Assembly: GCA_965644495.1 (NCBI GenBank)
Contig: CBFFSA010000007.1
Coordinates: forward strand, 620,001 to 684,000
Direction of reading: 5' to 3'
Length of the DNA: 64,000 bases
Source of the DNA: Perkinsela sp. CCAP 1560/9
Lineage: Eukaryota; Protista; Euglenozoa: Kinetoplastea
Both the position numbers and the translations under genes were made by a program. Each line of letters starts with the position of its first letter. Within the stretch, counting starts at the first letter, position 1. Shown here one piece after another: positions 1 to 64,000 of the stretch. The notes under the pieces are model-generated. The model saw nothing but the letters and a program-made list of their open reading frames with translations, made no database searches and was not told the DNA's origin.

Positions 1-196
1 TACTTTAGCAAACGATATACGACCGTTCAACTAATTCTTATTTCCACTAATGTTAGGTAAGCTATGGGTAAGCCGATGAAGCATTTCCCTTTACCGTCAC
101 CAAGCAAAGCGAAACGACATTACTACTTCTGCTCCATGCAAGTACAGTGAGCCACTACACATTTTCTAAACTGATCTCCACAAAAGCACAAGCAAA

Positions 197-2026
197 ATGT
201 TCTTTTCCCGACCACGAAGCCTTTTCATGTCCGGATTCTGCAAAGCCTATGACGAGTTCCGCGAGCGCTACGCTCGTTTCGAACTCGCCCGTAAATCCGA
301 GAACCCCATCTCCTTCAAAGAGGCCATGACGGAGGACCTTAAAAAATCCCGCCACCCCAAACCCAAACGTGTCCGCACCGAGGAGCTCCTCATCACCACC
401 ACCGCCTCCCACATCGAGGCCGGTGGGGAGGTCTCCGAACAGGCCGTCCGCGACCAAACCCCCGCCTCCTTGGTCGCCGGAGGCCAGGCCACACTCCAAA
501 AAGGCGCTCCTCTCCCCCAACTCCCCTATCTCACCAAGGAGTTCCTCCTGGAGGCCTCCACCCCCGGCGGGGAGCCCGATGTTTGTATGATCTGCAACCA
601 CTCCCTTCCCCTCAGCTGGGCGAACCACATCCACACCCCCCAGCACCGTATCACCGCCTCGACCTTTACGATTCTGCTCAACCGACACCGCGGCCAGGAC
701 GTGGACCAAATCTTTCGTGCCTTCACGGGTTCCGCGCTGCTCCACCCCGCGGGGTACTACGTGTGCCCCGAGCTGGTCGGGCAGATTGGGAGCGTAGCGG
801 ATATGGCCATGAAACTCCGTAGCGTGCTGTCCTATTTAAGGCGGGAGAGGGTACTGCAGTACTCGATGAGTTTGGTCGGGATGCGAGCGTGTTTTGAGCA
901 AATGGAGCGGCTGGGGGATTTGGTGCTGACCCCGATTATTAGTGATGTGTTGGGGTCGATTTTTGATGTGGATACGGAGTATAATTTAATGCCGATTCTG
1001 GCGCCTGGGTTGTCGAATTCGCAGACACATTATGGGTCGATTACGGATGCGTATTTTACGTCGAATTTGCATTTAGAGTACGCGTTTGACCGGCTTGATT
1101 TAAGTGAAATCACAGAGATATCCTGCGACTCCAGCCGGTTGGAGGGAAAGGGTAAGGCGGATGTTATGGAGGCCATTCTGGGTGAGCTTCAGCTCTTCCT
1201 GTGGGCTTGTGAGGCTGATCCGGTATTTGGGGACTGGTCCCAGAGACAGTATGTTGAGGCACATCACCATCCGCTTATTACTTTGGCCGAACATGCTAAG
1301 AATGTATTAGTCGGACTGGTGGTGCTGGTTTTCATGCGTGTCGTCATCGAAAACTGCGTCCCTATGATGCGAAAATACGAAGAAACGATAGAAAAGCACT
1401 CCAATATGGCCTTGCGGAGGATTCCGAAGTTGGCGACATGTGAATCATACGTTCGCCGTGAATTTCGTCCTGTAATATGCTTAGCTCCACACAGGCCACC
1501 GCAGGAAAGAAAAAATGGTTTTTTAAACATGGCTTCAGCAAAGGACGATTGCTCAACTACCTTCCCTAATGTTGACGTAAATAGATGTTCCTTATTTCGT
1601 CCGAGTTCTTGCGCTGGTTATCAACTGGAAAAGTACGTGTCCTGTTCTGAAGGATACTCCACAAAAGAGTTTTCTCACACAATTGGAAAGGAAAAGAAAT
1701 TTCAAAATTGCAGCCAGAAGATTGCCATGCAGAACGTCATACAGTCGCATCTTCTTTTTGCTGATTACAAACACTCACCCGCAAAATCCACTAATGATAC
1801 AGATGGTTCTTCTAAAGGAGACCGAAAGTCACCCACATTTTCGGAAGGTTCTTCAAACTCCAATCCGACAACTGAGAAAATACACTCCGCACGTCCGCTC
1901 TCCGAGACAGAAATTTTATTACCCAAAGATACGGTTTCACAGGTTTCACTTGACGTAATAAGACATAAGGAATTTTTGGATGGTCAAGCAGCGAGGCGAA
2001 ATGATGTTTCTGTTGCACAAACATGA
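197..2026 (+). CDS. KREN/KREPB-family editosome endonuclease (U1-like zinc finger + RNase III domain)
   Basis: CMIC...WANHIHTPQH zinc finger; RNase III motifs EQMERLGD and KGKADVMEAILGEL; Arg-rich N-terminus resembling a mitochondrial presequence. The paralogue (KREN1/2/3) cannot be assigned by eye. Confidence 0.75.
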   Translation: MFFSRPRSLFMSGFCKAYDEFRERYARFELARKSENPISFKEAMTEDLKKSRHPKPKRVRTEELLITTTASHIEAGGEVSEQAVRDQTPASLVAGGQATLQKGAPLPQLPYLTKEFLLEASTPGGEPDVCMICNHSLPLSWANHIHTPQHRITASTFTILLNRHRGQDVDQIFRAFTGSALLHPAGYYVCPELVGQIGSVADMAMKLRSVLSYLRRERVLQYSMSLVGMRACFEQMERLGDLVLTPIISDVLGSIFDVDTEYNLMPILAPGLSNSQTHYGSITDAYFTSNLHLEYAFDRLDLSEITEISCDSSRLEGKGKADVMEAILGELQLFLWACEADPVFGDWSQRQYVEAHHHPLITLAEHAKNVLVGLVVLVFMRVVIENCVPMMRKYEETIEKHSNMALRRIPKLATCESYVRREFRPVICLAPHRPPQERKNGFLNMASAKDDCSTTFPNVDVNRCSLFRPSSCAGYQLEKYVSCSEGYSTKEFSHTIGKEKKFQNCSQKIAMQNVIQSHLLFADYKHSPAKSTNDTDGSSKGDRKSPTFSEGSSNSNPTTEKIHSARPLSETEILLPKDTVSQVSLDVIRHKEFLDGQAARRNDVSVAQT

Positions 2027-2329
2027 TGATCTTGAACACCTTGAAACGTATCTAGAAAGAGTGTTGTTTCTCATCGTTCTAGAATTTTTGTCTGATGGCA
2101 AATATTCCCGTTCTGCTAAAAAACGAATAGAACATTATCTCAAAGTCTTGTTTCTCTAAGGTACTTGTGCAAGCTTCAAAAGGTAAGAGTTTAACAGTAG
2201 AAGTTTTGTTCGTTGAGAGGTTGAGATGTGATATGATACTATTGTATTAGGATATGGTACACCTTTATTCATATTAGTACACATGCTTGATCCCCGTGCA
2301 CACTCCGAATTAACAGCTACGACTGACAA

Positions 2330-4012
2330 ATGGATGAGTGGATACTGATTAGCTGTAACGGGTTGCTGCCCGCTCACTTTGAAGGGGCCCAGGTGAATGA
2401 GGAAATTTCGTGTGTCTCGCTTCTAAAACAAACACACATGGGTTCTTCTGCAATGTCGAATTCAAGTGCAAATTTAATATCGAAGTCCGAAATATACATA
2501 ATATTTCGCCAAAGTCAAATGAGCGAAGGGAATTCTATTAGTTTCAATTGTGTTCCCCCAACCCTCACATCTAAGTTGTGCTATCCTTGCACGAATCATA
2601 TTTCTCCAACGTACTCTGCATCGGAGTATGTTCAAATCGCATTCGCAAAAGATTATGCAAAAACGCAAATTTTGGAAGTCGATGTTTACGTGCGGAATAA
2701 AAACGAAAATTTGGACAAGTCGTGTGATGAATCTTCACAAGGCCCAACTTGCTATTCTTCGGAAAAGCTTGGCACTGCATACATTATCCTAATTTCACGG
2801 AGTAGCAGCAACCCAGCGCCTTTGACAAGCGCAAGTCCTATTATATCCCCTTCTAACGGGCTTGTCGGTGAGCTTTACTATACTGTGCAACACTTTAAAG
2901 TCACAACAGGGTGTGTCGTACCTCATTGTAGGTGCATCTATTGTTCTTGTGTGCGATCGAAAAAAAATTGCACCCGACAAAAGGATCACGTTTCGTCCTT
3001 TCTTGTTGGACACCGAGGGAACGGAGCTATCTCCTCAGATGTGAATGCGCCATGCGATCGAACGGGACGTCGAAAGCCTCCGGAAAACACTTTGGATTCT
3101 TTTGAAAAAGCTATTCAAGTAGACAAAATTTCCTTTGTTGAGATTGACGTTCACCTTACCGCCGATAGAATTCCGATTGTGTTTCATGACTTTAAAGTTA
3201 ATGTCGCCAGCAATAACAGTGCGTTAACTATTCCAGTTCCCATTGCCCACCTAACTCTGAAGGAATTGGAGGGAATTCGCATTGCAGAGCACAGAACTTC
3301 GCACTTTAAGGCTGTAGTTACGAATCATTGGAATGAGATAATTGAACGCTCTGAATCGGCATCTCAGCGAGAAGCACCATCTAACTTGCACTTGAACTCT
3401 TGGATTCCGATGTCGATTTTAACACCATATCTTCGCAAAGGCTTTTTGAGTTATAAAAAGGCTCTCTGCGAGTCCCCTTCTGCGCTTTCTTTTAATGTGG
3501 AGATTAAATACCCCACCTTTGATGAGGATTCCTTTGTTAAATCTAGTGATGTATATCAAAACATGTACGCATATGTTCAGGGCATTGTGGACATTTCTCT
3601 GCAACATTGTGGCGCTCGGGAAATCGTATTTTCTTCGTTCTCTCCGGAAATATGTATCTTGACACGGGTCATGCAAACTTGTTTTCCAGTCTTCTTTCTC
3701 GTAGCCGAAACAAAAGATGATGGTGGTTACTTTTTAAATGATGGACGAACTGCATCTGCTCAACGGGCACTTGATTTTTGCTGCAAAGTTGGGCTATGTG
3801 GTCTTGTTTTGGAAGCATCTTGGTTGCATTTTAATCCAGAAATTATTCACGAAATGGCTGAGAAGGGGAAACAGCTATGGACATATGGCAAAGGTAACAA
3901 TGCTGCCTCGTGGGTAATGCAGCAATATGATTTAGGAGTACATCGTGTCATTACCGACCTTACTGGACAATTAATTGGTGAGATTAGAGCAGTGGGATTC
4001 TTAACATTTTAA
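2330..4012 (+). CDS. Glycerophosphodiester phosphodiesterase (GDE1/GPCPD1-like)
   Basis: VGHRG, PENTLDSF, VEIDVHLTAD..PIVFHD, FNVEIKYP, VFSSF and WTYG..N motifs of the GDPD fold. Confidence 0.9.
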   Translation: MDEWILISCNGLLPAHFEGAQVNEEISCVSLLKQTHMGSSAMSNSSANLISKSEIYIIFRQSQMSEGNSISFNCVPPTLTSKLCYPCTNHISPTYSASEYVQIAFAKDYAKTQILEVDVYVRNKNENLDKSCDESSQGPTCYSSEKLGTAYIILISRSSSNPAPLTSASPIISPSNGLVGELYYTVQHFKVTTGCVVPHCRCIYCSCVRSKKNCTRQKDHVSSFLVGHRGNGAISSDVNAPCDRTGRRKPPENTLDSFEKAIQVDKISFVEIDVHLTADRIPIVFHDFKVNVASNNSALTIPVPIAHLTLKELEGIRIAEHRTSHFKAVVTNHWNEIIERSESASQREAPSNLHLNSWIPMSILTPYLRKGFLSYKKALCESPSALSFNVEIKYPTFDEDSFVKSSDVYQNMYAYVQGIVDISLQHCGAREIVFSSFSPEICILTRVMQTCFPVFFLVAETKDDGGYFLNDGRTASAQRALDFCCKVGLCGLVLEASWLHFNPEIIHEMAEKGKQLWTYGKGNNAASWVMQQYDLGVHRVITDLTGQLIGEIRAVGFLTF

Positions 4013-4902
4013 ATCAAGTCTTTGTCCAGAGATCTCATTTCTATTACTAGAATCATCCGACATTGGTGTTGTGATTCACAACAGGAGCCTAATGGAGCCT
4101 TCCTAATGAGGAACCTAATGTTCACAACTTGTGAACATTAACACAACTGTTCAATTTTTCTGATGATACAAGGTATAAAACGTATAATTTTGCAATGGAC
4201 TAACAACGCCAAGGAAATTATACCGAATTCTAATACAGAACGTGGCACTCTTCGAGCGAACTGATATCATATTGTCCGTTAAGGTGATATGCATTCATCA
4301 TTCACTATAAGCCAGATTTTTATATTCCAGCCGTCGAGTAAGAAGAATACAGTATCACAAAAAAGTTAACCATATTTTGAGCATTTTTTCAAAGTTACGC
4401 ACGGACTGATATTTCATAAATATTTATCTCACATTTTTTTGCAGGCGGTTGAAACGTCAGAACCTCGCACTGAACTTTTCGGAGGACCATCCTTCAGTGT
4501 AGTCGAACACAACCGCGTTGACTTTTTTCTGTATACCCTTGGCAATATTCGCGAAACGGCATTAAATGGTGATGCAGATTCGCGAATTGCAGCTGAATCT
4601 TTAGGAAGTTGCTTTTCCTCCGTTGAAGTCAGAAGATCACTTCGACCACTTCGACTGCCCACTACATGGAGAGTGGAAAACCATTTGTACTTTGCAGGAG
4701 GAGCGTCTCGACGCCATGCAAATTATTACTCAAATTTCAGTAGAACAGGATCTCAATTCGCAAAAGGCCGCTACTTTTCCTCCTCAGTAAGGTCTGTTGG
4801 ATGCAGTAATTTTGGAATCTTGAAAAACATAATGTATCTCAGAGAACAATTTCACCAATGTCCTCAATCTAGAAAGGTACAACAAGAATAATAATAATAA
4901 AC

Positions 4903-5717
4903 GGTTAAACTGAAGCAAATTTAGCATTTTTCATATTTTTTGATATTTCCGATGAATCCTGGCTCTACTTCGAAGCCACTCTCTTCCAATACAATGAATT
5001 TAAATTTCTTTCTTACTTCAATATCTTAAGACTTTCTTACATAACTCTGCGAACTTAAAGATGAATACAAGTGCAATGAGTCTGCAAGTTCTCGAAGATT
5101 CTCAGCATGACATCCCCGCCGTTCCTCTTCAAACTTCCGTTACATTTTTCAGGAATTGCTTGAACTCGGTCTGATCTTTTCCCTGGCTTGCTCCCCAAAA
5201 TATTTCCTTCACGTTTCAAACGCTTCTTAGCCATAGAGTTAGCACATTCAACAGTGTTTGTATGTACCCCGTCTGGGGTGACCCATTGCTGACGATGATT
5301 TACACTTCGCCACTCGTACTTGGACCGAAGTTTTAGATTATGACGGGCGCCAAGAAGCGGACGGGCGCAATGAAGAAGCAAGTTCATCAATTTTTGAAAC
5401 GAGCGTTGGTACACCACCACTTTGCTCCAATGAGCTTCATGTGTCGGGGTGACTTGTGTACTTTCCTGTAGCACACAACTTTCTGGGCTAACAGCTTGTG
5501 GCTTTTCATTCATTCGGCACATTCCTGCTCGCAAAGTGCAACTTTGCTTAATGTGAGGTCACCCCGACAAGAAAACCCAGCACACCCTTGACAAGGTATA
5601 ACAAAATCACGAAAAATCCAAAAATCAACCTAGTAGAATAAAAAGAAGATTTTTTTGGGGGCAAAAAATAGGAAAAAAAATAATCGAGAAAAAGGCTAAA
5701 TTTGCTTCAGTTTCACA
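4903..5717 (-). mobile_element. Deleted, non-autonomous Merlin (IS1595-like) element
   Basis: Inverted ends AAACTGAAGCAAATTTAGC (4907-4925 / 5695-5713); internal fragment SVNHRQQWVTPDGVHTNTVE in ORF 5055-5534; degenerate 8-bp flanks TAATAAAC/TAAAAAGC. Confidence 0.7.
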
Positions 5718-5844
5718 TAAAAAGCCCCTACTTCTGCATTATTTTTGCTTGCTAAATAATATTTCGAAAATTTTTACGTTACGGTGCTTTTACTAGGGCT
5801 GTACCCATTGTGCGTCTTAGTTTAAGATTTTTTGAGTGGTGTAC

Positions 5845-6906
5845 ATGTCTGACTATGAGTGGAAAACAGTTCAATCAAAAAGAAAAAAATCGCGTCGAAA
5901 ACGGGTACCCCTTTTTCTTCAAGAGAAAGATTCCGGATTTGATCCAGGACTGATAGAACTGGAAGCATTACATTCGGGAACGGGAGTGGCACGAAAAACG
6001 CTGATCGAACCTGAGTTGTGTGCGTTGAAGATGAAACGTGCGCACAGATTGCTACGCATCATTAAGCATATCGTAAACTGCACACCTCGATATCACCAAA
6101 TGTCGAAGTCCCTTGACGAGGTTGCGCGCATTATATCGCATTCATGGAATTTGCTTTACCCTGATCAGGCTGTTTATGCACATATTCGTCATCTCGCGCT
6201 TGCTCTCGGTTCTATCGAAAAAAATAAGAATACTCTTCCACAATTATGTTTTTTCCTTTCGTTGCGAAATCAGCTTGCGATGCGTTTGCAGTCCTTCATC
6301 ACTGCATCTACCGATGTAGGGGATCGCTGCCCTCATCAGTGGCACACAGATGATTTAGCTCAGGCGTACGATCCGGATTCTACATCAATGGATCAGTTTG
6401 TACTTTCTCAATGCGGTTTGCATTCGCGTTTGAATCACCATTACTTTCGAGATGAAAGCAAGAACAAAGTCGAACCTTCAGTTTACGTAATATTTGCCCC
6501 TCACGCACCCTTGCAGCTCACTATAGAAATATGGAATCAATTGCGCATTTTCCGAAGTTCGATGAACAGCATTCCCCAGGAGCCCTCAGCAAAAGAGAAC
6601 AGATTGTATTCGATGCTCGTTTGGATAGGAAACCCTATGATATGCCCCACATTTGATTTTGAGGGAGCACCCCTATTAAAGGAGCACTTCATAGATATTC
6701 CTTTAAAGATATTAAATCCTTTCGAGGAATCTCCGCTGGCGCTGGATGACACTTGCATGTCTATTCTTCGAATTTCTCACCAGATATCCCCACCCAACGA
6801 GATATCTACACCGCCTCTTGCTTTTGATGAAACCAGGGTACAAAGCAACATGGCAGCACTATACAAATATTGCAAATGGAACGGTGCAGGTGAATTTCGT
6901 GTGTAG
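5845..6906 (+). CDS. SRR1-domain protein
   Basis: ALALGS...QLCF, AYDP...D..VL and IFAPHAP motifs resemble the SRR1 family; first ATG at 5845. Confidence 0.6.
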   Translation: MSDYEWKTVQSKRKKSRRKRVPLFLQEKDSGFDPGLIELEALHSGTGVARKTLIEPELCALKMKRAHRLLRIIKHIVNCTPRYHQMSKSLDEVARIISHSWNLLYPDQAVYAHIRHLALALGSIEKNKNTLPQLCFFLSLRNQLAMRLQSFITASTDVGDRCPHQWHTDDLAQAYDPDSTSMDQFVLSQCGLHSRLNHHYFRDESKNKVEPSVYVIFAPHAPLQLTIEIWNQLRIFRSSMNSIPQEPSAKENRLYSMLVWIGNPMICPTFDFEGAPLLKEHFIDIPLKILNPFEESPLALDDTCMSILRISHQISPPNEISTPPLAFDETRVQSNMAALYKYCKWNGAGEFRV

Positions 6907-7378
6907 ACAATTTCTTGCGTGGATCGCTTAATGGTACTAATGTACCCCCCCCCCGGTTTATAATAGCCGCGCTTTTGCCCAATTGAACTTATAAAGGAGG
7001 GGAGGGCGATGGAAGATTAAAAGTTCGCACTGAAATAGCCCTACATTTTGGAGCGAGAAACCAGGAATTATCCAATCGCTAAGTAGGCCCCGGCTCTCTG
7101 GCAAAGTAAAGTGTCCAGCACCACCCCGTGCCATACCTCGAAGAACCACGTAAAAATAATACTAGTATCAAAATATTTAAGACGGTGCAAGAAAATTAAA
7201 AAAAAACTTCCTCGGTTTGCCAAAAAAAGAACCTATAAGCGGAAAGTGGAAAAGCGAAAAGTGGGCGTGGAAAGCTAAAAAGTGTACGAAAGCTCGAAAA
7301 GTAGATAAAAAAATAATAGGAGTCGATTTTGGAAAAATAATGTTTTTACTTTTTTTTTTGGTCACCCCAAAATTTTCG

Positions 7379-7636
7379 GAAATTTTGACCTTGTCGGACC
7401 CCTCCTGCGCGTACCAGGGGGGGGGGGGGTGGAAATCATCGCCGCGGCATACTCTACCACTTCCCTGCGCTCAATTTCGAAAAGCAAAAAATTCGAAAAA
7501 AAAATCGCGACGTATGCCCCCCGCCTGGACCCCCCTCCCCAATGGACCCCCCTTTTTTTCAATTTTGGACCACCGGAGCCCCCTTTTATACTTTTTTTTC
7601 TATTATAAACCCCCCACAGCGAAAAGTCACCCCCCT
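7379..7636 (+). repeat. ~260-bp repeat, probably the 5' region of a Tc1-like element; inverted copy at 24920-25180
   Basis: GACCTTGTCGGACCCCTCCTGCGCGTACCAGGGG... recurs reverse-complemented near 25.1 kb. Confidence 0.85.
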
Positions 7637-8099
7637 CTAACTTTTCAGCCAAGTGTCCGTTTGAGCTCATTTTTGTTGCATTTTGCTGTTCCCAACACAA
7701 AGACTGCCCGTTAAAGCATGGAACCAAAACTCTCAAATGCGTGCATCCGATAGATGGATTATCACTTTCTTCACATTTTTCAAGAGACCAATTTCTCACA
7801 CTTTAACTAATTAAAATTCTCCTCCCATGAGGAAATCAATTATTTCTGTCCGTTTTTGCTGATTTTTGTTGCAAACGAGAAATCTATTATTACTATTATA
7901 ATCTATTATTACTGTGTTCCTCTTTATATTTTCACTGTTTTTGTTCACTTTTTTTTCAATAATTGAGGGTAGAGCGGTAGTGATACAACCACCGCAATTT
8001 TTTCCTTTATTTTTCAGATGTTTTTGTTCAGGTCCAAATTTTTCCCAACTCCAACACACGTCCTGTAAAGTATGTAAAGTCATAGAGTTTCTTACCGCG

Positions 8100-8423
8100 C
8101 AACGGCACCATTCTCAAAATGTAACGGAAGTATACGATGTACGATACAATGGCAAATAAACCCCCGCTCGGTAGTACATTGGGCAACAAGATGCCAAGTT
8201 TGGGGTGCTGTAGGAGTGGGGTGGAGGTATTTGGTTATTCTACGAAATGACACATCTATTACAAGTGAGACGTACATAGAAACATTAAAACAGGTAGATT
8301 TCCCCCTAATAGTGTATTTCAACAGGATGGGGCAACGGCACATACTGCCCGTGTCTCCAAAGAGTATATTGAGAATCGAATGAGTGATGTTCTAAGAAAC
8401 TGCTCCCCCTACTCGCCCGACCC
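8100..8423 (+). pseudogene. Tc1/mariner (IS630-like) transposase fragment
   Basis: Plus-strand translation VWGAVGVGW...YFQQDGATAHTAR...SPYSPD, truncated. Confidence 0.7.
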
Positions 8424-8489
8424 GTTTGTTTATTTCACACTGATTCGAATTATGTCTGGTAGTTTTTTCACAATTTGCGCAATAAACGG

Positions 8490-10453
8490 CATACCCTGGA
8501 CGGCAATAGGAGGTAATTACCTCCTATTGCCACATATTTTAGTCTAAAGTGTGACTTCTAAAAAGTCTTACGTTATCCTATCTAATTCTGTTCTAAGTCA
8601 TAAAGGGGGCTTTTTTCGTTACTAATACAGAGTTTCTGCTTTCTTGTGGTGCAAAATACGATGTTATTGTGCCTCTAGGGCCTACGTAAGGGCGTTCTTA
8701 CCTTTTATCTAACTTCTTACTATTCCCCATACTTTTTCCCACGCTCGTATACTTTTAATGAAAGTCATAACTGTTAGTTACTTTAAATTGTTCATTAATC
8801 GAGTTAATATCCTGATATATCCTGATATGAAGAGGCAGATATTACTCCAAGGTCTCAGAAGCGAGCAGCGCGTCATATTAGCAACGAACTACGCGATGCT
8901 GTTAATCAGCGGGCGGCTGATGGACCAAACCAATTAAGCTTGACAACAATGAGAAAGGTCACGGATATTTCAAGCCATGCGAAGAAAGTTCGGTCTCGGA
9001 ACGTTGAGGACCCACTTAAATTTGGAGATCTATACTGTTATTTTTATTAGGTCTGGGCATACCTAGATGACGTCACCTTCGCGGGTGAACCAAAGGTTTG
9101 CGCGGAAGCCCTGGAGGCCCTCCGCGAGGAGTTGAAATTCCTCGGACTACGGCTGAACGACACCAAGCGTAAAGTGGCCACTAGGCACGACAAATTCTTC
9201 ACGGATGGAAGATTCACCCCAGATGGAACTTCATTGTGAGGACGCACGAGCCTCCGGTAACAAAAAGGGGCAGAGACCAGGTGGATAAGGCCGCCATGGC
9301 ATGTGCCGAGGCCCTGCTCGGCGGGATGGGTTCCTTGGGGAAAACGCCGTTTACTAATAACCTCTTTAAGTCAGATTTCCTAGGGACCATCCCCTTCGAG
9401 CACAAGGCTCAGGACATGCAGGTGAAGTCGAAAAGCGCACCTCAAGGCATACCACCTGGCATTTCTGCCAAAGATCTGCGTAGCAACTCTTTGCTCTGAG
9501 GAACGCCCCGACGTCTACCCAATGGGTCTGCATGCGTCAGATCCAGAATGTGCACTCCACCAAGTGGATGAGTGCCCTGCCGAACAGGCCGGAGTACTAC
9601 ATTCGGGGCCCGTATTGGGAGACTGCGGCACGCCTCCGGTACCTGGTCGCCCCGATCTCGGAACCTGAGCCCCAGTTCGTGCGCGGTGCAACCCTCAGCA
9701 ATGAGGAGTTTTGCGTACACGCACTGGACTGCAAGAAGGTGAAGGGGAAAACTCAGGCCTCCATCCATAAGGAGGTCAAAGAAACGTTTCGGAACCTCCT
9801 ATTCCACTATGGGTTCAGCCTGGGCCACGAAACGAGGTTCGACAACGGACGGGGGCCAGACATCTGTTTCCTGCTGGGACGTAAGATCTTCCTGGTTGAC
9901 GTCGCAGTTGTGAACCCACTGGACCCGTCGAAGGAGGCCGCGGAGCCAGCCCACACGTTGAGGATGGCTGAGGCCAACAAAAGGCGCCCTCATGAAGAGA
10001 TGGCTTTGGTGAGGGGCATGGATTTTCACCCCCTGGCCTTCTCCACGTACGGGATCCCGGGCCCAGAAACCTCGAACTTCCTCAACAAGGTGGCCCGGGC
10101 CCACTCTTCGGACAAGAACGGGTGTCTCGCCCATTTCTTGATGGCCGTCGGGGTGGCCATCCAGATTGTGCAGGCGGCGTTATAAGACTGATACCGCCGC
10201 GGGGTTAGGGGACAGGAGAGGGCGGGGGAGGGGTGTAGGCTTCCGGTGGGCCTAGGTGGTGCACACGAAAAAAAAATGGTTTAGTTTTATTCATCTTTTA
10301 ATATCAAAGATACCGTTTCTGTAAACATATGGTTTTTTCCTGAGTGTAAATTTCAGTCCAAGTTCTGCCATGTTAATTGGGTAATAGAAAAGTGGTAATT
10401 ACCACATATTACCACGCATGTGGTAATTACCGCCTATTACCGTCCAGGGTATG
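8490..10453. mobile_element. Non-autonomous TIR DNA element with 6-bp TSD, carrying a nested CRE-like retroelement
   Basis: TIR CATACCCTGGACGG(C/T)AATAGG(A/C)GGTAATTACC at both ends; AAACGG duplicated at 8484-8489 and 10454-10459. Confidence 0.85.
9048..10276 (+). mobile_element. 5'-truncated CRE/SLACS-like non-LTR retrotransposon remnant
   Basis: WAYLDDVTF RT motif near 9055; restriction-like endonuclease HALDC..H, GPDI, VDVAVVNP, FHPLAFSTYG in ORF 9532-10185; oligo(A) at 10268-10276. Confidence 0.75.
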
Positions 10454-11249
10454 AAACGGCGTAAAGTGGGATACAATGGAATAAAAAATGGTGATTTGAT
10501 GCATGATGTGGATCTTCAGCTCCGATTCCTAAAATTTAATTCTTATACCATAAGTGTATACTTGTGCAAAGTAAGGGCGCACATTGGAAATATATGGAAT
10601 GAAGAGGCAGATTGCCTAGCACTTTTGGCAGCTCGTAAAGTGGCTCGTCCTCCGATACCAAAAAGGAGAAAAACAACTGACAACTCGGAAAATCAAGAGA
10701 ATTCCCAGCCTTTATGGTCCTTAAATGCCTTACTCAAAAGGAAATCCCTTGGAAATGCTTCGAGGTATGGTTGCGAGAACTGGCGGTAATAGGAAACCGC
10801 CCAAGTAAGGAAAGAATTGATGGAATTGCATCTTTGTAAACTTGGAATACCTGGAGGATTGTGTGTAGGTTATGGGAAAAATATTGTTTGTTTATACCGT
10901 ATCAGAAACATATAAACTCTGAACTTGGAAGTGATAGATGAAAGCTTCTTGGATTTGGATTCTTATTGGATACAAGGGCGGCGATGTAATGCTGCGCATC
11001 CTAGATAATCTACAAGATCATTGTCGTTGTATTCATTTTAAGTTGAGAGCTAGAAGCGCAAAGTTTTAATTTCTTTACACAAATATTTTTATGAACAGAA
11101 AAAAAATGCCTTTTTGGAAAGGCGAATTTTGCTTTAATTTAACCGACTCCTGTAACTCTGCGAATCACCCCCAAACACGGCACCGGTTGGGTGACCGAAG
11201 GAGGGGCGAAGTACTTTGACGTGGTATTACTGTGACCCCCAAAAAATAC

Positions 11250-11527
11250 AAATCCAAATCATTCCGCATTGCTCCGGATGGCCACTGGCAAGCCAGACCC
11301 TTTACAGACAGATTTGGAAGTTCAGAGGCCGACGTCCTCTACCAGTTTCAGCTTTTTCATGGCGGCACTAACGTGCTGTTGCCAACACGCTGCGTCGACG
11401 AACTGTACGTTGACACGGCTCACCCAAGAGGTGTGAGCCGGATAAGGGGGCTGGTTCCCTGAGGGAAGGGTCCGGGACGGTCCTCCGAGTACTGGGCCTA
11501 GTCGGTTCTCAGCCAAGCCTCTTAGAG
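11250..11527 (-). mobile_element. SINE family 1, 3' module only, joined to a different 5' sequence
   Basis: Near-identical to the 3' ~280 bp of the copies at 12629-13014 and 17075-17465, without the tRNA-like head. Confidence 0.75.
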
Positions 11528-11692
11528 AGGTCCCGCACTACCCTGTAATGGGGTGTCTCCCCTGAGGCACGTGATGCGAGTCACGTAACTTGCCAATGGA
11601 AGGTGGCTGGTTCATCGGACCAAGAAAAGCCTGCCGGTCGGACAAAGGGTGGAGGTCGGAGGGACTATGGCAAAGATTTCTCTATGTAACTA

Positions 11693-12129
11693 GAAGAAGA
11701 AGAAGAAGAAGAAGAAGAAGACACGGAGGGCTCTGCAGGGCCAACCGTTAGGGTAAAGTCTCAGGCCACCGACCTTCATCGTCTTGCTACCCCCTTCCCA
11801 GACGGCACTCGACGCCTTGCGGCCCGAGCACGGCTACCCAACCGTAGCTACCAGGACGGGCGCCCAGCCCTTTGCATCGTGTAGGCTGTGTCTCAAGCCC
11901 CCCTTGCGTAGGCAGCTCGCAATTTAGCGGCTGCGCTGGAGCCTGGTTCAGCTCGGCGGTTCCGGGTCGGTCCTCCAGGGGAGCGGGGTTGGGTGTGGGC
12001 CTCGAAGGCACTCCTGATCGCTTTCCCTTTTTAGTGAGGCCGCCAGGTTGCGAGTTTTGTCGATAGCGGGAATCGAACCCCCAACCTGCAGGTTGTAAGG
12101 CCCACCGTCTACCAACTACGCCCGCACCT
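11693..12129 (-). mobile_element. SINE family 2: tRNA-Val(TAC)-derived head, (TTC)n tail, 121-bp flanking direct repeat
   Basis: Minus strand reads GGCGTAGTTGGTAGACG (A box/D arm), CTTACAA anticodon loop and GGTTCGATTCC (B box). Acceptor stem is broken. (GAA)n at 11693-11720. 11572-11692 is repeated at 12130-12250. Confidence 0.7.
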
Positions 12130-12299
12130 TGATGCGAGTCACGTAACTTGCCAATGGAAGGTGGCTGGTTCATCGGACCAAGAAAAGCCTGCCCGTCGGA
12201 CAAAGGGTGGAGGTCGGAGCGAATATGGCAAAGATTTCTCTATGTAACTAAAAAAAATTGGAACTGAAGGTATGGTGCTTTGGGGGCGCTTGTTCCCGA

Positions 12300-12363
12300 C
12301 AGAGCTGTATAACATACAAACACTGTCGAATGTGCTAACTCTCTGGCCAAGAAGCGTTTGAAA
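12300..12363 (+). pseudogene. Short Merlin transposase fragment
   Basis: HTNTVECANSLAKKRLK, almost the same peptide as in the 5055-5534 fragment. Confidence 0.6.
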
Positions 12364-12628
12364 GCATCTCCGCATTAGTCGTTTAGCGCTGAATAAAATC
12401 ACTTTTCCGAAACCCATTCCGAGCTTGAATTCGGGCATATGTTGCACATTGAAAATGAAAAACGGCACTTGTCAGAAGATCTGCACAAACATACCACCGC
12501 ACAAACATACAAAGCGCCCCATCACCGACGAGCCCCCGAATCATCACACACCCCCAAACACGCGCACGCACACACACCTCTTCCCACACCCCACCCACGC
12601 CCCACCGCCACCACTTTCCACCACTTAG

Positions 12629-13014
12629 GGCGGAGGTGGCGGAGTGGCAAGAACTCAAAGTTTGAAGCACATGGTGCTCAGACGGCGAGTTCAAACCCGC
12701 TCATCGCGTTATTCTTGGCGGCCTCACTCTAAGAGGCTGGGCTGATAACCGACTAGGCCCAGTACTCGGAGGACCGTCCCGGACCCTACCCTCAGGGAAC
12801 CAGCTCCCTTACCCGGCTTACACCTCTTGGGTGAGCCGTGTTGACGTACAATTCGACGACGCAGCATGTTGGCAACAGCACGTTGGTGCCGCCTTGGAAA
12901 AGCGGAAACTGGTAGAGGACGTCGGGCTCTGAACTTCCAAATCTGTCTGTGAAGGTTCTGGCTTGCCAGTGACCATCCGGAGCAATCCGGAATGATTTGG
13001 ATTTTTTTTTTGGA
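12629..13014 (+). mobile_element. SINE family 1, full-length copy with tRNA-derived Pol III promoter
   Basis: A box TGGCGGAGTGG at 12637-12647; B box GAGTTCAAACCC at 12687-12698; 3' hairpin TCCGGAGCAATCCGGA; GGATTT/T-rich tail. Confidence 0.8.
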
Positions 13015-13410
13015 TGGCCACTGGCAAGCCAGACCCTTCACAGACAGATTTGGAAGTTCAGAGGCCGAAGTCCTCTACCAGTTTCCGCTTTTCCATGGCG
13101 GCACCAACGTGCTGTTGCCAACAAGATGCGTCGACGAACTGTACGTTAACACGGCTTCCAAATCCAATCAAAATCCAAATCATTCCGGATTGCTCCGGAT
13201 GGTCATTGGCATGCCAGACCCTTCACAGACAGATTTGGAAGTTCCGAGGCCGACGTCCTCTACCAGTTTCCGCTTGCCCAAGGCGGCACCAACGTGCTGT
13301 TACCAACACGCTGCGTCGACGAACTGTACGTCAACACGGCTTCCCCAAGAGGTGTGAGCCGGTAAGGGGGCTCGTTCCCTGAGGGGAAGGCCTGGGACGG
13401 TCCTCCAAGT
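13013..13410 (-). mobile_element. Two tandem partial SINE family 1 copies (13013-13160, 13161-13410), inverted relative to 12629-13014
   Basis: Direct sequence identity to the SINE body in opposite orientation. Confidence 0.8.
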
Positions 13411-13828
13411 CCCCCGTCTTTCCTTTACTACCAACCACCAGTTAGGTTGGTCCTAACACGTGTTAGGCGTTTAATCAATTTGGCACATGAACCAACCAAC
13501 CAACCAACACTGAGATGTTAGCCCAGTTAAAGGATTCAAAAATTTCCCCTAAATATTTCCACCCTCAAAATATCAACACAGAACACACTTACAGAAAATT
13601 TTTCAAAAACAAACAGACTTTCAATTTCAAGCCTCCTAATCAATCGATCTCTATGAACCATTAGTACTTAGCTTTTGAACACTATAAGACAACTCACCGT
13701 CGCAATCACGTCAGCGAACGTAATTCTTTAATTCACCAAATCTGATGGTAATTAACTTAAATATAACAGAAGCATAGGCTCCAATAGCATCTCTCAAAGT
13801 TAAGTCAAGGAAAGTTAATGTCGTAAGG

Positions 13829-16468
13829 CTAATTCTCCCGCTTATTTCCATGCTTTTTTACATCAATTATACTCTTGTCTTTTCCTTTAGCTGTAAAACA
13901 AGGTTTTTTCTTTGATGTCCTTTTCACTCTCTTTTGTGACTCCTTTTCTTTTTCTGGTTCACTCTTTGTCTGGGATGATGATAAGTCCAAACTTGTATCT
14001 TTTAGACGCTTCATTTGCGGTTTATTTCGTTTCACCTCAATGCTTACGTTCGAATTGGTTATCTGTGGGGGGCTGGAAATTAAGTTGATACCCTTTGTCT
14101 TCTTATGTAAAGAAGCTTTGCGTATGGGAGATTTCGTCCTCTTTTCATTTATTCGAATGCTCCGTTTGGGTTGTTTCGTTGAACGTGAATCGTTTGAGTT
14201 TTCCGACAAAGGGGGCCCCGTAGATACAGGTACTGCTCTTTGGTTTGTGCCTTTTCTAGTCCTCTGAGTTTTAAGACATCTTGAGGTATTATTTTGCTCT
14301 GATTTCCTCTTTGCATTGCCGTGCAATATATCCCCATAGTATTTTATAGCTAGTTCATTTCCTTCCAGCTTGCACGCCTTTTTGGCTAAATAATCTGCGG
14401 TATCGTTGTACATATTTTCATTGTGTGATTTGACCTTGATACAGTAGAATTTTTTAGTATGTTTTGTACTGTAGTAAGCGTTTTGAAGGGATCGCATTGC
14501 TTCGCACCCTTTGAATGAGTGGAACCCAATGAGCCGATACCGATGCACAGTTTCGTGGAAGAAATCCCATATGTACTCTGAATCCGTGTGAAGTATTACA
14601 TCTCCCTCGTAGTTGCTAGCCAGAGAAATTGCCTCGACAACAGCATATGCCTCTATAGATTGTATGGAATCACAGAATTTTTCCGGAGGTCTTGTCCCGT
14701 AGAATAATGTACGTTCGTTGTTTCGTATTATTACTATGCCGCATCCTTGGAGTTGTTTCTTTGTACCCGGAATGAGCGACCCATCCGTATATAAGTGTGT
14801 TTCCGAGTCGCTTATGGGAAAAGGGGTGCTACTTTCTTCCACGTACTGTAGAGTTTGATAGTCCTTGTTTTCCAATATCTTTTTAATACTTTTTTCCCAA
14901 GCAGGAGAACAAGACTTTGTGTAAGAAGGCCGTGGTTCCAGCTCCACCTGTAGTTTTTCCAGTTTCTTCCGCCATGTGGGGCGATCTTGTCCAAGTTGTA
15001 GAATTTCAGTAACATCAGAGTGTAGTTCGTGGGCACACCGTTCGGACAATGTTGGTTTAGAGGCCTCATCATTTGTTCTCCATAGTACTGCTGTAGTAAA
15101 CGGTGTAGGATGGCGCACAAGATGCCCTATTAAGGAAGCTCTCTGTGTCTTAATTACTGTTTCCGGTTTTAAGTCAGTAGGATAAAGCGATTCCGTTCTG
15201 AGATGAGAGTCACAAGCACTTTTTACGCCAAATACAATTCTGCGCATTCTATTTACTTGAACTTGAATATCGTGAAGTTCTGCCTGATTGACATTCCATG
15301 TGCCAGGGTTGTAGTACACGACGGATTGAACGAGTGTTTTGAAAATTTGAAATTTGCAATGAGAGGAGATAGAGGACTTCCATATGGCGCGAAGCTTGTG
15401 CATTACACCCCATCCTAGTCGCAGTCTTTCCTTGGGGGACGTACAGGTATCCTCGGTGTTCTGCGTGCTGCCAAGATATCTGTACTTTTGTACTCTAGGA
15501 ATTTCCCCTAATCCGTCTATTTCTAGTGCGGTATTATCATCCTTCACCTTTCCAAGTGTCATCCAAGCCGTTTTCTGTGGACCAACATTGATTTTAAGGT
15601 TTGCCTTTTCTGCTGAAGCACATAAATTGGTAAGCATGATTTTTAATTCAGGTTTCGTTGCAGCAAACAATACAATATCATCCGCGTAATCAATGTCAGA
15701 AATTCTCAGTTCTTTGAGTCCTCGACTTTTTGTCCCGGATGTGTGCGTTACCAGCCCGAGCTTGTTCATGTCAATAGCCTCTACCAAAATTCGGTCCAGA
15801 ACCATAACAAATAAGTAAGGAGCTAGAACATCTCCTTGAAGAGTGCCGCTTACAATAGGAAAATCTTCCGTTGTTCCGTAAGGGGTCCGTACATGAGATC
15901 GAAGATTTTTGTAAATTGACATCACAGCTGCACTCAGTTTTGGAGGTATTTCAAAAGCTCGGAGAGCCTCTTTTATGGAGTCGAACGATATTGATGGAAA
16001 GGCTTGCTTGAAGTCTACGAAACATGCGTACACGCCTGTTCCTCTGTGCGATTTGCTTGCAATCTCCATAAATGTTGCCTGCGCGCCTGCTGTAGATCGA
16101 TTCGGGCGGAAACCAAATTGGTTCCCACGGAGAGACTTCTCTACTGCTGGTTGGATGCGGTTTAGGATCATTCTGTTCAACACTTTAACCACATGGTTGA
16201 CAAGGCATATTGGTCTCCAATTTCCCAGTGATTGCAAGTTTCCCTTTTTTGGCAGCGGTACCTGTAATATGGACTTCCAAGATTGTTCCGCGTTCCCAGA
16301 TTCATGAACATCGTTCATTATATCAAGCAAAACAGTTCTCAACTCGCTGTCATCTGAAATTGCTCTGAGCGCCTCGATAGGTATGCTATCAGCCCCAGGA
16401 GCTTTTCCCGATTTGACCCGATTTGGCACATGAACAGTTTTAATGCATATAAAGTGTTCACAGTGCAA
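13829..16468 (-). CDS. Non-LTR retrotransposon ORF: reverse transcriptase + RNase H (5'-truncated, no endonuclease domain)
   Basis: KAPGAD, NWRPICL, QFGFRPNRS, FVDFKQAF, GTLQGDVLAP, YADD and YRYLG; RNase H motifs YTDGS, IEAYA, HTDS, VKSH..N..AD. Confidence 0.9.
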   Translation of the reverse strand: MHCEHFICIKTVHVPNRVKSGKAPGADSIPIEALRAISDDSELRTVLLDIMNDVHESGNAEQSWKSILQVPLPKKGNLQSLGNWRPICLVNHVVKVLNRMILNRIQPAVEKSLRGNQFGFRPNRSTAGAQATFMEIASKSHRGTGVYACFVDFKQAFPSISFDSIKEALRAFEIPPKLSAAVMSIYKNLRSHVRTPYGTTEDFPIVSGTLQGDVLAPYLFVMVLDRILVEAIDMNKLGLVTHTSGTKSRGLKELRISDIDYADDIVLFAATKPELKIMLTNLCASAEKANLKINVGPQKTAWMTLGKVKDDNTALEIDGLGEIPRVQKYRYLGSTQNTEDTCTSPKERLRLGWGVMHKLRAIWKSSISSHCKFQIFKTLVQSVVYYNPGTWNVNQAELHDIQVQVNRMRRIVFGVKSACDSHLRTESLYPTDLKPETVIKTQRASLIGHLVRHPTPFTTAVLWRTNDEASKPTLSERCAHELHSDVTEILQLGQDRPTWRKKLEKLQVELEPRPSYTKSCSPAWEKSIKKILENKDYQTLQYVEESSTPFPISDSETHLYTDGSLIPGTKKQLQGCGIVIIRNNERTLFYGTRPPEKFCDSIQSIEAYAVVEAISLASNYEGDVILHTDSEYIWDFFHETVHRYRLIGFHSFKGCEAMRSLQNAYYSTKHTKKFYCIKVKSHNENMYNDTADYLAKKACKLEGNELAIKYYGDILHGNAKRKSEQNNTSRCLKTQRTRKGTNQRAVPVSTGPPLSENSNDSRSTKQPKRSIRINEKRTKSPIRKASLHKKTKGINLISSPPQITNSNVSIEVKRNKPQMKRLKDTSLDLSSSQTKSEPEKEKESQKRVKRTSKKKPCFTAKGKDKSIIDVKKHGNKREN

Positions 16469-16536
16469 AAAGAATGTCTAGTGGAAATGACGAAAACGAA
16501 GATGAGGAAAAAAAATCAAGTGGTTACGTCCCGGGT

Positions 16537-16680
16537 TCGTTGAGTACTCAAAGAAGTGTACAACAGTTCGTTGAGTTCTTAACGAAGTGTCACCACTTGG
16601 TTGATTAATCAACGAAGTGTTATACACTTTGTTGAGTACTCAACGAACTGTTTTACACTTCGTTGAGTACTTAACGAGTA
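16537..16680. repeat. Merlin left subterminal tandem repeats (~31-32 bp, palindromic core CGTTGAGTACTCAACG)
   Basis: About five degenerate units, mirrored at 19135-19275. Confidence 0.85.
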
Positions 16681-16864
16681 TTTTTGTTCGTGATCGTGAG
16701 TATTCTTTTTGATGATGATGATGTATTCTTTTTACATTCGTTAGGCCCAGGAAGTGCACATTTATATCAAATTTCAAAAGAAAATAATAGAAAGCAAGAA
16801 TAGCAAATATATTCAAGTTTAACGTGTTTTCTTATCAACTATTCGCAAAGAAAGTTAACGGTTC

Positions 16865-18426
16865 ATGGCGCGCGACAACCCCAATCGAATTGAGGACGCG
16901 GAAGATTTGGTTCGCCGTTTTCGTTCTTATATTGATCGTCAGAATCGCAACAGTGAGCGCTTGAGTGGCAACAGTGAGCGCTTTAATCAGGGCGATGGTG
17001 ATGTGCCTTGGGAAGATCAACGAGTTGAAATTCCATCTACGCAAGTTGCTCGTCGCACTTGTAGTGGATGTGTTCCAAATCCAAAAAAAAATCCAAATCA
17101 TTCCGGATCGCTCCGGATGGTCACTGGCAAGCCAGACCCTTCACAGACAGATTTGGAAGTTCCGAGGCCGACGTCCTCTACCAGTTTCCGCTTGTCCAAG
17201 GCGGCACCAACGTGCTGTTGCCAACATGCTGCGTCGACGAACTGTACGTCAACACGGCTTACCCAAGAGGTGTAAGCCGGGTAAGGGAGCTTGTTCCCTG
17301 AGGGGAGGGTCCGGGACGGTCCTCCGAGTACTGGGCCTAGTCGGTTATCAGCCCAGCCTCTTAGAGTGAGGCCGCCGGGAATATTGCGATGAGCGGGTTT
17401 GAACTCGCCGTCTGAGCACCATGTGCTTCAAACTTTGAATTCTTGCCACCCCGCCACCCCCACCATGGATGTGTTGGGTTTGCGTGCGTTCGTTCGTGGA
17501 AAAACTTGCGCCACATTCCTCAAGGCGAGTCCGCCATCGAATGGATGTTAAACAATCATTTGCTTCGACACCCTCGTTGCGAAAAACATGGCCCTGACTA
17601 CATGAGGGAAGTACGCGGAAGACCGCACATAGAAATATGTACGTATCGTGCTGACGATGATCGCAACCCATGTCGTGCGCGAGCGTTTAGATTCTCCCCT
17701 TTTTTGAACAGTCGCCCTGCGGTGGATGTAGACACTCTTCTTCTAATGTGGGGGGAAATCGCGAACAACCTCACGACAGGGCTAATCAGTCGTAACCGTG
17801 GAGTGCGGCAAGGCACCTTTACAAAGTTCCTTCACATGGTAGGTAACGCAGCGTTCCACCAACAGGAAAACACGGATTTTAACTTTTCCAAACTGCAAGT
17901 GGATGAAACATTCATAGGAAAGCGGAAATATAACCGTGGGAAAAGGGTCCGAAAAATAGGATGGTGGTTCGTCACGGTGACAGAAATCGATGATCGGAAA
18001 ATGGGCCGAACACACTGGAAACTGGTAAAGCGCCGTGATCAAGAAACCCTTCTGAACTTTATAACCCCACATCTAACAAGAGCTCGGTCCGTCGTGGTTA
18101 CGGATGAATGGCGAGGGTACTGGAACCTTGGTGATTATTGCCGGCACTTCACTGTAAACCACAGCAAGGAGTTTTTCACTTTGAGGGGCCACCATGCCAA
18201 TCACGCGGAAGCTGCGCATCGAACCATTCAACAATGGACGAAACAGCAACACTACAACTATGGGGCGACATCGATGGACCTTCGGCGAAACGTGGCTCTC
18301 CAATGCGTCAAATATGGCTACGGCAAAACAGAGCGACGAAAATCGTGGCAGACTCGGTTCATTAACATTCTCGAATGCATCTGCACTCATTACGGGTACG
18401 AGGAAATGACGAGCAGTTGGATGTAA
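16865..18426 (+). pseudogene. Merlin DDE transposase interrupted by a SINE
   Basis: QVDETFIGKRKYNRG, VTDEWRGY and TVNHSKEF motifs; 16865-17074 joins 17476-18426 in frame (RTCSGCV|GFACVR) once the SINE and one TSD copy are removed. Confidence 0.9.
17075..17465 (-). mobile_element. SINE family 1, full-length copy with 10-bp TSD
   Basis: TGGATGTGTT at 17065-17074 and 17466-17475; tRNA-like head near 17385-17465; tail at 17075-17100. Confidence 0.9.
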
Positions 18427-19134
18427 GCGATAGCTCCTTCTCATTCTACTTGAGCGAAGACGCATCAATTTCCAGCGAATACATACTAGGGAGTGATGAA
18501 TCGGAATAAATAAGCAGACCTTTTCGTAGAGAAATACACACTACATACTATATCCCAGCGGCGTCCACAGCAACGGTTCTCGTACATAAAATCGTATTCA
18601 AGATTTTCTGTGGTTTTTCTTGGTGTCGCGCGTATTGATTCTTTTCGAATTATCCATAGCATAGTCAGCATTCAAAAATTTATGCATAATATGGAGCAGA
18701 TTTTCTGACATCCAATTCGTTCGTCCACAGCACCGGTTATTTGTACATAAAATCGCATCCAGGATTTTCTGTGGTTTTTCTTGGTGACGCGCGTATTCTC
18801 TTTTTTCCGATATTCTAGAGCATAATAATCAGCTAAATGTTCGTGCATAACGTTTCTGGAGGAAACATCTCGCATTTAATTAGTTTCTTCGATGCAACGA
18901 TTAATTGTAAATCCTGCGGAAGGGGTAAACACAGGTTCTCAGTGCGCGACCCGCGCGCTCCAGCGCGCGGGTCGCCAAAAAATATTATTATGTCCCAGGA
19001 CTAAGCTCACAGTTGGGCCTTGCTTGTGGACTTGGGCTTCGCTCACAGTTGGACCTTGCCTCTGGACAATCCTGGAAGACAACCCTGGAAGTGGCAGACA
19101 TAGGTTCTCAGTGCTTGACCCCGCGAAAACACAC

Positions 19135-19275
19135 TCGTTGAGTACTCAACCAAGTGTACAACAGGTCGTTGAGTACTCAACGAAGTGTCACCACTTGGTT
19201 GAATAAGCAACGAAGTGTTATACAGTTCGTTGTGTACTCAATGAAGTGTAGAACAGGTCGTTGAGTACTCAACGA
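19135..19275. repeat. Merlin right subterminal tandem repeats
   Basis: Same unit as 16537-16680. Confidence 0.85.
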
Positions 19276-20449
19276 ACCCGGGACATAGCCAATCAAGTTT
19301 TTTCTTTTGGGAAAAAAGTCCCCTTTCTATTTTATACACTGCCTAAGGCGAGAGTCAAAGCTTAATACCATACCTTGTTGGTTCATGAACCAATGAAAAA
19401 CCTTTGTACAGTGGTCGTCGGCATAACGTGCCTTTCTCTAGAATGCGCCATTTTTGTTTGTTTTTGCTTATTGTTGTAGCAGTGAAGAGATATCAGTTGG
19501 CGAGCTTGTGCCAAAGATGGAGTCATTTCTCTAAAATGAACAATTTTTCCGAAATTTTTGCGAACGATAAAATATTCTTTTTTTTTTGTTTGTAAAAGAT
19601 GACTCTTTTTTTGGAATCGTTTTTGGGTTTCTTCTACAGTTTATGTACTTACATAACACCGTGAGGGATTGTGTATTCCCTTCTACACATTTTTACATGA
19701 TACACTTTCCTATGGTACATAAATCGAATCATTATGAGCCTTCTTGTAACACACAGGAACATGGCATTCCAATCTGGGTGCGCAAAGCAAATAACTTTCT
19801 TATGAGCCCCATTGCGGGGATAGGGGTGTTGTTCTGCGCAAAACGCCCAATGCCGTCAGTATCTGTAGATATGTTCGGGTTTCAGTGAGTCGCTGTGGGC
19901 TGCTTTGATTCGCTGCGACTAGATGTGAGTATCGCGATAGACGAGTCAGAATCCAGAATAACCAGGTGTCTCCACCCCAAACTCCTATGGCACCCCAGGC
20001 TTGACATCTTGGCGCCCAGCGTACTTTTTTCTTCAGGCAGGTTGTTGGACGGCATAAATCTTCCTCAATGAACTTCGGCTGAGCAGCTCAGCCAGATTCT
20101 CCTGAAAGGGAGTATGCCCGTCCTCTTACTCACTAAGTTGATGATGATGATGGTGATTTGGGTCTTTTGACTCCGAAAAGTTATGGCCCCTCAACTCCCC
20201 AAACGGGTAGTCCGAATACTTCTTGGCAGCAAGCTATGGCTGACCTCCGCTTGGAGAGGAGTGAGGTTTCCAAACATTATTCTCCAATAAAGGGAGCCAA
20301 TAATTAACAGCTCGGATAGGAGGGGCTCGCTACTCCCCAACATGGTTTAACATGTTAAGCCACGACCCTGCCTAACTTTAAATTGTTGTGTGGATACTAC
20401 CCTAGTTTCTTGAAGTCTTGTTTTACTGACGCCGGGTAGTTCCACAACA

Positions 20450-20820
20450 TGGGGGATGGTGGCGGCGAAGGGGTCGGCGAAAGGGGGCGCGGCCGAGAGC
20501 GCGATCGGAGAGAGAGCGCGGCGGGGAGCACGACGGGAAGCTCGGCGGGATCTGCGGCGGGGAGCTCGCGGAGAAGCGCGGCTGGGAGAGCGGCGGGGAG
20601 CGGCGGAGAGGACGAGAAGGCGGGCGAGTAGGCGGCCAGCTGCGGGTGCGCAGGGGGCGAGCAGGGAGCAAGCAGGGTAGCGAGCAGTGCGGCCAGCAGG
20701 CGGAGAGCTGTGTGGCGAGCAGGGGGCGAGAAGGGCGGTGCACGGGGGGCCAGGAGGGCGGCGCACGATCGGGGGAGGGCGGCGCACAAAGGGGGAGGGA
20801 AGGGGGCGGGCGGGTGAGTT
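20450..20820. repeat. G-rich low-complexity tract with degenerate GGCGGGAGC-type repeats
   Basis: Very T-poor, G-rich plus strand; overlapping ORFs are compositional artefacts. Confidence 0.7.
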
Positions 20821-21159
20821 AGCTCGGGAATCTGGGGTCGCTAAGCCCCATCATCCGACAAAAGTCGAATACCCTGACTACCGCATACTTACAAGGATAT
20901 AAAGGGGGGGTCACGAAAAAGGTGGGGGGTCTAAAATTTGTACCGTGCGAGCTTTTGACCTAATTCCTTCAGCATTCAACAGATCTCGAAATTTTAAGAC
21001 TACTGGCACCATTGTTGCCGCCCCTGAAGCTGATATGACGTCATGTTAAAATTTTACTGAATTTTTTACCTGAAAATTCTGCAAAAAATCGGATTTTTAT
21101 CAATTTAGCCCATTAATCTATGAATAAAATACCACTTAACTCTTTCTAACACATCTTTT

Positions 21160-22505
21160 ATGCCGAAAACACTTCGCCGCCAGAGGCGCACCCTCTCGAC
21201 GCAACAAATCACTTATGAAACACGTGTAATTTGCGTCCATGAGGTACAAAACCAGGGACGTTCGATTACAGACACTGCTGCTCTTATGAAATGCAGTGAA
21301 GCAACTGTCTCTCGATGGGTTAAGCGCCGCCGGGAGACAGGAGGGTTAGAACGTATAAAATACATACGTAAGAATGCGATTGATAATGAAGAGTTTCGAA
21401 TAATGTTAGAATCTATTGTAGATGAAGAAAATCAACGTAGTCCCATTGGCTGTCCATCTTGGAGGTTTGTTCACCACCAGATCGATCAAACCAAGTACCC
21501 ATGCTCTCTTTCGTCTGTGAAAAGATCACTGAAAAGGAGCGGGTACATAAGCAGAAAAATGAGGAAAGTTCCTCATCTCACGCCTCAGCAAAAATTCGAC
21601 CGCCTGGAGTTGGCAAATCGTTTGGAGAGGTTCACCCCTTTTCAATACGCCCGTATTCTGTGGACGGATGAAAAGATTTTTAAATGCGGGTACCACTCAC
21701 GCAATATTTGGTACATTTGCAAAAGGTCAGATGAACCCCTTGAGGTACCAAAAGATGTTGAGAAATATTTCGGAGGAAAGGGGGTTCATATTTGGATGGC
21801 GGTGAGCCTTGAATGGGGGGTTCCCAAGGTTCACTGTTTTCATGAGTTTGAGGAGAATGAGACGGTCACTAATGAAACGTTTCTCTCTGAATTGTTCATC
21901 ATCGTATTTGTAACAAATAGAAAGATACCACACAATAACATATTCGTTTCACCAGCGCATATTTCCTTCTGCATATATTACTAATAACACTTTGAACTCG
22001 TGTAATCCAATCCAAAGATAAAATATTTTTTCACTGGGACGTCCCTTCATATAAATCATAACTTCCAACCAATCACTGTCCTACACTGTATACCTTGCGA
22101 TCGGGTAGTACCACGCGGGGACCACCCGGGAGTGGTTTGGGGGATGGTGGGCGGGGCAACTTTCCTTACGCGAATAGGGAGTGAAAGACAAACTACAAGG
22201 TGACAATTGTAATTTTTCTATAAACATATTAATCACATATTAATAGATCATAATAAAATATTATTATGTGCCCCGTAGGGCCAAACATGCCCTCTATAAT
22301 ATAGAAAACCTGCAAATCCTCTTCAAACATTTCTTTTCGTAAACTATAAGCCATGACAAAACGAAATGGTTTCTACAACTGGTTAAAGCGTAAACCAGCG
22401 GCAACAGTGATCATGGATAACGCTCCGGGCCATAATCACGCTCGACGCGTCGGCAGAGACATGGGTATCAGCATTCCTGATTGGCCTGCCAAGTCGCCGG
22501 ATTTA
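21160..22505 (+). pseudogene. Tc1/mariner transposase interrupted by a ~460-bp insertion and 3'-truncated
   Basis: HTH (TAALMKCSEATVSRW), LWTDEK and VHIW; resumes at 22353 with IMDNAPGH...WPAKSPDL. Confidence 0.85.
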
Positions 22506-22783
22506 AAGTTTCGCAAGAGACGTATGCTCCCAGAAATTCAGGCCGAAAGGGCTATGTTGTACCCAAAAAGATTCCAGAAGCTGAAATTGACACTGCTTCC
22601 TCGCGCTCACGTGACGCTTGTTGCGGTTAATCAATAGATTGAGGCGTCAAAAGCGCTCTTCAAGTAAGAGGGAAGCGCGATGTACGAGTGCGGGAGGTCC
22701 GAGGAAACCTCAAAATTTCCGTGCTCCAAATATATCCGGAAGAGGCGGCCGGACTCTGCGGATGATGATGATACCAGCTATTT

Positions 22784-23065
22784 TCAGGAACGCTTCCCCC
22801 ATTGCGATAGGGCGACAGGCCGGGAGCTCGTCAGTAGGGGGGGATTCTCTTTTCGGATTAGCAAAAGTCGGGATGTCGTAAGTTCGTTTCGGAGATCAGG
22901 CTTTAATTTGTTGTTTAGAATGCCTTCCAGGGTCCACACCAGGCATTCGAAGACTTCCGGGATATCCAAGAAAGGGAAAACCAACTCCCGGGTCCATGCC
23001 GATGTACCGGGGGCGTCCCCCCGTGCCATGTGAGAAACTCCGTCTCGGACCTCTTCCTCGTTCAA
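22784..23065 (-). pseudogene. CRE-like reverse transcriptase N-terminal fragment
   Basis: APGTSAWTREL...SRLLLIRK...RPVAL. Confidence 0.6.
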
Positions 23066-23182
23066 TTTAACATCCTTCGTTGGGCGGATAGCTAGGTCTG
23101 GTATAACCCCATCCTATTCTAATAGACCGATTTTCATCGGTTAAGAGCACTTCCGTTTTTGTTTTCAAAAAAACAAAAAACT

Positions 23183-23593
23183 TTACAGGTTTTGTGCACC
23201 TGCGAGAGCCAAGGTGTCTTGCCTTATCATTGTATACTGTATGTTCCCGTTGTGCGATTTCACTTTGCACAAGTAACACCTTTTATCTCTTGCCTGGGTA
23301 GTTCGTATTTCGAGATCTAATTTCTCTGGTGTAAAGTAGCCTTTTTTGTGGAATTTTTCCGCTACCCGTAGCGCGACGTCCGGGGGAAGAGGAGTTCGTG
23401 AAGAGTCGAGCGCCCGTGCTGCTCTGCCAAGTGCGCGTGCTATTGCCAATAGATCAGCTCTCAGTGTGCTCGATATCGGGCTCTGCATCCTTTTCTCTGT
23501 TTGCTCGTGAAAAGTTGGTTCCATAGAAGTGCTTCGGTAGCGTATTTCATGTGCCATGGCTCTTTCACTCATATGCTGTCGAGTAAGTAACAT
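23183..23593 (-). pseudogene. Degenerate retroelement RNase H fragment
   Basis: RADLLAIARAL and YLCKVKSHNGN resemble the RNase H motifs of the other retroelements here. Confidence 0.45.
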
Positions 23594-23837
23594 ATAGCGT
23601 TTTACAGCTTCGGTTAATTTCCATACAAGCGCAATTTTCCCTTCTTGCGCGCTTTCGCGAAAAGGAAGGCATATCTTCTTTCAGATCTCCTTCCACGGGG
23701 GTATCTGCGCATGGGAGGAAGAGAAAGAAGCTCCATGAAAGGAAGTATTGCTTCTATATTTTCTGGTTCATGCGGCCTATTTACGTCGTTTACTATTCTT
23801 TCGAGCAATGTTCCTTCGGGGGACGCATCCTCCGTTC

Positions 23838-24240
23838 AAAACAAAAATCATTCCGGATTGCTCCGGATGGTCACTGGCAAGCCAGACCCTTCACAGACAG
23901 ATTTGGAAGTTCCGAGGCCGACGTCCTCTACCAGTTCCCGCTTGCCCAAGGCGGCACCAACGCGCTGTTACCAACACGATGAGCCCACGAATTGTACGTC
24001 GACACGGCTCACCCAAGAGGTGTGAGCCGGGTAAGGGAGCTGGTTCCATGAGGGGGGGTCCAAAAATCCAAAACAAAAATCCATAATGGGGGGGTCCGGG
24101 ACGGTCCTCCAAGTACTGGGCCTAGTCGGTTCTCAGCCAAGCCTCTTAGAGTGGCCGCCGGGAATAATGCGTTGAGCGGGTTTGAACTCGCCGTCTGAGC
24201 ACCATGTTCTTCAAACTTTGAATTCTTGCCACTCCGCCAA
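23838..24240 (-). mobile_element. SINE family 1, near full-length copy
   Basis: A box (complement CCACTCCGCCA near 24229-24239), B box, body and tail present; small internal insertion near 24055-24090. Confidence 0.85.
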
Positions 24241-24270
24241 CACAAAGGCTTTACGCGCTAAAAACCGGAA

Positions 24271-24790
24271 TCAAAAAAATAATTCATGATAGTTTATATA
24301 TTTAACATTTACCATTTTTTCACTTTTTCGCCTCTCAATCAACGCTTTGAGGCGAGCATCGAAACTCAAAACAGTTTTATCAATCATTTTGTGTGGCAAA
24401 CGAGACCACGCATTGCGTATGCATCGGATGAGTGAGGATTTGTCTGATGGGGTCTTCTCGTCCACCACCTCTTGGACCATAGGCCAGGCGTTTTCTATGG
24501 GGGAAAGGTCTGGTGAATTGGGGGGCCAATTTTTCGATAGATCTTTCATTCTATTCCAAGTTTTGCTCCAATTTCTTCGAGATTCAATACATTCTTTTCG
24601 TTCAGGGCTCAAAGTGTATTCTGGGGTCAAGTTTTCTTCGCTAAGGTATTTTCTTACAATCTTTACTGAGAGGTTAAAATAACGAGACAATTGCTTTTTT
24701 GGTACACCTCGACCGTATCTCATCCTCAATAGAACTTTTCCACTGTTTGTAAGTCCCCTTTTCGGCAACCGAAATGCGGATTTAGGCATT
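24271..24790 (-). pseudogene. Internally deleted Tc1/mariner transposase
   Basis: HTH-like N-terminus fused to WPPNSPDLSPIENAW; first two catalytic Asp regions are missing. Confidence 0.8.
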
Positions 24791-24919
24791 TTTGGGAAAG
24801 AGTGAATTTTTTTTTTTGAAGTTTTTAAAATGAGCTGAAAACAGCGGGAACGTGGAGATCTCAAATTTTTGAACGACAAAGCGGTGCCGTAACCACCTTT
24901 ACTCCCCCTGTACAAAAAA

Positions 24920-25180
24920 AAGAGGGGGGTGACTTATTCGCTGTGGGGGGTTTGTAATAGAAGAAAAAAATATAACAGGGGGCTCCGGTGGTCGAAAACT
25001 GAAAAAAAAAATTGAAAAAAATGGGGGGTCCATGGGGGGGGCATACGTCGCGATTTTTTTTTTCGAATTTTTTGCTTTTCGAAATCGAGCGCAGGGAAGT
25101 GGTAGAGTATGCCGCGGCGATAATTTTCCACCCCCCCCCCCCTGGTACGCGCAGGAAGGGTCTGACAAGGTCAAAATTTG
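24920..25180 (-). repeat. Inverted copy of the 7379-7636 repeat
   Basis: Reverse-complement identity visible by eye. Confidence 0.85.
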
Positions 25181-25754
25181 GAGCATTTGCGCACTCGAAA
25201 AATTCGATTTTTCGAAAAACGTTCGAAAACGTTCGTTGAATCTTCAACGAACGGGCCCTCAAGCCGGTTTGTATTTCGTATGAAATACAAATTTATATAG
25301 GATAGCGAGGGAGTAGTATCTCCCTCAGCAAGTAACATACTTGTAAGTGTATAAGTAACACTCTTTTTTCTAAAAGGAAAAGAAATATTTTTTTGTTTTC
25401 AAAAATGGTCCAAAATAGCGGGAAGGTAGATTCAGAGCCCCGAACTACCCAATACTAAAAATATACCCAATACCAGCGAACTACCCAATACTAAAAAAAG
25501 CACGTTGTGCAGCAAGAGGTTAACTAAAGGAGGCAGCAAGCATACAGCAAAAGAAAAAACTACATCAGCGAACAATACTGAAGGAAAATCAAGACAACTC
25601 GACAAAGTCAAGTAGTGAAGAAAGAGCATCAGATTCATATAAAAGATACGCAAGACGTGTGAAGCTTAACTAAAATTTGGAAATAGTGTTTCTAAATATT
25701 TTTTGCATTACGGTTCTTTTGTTTAATGGTGTCTCCATACTGTTATGGCAAAAA

Positions 25755-27014
25755 TTACCAAGCAAGGAAAGTAGATTTTCTTGGGAAATTGTGAGCAACA
25801 CTCCTCGTTAAGTTAGCTTGAGAGTTTCCCTTTATATTCTTCATAGACCTAGGGAAAAGGATTGAGCGGAAACAAAAAGACATATACTGAAGGTCCGCAT
25901 ACTTGGAATACATGTCAACAAAATAATTGGATTGCATGAATCGTTGATTTACACTGGTATGTGCTTGTGGGTATTCGTACTTGAGAATCGAATTTATTGA
26001 AAGCCAGTTGAACCTCCAACAGCGAAGAAAGCAGTGTGGACGTGGGCGTCTAGATATTTGAAAATATTTTCTGCATGTATATTTCCAAACGGATGCCATT
26101 AAAGTACCCCTCGATATACGCAAGGTTGGATTAACTTCGTCCATAGGCGGAGCAGAAACTACAGAAGAGGTATCAACAAAAGTTCTCTGAATCGGCTTGG
26201 GAACGAAATACGGTCGCGGAGAGAAGTTTAAGCTGCTTAAATTAGGACGTGGATCCGAGCGCCTCGCTCGAGAAAAGTTGTTGTTGACGCTTGCCACATG
26301 GTGGCATTCCTGCTCTAAGGAAGTACAGGTTGCAGTTCTTCTACGGTGCTCAATTTCCTTGTATGTGGTTTGCTCGATGTTAAACCACTCAACTGGGGGC
26401 CCAAGAAAAATAACAGGTAGAGGCACAGAGGGAAGACTCAAAGGTAACTTGTGCAGAGATGCATCCTTTACACTTATAAAACATTTTTTCGTAGGTGCAT
26501 AGTATTGCACATGCCTTGCTGCAAAGACTAGCAAGCGGCTTTTCGAGACCGCATCGTGAACGCGTCGCCACTTGGAGTTGTAATACACTGAAGGGGAGGA
26601 GGAAGCACATGTTACTGGATGATGCTTTAGAAAGGCCGCGATGTGCTCTTCTGTGGCATAGTTCAGTGGGGCCGCAATGGTCGTCGGACGAAAAAGGATT
26701 CCGCGTTCCCCAGATTTTATAACTGCATCATTGTTTTCAAAAAACCTCCTCGTGCCCCATTTTTGGGATGAAAAAGACTTTGTGGAGGGAGATTGCTCAA
26801 GCAAGTCACACAATTCTGCGTTAACCGGAGATTTCGTCCTTATATTAATGTAAATTGACATTGCCTGGGTTAGTTGCACTAGGCTAGATACAACATGTAC
26901 GATAACAAGGTACAACGTAACAGTAAATCGAGGTTTTATACATGAAGTTTTAATCATGAAGCACAATTTCTGGTTACGTGAATAATTCAGATTTTTTTTA
27001 CTTTGACGATTCAA
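25755..27014 (-). CDS. Hypothetical protein
   Basis: 419-codon ORF co-oriented with the minus-strand cluster; no motif recognised; true ATG start uncertain. Confidence 0.5.
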   Translation of the reverse strand: MNRQSKKNLNYSRNQKLCFMIKTSCIKPRFTVTLYLVIVHVVSSLVQLTQAMSIYINIRTKSPVNAELCDLLEQSPSTKSFSSQKWGTRRFFENNDAVIKSGERGILFRPTTIAAPLNYATEEHIAAFLKHHPVTCASSSPSVYYNSKWRRVHDAVSKSRLLVFAARHVQYYAPTKKCFISVKDASLHKLPLSLPSVPLPVIFLGPPVEWFNIEQTTYKEIEHRRRTATCTSLEQECHHVASVNNNFSRARRSDPRPNLSSLNFSPRPYFVPKPIQRTFVDTSSVVSAPPMDEVNPTLRISRGTLMASVWKYTCRKYFQISRRPRPHCFLRCWRFNWLSINSILKYEYPQAHTSVNQRFMQSNYFVDMYSKYADLQYMSFCFRSILFPRSMKNIKGNSQANLTRSVAHNFPRKSTFLAW

Positions 27015-27364
27015 CGTGAATATTCCTGATGAGTCCTGTCCCCATGTTTTCTGCAGTTCCCTACTACTACACTACTATACTAGCTCAGTGAAATATTTTG
27101 AACTGCTACATTTTAACGGTCGATAATTCGAATTGATACATGTATGTTTGTCTAGTGTTTGAACATTTAATTCTGCTTCGTTTACTAAAATTTCGAAAGC
27201 GGCCTAATGAGCAACGTTTTCTAATGGAGCCGACTAAAGAACACAGCCGCTGTTGTGAAACCCAGGTGAAGGGTATGTCATGTGGTGAAAGGTCGACTTT
27301 TCGTCCTGACTCTGCCGATTAACGTTAAGTAAACGTAAATCCAGCCATGAGCATACTCCACACG

Positions 27365-29566
27365 CTAAAGAAGTAGCAATTTTTCGATTACTGCGTGTAT
27401 TTGTAGAAATAGAGCTTTCGTTAACATTTTCGATTCACTCTGAAACAATAAAAACTCTTGCAGCAATGCGCCTACTGTCTCATAAGTTAATTCACATGAA
27501 CGCAGTCGTGTACGAATTGATCTCAAAAGTGCTTCGTCTGAATTCAATTCGTTCAATTCTGTGCTAATCGTCGCTAATAGCAAACTACTGTATGCAGCCA
27601 CAAGACAATGCGCGGTGCTAAGATAAGACTTTTCGGTGGACGTAAAATATAATGATATCTGACACAGCAAGGAATTGATAAAGTTTATGTGACGCCCTAG
27701 GTATCGAGATGACTTCATATTCCGTTCTCTATCGGAAAGACGAGTACACAAATCATTAATCGTCGTAGGTGATTTGCATAGGTTGCAGAGGGTTCCTAAA
27801 ACAAGAGCTTTAACTTCAACGGCCTCTTCTATCAGGCCAGAAATTTTTCTACCAAAAAGATCATGAATATTGCAAAACAAATCAAGATATACATCCTGAC
27901 TCATCAATTCAGCGCAAACATGATTATTGGAGAGGTTAAGAAGAATTTTAGCACAGCTTAAGTGCCTTTCCACTTCTCGCGTGTTGAAAGGCTTATCGAC
28001 CAATATCGCTTTAATCGCACGACATATATCTAGCAATGCGCCGTTAGTGTCTACATTCGTACTCTGTCGTATGATCTTCTCCGATATTCTACTCTCAGCG
28101 CTATCTTTACTATCACTTATCAAACACGTTAAACTTAGCTCCTCAATACACGAAAGAGAGGCAAGAATTATGGAACGAAGGTTTGAATCCAAATCTTTAG
28201 AAATATACTCTTCAACAATTTTCATAAAGGACTCGGAGTGCAGAAGTTGAAAACATGTTGTCTGTGCCACACTCAGTGCCCTTGGACTTGAAATATCCGT
28301 CGTGACGTGAGGCGACGATAAGCTGTGCTCTTCTGGACATGAAAAACTTAGAAAAGAACGCTGTGAATTTGGACTACCCTCTCCTTGACTTTGTGATACT
28401 TTAATATCACTCTCTTCCTCATCCAAAGCTTCAGGATTTTGAGCCCAAGATGGTTGAAGAATTATGGTGAGCAACTTTAAATACCCGAATAGGGTTCTGT
28501 GCGAGGTTTTCCATGCTTCGTATACGTGCTGTGAGATGTGACTTGAAGATACGAGAATCGATGTATTTTCTTGATCAGTGCCTTGATCCATTCCAGACCG
28601 ACGCTCTATGGGAAGAGATAGTTCATGTGAACGCGTACTTTGATCAACTTTCTTCATGTTCAATTGAGTTTCTACTCTTTTACCAAGCTGTAACCAACTA
28701 CCTTTTCTATAATTTGAGCGCTGTGCATTAAACTCTGAGCGAATAGAATTAGCGCTTGAGGGGTGATTTTCCGGTCTGGACGATATTTCGGATTCTTTCT
28801 CTACTGATTCGCAGATCCTATCGAGTACCATTCTAAGGCATCCATCAGTAAAATACGTATGGTTCGCGTAATCTCGAAAAAGAAGAAACAAAATTTCAAA
28901 GAAATACTCTTTGTCGTCGTTCTTCGCCCATTCAAACTCGGTGTTGCATGACGTAATTGCTTCAACAAAGCTTTTAAAATTTCCGCTCCTGCGCAGGCCG
29001 TTCGTTACCGCGGTTGGTGATTCACGCACCAAAGTATGAAGCTCCTTTAATGTGCTTCGCTTATTTGAAGAGTTTGCAAGCATCGCCGATAAGAAAAGAC
29101 AATGCTCTACGACCGGTGCACATCTATTACTCTGTATGTGAAGTTGACTAGGAAAAACTTCAGAATTTGTTGAAAGAGCAGCAACGGTTTCCTCAACTTC
29201 ATTAGACATTTTCCCTATTTTTTCCCGCGGGGAATGCTTTCCTTTGCCGTTACCCTGATGTACGGAGCCAGTCTCAGAATAAATTCGTTTCGTTCTTGAA
29301 TATGAGTTTGTGTATGTGGATGCATAACGTTCATCAGAAAAGGAAGAGAAAAAAGAGCGATGCTCGGAAGCTTCTTCTTCTAACAAGGAAGTCCCTTTAT
29401 TCTGTGTGGGTAACTTAACATCGCCTAAATGAAAAGGAGGAGTGTATGATTCTTTATTTGTGGTTCCATTCGACATAGGCAAGTCTCTAGAGTTTACGCA
29501 CCGCGCAGCAAAGCTATCTATTTTATCTACTAAATTCCGAGTACTCACGGGACGTCTCTTTGGCAT
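27365..29566 (-). CDS. WAPL: WAPL-like cohesin release factor
   Basis: Disordered N-terminus and helical C-terminal domain ending LVAAYSSLLLA...IR..L...LLQEFLLFQ...IHAVIEKL, matching the WAPL C-terminal pattern. Confidence 0.6.
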   Translation of the reverse strand: MPKRRPVSTRNLVDKIDSFAARCVNSRDLPMSNGTTNKESYTPPFHLGDVKLPTQNKGTSLLEEEASEHRSFFSSFSDERYASTYTNSYSRTKRIYSETGSVHQGNGKGKHSPREKIGKMSNEVEETVAALSTNSEVFPSQLHIQSNRCAPVVEHCLFLSAMLANSSNKRSTLKELHTLVRESPTAVTNGLRRSGNFKSFVEAITSCNTEFEWAKNDDKEYFFEILFLLFRDYANHTYFTDGCLRMVLDRICESVEKESEISSRPENHPSSANSIRSEFNAQRSNYRKGSWLQLGKRVETQLNMKKVDQSTRSHELSLPIERRSGMDQGTDQENTSILVSSSHISQHVYEAWKTSHRTLFGYLKLLTIILQPSWAQNPEALDEEESDIKVSQSQGEGSPNSQRSFLSFSCPEEHSLSSPHVTTDISSPRALSVAQTTCFQLLHSESFMKIVEEYISKDLDSNLRSIILASLSCIEELSLTCLISDSKDSAESRISEKIIRQSTNVDTNGALLDICRAIKAILVDKPFNTREVERHLSCAKILLNLSNNHVCAELMSQDVYLDLFCNIHDLFGRKISGLIEEAVEVKALVLGTLCNLCKSPTTINDLCTRLSDRERNMKSSRYLGRHINFINSLLCQISLYFTSTEKSYLSTAHCLVAAYSSLLLATISTELNELNSDEALLRSIRTRLRSCELTYETVGALLQEFLLFQSESKMLTKALFLQIHAVIEKLLLL

Positions 29567-30263
29567 GAACTAATATGCGGTGCAAACTACGAAAACATGG
29601 ATGTATCTGTTTTAAAAACTCATAAAGTAAAACTTTTTCAAGGTACTAAAGATTATATCGCCTGGGAAATTTAGTTTTCCGGCAACTCGCTTACAAGGAT
29701 CGTGCGCGAGATCCTGTACCGATAAACGTGATCAAAAAATATAATGTGAATTCAGCCTCGCAATACACGCTATTATTCTCGTATCTCTCCAAGGTACAAT
29801 CCTTGGACGGCGACCTGTGTAAATACTGTCCCCCCCCCACTTAAGCGCAACCAGGTTTCAATAATTGCGCAACCAGGTTTAATTGCGCAAGCCGGGTCAA
29901 AAAAAGGGGTGAAAAAAAATCATGAGTTCTGTACGCGGGGTACCCTGGGGGGCTGCTTTTTACATACTCCCCCTGTCATTAAATTTTATAAATTATATTT
30001 TATAACAAAAATTGAAATACACCCAAGCCAAAAATTATTATCGCTAAATTTCATGGCACAAAAAATATTTTTTTTTTAGTTAAAAGTTGTCAATTTTTGG
30101 CGAGAAACATTTTTTTAATTTTTTTGTTCAATTTTACGATATGCAGAATTCTAAAGATACAAGGCTACATCGATTATTATCTGAATGTTAATTTTCGATA
30201 CCTTCTGAGGTGCTCTTTCATGACGTTTTCATGCAAACTGCTTTATTGGTGCCTACTAATCTC

Positions 30264-30845
30264 TCATTTTCCTTTCTCCACTTTTATCTTTGTGCCTTCC
30301 ACCCATTCCTTCTTTATGACCAACGGTGCTCGAAAATCAACACTCCCAACGAGATCGCTATTCCAAGAAATATCGAAGCACGTTAATTGTAACGGTAAGG
30401 TGTGAAAGAGAACTTCTCCTGAAAACTTGTTTCGATTCAGATCGATCAAACTTAGGAAGGGAGGCAAACCGCTTAATGAAATTGGTCCCGAAAACTCATT
30501 TTTAGAGAGATTCAAGAACCTCAGCTGCTTTGGCAAAGACGCAAACTCAACCGGGCCCGAGAGCCTATTCATTGTTAAATCGAGGTACGTGACAGTGTGA
30601 GGCACACTTCCCCATGTAGGGCTTCCGCTCAACGATGCCTCGTGCCACAACACATAGGCGACCTCCCCCGGGGTGGTGCATACGACCTGGGCCCACGAAC
30701 ATGCGGGGTTGTGAATCGTCCACGTGTGGTGTATGTTGTGCATGTCCTGCGTGAAGCGCACGAGGTCATATTCCTGGGGTAGGGCGAAATTTCGTACACG
30801 GCCGGCCCGGACGGTGTCACGAGTGAAACAAGGAGAAATGGTCAT
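30264..30845 (-). CDS. Small leucine-rich repeat protein (plant-type LRR)
   Basis: CSWAQVVC cap followed by repeats LxxLxLxxNxFSGx. Confidence 0.85.
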   Translation of the reverse strand: MTISPCFTRDTVRAGRVRNFALPQEYDLVRFTQDMHNIHHTWTIHNPACSWAQVVCTTPGEVAYVLWHEASLSGSPTWGSVPHTVTYLDLTMNRLSGPVEFASLPKQLRFLNLSKNEFSGPISLSGLPPFLSLIDLNRNKFSGEVLFHTLPLQLTCFDISWNSDLVGSVDFRAPLVIKKEWVEGTKIKVEKGK

Positions 30846-31082
30846 GGGGTTACGAAGTTAAAAAGCTTCTGAAAAGGAAAACGACCACTACACCAGGGGT
30901 AAAGGATTAGAGGTCACGGTTAGAAATGGATTCAATAAAAGATTCAAAAAATGTTGCTTTCAATTAAATCATGTTCTCACAGTGCAATCTACAACATTAG
31001 GGAACGATGAATCATATATGTATGCGAGGTGAATAAGCCTTTCCCCTCTCGTTGGGATTACGCATGACAGCGAATGCGAAAC

Positions 31083-32015
31083 CTATTCCCTCTGAAGATT
31101 TTCTGTGTCATTATATTCTTGGTGCGTTGCAAACCGAAACGAAATGTTGTACTCTTTTGCCAAGTCTAGCAATACGCGCGGATGCGATAAAAAGCCTGAC
31201 CCATATTTCCCATTCTGCGGCGAATACGCCGCCCTCGTCGCGTCCAACACAATACAAACCTCATATCCCGCAGCCGCGATCGTCAACGCGGTGTCCATTA
31301 CACAGAAATCAAGCGCCACGCCACAAACGTACACCCGTCTTAACTTTTCTTTACGAAAAAACTCCGCAAGCGAGACACGTTCCAGTACCGCACAAACATC
31401 CGGGGGAGCATTCACATTGTCTCCCCCCGCACTACACTGCAGCACAAACGACCCCGTCCACTCTAACGAACCGTTCTTCCTTCGTGGGAGTACCCTCTGC
31501 CACTCACCCCGCTTTACCAACGCCTCGGTGTAGGGAAACGCCCCGAAAGAGTCCATATCGGTATGAATCCCTTTATGAACCACCACGACGTGCCGAGGGG
31601 CTTGCGCTCGTAAGGCTTGCAACTTTATGCCCAGAGGTTTGGTAAACTCAGCCCCATAGGAACCCTGAACGCAATGGGGGGGAAAGCCTCCCCCATGGTT
31701 GACAAAACTACAATGGTCTTGGGGATGGTAATCTTTCGTGGCCACGACATGGGCTCCAGAGTCTATTGCTTTTTCGGAGAGCTCCATAATCAAATCCACA
31801 ATTTCGTGGGCTTCAGGAATGGCCAACGAACCGCCGGGCATAAAGTCGTTTTGCATATCAACAATAAGGAAGGCGTCATGGGGGGTAAAGGTCAGGGGGG
31901 AGGGAAGATTAATATTTTTGTTTAAGGGGGAGAGGGAGGGGAGGAGGGGGGAGAGTTTATTTTCGGAGGCGTAGAGCAGGGTGAGGTATTCGTGGAAGAG
32001 GGGGGATGTGGGCAT
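31083..32015 (-). CDS. PNC1: Nicotinamidase/pyrazinamidase (isochorismatase family)
   Basis: VDMQNDF, KDYHPQDHCSF, PPHCVQG, KG...DSFGAF and GVALDFCV motifs; first ATG at 32015. Confidence 0.92.
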   Translation of the reverse strand: MPTSPLFHEYLTLLYASENKLSPLLPSLSPLNKNINLPSPLTFTPHDAFLIVDMQNDFMPGGSLAIPEAHEIVDLIMELSEKAIDSGAHVVATKDYHPQDHCSFVNHGGGFPPHCVQGSYGAEFTKPLGIKLQALRAQAPRHVVVVHKGIHTDMDSFGAFPYTEALVKRGEWQRVLPRRKNGSLEWTGSFVLQCSAGGDNVNAPPDVCAVLERVSLAEFFRKEKLRRVYVCGVALDFCVMDTALTIAAAGYEVCIVLDATRAAYSPQNGKYGSGFLSHPRVLLDLAKEYNISFRFATHQEYNDTENLQRE

Positions 32016-32459
32016 GGAGGGGGGAAAGAGCAAAGACGGGTAAAGAAACAGGTAGGTTTCAGGTTGTGTCGGATTACAAAGGGGAAAGGGTTGTGGACCA
32101 ACTCATCATAATAAGAGAAAAATCCTGTGAAAATATGTTGAGAAATAGTAAAGGTAGTCTTGACCACTAGAAATGCTCTCGGGCGGGCGTACATAATTCT
32201 AAAGGCGTGTTCCGGAAGAGCAAACTTTCTTTTGGGGTGTCTGTACACCTGAACAAAAATGCAAGGAACCTGTCGTGTAAAAATGAAAGGAACCTGTCGT
32301 GTGAAAAGAGTAACGAGGTAGACCTCAAGCATTGTAGTGTATATTTGATCACTGAACGTGATTCAGGAAAGCAGACGAGGAGAAATGGGGCCAATGAGTC
32401 GTACCTTCTACAGCGGTCGAAACGACTACACCGCTATGAATCGCTCTTTCCTTAAGTAA

Positions 32460-32777
32460 TTACCCTCTACGTTCCTTGGTGCGCTTTCTTTGCTCTTTTC
32501 TCCTGGAAAATTCTGCAGCTATTTCATCAGAATCAGAGCCATACAAAGGGTAAATGGTATGGTAAAATTCACTCAAGACGTCTTTACCATCGTCAAAATT
32601 GTTTGTGCCATGTTTGTTGCGCGCCTTCTCTAAGTCCGAATCCGAGAGAGGCAAATAATGGAGATCAATACCCTTTTTTGCATCAACAAAAACTCCCGGC
32701 GAATCAGTCACCATATTTTTGAATACCTCTACACCATTTTCCAAGTCTTCAGCGGTGATTGAGCTCGGCCAAGGCAT
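32460..32777 (-). CDS. Small hypothetical protein
   Basis: ATG-initiated 105-aa ORF, co-oriented, protein-like composition; family not recognised. Confidence 0.55.
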   Translation of the reverse strand: MPWPSSITAEDLENGVEVFKNMVTDSPGVFVDAKKGIDLHYLPLSDSDLEKARNKHGTNNFDDGKDVLSEFYHTIYPLYGSDSDEIAAEFSRRKEQRKRTKERRG

Positions 32778-33057
32778 TTAAACAATCTACAAGTAATAGT
32801 CTGCATAAAAAATAATACGTTGCCCGTCACATCTTAATGAGAGGAAATAAATTAATGTACGGGCGAATGCCTCATGCATAAGAAATACACGACTTCAGAT
32901 ATTCTCGATACATGTCCGTATATCAAATTAATTCCGTATATCAAGTTAAATACGAATCCAGTAACGATATCGGAATAATTTCGTATTCGATCAAAGTTGG
33001 ATAAGTTCACAAACATTACATTACTATAAACACTATAACAAACTATTGTATGATCTT

Positions 33058-35469
33058 CTATTGTCTACGATATACATAAGCCCGCGAGGAACGAAACTCA
33101 ATGTCCCCTTTGCGCGTCATGGCGTACAAAGCAAGTTGCACCCACTTTCGGTCGTGGCCTTGTGAGCGCAACAGGTTCGTCAGGCGAACAGTTTTCATTC
33201 CGAACCCTACACTACAGTTGTGGCGAATCGCTGCCTCGACACGGTGCACACGGGCTTGCTCCGCGGGTGTGAGCGTCGAGATCGGAGTAGCACCCGCCTT
33301 GCTCGCTTCAACTGTACTGACCTGGAACAGTCGTATCGCCTCCTCGGCATGCGTTGCTGTGGCGACTTTGGAGAGTGTCATCTTTGCTAAGGCCTCCGTC
33401 ATGCGTACCAGACTTTCAAGCTGCCGCACGGTGAGATGGATGACACTATCGGAGGGATCGTCCCCGAAGAGGGCCTCGGTGGCCTCCGCTCGGATTTTGG
33501 TGAAGTAATTTTGCAGAACTTCCTTGGCTTGTGAACTGATCAATGGGGTGCATGAGGCTTTGGCAAAAGCAATGTATTTTTGTAACAATGCGGGCTCGAT
33601 AATATTAGGATTCGTGTGCGCCGCTCCAGAGTCAATGACTCCCGGACGTGAACGTTTGTGTCCTTGTTTGTGCAGCGACATTACGTGAGAGGCAATCCGA
33701 ACATCTCTTTGAAAATCCTTCACGTCAACCAGACGAAAGATACAATCAAAACGAGAAAGGATACTTGCCTGAAAACTAATTTGTTCGTCATCCGACTTGG
33801 TAGGGTCAAAGCTTCCCATTAACGGATTCGCCGCAGCTAACACACTACATCGCGCGTTGAGTACCGTAGAGATATTCGCTTTTGAGACCGAGATGGTTTG
33901 CTGTTCCATCGCTTCATGAATCGCAACCTGGTCTTGGATTCGCATCTTGTCAAATTCATCAATACACACCACCCCGCCGTCAGCCAGCACCAGCGAGCCC
34001 GCCTCCAGCCACCATTCCCCACCCTCCCCACGGACCACCGCCGCCGTGAGCCCTGCCGCGCTCCCGCCTTTCCCCGAGGTATACAACCCCACCGGAGCGA
34101 CCTTCTCCACATACTTCAATAGCTGACTCTTCGCCGTGGACGGATCCCCCATCAACAGCACATTCATATCTCCGCGAAGAATCGACCCGTCCTTAATCCG
34201 CTTCCTCGTCCCCCCAAACAGCAAACACGCAATCGCCTTTTTAATATCCAGTGCCCCAAACACCGCAGGGTCAATACTCGCGGCAATATCCTCATACAGA
34301 TGCGGTCGTTTCGCCAGAGCTTCAAAAATCTTCTCCTCCCTCGGTTGCCAAATCGGAAGCCGCAACATTGCATTCATCCCTTTACCCCACGAAGACGACG
34401 ACGACGACGACGACGACGAACCCGGACTCCACCACGAAATCGCGCCCCCCCTCCCCTCCCCCTCCCCCCCTCCCTCCTGCGACAACCCCATCCACCCCAC
34501 CCCTTTTAAATACGCCGTCCGTAGCCCCACCCCGTTTCGCGATCCATGATTTCCTTTGCCCCCCCCGCCCCCTCCCCCTCCCCCCCCTCTCTCCATCACT
34601 GCGTTCACCGCCACCACCCCCACCCGGTCCCCCGGCGCCACACGGTCGGTGAGGCCCCGGTCCACGAGCACCTCCACGCAGCGGGGCATCTCCCCCGGCG
34701 GGACCCCCTGCGGGAGCTCCTGGAGCCTCACCCGCTGCGCGTCCTCGTAGGCGCAGCTCTGGGCGAGCAGCGTGTAGGGCGCGGGGCGGCAGGGCGGGGT
34801 CCCGGGGAGGGGGCTGACGTTGGAGACGCAGCGCCGGGGGAGCTCCAGGTCGTTGCTGAGGGGGAGGGCCACGACGGTTTTACAGGACTGGCACTGGAGG
34901 AGGGCGCGGACGCAACGGAGACGGGTCTTGCCGACTTTGATCACCAGGCCGGGGACGCAGAGGAGGTGGGCGACGGGGACGTGGCTGAGGTCGCGGAGGG
35001 GGGTGAGTGGGGAGGCCCAGAGGATTTGGAGTTGGATGTCGTGGGAGGGGGTGGGGGTGGGGGAGACGGGGAAGTAGTGCTCGGCTTCGGCGATCTCGCG
35101 GAGGGCTTCTTCGAAGAGGAAGATACATTGTGTGGCGCGATCCCGTAGGGCGATGCCTAAATCCTGACTGAAGCAGATGGCATCTTCCCAGTTGATTTCT
35201 AAGAAGTTTCGACCAGAGTAGAGATTCGATTGTAGCTGCTTCATGTAGTCAAGCACGATGGCGTTCCGAGAGGATGCCCGATACGAGGAGATAAATTCTT
35301 TAAACATTCGCTTCAGACCTTCCGGTGAAGCTTGCCATCGAGGCAGGTCATTGGAAACACTCTCACCTTGAGAAGCACGGTCGGTTGTAACGTCCCAGCT
35401 GTAAGGTGCTTCACTAGGATCACCTTCGGTCGGTGACAGCACAGATACACGTCCTAGATCGTGTTGCAT
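33058..35469 (-). CDS. MCM5: DNA replication licensing factor MCM5
   Basis: GDPSTAKSQLLK Walker A, IDEFDKM, SRFD Arg finger, MCM5-type KKAIACLLFGGTRK and DQVAIHEAMEQQTIS; first ATG at 35469. Confidence 0.93.
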   Translation of the reverse strand: MQHDLGRVSVLSPTEGDPSEAPYSWDVTTDRASQGESVSNDLPRWQASPEGLKRMFKEFISSYRASSRNAIVLDYMKQLQSNLYSGRNFLEINWEDAICFSQDLGIALRDRATQCIFLFEEALREIAEAEHYFPVSPTPTPSHDIQLQILWASPLTPLRDLSHVPVAHLLCVPGLVIKVGKTRLRCVRALLQCQSCKTVVALPLSNDLELPRRCVSNVSPLPGTPPCRPAPYTLLAQSCAYEDAQRVRLQELPQGVPPGEMPRCVEVLVDRGLTDRVAPGDRVGVVAVNAVMERGGGGGGGGGGKGNHGSRNGVGLRTAYLKGVGWMGLSQEGGGEGEGRGGAISWWSPGSSSSSSSSSSWGKGMNAMLRLPIWQPREEKIFEALAKRPHLYEDIAASIDPAVFGALDIKKAIACLLFGGTRKRIKDGSILRGDMNVLLMGDPSTAKSQLLKYVEKVAPVGLYTSGKGGSAAGLTAAVVRGEGGEWWLEAGSLVLADGGVVCIDEFDKMRIQDQVAIHEAMEQQTISVSKANISTVLNARCSVLAAANPLMGSFDPTKSDDEQISFQASILSRFDCIFRLVDVKDFQRDVRIASHVMSLHKQGHKRSRPGVIDSGAAHTNPNIIEPALLQKYIAFAKASCTPLISSQAKEVLQNYFTKIRAEATEALFGDDPSDSVIHLTVRQLESLVRMTEALAKMTLSKVATATHAEEAIRLFQVSTVEASKAGATPISTLTPAEQARVHRVEAAIRHNCSVGFGMKTVRLTNLLRSQGHDRKWVQLALYAMTRKGDIEFRSSRAYVYRRQ

Positions 35470-36114
35470 GGACCATGAAAATTGTTTTTTTCGAGTCGAT
35501 AAAAAATCGTATATTTTCTGGAAAAAACTGTGATCTGCCTTATAAATACACACAAGTGTATCTGTAAGTGTGTGATAAAGTAAGTCGAACTTGGGAAGAA
35601 ACGCTCCTCAAAGATAAAGCTTGTACTTAACCTAAACCGAGAGTATCATTGAATCTCTCTCTTGAGAAACTACACTTTCTCAAAGCCTTTTTCTAAATCG
35701 TATACGCCATATGATCTACAAATAACGACACGGCCACACGATAAAATAATTTTTGTTTTCATTTCATTCAAGCTGCTCGTTTCAAGCTGTTGATATACAC
35801 CGGCCCAAGCAAAACAAAAATACTACCTTTTTTCTCCATCACTTAATCAAGGAATAAGATTGGGATATGTTTCCTAAAAATAATTCTTCAAAAAAATACC
35901 GAAAACTAAAAACAACACACGACGCAAATGTGATTCGCGTTCGAACACCCCTAAGGGAATCTGTGTATAACTGAAACCTCACTTCAAATACTAAAAAAAA
36001 CTATTCACCAGCGCGCCAACAAAAATAACACATATAATAAAATATTAGTATTCTATCGCACGTGCCAATCAAAGAAACCCACTACTCAACTCATCAGACC
36101 TTATTCGCGCAGCT

Positions 36115-39027
36115 CTACAAATAGTACGGCATTTGTCGCAGTTCCATTCCCACGTTTGGCTTGGCAGCGGAGGAGGTTCCGTGGAAGAATGCCAACTTGC
36201 TTGCGCATTGCAGGACGAAGGGTGCCTTGATGGATCCGGGCCAGTTCGTGTACATCCAGCACAGGTGGTAGGACATGTTCTCTATAGCTTGCAAGGGCAA
36301 ACCGCCATCACGGAGCACAAAGTACTTGACCGGTTTCGAGGTAGCCAGGGTGCAGTCGACAGCGATTTGGGAAAAGGAGTGGGAGCTGTGCTCGACAACA
36401 TGTCCACGAGGAATGTTGTGCCACTCCACCCGTCCGCCCTTTGATACTGGCGCTGCGTAGCGATCATGAATACGTTTCTGGACTACCATGAAGGTAAGTT
36501 CAACGTTTTTGCTTCCGAGTAATTTTTCACAGTCCGCCATCTCTTCAACGCGCACACGGTCCATCATGCTGTCTCCCACACCGTCGCGGTACACTACAAC
36601 GCGTCCGACATTGGAACCTTTCACGAGCACCTCGAACACTTCTTCGAGAAATTCCTTCAATGTAGTCATGCTCATGCGATCCATCACTGGGCTACGTCCG
36701 TCAGTCTGCTCACTCGCGGCTCCAGCATTGCGGCGGCTTTCAGTCGATGATCCTCCCATCATCTTCTGTCGGGACACCTGCATGTCTGTGTTGCACAAAT
36801 GGCTCCACTTTCGAGTCTCCGCATTGTAGTACCAGGCTACAAAACCAGCGAGGTTGCGACGTTGATTTTCGAAGGATCCGGATTCACTTGCTTCGCTTTT
36901 GCGATCGCTATAGATATCGTAGCCCACGTAGATGGTGCCATTTGCTCCAAGCTCCGGAACGTTGCTCGGAATGTCAACCAGCCACAATGGCGTACCCATC
37001 TTAGCAGTCACATTCTTCGCAATGTTGTGAACATAGGGTCCTGCCGTTTTTGCCTTGCTCATCTTGTCAAAGTCTACGAATTGGGAGACGATGCCCATAG
37101 ACCCCAGTTCGCTCTTCAACGTGCCGTAGGCATCCTGACCACGTGTGCTGTGGCCGTTGCTGAGGACGCATAGCACAAGGGCGGGTGTACCTTCCGCCAT
37201 GGCCTGGCGTACGGCATCGGTTCGCACGGAGTCCAAGCATTTGTCGATAAAGTCGCGGTCGTCTTCACCACTATCGACGAAGGTGACAGGTCCTTTCGCC
37301 TTCCATACGCCACGAATGCGTTCGTTGACATCCATAATTTGACGCACTAAGTCACGAGCCTTAGCACCCCAACCAAAGACTTGGTATTCTTTGCGTTCCT
37401 CGTTGAACTGAATCCGCATGGTCTGGGGAGCGAAATCTTGATTCGGGCGGAGAGTCTCTGGAGAGCCAACGATCTGGACTTTGACGGTCTTCATTTCTTT
37501 CGGTTGTATGGTTTCCAATGCCGCATTCTTGATCTGAAGGCCGTATCCGCTCAGGAGCTCTTTCGGTTCCTGTTCATCGAATCTCTTCACCAACTTGATA
37601 CACTGATCTTGCATTTCCTCGGGCATCTTGGAGCATCGCGTCGGAAGGAAGCGTCGTGCTTCAGTGCTTAATTGGTCCACAAGGACGAATTCAGGAATGA
37701 GGCGGACGCGGCCGGAGCGCTCACCCCAGATAAGAGGCTGATCCGTCTTTGTAACCTCCAACCCATACGTCTCCTTGTAGTAATCCGCATAAGAGATCGT
37801 TCGTCCGCTCTTAAGCTCGAAGACGGACTCCACCGTCGTCCCCTTATCCACTTTGTAGACCATGTAGTTGCGCTTCCTCGTTCCGTAAGACGTCATCACC
37901 TTGAGACCCAGCAGACTGCGCGGCCCGTTCTTGTTGAGGTAGTCCAGCGCAGTTACACGTGCTTCCACATGACTTCGAGGATGAACAATGAGAACAACAC
38001 CGTTGTCTGTCAACTGGAATGTTGCAAAGTAACCAGGTACCACAATCATATCGCGATACACACGTTGCCGAGTGAAATCGCAGTATATTTTTCCTGTTCG
38101 GCGAAGATCTAATGATTCCAGAATTCGGCATAACACATGATTGTACACTTGCATCGTTTGTTCCTCATTAGAGCGGGGGTTGAGTTGCACCTTAGTGATG
38201 TCTTCTTTGCGTAGTTCCATTGTGGTCTTGAAAGATCCAAGGGAGACTTCACGTGAAAGCGGTTCTTGCAAATGTTCGGAGATATCCTCAAGGCAATAAA
38301 AGTTAGTTCCAGAGATGATCAAATCGAGCTTCTTGAGGTATTCCTTTTCTAAGACTTGGCGAAGATATCCGAATAGAAGCTTCTTACGTTGAATTTCGCT
38401 GATGTTTTCATTTTTCTCGATGCTGAGGGGATACATGTAGACCTCCGCCTTACTGATGGAGACACTGACAGCATTCCACATTACGTCGCGGCATGGTGCA
38501 CGCTGACGGAGGGCGTCACGTTCGGATGCCATCAAACGACCACGTTCCGTCCTGTCTTTATCAGCCCAGAAACGATCCCAACAGCCACTGCAACAGCGTT
38601 TATTGGGGACGTCCGCATGCTTTCCTACTCGGCATAACTTACCACAGCTGTCGCATTTGGCGTACTCGCTCCCAATGAAGGGCATCATGCTTCCGGTGCC
38701 CGGACCACCTCCCATGGGACCGCCCATCGGACGGGGACCACCGGGTGCACCACCCGGAGGGCCACCTGGTCGTCCTCCAGGAGCTGGGCCACGATCGTCT
38801 CTTCGGTAGTTGTCGTTTCGGCGATCATCGCGGCGGTTGTCATCCCGGCGATAGTCTTGGCGGTGGTCACGCGAGCGATCGTCCCTGCGATAGTCGTCGC
38901 GACGGTCATCGCGTCGATAATCATCACGACGGTCATCGCGCCGATAATCATCACGACGATCATCGCGCCGATAATCATCGCGCCGGTAGTCGTCACGTCG
39001 GTAGTCGTCGCGTCGATTGTAACTCAT
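36115..39027 (-). CDS. AGO1: Argonaute/PIWI protein, copy 1
   Basis: PAZ (ISYADYYKETYGLEVTKTDQPLI..LIPE), MID (YGTLK...IVSQ..N..AKMG), PIWI (VGYD, YRDGVG, VVQKR, NWPG..KLA). Confidence 0.92.
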   Translation of the reverse strand: MSYNRRDDYRRDDYRRDDYRRDDRRDDYRRDDRRDDYRRDDRRDDYRRDDRSRDHRQDYRRDDNRRDDRRNDNYRRDDRGPAPGGRPGGPPGGAPGGPRPMGGPMGGGPGTGSMMPFIGSEYAKCDSCGKLCRVGKHADVPNKRCCSGCWDRFWADKDRTERGRLMASERDALRQRAPCRDVMWNAVSVSISKAEVYMYPLSIEKNENISEIQRKKLLFGYLRQVLEKEYLKKLDLIISGTNFYCLEDISEHLQEPLSREVSLGSFKTTMELRKEDITKVQLNPRSNEEQTMQVYNHVLCRILESLDLRRTGKIYCDFTRQRVYRDMIVVPGYFATFQLTDNGVVLIVHPRSHVEARVTALDYLNKNGPRSLLGLKVMTSYGTRKRNYMVYKVDKGTTVESVFELKSGRTISYADYYKETYGLEVTKTDQPLIWGERSGRVRLIPEFVLVDQLSTEARRFLPTRCSKMPEEMQDQCIKLVKRFDEQEPKELLSGYGLQIKNAALETIQPKEMKTVKVQIVGSPETLRPNQDFAPQTMRIQFNEERKEYQVFGWGAKARDLVRQIMDVNERIRGVWKAKGPVTFVDSGEDDRDFIDKCLDSVRTDAVRQAMAEGTPALVLCVLSNGHSTRGQDAYGTLKSELGSMGIVSQFVDFDKMSKAKTAGPYVHNIAKNVTAKMGTPLWLVDIPSNVPELGANGTIYVGYDIYSDRKSEASESGSFENQRRNLAGFVAWYYNAETRKWSHLCNTDMQVSRQKMMGGSSTESRRNAGAASEQTDGRSPVMDRMSMTTLKEFLEEVFEVLVKGSNVGRVVVYRDGVGDSMMDRVRVEEMADCEKLLGSKNVELTFMVVQKRIHDRYAAPVSKGGRVEWHNIPRGHVVEHSSHSFSQIAVDCTLATSKPVKYFVLRDGGLPLQAIENMSYHLCWMYTNWPGSIKAPFVLQCASKLAFFHGTSSAAKPNVGMELRQMPYYL

Positions 39028-39889
39028 AGAATTTGGTTAAAAGTAGTTAAATTTTCAGGTTCCGTTGTATGTCCTTGTTGTATCTGACATACAACAATTA
39101 GGACATAATGTCCGAGAAACGACTTATTGATGTTGCATGTGATTAAACAGAGAAACTATGGGAGACTTTTATACATTCAGCGAATTGTGGGTTAAGTTGT
39201 TTCATATCAGCGAATCACTACAAGAGTAATCATCATGGAATTTTCTGGAGATACGTGGAAACAGTGTTTCATTGTGACAACCGGTCATCTACAGACTTTC
39301 CATTTCATTTTTATCCCCCCAGACCCTTTTTTCATTCATTCTCGAGCCAGCAATCCTTCGGAGGTTTCACCTGCTTCGGATTCCGCTCCTTCGATTTCAA
39401 GTCCTTCAATCGAGACTTCCCCAAGTCAACGAGATCGGATCGCAATCCCTGGACATAGCTACAACAATAATTTTTGTAATAATAATAATAATAATTAATA
39501 ATTATTATTATTAAATAAATCAAATTATTAATTTTATGTGTGCGACCAAGGCTTCACAACTCCGCAGTTTCCAGTCCCAAGCGTGGAGCAGGTCAATATG
39601 TGAAAACCAGGGGAGGAGGGGGAAGCATGTACTTTGTCTTATGTAAACTTGTGATCGTAATTGTGATCGAGCATTGTCGTGTTACTTTTATATGAACTCA
39701 TACACTCACTGTTTCCTCGTAAAAAAAGGGTTCCGAAAACGATGCTCAGATGTATCAGCGGTATTTATTAAATTTTGAACTATTCTTCTTACATTAGTAC
39801 TTCATTTTGTACACATTGTTGTACACTTTTTTGGCGACTTATATCACATTTAGAAATTACTTTACTTATTTTACTTGTTCCATTTATGA

Positions 39890-40117
39890 TCGAGACATGA
39901 GCTTCGCCTTGGATGTGTCTTTCGAGACACCTCTCCTTGGTTCCCATTACGTCTTGATTGGATGAACTGTCGGGTTCATGCCAGGGACATCGAGACATGG
40001 GTTTCGCCTTGGATGTGTCTTTCGAGACACCTCTCTTTGGTTCCCATTACGTCTTGATTGGATGAACTGTTGGGTTCATGCCAGGGACATCGAGACATGG
40101 GTTTCCCCTTGGATGTG
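39890..40117 (+). repeat. 100-bp tandem repeat (~2.3 copies)
   Basis: ATCGAGACATG...CCAGGGAC recurs at about 39889, 39989 and 40089. Confidence 0.85.
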
Positions 40118-40239
40118 CTGGGCAGCCCCAGCGTGATCCCGAAATCAACAGCCCCGTCTGAGGGGGGGGGCTACCAAGCTCCCTAGTAACCAACCGGGCC
40201 CTAAACCTATATCCCCTACCCAAGGGGGGGGGCGAGCAG

Positions 40240-40773
40240 ATGGCCCGCGAGACTAGCGCCGAGGCTGGCAGCCTCAGAGCGGACCCGTATCCAAAATCCC
40301 ATTGTAATGGGGGGTCCAAACTGCACTCTTGCGGGACGATGATGGAACGCATTGCATCGGCAGCTAAGGGCCCCAGCACCGCGGAAACTACGACGAAGGA
40401 CGGGGAGTCAGCCCTCAGACCAGGACCCAAACGGACCTTGACCCCTCAAACCCAAGTCGCTCAAACCGAGGAGAGAGGACCAGTCCCGTCCCCTGAACAC
40501 CTGGCAGAGTTACTGGCGAGGGGGACCCTGCGTAAACTTTACGCCATCCAAACCCCAGCCTGGAGGGAGTACGTAGCCAACGTCTGCCACGGCTTCCTAG
40601 ACAAGACAGTCGAGGGAAAAACCGAAGTAGCGTGGAACCTCCTACTCGGGGTCAAGCGCTTCCTCTTCTACCCCGAGGACAAACTATCCCAACGGCAACT
40701 CGCACGCGAACTACGAATGCGAGCACATCTCGAGGCTCGCATTCGTAGTTGCGCCATACATGAAATATATTAG
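40240..40773 (+). pseudogene. Probable retroelement (CRE-like) ORF N-terminal fragment
   Basis: GC-rich, opposite to the gene cluster, preceded by tandem repeats; only weak resemblance to CRE ORFs. Confidence 0.3.
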
Positions 40774-41002
40774 AAAAATATAACGTTTTAGAACCTTCTT
40801 GATGCCATACAGCTCGATCACGCGGCTTGAAGGTGAGGAAGCGACTTGCAAGCCACTCGCCTCTTGCATGATGCGTTTCCATTCGTTGTGAAGATGACCA
40901 AGGAGGTAAGATCTGTTGTTAAATTCAGAAGTTTGTTTGAAGTTCGAAGCATGAAGTCCGTACCTCTATTCGTGACATTTTTGGTTTTTTACTTTGAACT
41001 AT

Positions 41003-41385
41003 ACTCTTCTTATCTAGCTCATATTTATCCTGCAATTCCCTACATGTAGGGCATCAATAGAGATCAGCTAAACGACTTTCGTTGAACCTCGGCGAGTAAA
41101 TCCCCTTGTTATGCATACAGATCTCGGACGTCTCAGCTCTTACCTTTAGCCGGTAGTTTCGACGACCAATGATATTGGACCGGCACGCGGGCCGTCAATA
41201 ATTTCTGGGTGGACTATGGTGAAAATGTACCCTAAAAAACAAATTTTTGAAAATAACATTCTAACAAAAAACAAATGTGATTCGGCACTATTCTAAGACA
41301 CTTTGCGACAGTTTTCCCTGATAAACACAATAAAATTTACCGATGTCCTGCAAGATCATCAGTGGTAATCTCAGATTTCAAATGT
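41003..41385. repeat. ~380-bp repeat, also at ~45620-45997 and ~58697-59085
   Basis: TCTTATCTAGCTCATATTTATCCTG...GGTAATCTCAGATTTCAAATG in three places. Confidence 0.85.
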
Positions 41386-42853
41386 CTAGGTCCGGTAAGG
41401 GATGGTTAATTACGGGGCAAAATCCTGGTATGACGAAATGTGGTGTGGTAAGGGGGGAGGCGAAGTAAGGGGGGGGAGGTAACGGTAAGTGGTGGTGTGA
41501 TGTGGGTGGTCACTATTTCCCGAAAGTTTTTACTGCTGGAAGACATTACTCATGGACGCCGCCGCTGGTCACCAAATATGATTCATGGTTATCGATATTG
41601 TCGTACATGTTCAATTCACGACAAGCTTCAATTGCACCTCATGTGATCGCTAATCAAATATTTTTCCATGGCAACAGCGAGCAACTTGGCTACTTAACTG
41701 AGCATATGAATGAAGTGGCGGGTGAGGATGAGACGATGACGATGAAATATCGAATGGCGACCTCATTGGGGAGAGTAGTTCTGGAGAACATTGCATTCAG
41801 GAATCTTTTTTGGGAATGTTTTGAAAAGCTATTTTATGACCGAATAATATACAGTGGTTTCAATTCAACTTCCCCTCCCCCCGCAGAATTTTGAGTCTTT
41901 TTGTCCGTTTTTGCTCATTTTTGATCTCGTTCCCCTAGTGAAGTGCTTTGGCACCTTTTTTATAATAGGGACCCCCTAGTGCTCATACGTATCTCATACT
42001 GTGACCCCGCCTTAATATGCCCACATTTTTGGAGTTTGTGCATATAAAAGGGGGGGTGCATAATAAAGGGGGGGCGCGCCACTTCCCTCTCATACTGTAT
42101 GATTGGTCCTTGGAAATGCTGTTTTTCCTAATATTGCCGTTCTGTTGAGCCTCGTATTGTTTTATTGCGCGTTGTTGCTTTTCGCTCGACGATCTCTATG
42201 GCAATAATTTTTCTGTACCACTTCGTGCCAAGTTGAATGGCAATTGAAAAAAACGTAAAATGATCTCCTTTTTTAGCTGGCTTCGCAAAGTTTCACGAGC
42301 GTTACCCTAGTTATTTGGAGGGGTGACTCCTATCCAGGCGCTTCTAGGCGCTTCCAGTGAATTTCTATGGAGTTCGGACTTGGTAATTTGAGGATAAGCA
42401 ATGTAAACCCCCATATGGGGGGACATGGGGGGCACATTTTTTTTATTTTCTAAAATCTTGTCCAAGGAAGTGGCAGATTGGGCAGCGGCTATCGCTCGGT
42501 CCCGGTAATAAGGCATTTTGCACTGCGTCAACAAGAGATGAATGCTGTAAATTGTTGTTGTTTTTGTTGGTAACAAGAGCGCCCGCATTACAACCCCGTT
42601 CATCAAAAATGGGACTAACCTTTAGAGAGCTACGCGTCTTGTTTTTTGATAATTTTCTTTCAGGCTTCCTCACATTACTACAGAGAAGATCGCAAAAATA
42701 GTGTCGAAAGGCGCAAAAGACTAATATTTTAATTATTTGTATTTTATCCTCTTTTTTGTGCATTTAATGTGACTTTTGGAGTTTTCGTAAGAATTATTGA
42801 GAAAATTTAACCAGTTTTTAACATTACTCCCGATCTTTTTCCTTTAACGACAT

Positions 42854-43840
42854 ATGAATTCTAGCGATAGCGAAGAGCTGTCGAGCGGGGTCACTCTTTC
42901 GGATGAAAATGATTCTGATTGGAATCCATCAGATGAAATGGAATCAGATTTCTCTGAATCACAAGAATCGTCTTCTTTTTCGTCGAATGGTTCGTGTGCT
43001 TCTCTAGGATATGATTCGCCGCACGACGTACGTGTATTGTCTAGTTCATCCAGCTACTCAACTTCCAGTGGCTCGGAATCTTCGTATTCTTCTTCTTCGG
43101 AATCTTCGTATTCTTCTTCGGAATCTTCGTATTCTTCTGCTAGCGAAAGTAACGTTTCCTCCCCTCTCCCACTTTCCCCTCTCTTACTTTCTCCTGCACG
43201 CCGTGTTTGCTCTTCGACCCGCTCTCGCATTCCATCTTTTTCACCAGACTGTTTTCAAAGAAGTGGATCGTTGTCTCCAGGATTTGATGCCGAGCTATTG
43301 GAAGCGATACGTGATATTAAGGACGTTCACTCCGATATATCCCACCCAGCTGTTGACAACACCTTCTCTGATAGTTTACCCCCTGAAATGGAAGAACCAG
43401 ATTCCAAACAACCAACCAATCAGTTAATTACAGATCCAAGAGATGATCAATTAAAATCTTTGGAGAAAAAAATCAGTGCCAAAGATGCAGTTATCAAGAG
43501 GCTGCGCAACAAACTTTGCAAGACTAAACGCAAAGTGAAGACTCTTGAAAAGCGTGGAAGTAAGCAGAAGGAAGACTTTTTGGAGACCGAAAAGCGGAAA
43601 ACAGAAATGGAGATCAAAGTGGAAATATTAAAAAGGGACAACGCAAGCGCTCGCACAGAGTGTCAGGACCTGAAAAAACGTTTCAATCACTTAATGTGCG
43701 AGCGGCAGAAAACACTTAAAATAGTAAGCGAGTTCCGTCGCGCATCTCTGCTTGAAAAAAAAGAGCGAAGCGTTGGAAAGAAAAGAGGTCGTCCGATGAA
43801 AAAGAAAAATGAAAGAAAACGCTATCTAACTGCAGTTTAA
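42854..43840 (+). CDS. Ser-rich/coiled-coil ORF inside the Tc1-like element, probably the N-terminal part of a broken transposase
   Basis: 328 aa: acidic Ser-rich region, coiled coil, KKRGRP AT-hook/NLS-like motif; ends 44 bp before the DDE ORF. Confidence 0.6.
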   Translation: MNSSDSEELSSGVTLSDENDSDWNPSDEMESDFSESQESSSFSSNGSCASLGYDSPHDVRVLSSSSSYSTSSGSESSYSSSSESSYSSSESSYSSASESNVSSPLPLSPLLLSPARRVCSSTRSRIPSFSPDCFQRSGSLSPGFDAELLEAIRDIKDVHSDISHPAVDNTFSDSLPPEMEEPDSKQPTNQLITDPRDDQLKSLEKKISAKDAVIKRLRNKLCKTKRKVKTLEKRGSKQKEDFLETEKRKTEMEIKVEILKRDNASARTECQDLKKRFNHLMCERQKTLKIVSEFRRASLLEKKERSVGKKRGRPMKKKNERKRYLTAV

Positions 43841-43884
43841 CTGAATCTGGATTGTTTCTTTTGAAAGGTTAATATCAAACAGGT

Positions 43885-44943
43885 TTGTTCTGTCAAGCGG
43901 ATCTTTGCTATATGTTTATCTTGCCGAAGCAAACGTGCAGTCGCTTGATTAGAAAAATTGACGGTCAATCTATAAATGTCACGCTGCGCCTCCAAAAAAT
44001 TGAGACAGTGCGTCGAACTATATCAGAGTGGGGCAGCGCCGACGAGGCAAAGAAACTTTTTGCCCGCGTTATGGCCGAGAATCCAGTACATCGTTCCCTC
44101 AATTATCTACGCAGGGCTATGGAAAAACAAAGCGAGGGGTCTATCCAGGTTTCGCGCCACAGAATGCGTGCGTTACTTTACTATTATGACTATTCTTATG
44201 GATCAAAAAAACGAACTTTGCATCTCACTGCTCGCAAGCGGGAGGCCCGCGTTAATTTTTGTAAGGCGATGCTACAAGAAAATGAACGAACTGAAGGCCA
44301 GTTCTTTGAGAAACTCGTCTTTACTGATGAGACATTCGTCTGTGAAGGGGATTCTTCCACGTCTACCTGGCAAAGTCGATATGATCGAGTTGCGCGTAAC
44401 AGAGACTTTCACCCCATTAAGGTCATGATATGGGGAGGTATCGACAATCAAGGCAATTTTATATTTCACTGGTGTGACAATTTCGCGTCCTTTTATGCGA
44501 ACGAGATAAGCCGCCCTGTGCAGCCTGGGGAAAAGCGTGAAACGCTTCCTGATCAACTAAAACTCGGGAGCCTATATTATCGTCGCGAAATTCTTGATGC
44601 AGAGTGGGTTCGATACTGTGAGGTAAACCCCACCGCGGTTTACATGGATGATGGAGCCTCGCCGCATACGAGTAAGAAGACACAGCTGTGGTGGAAAAGG
44701 CATGTTGCTTCCGGACATTACGCACAATGTTTGCGGTACATGTCTGGCGTAGAGGACGTAAATCCTTTCCGGTGGCCCGCAGACTCCCCGGATCTAAATC
44801 CCATTGAAAACTTTTGGGCAAGAATTCGGCATGCAAAGAACCAGACGTTTCCTCGCACGTCTGAGGAGATAAAAAGAGTGTCTCAAAGTTATTTTCTCTC
44901 TCTTGAGGGTAGAAGTTGCATAACACATTTAAAAAACGTTTAG
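43885..44943 (+). pseudogene. Tc1/IS630-like transposase DDE domain (DD51E spacing)
   Basis: VFTDET, VMIWGGI, MDDGASPH, WPADSPDLNPIENFW; apparent frameshifts at both ends. Confidence 0.85.
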
Positions 44944-47224
44944 AAATGTGTATAGCTGCCGATGGACATAAAATTCGATATTAAAACACCTTTATCTTAT
45001 GATATTTTTAGACCATTGCTAAAAATTATACTCAGAAAAGTTCATTTTTTAAAGGGATTTTTGACTTTTCAGGGTACTTTTTAAGGTAATATTATATATT
45101 TGTTTTGTCTACAAGTATTTTTCCGGTGGTACCCTCAACTAGATCTGCACGAATACACCGTTCTTTTGCCCTTTCTCTCATATACATGAATGTGGGGATA
45201 GTCCCAAAACCACTGGAACGGGGTTGTACCCTCGTGCAAGCGCCGCAAGTACCACTCCGGCTCTAGGGCTCCGTCCGAGTACGGGGACGCAAGGCTCTCC
45301 TAGGTCGCTTCACTAGCGTGTGTATGTCTGTGCGTGTGAGTCAAGCCGTTTGGCTCCGAAGAGCTGGCTTCCTCCTTCACGCGTAGGTCGCGCTACCGGT
45401 TCTCCACGCGAAGCGTGATCTTCTAACACGAGAGCGTCGAAACCCTTAGGTCCGCAGAGCGTAGAACAACCTTCCCCGGGCACGTGGAAAGCTGAGCCGT
45501 CGCTATTCAGGACGAACTGGGTTTTACACCAGTTCTTCCCGAACGCCCCATGATTCCCAAAAGGGAGAGGAACCGGCTTGCTGGCACAGTTCGGGAGTGG
45601 CGAGTCTCCTCACTATCCTTTTCTTATCTAGCTCATATTTATCCTGTAATTCCCTACATGTAGGGCATCAATAGAGATCAGCTAAACGACTTACGTTGAA
45701 CCTCGGAGAGCCAATCCCCTTGTTACGCATACAGATCTCGGACGCCTCAGCTCTTGCCTTTAGCCGGTAGTTTCGACGACCAATGATATTGGACCGACAC
45801 GCGGGTCGTCAATAATTTCTATGGTGAAAATGTACCCTAAAAAACAAATTTTTGAAAAAACATTCTAACAAAAAACAAATGTGATTCGGCATTATTCTAA
45901 GATATTCTAAGACACTTTGTGACAGTTTTCCCTGATAAACACAAAAAAAAATTAATCGATGCCCTGTAAGATCATCAGTGGTAATCTCAGATTTCAAATG
46001 AGCCGGTTGATCTTCGTCGACACGAAGTTCCCTCACTAAACAAGATAAATGGATTACCTCATTCGCATGCTGAGACTATGTAGAACTTTTAAAAATTAAC
46101 GCAGGTTTCATAATATCGGAGTGCATCTGAAAAAAGCGGCGACATTTGCTGAGTAATGTCTGTAGTGTCCTATAGCTTCGGAATCGGTTTTGTCCCCTCT
46201 ACCCTTCTAACCTTTGTTTCGAGTATGGGGTACCTTGGATGTCTAATGTGACATGCACGATGAACGCCACGACAATCCCATGTCGTGCAAGGAAACTGCC
46301 TGAAACTTTGCAAAAATTACTTTCTAGGCATTTCGTTAAGCGCGGAGGTAATTTTCAATGCAAGGCGCGCAGCAGTGGTGACTTATAAGTCGAAAACAAC
46401 AACCGCTTTTGAGGAATCGACAAAAAAACCAAAAATTTCAGGATAGTATGCTTAAAAAATTCATAAGACTCGAACTGCACTTATCTCTACTTGCGAGCCC
46501 CGACGAAATACGTTTCAGTAAAGCGAACGATAGAATCCTTGTTGGTAGGCGACTGGAAGAATCTACTTGTACATGCATGAATAGCTGTTTACACTGTACT
46601 GTTTCAATGACGTGATGCACTATGGATTTACTTTTCAAGGTTAAAATATGAAATGAAAAGTACAGAGTATATTGCGATTATTTTTAGACAAAATTTTGTT
46701 TAATCGAATAGCATCGAACCGTGCACCAAAAACTGATGAAACTTATACAAGTTTGGTGATATGTGCTTCTTAGATAATGACATGATATGATCTACAGATT
46801 CCTTAAAAACAATCAGCTACAGGACTATACATACGAAAAGAAAGCATAACATATACAGCATAAACAGCATAACAGGTGTAGTAACTAACAGTAAGAAACA
46901 ACGAATAGCTCTCACAACAAGACAGTACAAATATACTTATTTCAGAAACTTAATTAGATCACATCAAGAGATATATTCTGGATTCCAATTCCAAAACACA
47001 TGAATATTTTCAGTTAGATATAGTTGTATGCAGTGCATCACTTTTTCTGTTTCACTACACAAAAGAGATTCGAAGTAAAAATATATAGTTGAATGTCAAA
47101 CACAAATTCTGATTCACCAGAAAAACAGAACGAAGCTAGACTCCAGAAATAAGTATGTCAAAAAAATCTATTAAGGCCTAACGTTTCTCCCTAGATATTC
47201 ACTTCAACGGCGTTCTCAACACTT

Positions 47225-50137
47225 TTACAAATAGTACGGCATTTGTCGCAGTTCCATTCCCACGTTTGGCTTGGCAGCGGAGGAGGTTCCGTGGAAGAAT
47301 GCCAACTTGCTTGCGCATTGCAGGACGAAGGGTGCCTTGATGGATCCGGGCCAGTTCGTGTACATCCAGCACAGGTGGTAGGACATGTTCTCTATAGCTT
47401 GCAAGGGCAAACCACCATCACGGAGCACAAAGTACTTGACCGGTTTCGAGGTAGCCAGGGTGCAGTCGACAGCGATTTGGGAAAAGGAGTGGGAGCTGTG
47501 CTCGACAACATGTCCACGAGGAATGTTGTGCCACTCCACCCGTCCGCCCTTTGATACTGGCGCTGCGTAGCGATCATGAATACGTTTCTGGACTACCATG
47601 AAGGTAAGTTCAACGTTTTTGCTTCCGAGTAATTTTTCACAGTCCGCCATCTCTTCAACGCGCACACGGTCCATCATGCTGTCTCCCACACCGTCGCGGT
47701 ACACTACAACGCGTCCGACATTGGAACCTTTCACGAGCACCTCGAACACTTCTTCGAGAAATTCCTTCAATGTGGTCATGCTCATGCGATCCATCACTGG
47801 GTTACGTCCGTCAGTCTGCTCACTCGCGGCTCCAGCATTGCGGCGGCTTTCAGTCGATGATCCTCCCATCATCTTCTGTCGGGACACCTGCATGTCTGTG
47901 TTGCACAAATGGCTCCACTTTCGAGTCTCCGCATTGTAGTACCAGGCTACAAAACCAGCGAGGTTGCGACGTTGATTTTCGAAGGATCCGGATTCACTTG
48001 CTTCGCTTTTGCGATCGCTATAGATATCGTAGCCCACGTAGATGGTGCCATTTGCTCCAAGCTCCGGAACGTTGCTCGGAATGTCAACCAGCCACAATGG
48101 CGTACCCATCTTAGCAGTCACATTCTTCGCAATGTTGTGAACATAGGGTCCTGCCGTTTTTGCCTTGCTCATCTTGTCAAAGTCTACGAATTGGGAGACG
48201 ATGCCCATAGACCCCAGTTCGCTCTTCAACGTGCCGTAGGCATCCTGACCACGTGTGCTGTGGCCGTTGCTGAGGACGCATAGCACAAGGGCGGGTGTAC
48301 CTTCCGCCATGGCCTGGCGTACGGTATCGGTTCGCACGGAGTCCAAGCATTTGTCGATAAAGTCGCGGTCGTCTTCACCACTATCGACGAAGGTGACAGG
48401 TCCTTTCGCCTTCCATACGCCACGAATGCGTTCGTTGACATCCATAATTTGACGCACTAAGTCACGAGCCTTAGCACCCCAACCAAAGACTTGGTATTCT
48501 TTGCGTTCCTCGTTGAACTGAATCCGCATGGTCTGGGGAGCGAAATCTTGATTCGGGCGGAGAGTCTCTGGAGAGCCAACGATCTGGACTTTGACGGTCT
48601 TCATTTCTTTCGGTTGTATGGTTTCCAATGCCGCATTCTTGATCTGAAGGCCGTATCCGCTCAGGAGCTCTTTCGGTTCCTGTTCATCGAATCTCTTCAC
48701 CAACTTGATACACTGATCTTGCATTTCCTCGGGCATCTTGGAGCATCGCGTCGGAAGGAAGCGTCGTGCTTCAGTGCTTAATTGGTCCACAAGGACGAAT
48801 TCAGGAATGAGGCGGACGCGGCCGGAGCGCTCACCCCAGATAAGAGGCTGATCCGTCTTTGTAACCTCCAACACATACGTCTCCTTGTAGTAATCCGCAT
48901 AAGAGATCGTTCGTCCGCTCTTAAGCTCGAAGACGGACTCCACCGTCGTCCCCTTATCCACTTTGTAGACCATGTAGTTGCGCTTCCTCGTTCCGTAAGA
49001 CGTCATCACCTTGAGACCCAGCAGACTGCGCGGCCCGTTCTTGTTGAGGTAGTCCAGCGCAGTTACACGTGCTTCCACATGACTTCGAGGATGAACAATG
49101 AGAACAACACCGTTGTCTGTCAACTGGAATGTTGCAAAGTAACCAGGTACCACAATCATATCGCGATACACACGTTGCCGAGTGAAATCGCAGTATATTT
49201 TTCCTGTTCGGCGAAGATCTAATGATTCCAGAATTCGGCATAACACATGATTGTACACTTGCATCGTTTGTTCCTCATTAGAGCGGGGGTTGAGTTGCAC
49301 CTTAGTGATGTCTTCTTTGCGTAGTTCCATTGTGGTCTTGAAAGATCCAAGGGAGACTTCACGTGAAAGCGGTTCTTGCAAATGTTCGGAGATATCCTCA
49401 AGGCAATAAAAGTTAGTTCCAGAGATGATCAAATCGAGCTTCTTGAGGTATTCCTTTTCTAAGACTTGGCGAAGATATCCGAATAGAAGCTTCTTACGTT
49501 GAATTTCGCTGATGTTTTCATTTTTCTCGATGCTGAGGGGATACATGTAGACCTCCGCCTTACTGATGGAGACATTGACAGCATTCCACATTACGTCGCG
49601 GCATGGTGCACGCTGACGGAGGGCGTCACGTTCGGATGCCATCAAACGACCACGTTCCGTCCTGTCTTTATCAGCCCAGAAACGATCCCAACAGCCACTG
49701 CAACAGCGTTTATTGGGGACGTCCGCATGCTTTCCTACTCGGCATAACTTACCACAGCTGTCGCATTTGGCGTACTCGCTCCCAATGAAGGGCATCATGC
49801 TTCCGGTGCCCGGACCACCTCCCATGGGACCGCCCATCGGACGGGGACCACCGGGTGCACCACCCGGAGGGCCACCTGGTCGTCCTCCAGGAGCTGGGCC
49901 ACAATCGTCTCTTCGGTAGTTGTCGTTTCGGCGATCATCGCGGCGGTTGTCATCCCGGCGATAGTCTTGGCGGTGGTCACGCGAGCGATCGTCCCTGCGA
50001 TAGTCGTCGCGACGGTCATCGCGTCGATAATCATCACGACGGTCATCGCGCCGATAATCATCACGACGATCATCGCGCCGATAATCATCGCGCCGGTAGT
50101 CGTCACGTCGGTAGTCGTCGCGTCGATTGTAACTCAT
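47225..50137 (-). CDS. AGO1: Argonaute/PIWI protein, copy 2
   Basis: 970 aa, five residues different from copy 1. Confidence 0.92.
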   Translation of the reverse strand: MSYNRRDDYRRDDYRRDDYRRDDRRDDYRRDDRRDDYRRDDRRDDYRRDDRSRDHRQDYRRDDNRRDDRRNDNYRRDDCGPAPGGRPGGPPGGAPGGPRPMGGPMGGGPGTGSMMPFIGSEYAKCDSCGKLCRVGKHADVPNKRCCSGCWDRFWADKDRTERGRLMASERDALRQRAPCRDVMWNAVNVSISKAEVYMYPLSIEKNENISEIQRKKLLFGYLRQVLEKEYLKKLDLIISGTNFYCLEDISEHLQEPLSREVSLGSFKTTMELRKEDITKVQLNPRSNEEQTMQVYNHVLCRILESLDLRRTGKIYCDFTRQRVYRDMIVVPGYFATFQLTDNGVVLIVHPRSHVEARVTALDYLNKNGPRSLLGLKVMTSYGTRKRNYMVYKVDKGTTVESVFELKSGRTISYADYYKETYVLEVTKTDQPLIWGERSGRVRLIPEFVLVDQLSTEARRFLPTRCSKMPEEMQDQCIKLVKRFDEQEPKELLSGYGLQIKNAALETIQPKEMKTVKVQIVGSPETLRPNQDFAPQTMRIQFNEERKEYQVFGWGAKARDLVRQIMDVNERIRGVWKAKGPVTFVDSGEDDRDFIDKCLDSVRTDTVRQAMAEGTPALVLCVLSNGHSTRGQDAYGTLKSELGSMGIVSQFVDFDKMSKAKTAGPYVHNIAKNVTAKMGTPLWLVDIPSNVPELGANGTIYVGYDIYSDRKSEASESGSFENQRRNLAGFVAWYYNAETRKWSHLCNTDMQVSRQKMMGGSSTESRRNAGAASEQTDGRNPVMDRMSMTTLKEFLEEVFEVLVKGSNVGRVVVYRDGVGDSMMDRVRVEEMADCEKLLGSKNVELTFMVVQKRIHDRYAAPVSKGGRVEWHNIPRGHVVEHSSHSFSQIAVDCTLATSKPVKYFVLRDGGLPLQAIENMSYHLCWMYTNWPGSIKAPFVLQCASKLAFFHGTSSAAKPNVGMELRQMPYYL

Positions 50138-51544
50138 AGAATTTGGTTAAAAGTAGTTAAATTTTCAGGTTCCGTTGTATGTCCTTGTTGTATCTGACAT
50201 ACAACAATTAGGACATAATGTCCGAGAAACGACTTATTGATGTTGCATGTGATTAAACAGAGAAACTATGGGAGACTTTTATACATTCAGCGAATTGTGG
50301 GTTAAGTTGTTTCATATCAGCGAATCACTACAAGAGTAATCATCATGGAATTTTCTGGAGATACGTGGAAACAGTGTTTCATTGTGACAACCGGTCATCT
50401 ACAGACTCTCCATTGCATTTTTATCCCCCCAGACCCTTTTTTCATTCATTCTCGAGCCAGCAATCCTTCGGAGGTTTCACCTGCTTCGGATTCCGCTCCT
50501 TCGATTTCAAGTCCTTCAATCGAGACTTCCCCAAGTCAACGAGCTTTTCACGACTTGCGCGAACAGTGTCAATGTTGGCATTTCATGCTACTACTATCCT
50601 AAGTTCTTAATAAAATATGCCCATGCCCACTTAGTATGCCTAGTTGGTATACTAAGTGGCCTTGGGAAAGGCTACTAGGTATACTAAGGCATGGGTATAC
50701 TAACATGGTTTAGTAAAACTTTTCAGTAAAATTCTACTAAAATACATATTTTCTTTCCTGTATCCGAAAAAAAAACAAAAAAACACTTTGAAATTTCATC
50801 CAAAAATATATGTTCAAAAAACATCGGTTTACAGTATTTTTCCGTGGTTACGCAGAGAGGTTCCCCTTTTATGCAAAAGATATTAGTAGAAAAGCTTGCC
50901 TGTAGCTTTCACAATGTTTGTTCCATTTTTCGATCATAGGGACAACACGCAAACGGAGGAAGAGCTCGCTGTAGACTACGCCAAAGTACTACATAACCTC
51001 CACGGGGAGGAGATCTCACGGTTCGCTTCAATGATCATGGTTGGATACTCACCTCCGAGCCTCATTAACACCCGCTCCTGGGGAAAGTCCGATGGACACG
51101 AGACGTGCTGCATATGTCGGGAAAGAAAACAAACACTCAGACACATCTTAACATTTTGTTATTCGTGCAGTAAACTGCAGAGATTAATAACGAGAAAGAT
51201 AGGGAGTTTCCCTGTCATTGCGCCCAAAACGCACTTCTTTCTCTCAGTTTATCACCTCACTGGAAGCTTGGCATCAACCAGTTGGGGTATTCCCGTTGCT
51301 GGTAAATGCAGAAACTCCCGCATAGTGCTCGCTGCACGAACTTCTCCCTACACTGCGAGGCCATTGTCTTGCCTCCAAATAGAGAGTTTAGGGCGCGCGC
51401 GGAAGTATTGAGCTTCTCTCGCGCCTACCTCGAACACCAGGAGAAAAATAGACGGATTTTCCATTTTCCGTTGCTTGTATAGGTGATTATACTTATAGGT
51501 GATTATACTTTCTAACTTTCCGTTCTTGCGCCGTTTCAAAGTTT

Positions 51545-52968
51545 GGCGGATTGTCAACACCCACGCACCATTTTTATTCCCAGAAAATAATTTTCTTGTC
51601 ATTTCCAGTGCACCACTTTTTCTTGAGAACTGTATTCTCATTTCCAATGCACCATCAATTATTTAAAGAAGTATTATTTTATAATATCCTTCGGATCTAC
51701 ACTACAAATGCGCCATTATTCAAGACTCAGTCATTACGATTGTAATCGTATTCAATCAATCTTTACATCTGGCGAGAGTCGGCGAAGCATAGCTCGAATA
51801 ATTGGCAAAAGTCACAGCACTGTTTGTCGCGAGTTGGCGAGTAATGCAAGAAGGGGTCAGCGCTATGAGGGGACGAGGGCACAGTACATTTCGAAAAGAC
51901 GCCTCTCGTGTAAAAAGGTCAAGCCTCACAAGATACAAGGCCTTTTGGAAGAGGAAGTCAGCTCTCGACTTCAAAAGAAGCACAGCCCGGAACAGATTGC
52001 AAATACGATCCGTAGCTGTCGTACCGTCTCGACTTCTACCATATATCGCCATATTCGTCGCAACGCGTCCTTAGGCGGCAAGTTGTACACCCATTTGCGG
52101 ATCCGGCGAAAGAGGCCATACCGTCGTCGCACCAGACCTGATCGCAGCGCGATTCCCAACCGAACACCACTTGAAAATCGACCAGAAATTGTTAATAAGC
52201 GTCGGCGCTACGGCGATTGGGAAGCAGACTTGGTCGAGGGTCGAGGACATGGCGGATATATTCTTACCCTGTGCGAGCGTAAGAGTCGCTTCCTTGTTCT
52301 TCGCAAGTTGGAAGCTAAGCACGCGAAGGGGGTAAGCAAACAAATTGTAGACGGGTTAAAAAATTACAAGGTTCAAACAATCACATACGACAACGGAACA
52401 GAATTCTGGCACCATGAAGAAGTAGACAAAGAATTAAAATGCAAGTCTTTCTTTTGCGCTCCGTATCATTCGTGGGAGAAAGGGTCTGTGGAACATGCAA
52501 ACGGTTTGATCCGACAATTCCATCAGAAAACCGAATCTTTTGAGAATTTAAACCAAAGTGAATTAAACAAAACAGCATTGGAATTGAACACTCGTCCCCG
52601 GAAATTATTAAATTATCGTTCTCCAATGGATTTTGTGAATGAACTGCGTAAGTAAAAGAAGCTAAGTAAGCAAAGGTACGTGAGAAAGCTTGTAAAGTTA
52701 GTCTGTTAGTGTTGGAAATTTAATGACAATAAATTTAAGCATTTTGTAAAGGTGAAGAAATTCTTGTCTAATAAAGTTTCTTACTCAAACCTTACACTTG
52801 TACTACGCTTTCTTAAAATACTCTGGATAAGTTTTTATGTTGAAAGGAAAAAGGAACGATGTTCAACTATGGTGAGGCGCAGAAAAAAGGAATGACGGTC
52901 GACTATGGTGAAAAAAGTGGTGCGCTGGAGTTGACAATGGGGTGATGCACTGGAGTCGAACATCCGGG
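51545..52968 (+). mobile_element. IS30-family insertion sequence, 1424 bp
   Basis: 26-bp imperfect IRs GGCGGATTGTCAACACCCACGCACCA / CCCGGATGTTCGACTCCAGTGCATCA (reverse complement; 16/26 match); TTT duplicated at 51542-51544 and 52969-52971. Confidence 0.88.
51708..52655 (+). CDS. IS30-family transposase, intact
   Basis: HTH (SIARIIGKSHSTVCREL), SPEQIA, STSTIYR, GDWEADLV, TITYDNGTEF, PYHSWEKGSVEHANGLIRQF, LNTRPRKLL.Y.SP; D-D-33-E. Confidence 0.95.
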   Translation: MRHYSRLSHYDCNRIQSIFTSGESRRSIARIIGKSHSTVCRELASNARRGQRYEGTRAQYISKRRLSCKKVKPHKIQGLLEEEVSSRLQKKHSPEQIANTIRSCRTVSTSTIYRHIRRNASLGGKLYTHLRIRRKRPYRRRTRPDRSAIPNRTPLENRPEIVNKRRRYGDWEADLVEGRGHGGYILTLCERKSRFLVLRKLEAKHAKGVSKQIVDGLKNYKVQTITYDNGTEFWHHEEVDKELKCKSFFCAPYHSWEKGSVEHANGLIRQFHQKTESFENLNQSELNKTALELNTRPRKLLNYRSPMDFVNELRK

Positions 52969-55301
52969 TTTTCTTCCCAAGGGGACGTAAGCTCAATAAT
53001 ATATTCCGACCCGTTGTGCAACCTCACCCACCCGTCTGGTCTCAGTTCAGTTCCATGCGAGAGCCAGGCGGGTGCGTTGCGGTACAGTGATACGTCGAAG
53101 TGGGAGGAGGCTGTCATAGGGGAGTCGGAAACGGCGTCCGCTAAAGCCATTAAGATGAGATCATGCCGGTAAGTGTACCGACCTTGCTCCAGAGACACCT
53201 TGCTACCCGTGAGGATGTGCCGCGGGGTGCACTGCATCACTCCTTCAGGAAAGATACACATATAGACCCAACGCAGTCCTGAAAGTATTGCGTGACCACA
53301 TAAACGAATGTGGTCACGTGCTGTAAATTATCCTGTACTGTAAATTACAGTATTTTTCCACGGTTACGCAGAGAGGATCTCCTTTGATGCAAAAGAAATT
53401 ACTAAGTAGTAGAAAAGCATGCCTGTAGCTTTCACAATGTTTGTCCCATTTTTCGATCATGGGTCTGTATCGCACTTCAGGTGCAAGCGTGGAGGCCCTC
53501 CACTGGAGGGTGTGGATGGGAATCTCACTGTAAGGCAAAAAATCACTATTTTAAACACAGGCGGGAATGTCGGGAGAAACAGGAGACGCTTGCACTTGAG
53601 ACCTCGGAACTAGCCAAAAATGAAGCGATGGGATTAGAGTGTTACTATTAAAAGGTCCTTCCGTGCGTTCAAGCGTCTGCGATTTTATCCACTTCGCGAT
53701 TCTTATGGCTGGTGACGGCGTTAGAGAAGCTAAGACCGACGGTACCGTCCGACACGATCATGAAATCCCTTCCGAAAGCAAGCGCCATATTTCATAAGTG
53801 TGGTGCCACGCTTGCAGAAGAATTATTGGATATGTTGTGTCATGACATAGACACACATGTGTACTATGGTTTAGCGGTAGACGCCGGTATTGATCGCGTC
53901 AAGTCGGAGCACGTTCTTATCAGCGTGCTATACATGTATGTTGAAAAAAAGGAGTATGTCTTCCCAGCGTTATACACGTCGAAGTATAAAGCTTTCGATG
54001 GCAAACTAATGGCGAATGATCTCAACACGCTTGTGGGTAACATAAGCCAGGAGCGATTGTTAAAATTAAAGTTCATGATGGTAGACGGAAGCACTGTCAA
54101 TTATGTTGCCCGAGAAGCATGTGAAGGTCATCTTCGAGCTATATACGAGCGAATTCACCCTGTTGGGGCTTCTGATGTGGAAGCATTTGAAAGAGATTCT
54201 GCAGCGATCCGAAAATAACTTTGCTGTCCTGCATTGGACATACTGAATAACGTATGCTGAATAACGTCTGCAAGACATCGCTACAGATTTATGAGTCACA
54301 ACCGTCGCTGAAGCTGAAGCATGAGTTCTGCAAAGCCTTCTATTCGGGTGGTCGAGCGTGTGCATCGAAGGGAAAGTACAAGGCGTTGCTCTCGATCAGG
54401 CTCTCATTCGTTTTGACCCCGAATTTATAAGGATGAAATTTCTTTCCGCCAATATCTTCTCGGACATACAGAAGAAACCCCTTCTCAGTGGAAATTGGTT
54501 CTTGAGTCAAAGCTGAATGATTGTTCAACGAAATTGAAGGTAATTATTCCACCTGAAACAAGCATTCTACAAGCCAAGCTTGCTGATACTGGAATTGACT
54601 GGGCTACCAAATATGCAATATTAAAGGAGCGTGACCCGGTGATTATTAGTGCCATGAAGAATGCTAGAGACACTCGTATCGTTGCAACTCCCAAACTCGG
54701 CGGGGTTATAAGATGGTGCACAAACAAATCTACTTGCATGAAATTTCTCTCAGAAGAAATCAGGCTGCTTATGTTGCTCATGAGGCCGGAAGACCGAAGC
54801 CGTCTAAATCCATATTGAGATGCAATGAAACTATCAACAACGTTGGGTGCGATGCGATCGAGTCGGAATGTCGAAATTTTCTTACGGAATGCAAGCCTCT
54901 GCATGTCGCCCTAAAAGCGTTTTCTGATATGATGGGGCAGCCTATGGCAGCGCACGTTGCTCAGACATTAGAGCTACTCTTCGAGCACGCTTCACCTCGG
55001 GATGCGCCTCCGGGTTTCCTAGAAGCATTAAAACATCACAAGCGTCAACTGGAAAAGAACCATAATATGAAGTTTTGGAAGGAGGTTATGTGGTTCAGAC
55101 CAAGTTGGATAGTGCAATGCGCTCGACCATCAAACACTCCCTCAATTTCTTGGAAACGCGCCAAAAATTTCTTTCCCGGATCCCTTTACTGTCCAGAAAA
55201 TGGTAACGAGCCTCCAATTTTTTGCATTACAGAGGAGTGGAAGGAATGTGTAGCACACGAGGACTACAGATGGAATCCGCCCGCACACGCCAACGAATAT
55301 A

Positions 55302-56909
55302 CCGTTACCCCCCCTTACTTAGCCCCCACTTTTTGGCCCAAGACCCGTACTTTATGGTGAAGTAAGGGGGGTGGTGAAGTAAGGGGGGTGGTGAAGTAAG
55401 GGGGGTGAATGAATGATTCAAAGTTCGATCAATTTATAGTTCTCTCGAAAATCCTCAAATTATTGAAGTACACTATGCTATCGACATTGAGCGTAATTTC
55501 CTTTTCTTGAGTGTTGTAATACCTCGTGTTGCACATTCTATATTTTATGTTTCTTTTAGCTTGTCTACAATGTCCCATGGGCTTTTAACTTCCCCCCATC
55601 AAAATTACTTACGTCTTGAGATTTAAATGATGTCGCAGAACATAACCCATTGAACACCAATTTAAATTTTAGAACTACAAAACACTGTGGCGCAACTTTA
55701 TGATCAAACTGACATGATGATGAAACTGACATCGAAGAAAATCGTTCTGAATTAGAAATGGTTCAACATACTAAGAGGGGGGCAACGCGTCTGTGTTGAT
55801 TGACAGAATATGGCAGAATTCGTAAGTGAAAAGCAAAAATAATTCGGCGCCGCTTCGCGGCGCCTACGGTTTTCCCACTTATGTGCTGTATTCTTAACGT
55901 ATGCTGTATGGGAAGGATTGTTGATGGTGCCTGAGATGCAAAATTATCCATTTGGTACTCTTTTTATGAAAGCTTGCGTAAGTAATTCATCGCGGGGGTT
56001 GTATCGATCCACAATCTCAGAGTAATACCACACTACGTGTCGAATGAAGAATGACACTACGTGTCGATGAAGGAGAACCACGCAGATCCCTGTAGCAGAA
56101 ATTGGTATTCGACTTGGCGACAGGATGGAATAGAACTGGTGAAAAGTGAAATTGGGTGTACTAGAACCCAGTTTGAATTCGTATCTGTCACGTTTACTAA
56201 GCTTACTTAGCAGGCTCGGGGGAGGTGCTAAAAAACTTCCTAAAACTTTCATTTTCTGGTCTGCGATTTTTACTACATGTGCAAATCTGAAGAAAGCAAT
56301 TCCCCTAAAAAGGCTGTGTGGCCCTCAACACAATTCATTAAGAGCAAAGAGAAAGTCAAAAATACGGAACTTGAAGTTAAAAAGGCAAAAGAGTCGTTGG
56401 AGTCTGAGTACACGGATCTCGATCCCTTTTCGATCACCGTGAAATGTATTCCTGTGGAGGTGGGCAGGGAAAGTTTTCGAACGTTTTTTTCGTCCTTCGG
56501 AACGATTGGCAAAATGACCCTTCTGTCTAACAAACATCTCGCCTTTGTTTGTTATGAACAGGCGAAACATGCTGAACACACATGCCGATGCATGCAAGTG
56601 CATCTAAAAGGAAAAATCAAAAAGTAACACATGTTACTCATTCATGTTGAAAACAACCACTGCGTTTAGTAGCGCCCATGTCACAGAGCGCGCAAGTTAT
56701 CCGGCACACATAACAATGTATTTGCAAGATAACTGAACAAGATAACTGAAAAAGAGATAAATAAAGGAAGATAATTGAAAAAAAGGTGTAGTAGAGCCTT
56801 AGAAAACAAAACGGAGAATTAAGGGATGGTTAATTACGGGGCAAAATCCTGGTATGACGAAATGTGGTGTGGTAAGGGGGGAGGCGAAGTAAGGGGGGGG
56901 AGGTAACGG
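55302..56909. mobile_element. Non-autonomous TIR element with TA TSD
   Basis: TIR CCGTTACC(C/T)CCCC..TTACTT.GCC; TA on both sides; subterminal GGTGAAGTAAGGGGG x3 at 55356-55407. Confidence 0.8.
56277..56627 (+). pseudogene. RRM-like fragment inside the TIR element
   Basis: SITVKCIP (RNP2-like), FRTFFSSFGTI, HLAFVCYE (RNP1-like). Confidence 0.55.
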
Positions 56910-59900
56910 TAAGTGGTGGTGTGATGTGGGTGGTCACTATTTCCCGAAAGTTTTTACTGCTGGAAGACATTACTCATGGACGCCGCCGCTGGTCACCAAA
57001 TATGATTCATGGTTATCGATATTGTCGTACATGTTCAATTCACGACAAGCTTCAATTGCACCTCATGTGATCGCTAATCAAATATTTTTCCATGGCAACA
57101 GCGAGAAACTTGCCTACTTAACTGAGCATGTGAATGAAGTGGCGGGTGAGGATGAGACAGACGATGACGATGAAATATCGAATGGCGACCTCAGTGGGGA
57201 GAGTAGTTCTGGAGAACATTGCATTCAGGAATCATTTTTGGGAATGTTTTGAAAAGCTTTTTTATGGCCGAATAATATACAGTGGTTTCAATTCAACTTC
57301 CCCCCCCCCGCGGAATTTTGAGTTTTTTTGTCCATTTTTGCTCATTTTTGATCTCGTTCCTCTAGTGAAGTGCTTTGGCACCTTTTTTATAATAGGGACC
57401 CCCTAGTGCTCATACGTATCTCATACTGTGACCCCGCCTTTAATATGCACACGTTTTTGGAGTTTGTGCATATTAAAGGGGGGGGGTGCATAATAAAGGG
57501 GGGTGCATAATAGAGGGGGGGGGGTGCATAATAAAGGGGGGGCGCGCTTCTTCCCTCTCATACTGTATGATTGGTCCTTGGAAATGCTGTTTTTCCTAAT
57601 ATTGCCGTTCTGTTGAGCCTCGTATTGTTTTATTGCGCTTTGTTGCTTTTCGCTCGACGATCTCTATGGCAATAATTTTTCTGTACCACTTCGTGCCAAG
57701 TTGAATGGCAATTGAAAAAAACGTAAAATGATCTCCTTTTTTAGCTGGCTTCGCAAAGTTTCACGAGCGTTACCCTAGTTATTTGGAGGGGTGACTCCTA
57801 TCCAGGCGCTTCTAGGCGCTTCCAGTGAATTTCTATGGAGTTCGGACTTGGTAATTTGAGGATAAGCAATGTAAACCCCCATATGGGGGGACATGGGGGG
57901 CACATTTTTTTTATTTTCTAAAATCTTGTCCAAGGAAGTGGCAGATTGGGCCGCGGCTATCGCTCGGTCCCGGTAATAAGGCATTTTGCACTGCGTCAAT
58001 AAGAGATGAATGCTGTAAATTGTTGTTGTTTTTGTTGGTAACAAGAGCGCCCGCAATACCCTCATGCAAGCGCCGCAAGTACCACTCCGGCTCTAGGGCT
58101 CCGCCAGAGTACAGGGACGCAAGGCTCTCCTAGGTCGCTTCACTAGTGTGTGTATGTCTGTGCGTGTGAGTCAAGCCGTTTGACTCCGAAGAGCCAAGCA
58201 GTTTGACTCCTTCACGCGTAGGTCGCGCTACCGGTTCTCCACGCGAAGCGTGATCTTCTAACACGAGAGCGTCGAAACCCTCAATCATACAAGAAAAATT
58301 GAGACAAAGGTCCTTGGCGCTTCTAGGCGCTGCCACCCAGAGTCACCCCTCTTAGTATCTTATTATGTTCGTGGATTGTAGATTGTCCAGGCGTTTATCC
58401 TAGAAAAGCATCTAGCCTCCCATGAGAAAGCAGGGGAATTGGGGGAAGGTGCCTCGTCGCAGGATTACCGAAACTCTTTCGAATTTGGTAATGGTATGCA
58501 AATCGCCGTGAAGCGACTACATACTTGGGTCCGCAGAGCGTAGAACAACCTTCCCCGGGCACGTGGAAAGCTGAGCCGTCGCTATTCAGGACGAATTGGG
58601 TTTTACACCAGTTCTTCCCGAACGCCCCATGATTCCCAAAAGGGAGAGGAACCGGCTTGCTGGCACAGTTCGGGAGTGGCGAGTCTCCTGACTATCCTCT
58701 TCTTATCCAGCTCATATTTATCCTGTAATTCCCTACATGTAGGGCATCAATAGAGATCAGCTAAACGACTTACGTTGAACCTCGGAGAGCCAATCCCCTT
58801 GTTACGCATACAGATCTCGGACGCCTCAGCTCTTGCCTCTAGCCGGTAGTTTCGACGACCAATGATATTGGACCGACACGCGGGTCGTCAATAATTTCTG
58901 GGTGGACTACGGTGAAAATGCACCCTAAAAAACAAATTTTTGAAAAAACATTCTAACAAAAAACAAATGTGATTCGGCATTATTCTAAGATATTCTAAGA
59001 CACTTTGCGACAGTTTTCCCTGATATACACAATAAAATTTATCGATGCCCTGTAAGATCATCAGTGGTAATCTCAGATTTCAAATGAACCGGTTGATCTT
59101 CGTCGACACGAAGTTCCCTCACTAAACAAGATAAATGGATTACCTCATTCGCATGCTGAGACTATGTGGAAGGTTAAAAATTAACGCAGGTTTCATAATA
59201 TCGGAGTGCATCTGAAAAAAGCGGCGACATTTGCTGAGTAATGTCTGTAGTGTCCTATAGCTTCGGAATCGGTTTTGTCCCCTCTACCCTTCTAACCTTT
59301 GTTTCGAGTATGGGGTACCTTGGATGTCTAATGTGACATGCACGATGAACGCCACGACAATCCCATGTCGTGCAAGGAAACTGCCTGAAACTTTGCAAAA
59401 ATTACTTTCTAGGCATTTCGTTAAGCGCGGAGGTAATTTTCAACGCAAGGCGCGCAGCAGTGGTGACTTATAAGTCGAAAACAACAACCGCTTTTGAGGA
59501 ATCGACAAAAAAAACAAAAATTTCAGGATAGTATGCTTAAAAAATTCATAAGACTCGAACTGCACTTATCTCTACTTGCGAGCCCCGACGAAATACGTTT
59601 CAGTAAAGCGAACGATAGAATCCTTGTTGGTAGGCGACTGGAAGAATCTACTTGTACATGCATGAATAGCTGTTTACACTGTACTGTTTCAATGACGTGA
59701 TGCACTATGGATTTACTTTTCAAGGTTAAAATATGAAATGAAAAGTACAGAGTATATTGCGATTATTTTTAGACAAAATTTTGTTTAATCGAATAGCATC
59801 GAACCGTGCACCAAAAACTGATGAAACTTATACAAGTTTGGTGATATGTGCTTCTTAGATAATGACATGATATGATCTACAGATTCCTTAAAAACAATCA

Positions 59901-60309
59901 GCTACAGGACTATACATACGAAAAGAAAGCATAACATATACAGCATAAACAGCATAACAGGTGTAGTAACTAACAGTAAGAAACAACGAATAGCTCTCAC
60001 AACAAGACAGTACAAATATACTTATTTCAGAAACTTAATTAGATCACATCAAGAGATATATTCTGGATTCCAATTCCAAAACACATGAATATTTTCAGTT
60101 AGATATAGTTGTATGCAGTGCATCACTTTTTCTGTTTCACTACACAAAAGAGATTCGAAGTAAAAATATATAGTTGAATGTCAAACACAAATTCTGATTC
60201 ACCAGAAAAACAGAACGAAGCTAGACTACAGAAATAAGTATGTCAAAAAAATCTATTAAGGCCTAACGTTTCTCCCTAGATATTCACTTCAACGGCGTTC
60301 TCAACACTT

Positions 60310-63222
60310 TTACAAATAGTACGGCATTTGTCGCAGTTCCATTCCCACGTTTGGCTTGGCAGCGGAGGAGGTTCCGTGGAAGAATGCCAACTTGCTTGCG
60401 CATTGCAGGACGAAGGGTGCCTTGATGGATCCGGGCCAGTTCGTGTACATCCAGCACAGGTGGTAGGACATGTTCTCTATAGCTTGCAAGGGCAAACCGC
60501 CATCACGGAGCACAAAGTACTTGACCGGTTTCGAGGTAGCCAGGGTGCAGTCGACAGCGATTTGGGAAAAGGAGTGGGAGCTGTGCTCGACAACATGTCC
60601 ACGAGGAATGTTGTGCCACTCCACCCGTCCGCCCTTTGATACTGGCGCTGCGTAGCGATCATGAATACGTTTCTGGACTACCATGAAGGTAAGTTCAACG
60701 TTTTTGCTTCCGAGTAATTTTTCACAGTCCGCCATCTCTTCAACGCGCACACGGTCCATCATGCTGTCTCCCACACCGTCGCGGTACACTACAACGCGTC
60801 CGACATTGGAACCTTTCACGAGCACCTCGAACACTTCTTCGAGAAATTCCTTCAATGTAGTCATGCTCATGCGATCCATCACTGGGCTACGTCCGTCAGT
60901 CTGCTCACTCGCGGCTCCAGCATTGCGGCGGCTTTCAGTCGATGATCCTCCCATCATCTTCTGTCGGGACACCTGCATGTCTGTGTTGCACAAATGGCTC
61001 CACTTTCGAGTCTCCGCATTGTAGTACCAGGCTACAAAACCAGCGAGGTTGCGACGTTGATTTTCGAAGGATCCGGATTCACTTGCTTCGCTTTTGCGAT
61101 CGCTATAGATATCGTAGCCCACGTAGATGGTGCCATTTGCTCCAAGCTCCGGAACGTTGCTCGGAATGTCAACCAGCCACAATGGCGTACCCATCTTAGC
61201 AGTCACATTCTTCGCAATGTTGTGAACATAGGGTCCTGCCGTTTTTGCCTTGCTCATCTTGTCAAAGTCTACGAATTGGGAGACGATGCCCATAGACCCC
61301 AGTTCGCTCTTCAACGTGCCGTAGGCATCCTGACCACGTGTGCTGTGGCCGTTGCTGAGGACGCATAGCACAAGGGCGGGTGTACCTTCCGCAATGGCCT
61401 GGCGTACGGCATCGGTTCGCACGGAGTCCAAGCATTTGTCGATAAAGTCGCGGTCGTCTTCACCACTATCGACGAAGGTGACAGGTCCTTTCGCCTTCCA
61501 TACGCCACGAATGCGTTCGTTGACATCCATAATTTGACGCACTAAGTCACGAGCCTTAGCACCCCAACCAAAGACTTGGTATTCTTTGCGTTCCTCGTTG
61601 AACTGAATCCGCATGGTCTGGGGAGCGAAATCTTGATTCGGGCGGAGAGTCTCTGGAGAGCCAACGATCTGGACTTTGACGGTCTTCATTTCTTTCGGTT
61701 GTATGGTTTCCAATGCCGCATTCTTGATCTGAAGGCAGTATCCGCTCAGGAGCTCTTTCGGTTCCTGTTCATCGAATCTCTTCACCAACTTGATACACTG
61801 ATCTTGCATTTCCTCGGGCATCTTGGAGCATCGCGTCGGAAGGAAGCGTCGTGCTTCAGTGCTTAATTGGTCCACAAGGACGAATTCAGGAATGAGGCGG
61901 ACGCGGCCGGAGCGCTCACCCCAGATAAGAGGCTGATCCGTCTTTGTAACCTCCAACCCATACGTCTCCTTGTAGTAATCCGCATAAGAGATCGTTCGTC
62001 CGCTCTTAAGCTCGAAGACGGACTCCACCGTCGTCCCCTTATCCACTTTGTAGACCATGTAGTTGCGCTTCCTCGTTCCGTAAGACGTCATCACCTTGAG
62101 ACCCAGCAGACTGCGCGGCCCGTTCTTGTTGAGGTAGTCCAGCGCAGTTACACGTGCTTCCACATGACTTCGAGGATGAACAATGAGAACAACACCGTTG
62201 TCTGTCAACTGGAATGTTGCAAAGTAACCAGGTACCACAATCATATCGCGATACACACGTTGCCGAGTGAAATCGCAGTATATTTTTCCTGTTCGGCGAA
62301 GATCTAATGATTCCAGAATTCGGCATAACACATGATTGTACACTTGCATCGTTTGTTCCTCATTAGAGCGGGGGTTGAGTTGCACCTTAGTGATGTCTTC
62401 TTTGCGTAGTTCCATTGTGGTCTTGAAAGATCCAAGGGAGACTTCACGTGAAAGCGGTTCTTGCAAATGTTCGGAGATATCCTCAAGGCAATAAAAGTTA
62501 GTTCCAGAGATGATCAAATCGAGCTTCTTGAGGTATTCCTTTTCTAAGACTTGGCGAAGATATCCGAATAGAAGCTTCTTACGTTGAATTTCGCTGATGT
62601 TTTCATTTTTCTCGATGCTGAGGGGATACATGTAGACCTCCGCCTTACTGATGGAGACATTGACAGCATTCCACATTACGTCGCGGCATGGTGCACGCTG
62701 ACGGAGGGCGTCACGTTCGGATGCCATCAAACGACCACGTTCCGTCCTGTCTTTATCAGCCCAGAAACGATCCCAACAGCCACTGCAACAGCGTTTATTG
62801 GGGACGTCCGCATGCTTTCCTACTCGGCATAACTTACCACAGCTGTCGCATTTGGCGTACTCGCTCCCAATGAAGGGCATCATGCTTCCGGTGCCCGGAC
62901 CACCTCCCATGGGACCGCCCATCGGACGGGGACCACCGGGTGCACCACCCGGAGGGCCACCTGGTCGTCCTCCAGGAGCTGGGCCACGATCGTCTCTTCG
63001 GTAGTTGTCGTTTCGGCGATCATCGCGGCGGTTGTCATCCCGGCGATAGTCTTGGCGCTGGTCACGCGAGCGATCGTCCCTGCGATAGTCGTCGCGACGG
63101 TCATCGCGTCGATAATCATCACGACGGTCATCGCGCCGATAATCATCACGACGATCATCGCGCCGATAATCATCGCGCCGGTAGTCGTCACGTCGGTAGT
63201 CGTCGCGTCGATTGTAACTCAT
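60310..63222 (-). CDS. AGO1: Argonaute/PIWI protein, copy 3
   Basis: 970 aa, four residues different from copy 1. Confidence 0.92.
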   Translation of the reverse strand: MSYNRRDDYRRDDYRRDDYRRDDRRDDYRRDDRRDDYRRDDRRDDYRRDDRSRDQRQDYRRDDNRRDDRRNDNYRRDDRGPAPGGRPGGPPGGAPGGPRPMGGPMGGGPGTGSMMPFIGSEYAKCDSCGKLCRVGKHADVPNKRCCSGCWDRFWADKDRTERGRLMASERDALRQRAPCRDVMWNAVNVSISKAEVYMYPLSIEKNENISEIQRKKLLFGYLRQVLEKEYLKKLDLIISGTNFYCLEDISEHLQEPLSREVSLGSFKTTMELRKEDITKVQLNPRSNEEQTMQVYNHVLCRILESLDLRRTGKIYCDFTRQRVYRDMIVVPGYFATFQLTDNGVVLIVHPRSHVEARVTALDYLNKNGPRSLLGLKVMTSYGTRKRNYMVYKVDKGTTVESVFELKSGRTISYADYYKETYGLEVTKTDQPLIWGERSGRVRLIPEFVLVDQLSTEARRFLPTRCSKMPEEMQDQCIKLVKRFDEQEPKELLSGYCLQIKNAALETIQPKEMKTVKVQIVGSPETLRPNQDFAPQTMRIQFNEERKEYQVFGWGAKARDLVRQIMDVNERIRGVWKAKGPVTFVDSGEDDRDFIDKCLDSVRTDAVRQAIAEGTPALVLCVLSNGHSTRGQDAYGTLKSELGSMGIVSQFVDFDKMSKAKTAGPYVHNIAKNVTAKMGTPLWLVDIPSNVPELGANGTIYVGYDIYSDRKSEASESGSFENQRRNLAGFVAWYYNAETRKWSHLCNTDMQVSRQKMMGGSSTESRRNAGAASEQTDGRSPVMDRMSMTTLKEFLEEVFEVLVKGSNVGRVVVYRDGVGDSMMDRVRVEEMADCEKLLGSKNVELTFMVVQKRIHDRYAAPVSKGGRVEWHNIPRGHVVEHSSHSFSQIAVDCTLATSKPVKYFVLRDGGLPLQAIENMSYHLCWMYTNWPGSIKAPFVLQCASKLAFFHGTSSAAKPNVGMELRQMPYYL

Positions 63223-64000
63223 AGAATTTGGTTAAAAGTAGTTAAATTTTCAGGTTCCGTTGTATGTCCTTGTTGTATCTGACATACAACAATTAGGACA
63301 TAATGTCCGAGAAACGACTTATTGATGTTGCATGTGATTAAACAGAGAAACTATGGGAGACTTTTATACATTCAGCGAATTGTGGGTTAAGTTGTTTCAT
63401 ATCAGCGAATCACTACAAGAGTAATCATCATGGAATTTTCTGGAGATACGTGGAAACAGTGTTTCATTGTGACAACCGGTCATCTACAGACTCTCCATTG
63501 CATTTTTATCCCCCCAGACCCTTTTTTCATTCATTCTCGAGCCAGCAATCCTTCGGAGGTTTCACCTGCTTCGGATTCCGCTCCTTCGATTTCAAGTCCT
63601 TCAATCAAGACTTCCCCAAGTCAGCGAGATCGGATCGCAATCCCTGGACATAGCTACAACAATAATTGTTGTAATATTAATTGGTTAAAAGTAGCTAAGA
63701 AGAAAGAAATTAGTGACAAAGTTTATTGAAATTGTTCATGAGATGAAACCACAGGACCTTTTGAAGCTGAGTGAGCCGGCATAAAATATGGGAAATACAT
63801 GTATGCATAGACCATGAGGCTGGTATAGAAGGCGAGTGTGCACTGTTTGGATGTAGTGCGTGAGTTTTTATTGTAGTGGCATGGGCGAAATGAATCTTCG
63901 GGAAATGTACAGAAGTTCCATGTAGTTATTCGACCCATCCTGTTAGCCACGTTAATGAATTACTTTGTGAAACTGAAGGTTCATCAGAACCGTTTCGTGT

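Follow-up and report, generated by a model that had tools for sequence, protein, structure and literature searches.

The window (the whole 64-kb stretch of DNA analysed) contains, in the part shown here, a Merlin DNA transposon, a 5′-truncated LINE and copies of two short repeat families, SINE1 and SINE2 (Table 1). A BLAST search of the window with the full copy at 12629–13010 returned six SINE1 loci, complete or fragmentary, in agreement with an earlier note that had described six copies or fragments of a ~390-bp repeat; the element measures ~380 bp. The A-box, B-box and 3′ stem-loop motifs quoted in that note are all located in this copy, whose hairpin (12976–12991) has ATGATTTGGA and then a T run on its 3′ side. 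No TSD is detectable around it, because it is located in a nest of SINE1 fragments. The copy at 23845–24239 carries a 28-nt T-rich insert of GGA type near 24062–24091, with ACCCCCCC on either side.

Table 1. Features in the part of the window shown, with positions in window coordinates.
Feature	Position	Strand	Remarks
SINE1, 5′-truncated, with tail	11242..11527	-	BLAST; element positions 99-382
SINE2	11699-12129	-	~420 nt; >100 candidate copies
SINE1, full-length, 382 bp	12629..13010	+	BLAST; older or diverged, 95-96% identity to other copies
A-box motif TGGCGGAGTGG	12637..12647	+	0 mismatches to TRGCNNAGTGG; starts at element position 9
B-box motif GAGTTCAAACC	12688..12698	+	2 mismatches to GGTTCGANNCC; A box to B box 51 nt, start to start
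Core blocks TGGCGGCCTCACT and GGAGGACCGnCCCGGA	12714..12790	+	Common to SINE1 and SINE2
3′ hairpin TCCGGA-GCAA-TCCGGA	12976..12991	+	6-bp stem, GNRA-type loop
Spacer ATGA and TTTGGA/T-run tail	12992..13010	+	Tail varies among copies
SINE1, internal fragment	13012..13156	-	BLAST; positions 206-350; adjoins the tail of the + copy
SINE1, 5′-truncated	13170..13410	-	BLAST; element positions 136-377; tail ~13145-13169
LINE, 5′-truncated, resident (RT and RNase H)	13490..16468	-	3′ end: hairpin and (TTGG)n tail
Merlin DNA transposon (DDE_Tnp_IS1595)	16509..19303	+	Repeat-rich inverted ends; host of a SINE1 copy
SINE1, full-length, young	17075..17465	-	BLAST match 17083-17458; inside Merlin transposase gene; 10-bp TSD
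SINE1, near full-length	23845..24239	-	BLAST; element positions 9-370

The SINE1 copy at 17075–17465 is an insertion. It is flanked by the 10-bp TSD TGGATGTGTT, at 17065–17074 and 17466–17475, and when the insert and one TSD copy are removed, a 388-codon open frame spans the Merlin junction. In an alignment, two Merlin paralogues (contigs C29 and C9) lack the insert and have TGGATGTGTT once at the empty site. The perfect duplication and rejoined Merlin frame reported in the earlier note are thus borne out by both the paralogues and the frame. A form that skips the SINE (without 17065–17465, with a 10-nt overlap) is also present in contigs of two public runs; we rejected an insertion polymorphism as the source of this joint, the two empty Merlin paralogues being its simplest explanation.

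A search of the host's own genome returned 255 SINE1 candidates, of which 40 were scored; these showed 95–96% identity to the query. Genome-wide there are 158 occurrences of the head motif and 204 of the 3′ hairpin motif, with none for reversed controls; the smaller number of heads is consistent with 5′ truncation. We estimate roughly 160–200 copies of ~380 nt, with the reservation that motif counts overstate independent insertions because some copies sit in segmental tandem arrays, with periods of ~2.0, 5.4 and 6.5 kb. Compared with their majority sequence, 33 full copies diverge by a mean of 1.7%. A 19-mer from the SINE1 core, searched against metagenomes, matched six high-GC contigs that have nothing else in common with SINE1. 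Within the 45-bp flanks examined, ~18 of the 33 full copies have TSDs, with lengths of 8–26 bp and a median of ~11. Most full copies with no detected TSD are nested among other copies or preceded by 5′ repeat arrays. The flanks of the 33 are unrelated to one another, which, with the variable TSDs and the empty-site paralogue, indicates a stand-alone repeat and not the LTR or UTR of a larger element. Short, non-coding and dispersed, with copy-specific flanks, variable TSDs and a demonstrable insertion, SINE1 is a genuine SINE family, new and classically built.

It is highly improbable that SINE1 is not a retroposon at all, being either a MITE that depends on a DNA transposase or a dispersed family of structured ncRNA genes that multiplied through segmental duplications. 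Some copies do lie in tandem segmental repeats, and the RNA folds with somewhat greater stability than shuffled sequences do (z = −2.6). Against this, TSD length is variable, terminal inverted repeats are absent, copies are 5′-truncated and end in microsatellite tails that vary, and the empty site is exact; the TSDs and the empty site refute such an origin for most copies. The variable tails and 5′ truncation point to LINE-mediated retroposition, and SINE1 is very probably a SINE that moves by means of a LINE reverse transcriptase.

Resident LINEs have a single ORF with APE, RT and RNase H. Their 3′ ends follow the pattern RCCGAY-loop-RTCGGY, then 3–4 nt, then a microsatellite specific to the family: (TTGGA)n, (ATAGG)n, (TTG)n or (TTGG)n. 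SINE1 is built in the same way as the (TTGGA)n families: 4 nt separate a 6-bp hairpin from TnGGA repeats. Its tails are (TnGGA)n, and in some copies pure (TTGGA)n. The tail had been described as T-rich rather than A-rich, which is correct as far as the absence of an A-rich tail goes, but it is not simply T-rich: it is a microsatellite like those of the resident LINEs. The hexamer/T-run form of the SINE1 tail is unlike the LINE pentamer. The earlier note had also proposed looking for a LINE that shares the SINE1 3′ end. BLAST of SINE1 against 13 LINE 3′ regions and 3 LINE 5′ regions gave chance-level matches alone, and none of the LINEs compared has more in common with SINE1 than the hairpin-spacer-tail architecture, with no extended identity in the 13 3′ regions.

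The SINE1 piece at 13170–13410 lies 80 bp downstream of the tail of the window's LINE, on the same strand. Our first idea of a partner, that this piece is the 3′ UTR of that LINE, was rejected because in four other copies of the LINE unrelated DNA follows the terminal (TTGG)n tail. The LINE at 13490–16468 is an example of the machinery class, and is not the partner that we infer for SINE1. That the partner is to be found among the (TTGGA)n LINEs has about an even chance of being right.

Five of the 33 full copies (~15%) carry extra copies of their first 18–24 nt, inside the TSD, and these stuttered copies have 2–4 extra units. The units begin at the same few bases, which implies that the 5′ end of the SINE1 RNA is sharply defined. 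Arrays of 18-nt units at LINE 5′ ends represent the same 5′ stutter. The presence of LINE-like re-copying on SINE1, inside the TSD, indicates that stuttering is a property of the reverse-transcription machinery and not of LINE sequence, and SINE1 offers a 380-nt template for the study of this reaction. In the two LINE families whose 5′ ends were examined (in L043 and L078, one of them with a (TTGGA)n tail), AT-rich 18-nt arrays are followed by unrelated sequence, and the SINE1 head matches neither.

The shared stutter could also be read as a mark of descent, with SINE1 an internally deleted LINE of the RIME, NARTc and SIDER type, its head a LINE 5′ end with a Pr77-like promoter/ribozyme and its body a LINE 3′ UTR. 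Those elements start with the 77-nt Pr77, a Pol II promoter and HDV-like ribozyme, have both ends in common with their LINE and carry poly(A) (PMC4035085, PMC12278014). In the literature that could be searched, the short retroposons described from trypanosomatids are all derivatives of ingi/L1Tc, with Pr77 and poly(A) (PMC12278014, PMC4035085); the earlier note had likewise stated that they derive from ingi/L1Tc. In addition to this precedent, SINE1 and published Pr77 sequences have the 10-mer GGCCCAGTAC and a GCCTCA block in common. By our estimate, however, chance alone would give a 10-mer match to a panel of Pr77 variants in about one of two such comparisons, and we rejected a link to Pr77 or an HDV ribozyme that rests on a match judged to be at chance level. 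The 5′ ends of the two LINE families are AT-rich arrays with unrelated sequence behind them, and their BLAST matches to SINE1 are at chance level; the SINE1 body has no similarity to the 13 LINE 3′ regions; Rfam finds no HDV-like or other ribozyme family in SINE1; and poly(A) is absent. With ends unlike those of the LINEs examined, SINE1 thus lacks the hallmarks of the ingi/L1Tc type, and we regard its origin as a deleted LINE as very unlikely.

The promoter-like boxes of the SINE1 head are statistically non-random. For an A box with 0 mismatches and a B box with 2, spaced as in a tRNA, the expectation from shuffled sequence is 0.025 pairs per 64 kb, counting both strands, and the SINE1 heads are the sole matches at this stringency in the real window. 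Of 42 of the genome's own tRNAs, the same filter passes 5. The 370-nt SINE1 body is free of T runs of four or longer, and most tails have a T run. Similarity to tRNA, by comparison, is slight. Rfam, applied to the window at gathering thresholds and to the elements at E ≤ 10, gave no tRNA, 5S, 7SL, snRNA or HDV-ribozyme match for SINE1, and ARAGORN at default settings found no tRNA in it. A profile of the 42 own tRNAs scored SINE1 at E = 30, against E = 1e-8 for the neighbouring SINE2, and pairwise alignment of the head with the same 42 identified no parent (best tRNA-Gly(CCC), 17/21 at the 5′ end, p ~0.06). RNAfold predicts a rod-like hairpin for the head, with no cloverleaf. With a relaxed threshold, ARAGORN places a cloverleaf at element positions 2–80 or 5–80, with 6 of 7 pairs in the acceptor stem (two of them G-U) and 4 of 5 in the T stem; this is weak evidence, since the same threshold gives 37 hits per 64 kb. 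The tRNA-derived head proposed in the earlier note therefore stands in part: the boxes are non-random and lie at tRNA-like positions, but tRNA similarity is not significant by Rfam, ARAGORN or the own-tRNA profile, and the label 'tRNA-derived' is unproven for SINE1. Judged from sequence, the head appears tRNA-like in its boxes, their positions and a partial cloverleaf, with no nameable parent RNA, and it is rather more likely than otherwise to act as a Pol III promoter.

A tRNA-like head could alternatively serve as a processing signal, with SINE1 transcribed passively in the long polycistronic Pol II units that are typical of kinetoplastids and its 5′ end set by an RNase P-type activity that cuts the degenerate acceptor stem at its base, so that the head would play the role of the HDV-like ribozyme of L1Tc. 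Kinetoplastid retroposons are known to release their 5′ ends from co-transcripts (the Pr77 ribozyme), and E. coli RNase P RNA is reported to recognise the L1Tc 5′ UTR as tRNA-like in vitro (PMC4035085). The relaxed ARAGORN cloverleaf, placed exactly at element positions 2–80 or 5–80, and the sharp RNA 5′ end given by the common start of the stutter units would both suit this alternative. The same cloverleaf is weak, however, and the boxes fit the Pol III consensus better than do most of the genome's own tRNAs, as would be expected from selection on a promoter rather than on a fold; the body free of T4 runs and the terminal T run likewise fit Pol III. We therefore consider a processing signal unlikely, and favour the Pol III promoter.

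SINE2 resembles SINE1 in its layout of head, core and tail and in both core blocks, a common core whose score was reached in 0 of 500 shuffles. It differs in having a head that is detectably tRNA-like, by the own-tRNA profile and by Rfam (tRNA, 17 bits, below the gathering cut-off), in its (TTC)n tail and in an unrelated 3′ body. The heads of the two families show no significant likeness (p ~0.19).

Taken as a whole, we read SINE1 as a young non-autonomous non-LTR retroposon, and give this reading as a whole a probability of about 0.7. A master copy would be transcribed by RNA polymerase III from an internal type-2 promoter (A box at +9, B box at +60), from a start ~8 nt before the A box to a stop in the T run of the tail. 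The 3′ end of this RNA, with its hairpin, 4-nt spacer and (TnGGA)n, would mimic the ends of (TTGGA)n APE-RT-RNaseH LINEs, and from this anatomy a LINE reverse transcriptase may be expected to take it as template. Target-primed reverse transcription would then account for the TSDs, the 5′ truncation, the extra bases at the 5′ junction and the 5′ stutter, all products seen in the copies. Given its youth (1.7% divergence) and its insertion in the gene of another transposon, SINE1 is probably still active, and it could be used as an insertion-polymorphism marker between isolates. For annotation, ~200 copies plus fragments should be masked, and called neither tRNA genes nor structured ncRNA genes.

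More tentatively, and with the balance somewhat against it, kinetoplastid-type protists may host a Pol III-driven SINE superfamily with a common core, swapped heads and LINE-specific tails, in which the (TnGGA)n tail would double as Pol III terminator and LINE-tail mimic, and the partner RT would re-copy the first ~20 nt of any finished template. If so, SINE1 would be a small, tractable reporter of this unusual 5′ stuttering reaction. As to the host, a kinetoplastid spliced-leader core (CAGTTTCTGTACTnTATTG) has 5 matches at one mismatch, with 0 in the control; the SL primer published for Perkinsela CCAP 1560/4 matches nowhere at ≤3 mismatches. A word search with the neighbouring 609-aa ORF matched unnamed ENA proteins alone.

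Among known systems, RIME, NARTc and SIDER are like SINE1 in being short, non-coding, flanked by TSDs and, very probably in the case of SINE1, moved in trans by an APE-RT-RNaseH LINE, in the same broad host lineage. SINE1 is unlike them in its A and B boxes, its (TnGGA)n tail and the lack of a match to the LINE 5′ ends examined. Our literature search returned no report of a Pol III-type SINE in the kinetoplastid lineage, and SINE1 would add one to a lineage whose published mobilome surveys list short elements derived from ingi/L1Tc only. Classical tRNA-type SINEs pair with LINEs of the 'stringent' type, whose 3′ ends combine a stem-loop with a microsatellite tail, as eel UnaSINE1 does with UnaL2, and salmonid and tortoise SINEs with RSg-1 or CR1-type LINEs. 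SINE1 resembles these in its A/B-box head, its body, its LINE-like 3′ hairpin with short tandem repeats, its variable TSDs and its 5′ truncation; as in SINE superfamilies, its core is common to a second family with a different tail. It departs from them in having no recognisable parent tRNA and in a likeness to LINEs that lies in 3′ architecture and not in extended sequence, as well as in a tail that doubles as a T run, in the re-copying of the first 18–24 nt in some copies and in its kinetoplastid-type protist host.

SINE1, recovered by repeat finding in both orientations at 10-26 kb of the window as a family of about 380 bp, is a real SINE family of classical architecture; it is young and probably still active. 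BLAST with the full copy at 12629-13010 gave six loci in the window, and the motifs quoted for the family in the earlier note are all present where that note placed them. A search of the window's own genome (21 Mb, 110 contigs) yielded 255 candidates, of which 40 were scored, at 95-96% identity to the query. With up to two mismatches allowed, the genome has 158 instances of a 26-nt head motif and 204 of a 26-nt motif from the 3' hairpin. Both figures are complete genome counts without sampling, and the reversed controls of both gave 0 matches genome-wide. Regularly spaced copies, with periods of about 1995, 6485 and 5438 bp, were seen on three contigs and must be carried within larger tandem segmental repeats, so that independent insertions are somewhat fewer than the motif counts. 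Across 33 full copies, a mean pairwise identity of 97% and a mean departure of 1.7% from their own majority sequence mark the family as young; the copy at 12629 is an older or diverged member.

Coordinates of the features discussed (G000, the window's own genome assembly; C, contig)
Feature	Location	Strand	Remark
SINE1, full copy	12629-13010	+	BLAST within window
SINE1, full copy	17075-17465	-	BLAST within window
SINE1, 5'-truncated or internal piece	11242-11527		BLAST within window
SINE1, 5'-truncated or internal piece	13012-13156		BLAST within window
SINE1, 5'-truncated or internal piece	13170-13410		BLAST within window
SINE1, near-complete copy	23845-24239		interrupted by 28-nt T-rich insert, 24062-24091
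SINE1 nest	12629-13457		three pieces
SINE1 at about 1995 bp	G000:C2:1012-16739		fixed period
SINE1 at about 6485 bp	G000:C1:2639302-2665242		fixed period
SINE1 at about 5438 bp	G000:C9:161124-177463		fixed period
LINE end with 5'-truncated SINE1	G000:C1:1410211-1413188		same strand
SINE2	11699-12129	-	tRNA-like head, (TTC)n tail
SINE2 direct repeats	11572-11698, 12130-12256		96% identical
Merlin ends	16509-16685, 19127-19303		inverted
LINE family L043	G000:C26:27300-30800		18-nt array
LINE family L078	G000:C8:54900-56400		18-nt array
Spliced-leader core matches	G000:C3:214246, C5:790775, C12:255060, C21:14576, C9:532533
Argonaute copies	36115-39027, 47225-50137, 60310-63222

The minus-strand full copy carries TGGATGTGTT on each flank, and removing it together with one TGGATGTGTT brings a 388-codon frame back in the Merlin (DDE_Tnp_IS1595) gene. 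In two Merlin paralogues elsewhere in the genome, 96-97% identical, the site is intact with a single TGGATGTGTT. Frame restoration and empty sites bear out the earlier claim that this copy is an insertion splitting a Merlin ORF. Contigs from two public runs include a form lacking 401 bases, with a 10-base overlap, which derives most simply from the empty paralogues. The Merlin element, present in at least three copies of 96-97% identity, has repeat-rich ends built of TCGTTGAGTACTCAACGAAGTGT-like units. Merlin is the sole DNA transposon reported from kinetoplastids, and the study of it in Perkinsela and Bodo found neither TIRs nor TSDs (PMC8101967).

Tabulation of TSDs over the family, which the earlier note had named as a check, was positive: with scoring confined to 45-bp flanks, about 18 of the 33 full copies had clear TSDs, 8-26 bp long with a median of about 11, and the remaining copies lie mostly within copy nests or behind 5' repeat arrays. 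The 5' junction often has 1-8 added bases, the tail at the 3' end varies between copies, heads are outnumbered by tails, and 5' truncation is frequent. Together with the TSDs, these marks point to a LINE enzyme working by target-primed reverse transcription. They rule out a MITE or a satellite, and equally an LTR or the UTR of some larger element. One SINE1 piece lies beside the window's LINE and was considered as that element's 3' UTR; this proved wrong, as four other copies of the LINE end at their (TTGG)n tail.

Individual copies have histories of their own. The nest comprises a full plus-strand copy, an inverted internal fragment that abuts it tail to end, and then, at a distance of 80 bp downstream from the tail of a LINE, a 5'-truncated minus copy. 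On contig C1 a LINE end is similarly paired with a 5'-truncated SINE1 in the same orientation, and the pairing could reflect chance nesting or template switching. The insert within the near-complete copy contains GGA, has ACCCCCCC on either side and looks like a retro-insertion cut back to its tail alone.

In five of the 33 full copies, the element's first 18-24 nt are repeated in tandem two to four additional times. These units lie inside the TSD and were therefore made during insertion. Two LINE families, with (TTGG)n and (TTGGA)n tails, likewise have 5' arrays of an 18-nt unit corresponding to their own first bases, with 51 units in one and more than 1 kb in the other; because 18 is a multiple of three, the array stays open as a reading frame and makes the ORF look longer than it is. 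This common stutter links SINE1 with a reverse transcriptase of the kind that serves these LINEs, and in SINE1 it would place the RNA 5' end some 8 nt upstream from the A box. The 5' ends of the two LINE families examined are AT-rich, unlike the SINE1 head, which argues against an origin of the RIME/SIDER type.

LINEs are abundant in the genome: with the window's LINE protein as query, 629 candidates were found, with a single ORF carrying APE endonuclease, RT and RNase H domains. We inspected the 3' ends of about 15 representatives, a sample of the genome's LINEs, all of which have a 6-bp hairpin, RCCGAY-loop-RTCGGY, with CTGGG...CCCAG in one group; 3-4 bases separate the hairpin from a microsatellite that differs by family, namely (TTGG)n, (TTG)n, (ATAGG)n or (TTGGA)n. 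In SINE1 the terminal hairpin TCCGGA-GCAA-TCCGGA leads through ATGA into (TnGGA)n, where n ranges from 3 to 13, and a few copies have a pure (TTGGA)n tail. Its 3' end is apparently built as in the (TTGGA)n LINE group. Extended sequence identity to 13 LINE 3' regions was not found, so that SINE1's LINE partner is a putative one.

In the SINE1 head, the A box, TGGCGGAGTGG, starts at element position 9 and agrees at every position with the consensus TRGCNNAGTGG, and the B box, GAGTTCAAACC, follows 51 nt beyond it with two mismatches to GGTTCGANNCC. Pairs of this quality are expected 0.025 times per shuffled window, counting both strands, and SINE1 heads are the only matches at that stringency in the real window; the same filter is passed by only 5 of 42 genuine tRNAs of the genome. 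The 370-nt body is free of T4 runs, which most tails contain. Positions 5-80 can be folded on paper into a degenerate cloverleaf (acceptor 6/7 pairs, two of them G-U; T stem 4/5), but RNAfold favours a rod-like hairpin for the head. Rfam gave no tRNA match to SINE1 even at E<=10, and ARAGORN found nothing in the head by default, detecting it only when relaxed to a setting with 37 hits per 64 kb. A profile of 42 tRNAs from the same genome scored SINE1 at E=30 and the head of SINE2, a neighbouring SINE family, at E=1e-8, which shows that the profile is able to pick up such a head. The best pairwise match was to the 5' end of tRNA-Gly(CCC), at 17/21 bases (p about 0.06). The earlier note had called the head tRNA-derived: Pol III-type boxes in a tRNA-like layout stand, but significant tRNA similarity was not found by any of these four comparisons. 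The head thus appears tRNA-like by promoter and layout, without a recognisable parent tRNA, and the milder wording 'with tRNA-type Pol III boxes' is to be preferred to 'tRNA-derived'. Transcription, polymerase and RNA ends are what we infer for SINE1.

The SINE2 head scored 17 bits against tRNA and 19 bits against mascRNA in Rfam, each below its cut-off. Its window copy has an unusually long TSD of 127 bp, and many of the 114 candidates genome-wide recur at regular spacing in arrays that lie on contigs C5 and C15. Directly behind the head, SINE1 and SINE2 have the blocks TGGCGGCCTCACT and GGAGGACCGnCCCGGA in common, a core likeness whose score was reached in 0 of 500 shuffles, whereas neither their heads (p about 0.19) nor their 3' bodies (p about 0.07) show significant similarity. 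SINE superfamilies have this modular build, in which a shared core is combined with different heads and with tails specific to particular LINEs.

The window's genes are long and without introns, and an Argonaute gene (970 aa, PAZ and Piwi domains) occurs in three tandem copies spaced about 11-13 kb. The kinetoplastid spliced-leader core has five dispersed one-mismatch matches in the genome against 0 for the control; four read CAGTTTCTGTACTTTGTTG and one CAGTTTCTGTACCTTATTG. For Perkinsela CCAP 1560/4 an SL primer has been published, and it gave 0 matches at up to three mismatches. On these observations the host is accepted as kinetoplastid-type.

The short retroposons described from trypanosomatids, RIME, NARTc and SIDER, are deletion derivatives of ingi/L1Tc, with the Pr77 promoter/ribozyme hallmark and a poly(A) end (PMC4035085; PMC12278014). 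The paper on the Perkinsela genome names ingi-type elements and not a SINE (PMC5601477), and our literature search turned up no Pol III-type SINE reported from kinetoplastids; by the literature found, no SINE of this type has previously been described in the host lineage. Compared with the ingi-derived class, SINE1 is without the defining features; apart from a recognisable tRNA ancestor and a confirmed LINE partner, it has those of a classical SINE.

Follow-up and report, generated by a model that had tools for sequence, protein, structure and literature searches.

The eukaryotic DNA transposon groups IS481EU (from parabasalids) and IS3EU/GingerRoot are each named after a similar prokaryotic insertion sequence (IS) family (PMC10045372), and are cut-and-paste-type DDE groups that correspond to one prokaryotic IS family; their distribution is limited to a few lineages, and their origin is ascribed to prokaryote-derived transfer (PMC10045372). 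IS607-like sequences, as well as IS5 in bdelloid rotifers, similarly represent prokaryotic IS families integrated in eukaryotic genomes by horizontal transfer; a systematic screen of 430 eukaryote genomes recovered IS607 only, and inverted repeats, duplications, and transposition could not be shown for it (Gilbert and Cordaux 2013, PMC3673617). In kinetoplastids, the first DNA transposons to be reported belong to Merlin, which is related to IS1595/IS1016 (PMC8101967). This superfamily is old and widespread among eukaryotes, and its duplications are 8 bp long. Transposons go unmentioned in a 2026 preprint that deals with the genomes of free-living kinetoplastids. Zebrafish embryos support the function of the E. 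coli IS30 transposase (Szabo et al. 2003, cited in PMC3413126). Within the literature on IS30 in eukaryotes, protists, and kinetoplastids, a comparison that lies outside Repbase and Dfam, we found neither a eukaryotic IS30 lineage nor the name “IS30EU”, such that IS30 stands as a large IS family, known from bacteria and archaea, with no eukaryotic branch found in that literature.

We analyzed a 64,000-nucleotide stretch of DNA (hereafter, the window) that carries, at positions 51545–52968 on the plus strand, a 1424-bp element (family A of this genome) which is very probably a full-length IS30-family DNA transposon that resides and transposes in the nuclear DNA of a kinetoplastid-type protist. 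The bacterial IS30 elements with which it compares most closely (ISfinder; Verrucomicrobiota-rich subclade L095–L098, P0002, and P0223) likewise encode a single DDE transposase with an HTH_38 domain and a DD(33)E triad, are 40–47% identical to it at the protein level (the nearest proteins coming mostly from Verrucomicrobiota MAGs), and have ~25-bp inverted repeats starting with GGYGGATT and 3-bp duplications, as does the element. In contrast to these relatives, the element resides in a eukaryotic nuclear host, is longer (1424 vs 1082–1214 bp), has wider untranslated margins (163 and 313 bp vs ~82 and 40–175 bp), reiterates its end motif (three left-end and two right-end copies), has a GC content of 43% and a GC3 of 46% (vs 57% and 70%, respectively, in a Verrucomicrobiae relative), has given rise to non-autonomous derivatives, and belongs to a clade of its own made up of the eukaryotic copies. 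It thus falls outside the compactness that characterizes the IS30 family (~1.0–1.25 kb, nearly all ORF), with the ORF accounting for 67% of its length.

When compared to the eukaryotic groups introduced above, the duplication is fixed at 3 bp, as opposed to 4/15/25 bp or 6 bp in IS481EU and IS3EU/GingerRoot, and the host is a kinetoplastid-type protist. Two properties of such groups in the sense of PMC10045372, namely multicopy presence in the nucleus with recognizable ends and duplications, and a separate clade, are found here. In contrast to the IS607-like sequences, the present lineage is a diversified one, and its many duplications document that it has transposed. Like Merlin, the element is an IS-related DDE transposon in kinetoplastid-type genomes, but it is IS30 proper. 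We note that the window also holds a Merlin-like ORF, at 17443–18426.

The transposase gene (51708–52655, plus strand) encodes 315 amino acids with no interruption, as had been read from the sequence beforehand, and scores 242.4 bits against the NCBIfam model transpos_IS30 (NF033563; cut-off 80, E = 7e-72, profile positions 1–267), compared to 57 bits against the IS481 model (NF033577), which is below the cut-off of 224. Pfam recognizes HTH_38 (residues 3–44, E = 3e-10) and rve, and the protein is organized as an N-terminal HTH_38 domain, a basic patch spanning R131–R146, and an RNase-H-like core. Our alignment places the catalytic triad at D174, D228, and E262 (codons 52227–52229, 52389–52391, and 52491–52493, plus strand), with 33 residues between the second aspartate and the glutamate. 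Both aspartates are invariant and the glutamate nearly so across 20 eukaryotic and bacterial sequences, with one eukaryotic transposase (L067) having a lysine in place of the catalytic glutamate. The transposase would bind the repeats and join the ends, and the conserved basic patch, RIRRKRPYRRRTRPDR, may serve nuclear entry.

The ends of the element are set at 51545 and 52968 by seven full copies in the genome, all of which start with GGCGGATTGTCAAC (GGTGG in one copy), end with CATCCGGG, and are 1424 bp in length. The left terminal inverted repeat (51545–51571, plus strand) begins GGCGGATT, and the right one (52942–52968, minus strand) ends ...CATCCGGG. These repeats, which had been put at 26 bp and imperfect, measure 27 bp, with 20 of 27 positions matching in the majority copy and fewer in the window copy. 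They contain a 21-bp motif (majority left-end copy, TTGTCAACACCAACGCACCAC) that recurs beneath both ends: the first left copy lies at 51551–51571, a second direct copy at 51596–51616 (plus strand) includes the polypyrimidine-AG TTTTCTTGTCATTTCCAG, a third, weaker direct copy lies at 51635–51655 (plus strand), and a subterminal inverted copy lies at 52917–52937 (minus strand), where comparison with its left terminal counterpart in the majority copy gives 2 mismatches. Six of the seven full copies have the polypyrimidine-AG; in the remaining one, the AG is kept and the tract carries a single substitution. An inner motif pair (51550–51582 with 52906–52938) was considered as the true ends, and is ruled out by the seven copies. 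An Rfam search of the window gave no match.

The element is flanked by the TTT duplication that the sequence-only reading had described, at 51542–51544 on the left and 52969–52971 on the right; only one TTT is present at the paralogous empty site. The window copy interrupts a minus-strand retrotransposon fragment within its endonuclease domain. The upstream part of this fragment (52969–53261) comprises a zinc-knuckle remnant and a restriction-like endonuclease motif, ...RPDGWVRLHNGSEYIIELTSPWEEN, and the downstream part (51163–51544) reads ...FETAQERKVRKY and then stops. When the element and one TTT are removed, the flanks align gap-free across the junction to paralogous copies of a reverse-transcriptase/restriction-like-endonuclease retroelement, one of which reads AAGTTTTCTTCCCAAGGGG and is identical at the joint, and the restored reading frame proposed earlier, PWEEN|FETAQERKVRKY, is reproduced. 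An intact paralog encodes a 1578-aa protein with RVT_1 and zf-RVT, the C-terminus of which reads ...IIELTSPWEENLEYAHERKVRKY. The retroelement hit by the window copy is itself a dead fragment, having become so either before the insertion or since, and a 16-bp tandem duplication lies within its downstream part, at 51478–51509.

Across the 21-Mb genome, the search for further copies with different flanks that the same reading had called for recovered seven full 1424-bp copies on six contigs with distinct flanks, each with a perfect 3-bp duplication (TTT for the window copy, and gga, gat, ctt, tac, gac, and cct for the other six), which cannot be chance in unrelated flanks. Three non-autonomous derivatives (731, 980, and 989 bp) carry the duplications cca, acc, and aac, and one derivative, on contig C19, has none. 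A perfect 3-bp duplication is present in 11 of the 12 insertions examined. The ends of the deletion derivatives are those of the young copies over the terminal 35–40 nt compared, other than two substitutions in one derivative. One copy is split by a TA-flanked element encoding a Tc1-like DDE protein (Tc1/mariner), with its outer duplication, gat, intact. In total, IS30 matches in the genome number 96 and fall into at least four families, with only 38–60% identity between families; many are decayed, with dozens of decayed fragments scattered over Mb-scale contigs. Over ten sites, we observed a weak tendency toward purine on the left and pyrimidine on the right that is not significant as a target-site preference. 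Insertion proceeds through a 3-bp staggered cut that yields the 3-bp duplication, and derivatives that lack the transposase gene were mobilized in trans. By analogy with what is known for IS30, the process may involve an IR-IR junction or circle intermediate, with the donor copy being kept.

These observations bear directly on whether an IS of a co-cultured bacterium could have been stitched into protist contigs by contamination or chimeric assembly. The transposase is clearly bacterial in character, both bacteria and prey are present in cultures of prokinetoplastids (PMC7859406), the assembly is not perfectly clean, as one small contig bears another, different 18S, and neither junction is bridged by the run contigs, which are short and broken at repeats. 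Such an origin is nevertheless extremely improbable, and we regard it as close to refuted, in line with the earlier argument from the precision of the insertion: it would have to account for eleven insertions into unrelated eukaryotic flanks, all with exact ends and a perfect 3-bp duplication, for the gap-free alignment of the empty-site paralogs, for the nested Tc1/mariner element, for the decayed fragments across Mb-scale contigs, and for a GC3 far below that of the bacterial relatives. A near-identical bacterium with discordant coverage had been named as a contrary outcome; instead, the closest bacterial protein among 5.8 billion is 47% identical, and the depth, taken from short Logan contigs of public runs that end at repeat borders, rises roughly 7-fold from ~54 in the nuclear flanks to ~393 at the center of the element, which matches the 7–8 assembled copies. 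The element occurs in only one further assembly, ERZ24900291, which derives from this same organism (L031 and L007 have 100% identical flanks). All junctions therefore rest on a single sequencing study (runs X1–X4) and on two assemblies from one organism.

E. coli IS elements, IS30 included, are known contaminants of cloned eukaryotic sequence, and one could therefore envision that such an element had hopped into cloned protist DNA. The likelihood of this is negligible: a search of 5,426 complete E. coli genomes found no match at the DNA level, even in distant mode, which refutes a cloning-host artifact, and the genome holds several diverged families together with decayed copies. The preferred reading remains that of a resident nuclear transposon.

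The host itself is a eukaryote, with an 18S-5.8S-28S unit on contig C11 and with MCM5, three PIWI/PAZ genes, and RT/RNase H among the genes in the window. Judging from protein identity, its MCM5 is closest to those of free-living Prokinetoplastina (63% to PhF-6 and 61% to PhM-4, compared to 58% to Perkinsela and 44% to trypanosomatids). The element therefore departs from the prokaryotic host range of the IS30 family, given the eukaryotic rDNA, MCM5, PIWI, kinesin, and PIG-P.

With regard to descent, all proteins more than 50% identical to the transposase come, among the matches listed, from this one organism's two assemblies; a relative's assembly that is in the database searched (ERZ25074155) has no match among those listed. 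A profile search of 1.84 billion representatives returned no intermediate, possibly eukaryotic, relatives, with ~1.2-kb marine metagenome IS contigs as the top non-self matches. In our maximum likelihood tree, 12 eukaryotic transposases, sampled from one host species, form one clade (UFBoot 95, SH-aLRT 94, 92% of bootstrap trees), which lies inside a clade with 100% support that takes in the Verrucomicrobiota-rich bacterial relatives, and thus the phylogeny against IS30 members that had been suggested places the element among bacterial IS30s. The terminal GGYGGATT is common to the element and two bacterial relatives, and a 1214-bp Verrucomicrobiae IS has the ends GGTGGATTCAGG and 3-bp duplications. 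This nesting, together with the shared end motif, argues on sequence grounds that the lineage is of bacterial IS30 descent, with nearest relatives that are rich in Verrucomicrobiota.

Whether this descent involved one acquisition or several hinges on the eukaryotic clade. Families A, B, and D are 38–45% identical to family C, yet each is ~46% identical to the same bacterial proteins, two changes are needed in 8% of bootstrap trees, and the stems are long (0.5–0.6), such that the monophyly of the two deep eukaryotic subclades could in part reflect long branches. Two or more separate transfers from related bacteria would explain these features, but we consider this quite unlikely, as the careful tree recovers one clade at 95/94, and the end core GGATTGTCA is common to families A and B and is absent from the bacterial relatives beyond GGATT. 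Thus, there was probably a single entry into the eukaryotic line, probably long ago, after which the lineage split into several families and drifted toward host base composition.

The sequence-only reading had taken the element to be horizontally acquired and recently active, and both the transfer and a recent burst of the family are borne out, with two corrections: the acquisition itself is not recent, and the window copy is one of the older ones. Five copies (L002–L006) differ by 3–8 nt in 1424 with no indels (99.4–99.8% identity), and the ORF is open in all seven full copies, from which it follows that the family has been recently active. Furthermore, L007 differs from the majority by 9 synonymous and 5 non-synonymous changes, which points to purifying selection on the transposase. 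In contrast, the window copy has 33 differences from the majority, 12 of them non-synonymous and 6 synonymous, and, on the basis of this ratio and its poorer inverted-repeat match, may itself be inactive. The acquisition is old and the lineage diversified, as seen from the number of matches, the divergence among the at least four families, the many decayed copies, and the host-ward composition; only the latest burst, that of family A, is recent.

One could extend the decay of the window copy to the entire family, in which case the copies would be genuine residents, now extinct and no longer moving. The near-neutral change in the window copy and the many decayed members, including L067 with its altered catalytic residue, are compatible with such a fossil family, as is the fact that neither polymorphism nor RNA lends support to present activity (X5, the one possible RNA run, has next to nothing at the locus). 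We consider it unlikely, however, in light of the five nearly identical copies with open ORFs, the synonymous excess in L007, and the duplication-flanked deletion derivatives that keep the ends of the young copies.

In terms of expression, the host would transcribe long same-strand gene arrays and cap its mRNAs by trans-splicing, and thus the element would need no promoter of its own; from its sequence, the polypyrimidine-AG in the 5′ margin is a candidate trans-splice acceptor, with the predicted AG at 51607–51608 (positions 63–64 of the element). More tentatively, it is possible, if less than probable, that the element represents the founding member of a eukaryotic IS30 superfamily (“IS30EU”), in which a Verrucomicrobiota-like IS became a self-sustaining, diversified nuclear transposon, with promoter-less polycistronic transcription and spliced-leader trans-splicing removing the barrier to expression, and with the acceptor placed within the repeated 5′-margin motif to which the transposase would bind. 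This provides a testable idea, namely that promoter-less bacterial genes may be tolerated unusually well by genomes that combine polycistronic transcription with trans-splicing. More broadly, a bacterial-type IS has moved many times in a eukaryotic nucleus, giving rise to non-autonomous derivatives and several families, which newly connects the DNA transposons of prokaryotes with those of eukaryotes, as IS481EU and IS3EU do, and provides a case of bacteria-to-eukaryote transposon transfer that is dated by divergence. From a practical perspective, the small 315-aa transposase with its 27-bp ends, being naturally functional in the nucleus of a kinetoplastid-type host, could be tried for ordinary insertional mutagenesis in laboratory kinetoplastids.

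Finally, the 1.5-kb flanks suggest, from small numbers, that same-strand open frames surround most of the young copies. In Pfam searches, the ORFs flanking the other copies mostly matched no family, with LRR found only near L007, and another IS30 ORF is flanked by the kinesin and PIG-P genes and by HSP90, all on the same strand.

The sole long open reading frame between 51545 and 52968 (51708–52655, + strand) encodes, without interruption, a 315-aa transposase that scores 242 bits (E = 7e-72) over the whole of NF033563, the NCBIfam IS30 transposase model (cut-off 80 bits), and falls far under the cut-offs of the IS481 and IS21 models. Pfam recognizes HTH_38 at the N-terminus together with an rve core, and aligning the protein to bacterial relatives shows no variation at D174 and D228 and almost none at E262, with 33 residues between the second aspartate and the glutamate. 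A D-to-E spacing of 33 residues is the IS30 signature, and the intact IS30 transposase with an HTH and a D-D-33-E triad proposed in the sequence-only reading is upheld.

A genome-wide search for further copies with different flanks and 2–3 bp target-site duplications, as that reading had suggested, recovered seven full-length copies (family A) in the assembly (21.0 Mb, 110 contigs), each of 1424 bp. All seven share the 5′ end GGCGGATTGTCAAC (one of them with GGTGG) and the 3′ end CATCCGGG, and all are flanked by perfect 3-bp direct repeats (ttt, gga, gat, ctt, tac, gac and cct), such that the ends placed at 51545 and 52968 prove exact. The terminal inverted repeats, correctly described as imperfect and bordered by a TTT duplication, match at 20 of 27 positions in the majority copy, and a 21-bp motif from within them is found three times on the left (element positions 7, 52 and 91) and twice, inverted, on the right (1373 and 1398).

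We rebuilt the empty site by fusing the 400 bp to the left of the element with the 400 bp to its right and deleting one TTT. The result aligns, with no gap where the flanks meet, to seven paralogs elsewhere in the genome, one of which is identical over the 19 bases straddling the joint, and the predicted reading frame, PWEEN|FETAQERKVRKY, is reproduced. In one paralog that is intact, the 1578-aa product combines RVT_1 and zf-RVT domains with the C-terminal motif ...RPDGWVRLHNGSEYIIELTSPWEENLEYAHERKVRKY, which is the PD-(D/E)xK restriction-like endonuclease characteristic of R2/CRE-type non-LTR retrotransposons, and these are eukaryotic elements. The interrupted retroelement consists of its last ~640 bp only, with stops downstream of the insertion, and at 51478–51509 it contains a perfect 16-bp tandem duplication (TATAGGTGATTATACT twice) that shifts the frame and that the paralogs lack; on these grounds the IS30 copy struck, or now sits in, a dead fragment, whether it was dead already at insertion or became so later.

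We also observed an 82% identical direct repeat of ~70–110 bp (50829–50895 and 53345–53418) bordering the retroelement/IS30 block on both sides, both copies of which begin an ORF reading MPVAFTMFVPFFDH. Separately, one contig from a public sequencing run of the organism, at a depth of 28 (about half that of the flanks), connects 51154 and 53227 through one intervening C, omitting exactly the retroelement fragment and the IS30 copy. A simple heterozygous empty allele is ruled out by the full depth of the filled junction, and this contig may represent a paralog or a second strain.

Several lines of evidence indicate that the element is a resident of this genome and not a contaminant. Besides several truncated family A copies, there are three derivatives (731, 980 and 989 bp; duplications cca, acc and aac) with internal deletions or replacements. 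In the terminal 35–40 nt shown, their ends are the same as in the young copies, except for two substitutions in one derivative. One IS30 copy, its outer gat duplication intact, is interrupted at position 498 by a Tc1/mariner-type element of 1556 bp (L010/L011, G000:C9:570524–572079), which has inverted ends CAGGGGTGCAAATCAGATGCTGGGGGG, is flanked by a TA duplication and contains a Tc1-like DDE ORF of 328 aa. Taken with the target-site duplications and the gap-free empty-site paralogs, this nested insertion and the trans-mobilized derivatives bear out the earlier claim of transposition inside a eukaryotic genome. The junction of the Tc1/mariner element with the IS30 copy is seen again at C2:1133059–1133557.

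The public runs yield short contigs that end at repeats, and element–flank junctions were taken from the assembly; in the best-covering run, depth rises from ~54 in the unique flanks to ~393 at the element centre, a roughly seven-fold increase that agrees with the assembled copy number. Near-identity to a bacterium was not found in the sets searched: the element DNA has no match among 5,426 complete E. coli genomes, and nothing more than 47% identical occurs among 5.8 billion clustered proteins, apart from proteins of a second assembly of the same organism. The base composition of the element (GC 43%, GC3 46%) fits that of the window (46%), unlike that of a verrucomicrobial relative (GC 57%, GC3 70%).

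The ORF is open in each of the seven family A copies, and five of them differ pairwise by only 3–8 nt in 1424 with no indels, which points to a very recent burst and supports the recent activity claimed for the family; judging from these sequences, family A is probably still active. Between L007, a more diverged copy, and the majority there are 26 differences, of which 9 in the ORF are synonymous and 5 non-synonymous; this ratio of roughly 0.2 is a sign of selection acting on the transposase. For the window copy the count is 33 differences (6 synonymous, 12 non-synonymous), a pattern closer to neutral decay after insertion; this insertion is an older one, whose enzyme may or may not still work.

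An IS30 profile search of the genome returned 96 matches, from intact ORFs to stop-riddled fragments, comprising at least four families with 38–60% protein identity between them: A, B (L054, L055), C (L051, L064, L067, L053) and D (L065, L075). Family B has the ends TGTGGATTGTCATACTCAG and a 3-bp duplication, and the core GGATTGTCA is common to the ends of families A and B. In the second assembly, a 275-aa family C-type ORF (L162, ERZ24900291 ctg3986l) lies in a same-strand gene array ordered DEAH helicase, S17, kinesin, PIG-P, IS30 and HSP90, the layout expected if it were expressed by read-through. We note that the otherwise intact 340-aa family C copy L067 (G000:C20:191627–192406) has its catalytic E replaced by K, and is either inactive or a protein that may have taken on a new role.

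Families A and C match the same bacterial proteins at 43–48% identity, mostly from Verrucomicrobiota (Verrucomicrobiales, Akkermansiaceae, Opitutales, Puniceicoccaceae; aquatic metagenomes) in a set with one genome per prokaryotic species. In a maximum-likelihood tree of 63 proteins (LG+C20+F+G4), the 12 eukaryotic sequences, all from this host, form one clade (ultrafast bootstrap 95, SH-aLRT 94, present in 92% of bootstrap trees), nested in a quick tree within a clade with those bacterial sequences (SH-aLRT 100%), as horizontal acquisition from prokaryotes had implied. A single transfer from Verrucomicrobiota-like bacteria followed by diversification in the protist is the most economical explanation, two transfers from related bacteria being a less likely alternative. 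One Verrucomicrobiae IS, present in four copies in one genome, measures 1214 bp, starts with GGTGGATTCAGG and makes 3-bp duplications, and another bacterial relative (1082 bp) starts with GGTGGATTCAA; it follows that both the GGCGGATT at the ends of the eukaryotic elements and their 3-bp stagger are inherited.

The element thus resembles bacterial IS30 in protein, ends and duplication, but differs in host, size, margins and its own clade, and is a eukaryotic offshoot of IS30 comparable in status to IS481EU or IS3EU. Named eukaryotic IS-like groups comprise ISL2EU, IS3EU and IS481EU, with more expected (PMC10045372), and when 430 eukaryote genomes were screened for every IS family, IS607 alone was recovered (PMC3673617). 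In agreement with the novelty claimed earlier, a search confined to the full-text literature yielded no published eukaryotic IS30. The original observation is confirmed and its interpretation supported with one correction: only the latest burst is recent, the lineage itself being old and diversified. This is of clear interest for transposon research and for the study of gene transfer into eukaryotes.

As to mechanism, the domain structure, ends, 3-bp stagger, mobilization of defective copies in trans and copy-number growth are demonstrated. By analogy with IS30, the transposase would bind the inverted repeats and join two ends into an IR–IR junction, which would then insert with the donor copy retained. 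The basic stretch R131–R146, also found in bacterial relatives, could serve as a nuclear localization signal, and the longer margins with their repeated predicted binding motifs may have been gained in the eukaryote. At 51591–51608 a polypyrimidine tract runs into an AG; six of the full-length copies have it, and in the seventh (L007) a single substitution alters the tract and leaves the AG in place. This site could accept a spliced leader, in which case read-through of a gene array would suffice for expression. According to Szabo et al. 2003, as cited in PMC3413126, the IS30 transposase of E. coli is active on plasmid targets in zebrafish embryos, so that a bacterial host factor does not seem indispensable.

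The IS30 copies sit on large contigs with MCM5/PIWI-type host genes, and contig C11 carries an 18S–5.8S–28S unit that scores as eukaryotic. A second, different 18S lies on the small contig C58 (G000:C58:32767–34872), 68–80% identical in alignable parts to that on C11 (G000:C11:510796–512820), with GC contents of 38% and 50%, respectively. The assembly thus includes rDNA of another eukaryote, and C58 probably derives from such an organism, e.g., prey, host or contaminant. The MCM5 gene of the window is intronless and only ~44% identical to trypanosomatid MCM5, and its comparison with trypanosomatids and with the free-living Prokinetoplastina PhF-6 and PhM-4 (Apiculatamorpha spiralis and Papus ankaliazontas, PMC7859406) identifies the host as a deep-branching kinetoplastid-type flagellate.

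The window further encodes an SRR1 protein and three PIWI/PAZ Argonaute genes (970 aa each) whose N-terminal region carries (Y)RRDD repeats (36115–39027, 47225–50137 and 60310–63222, all −), and the 99.5% identity of the 406 bp adjoining each indicates a recent segmental triplication. Its other mobile-element ORFs are a 327-aa Merlin-type transposase with an IS1595/ISXO2-like DDE domain (17443–18426, +), a Tc1-like DDE_3 transposase (43885–44943, +) preceded by a 328-aa ORF of no clear family (42854–43840, +), and an 879-aa ORF with RVT_1 and RNase H (13829–16468, −) from a retroelement other than the one struck by IS30.
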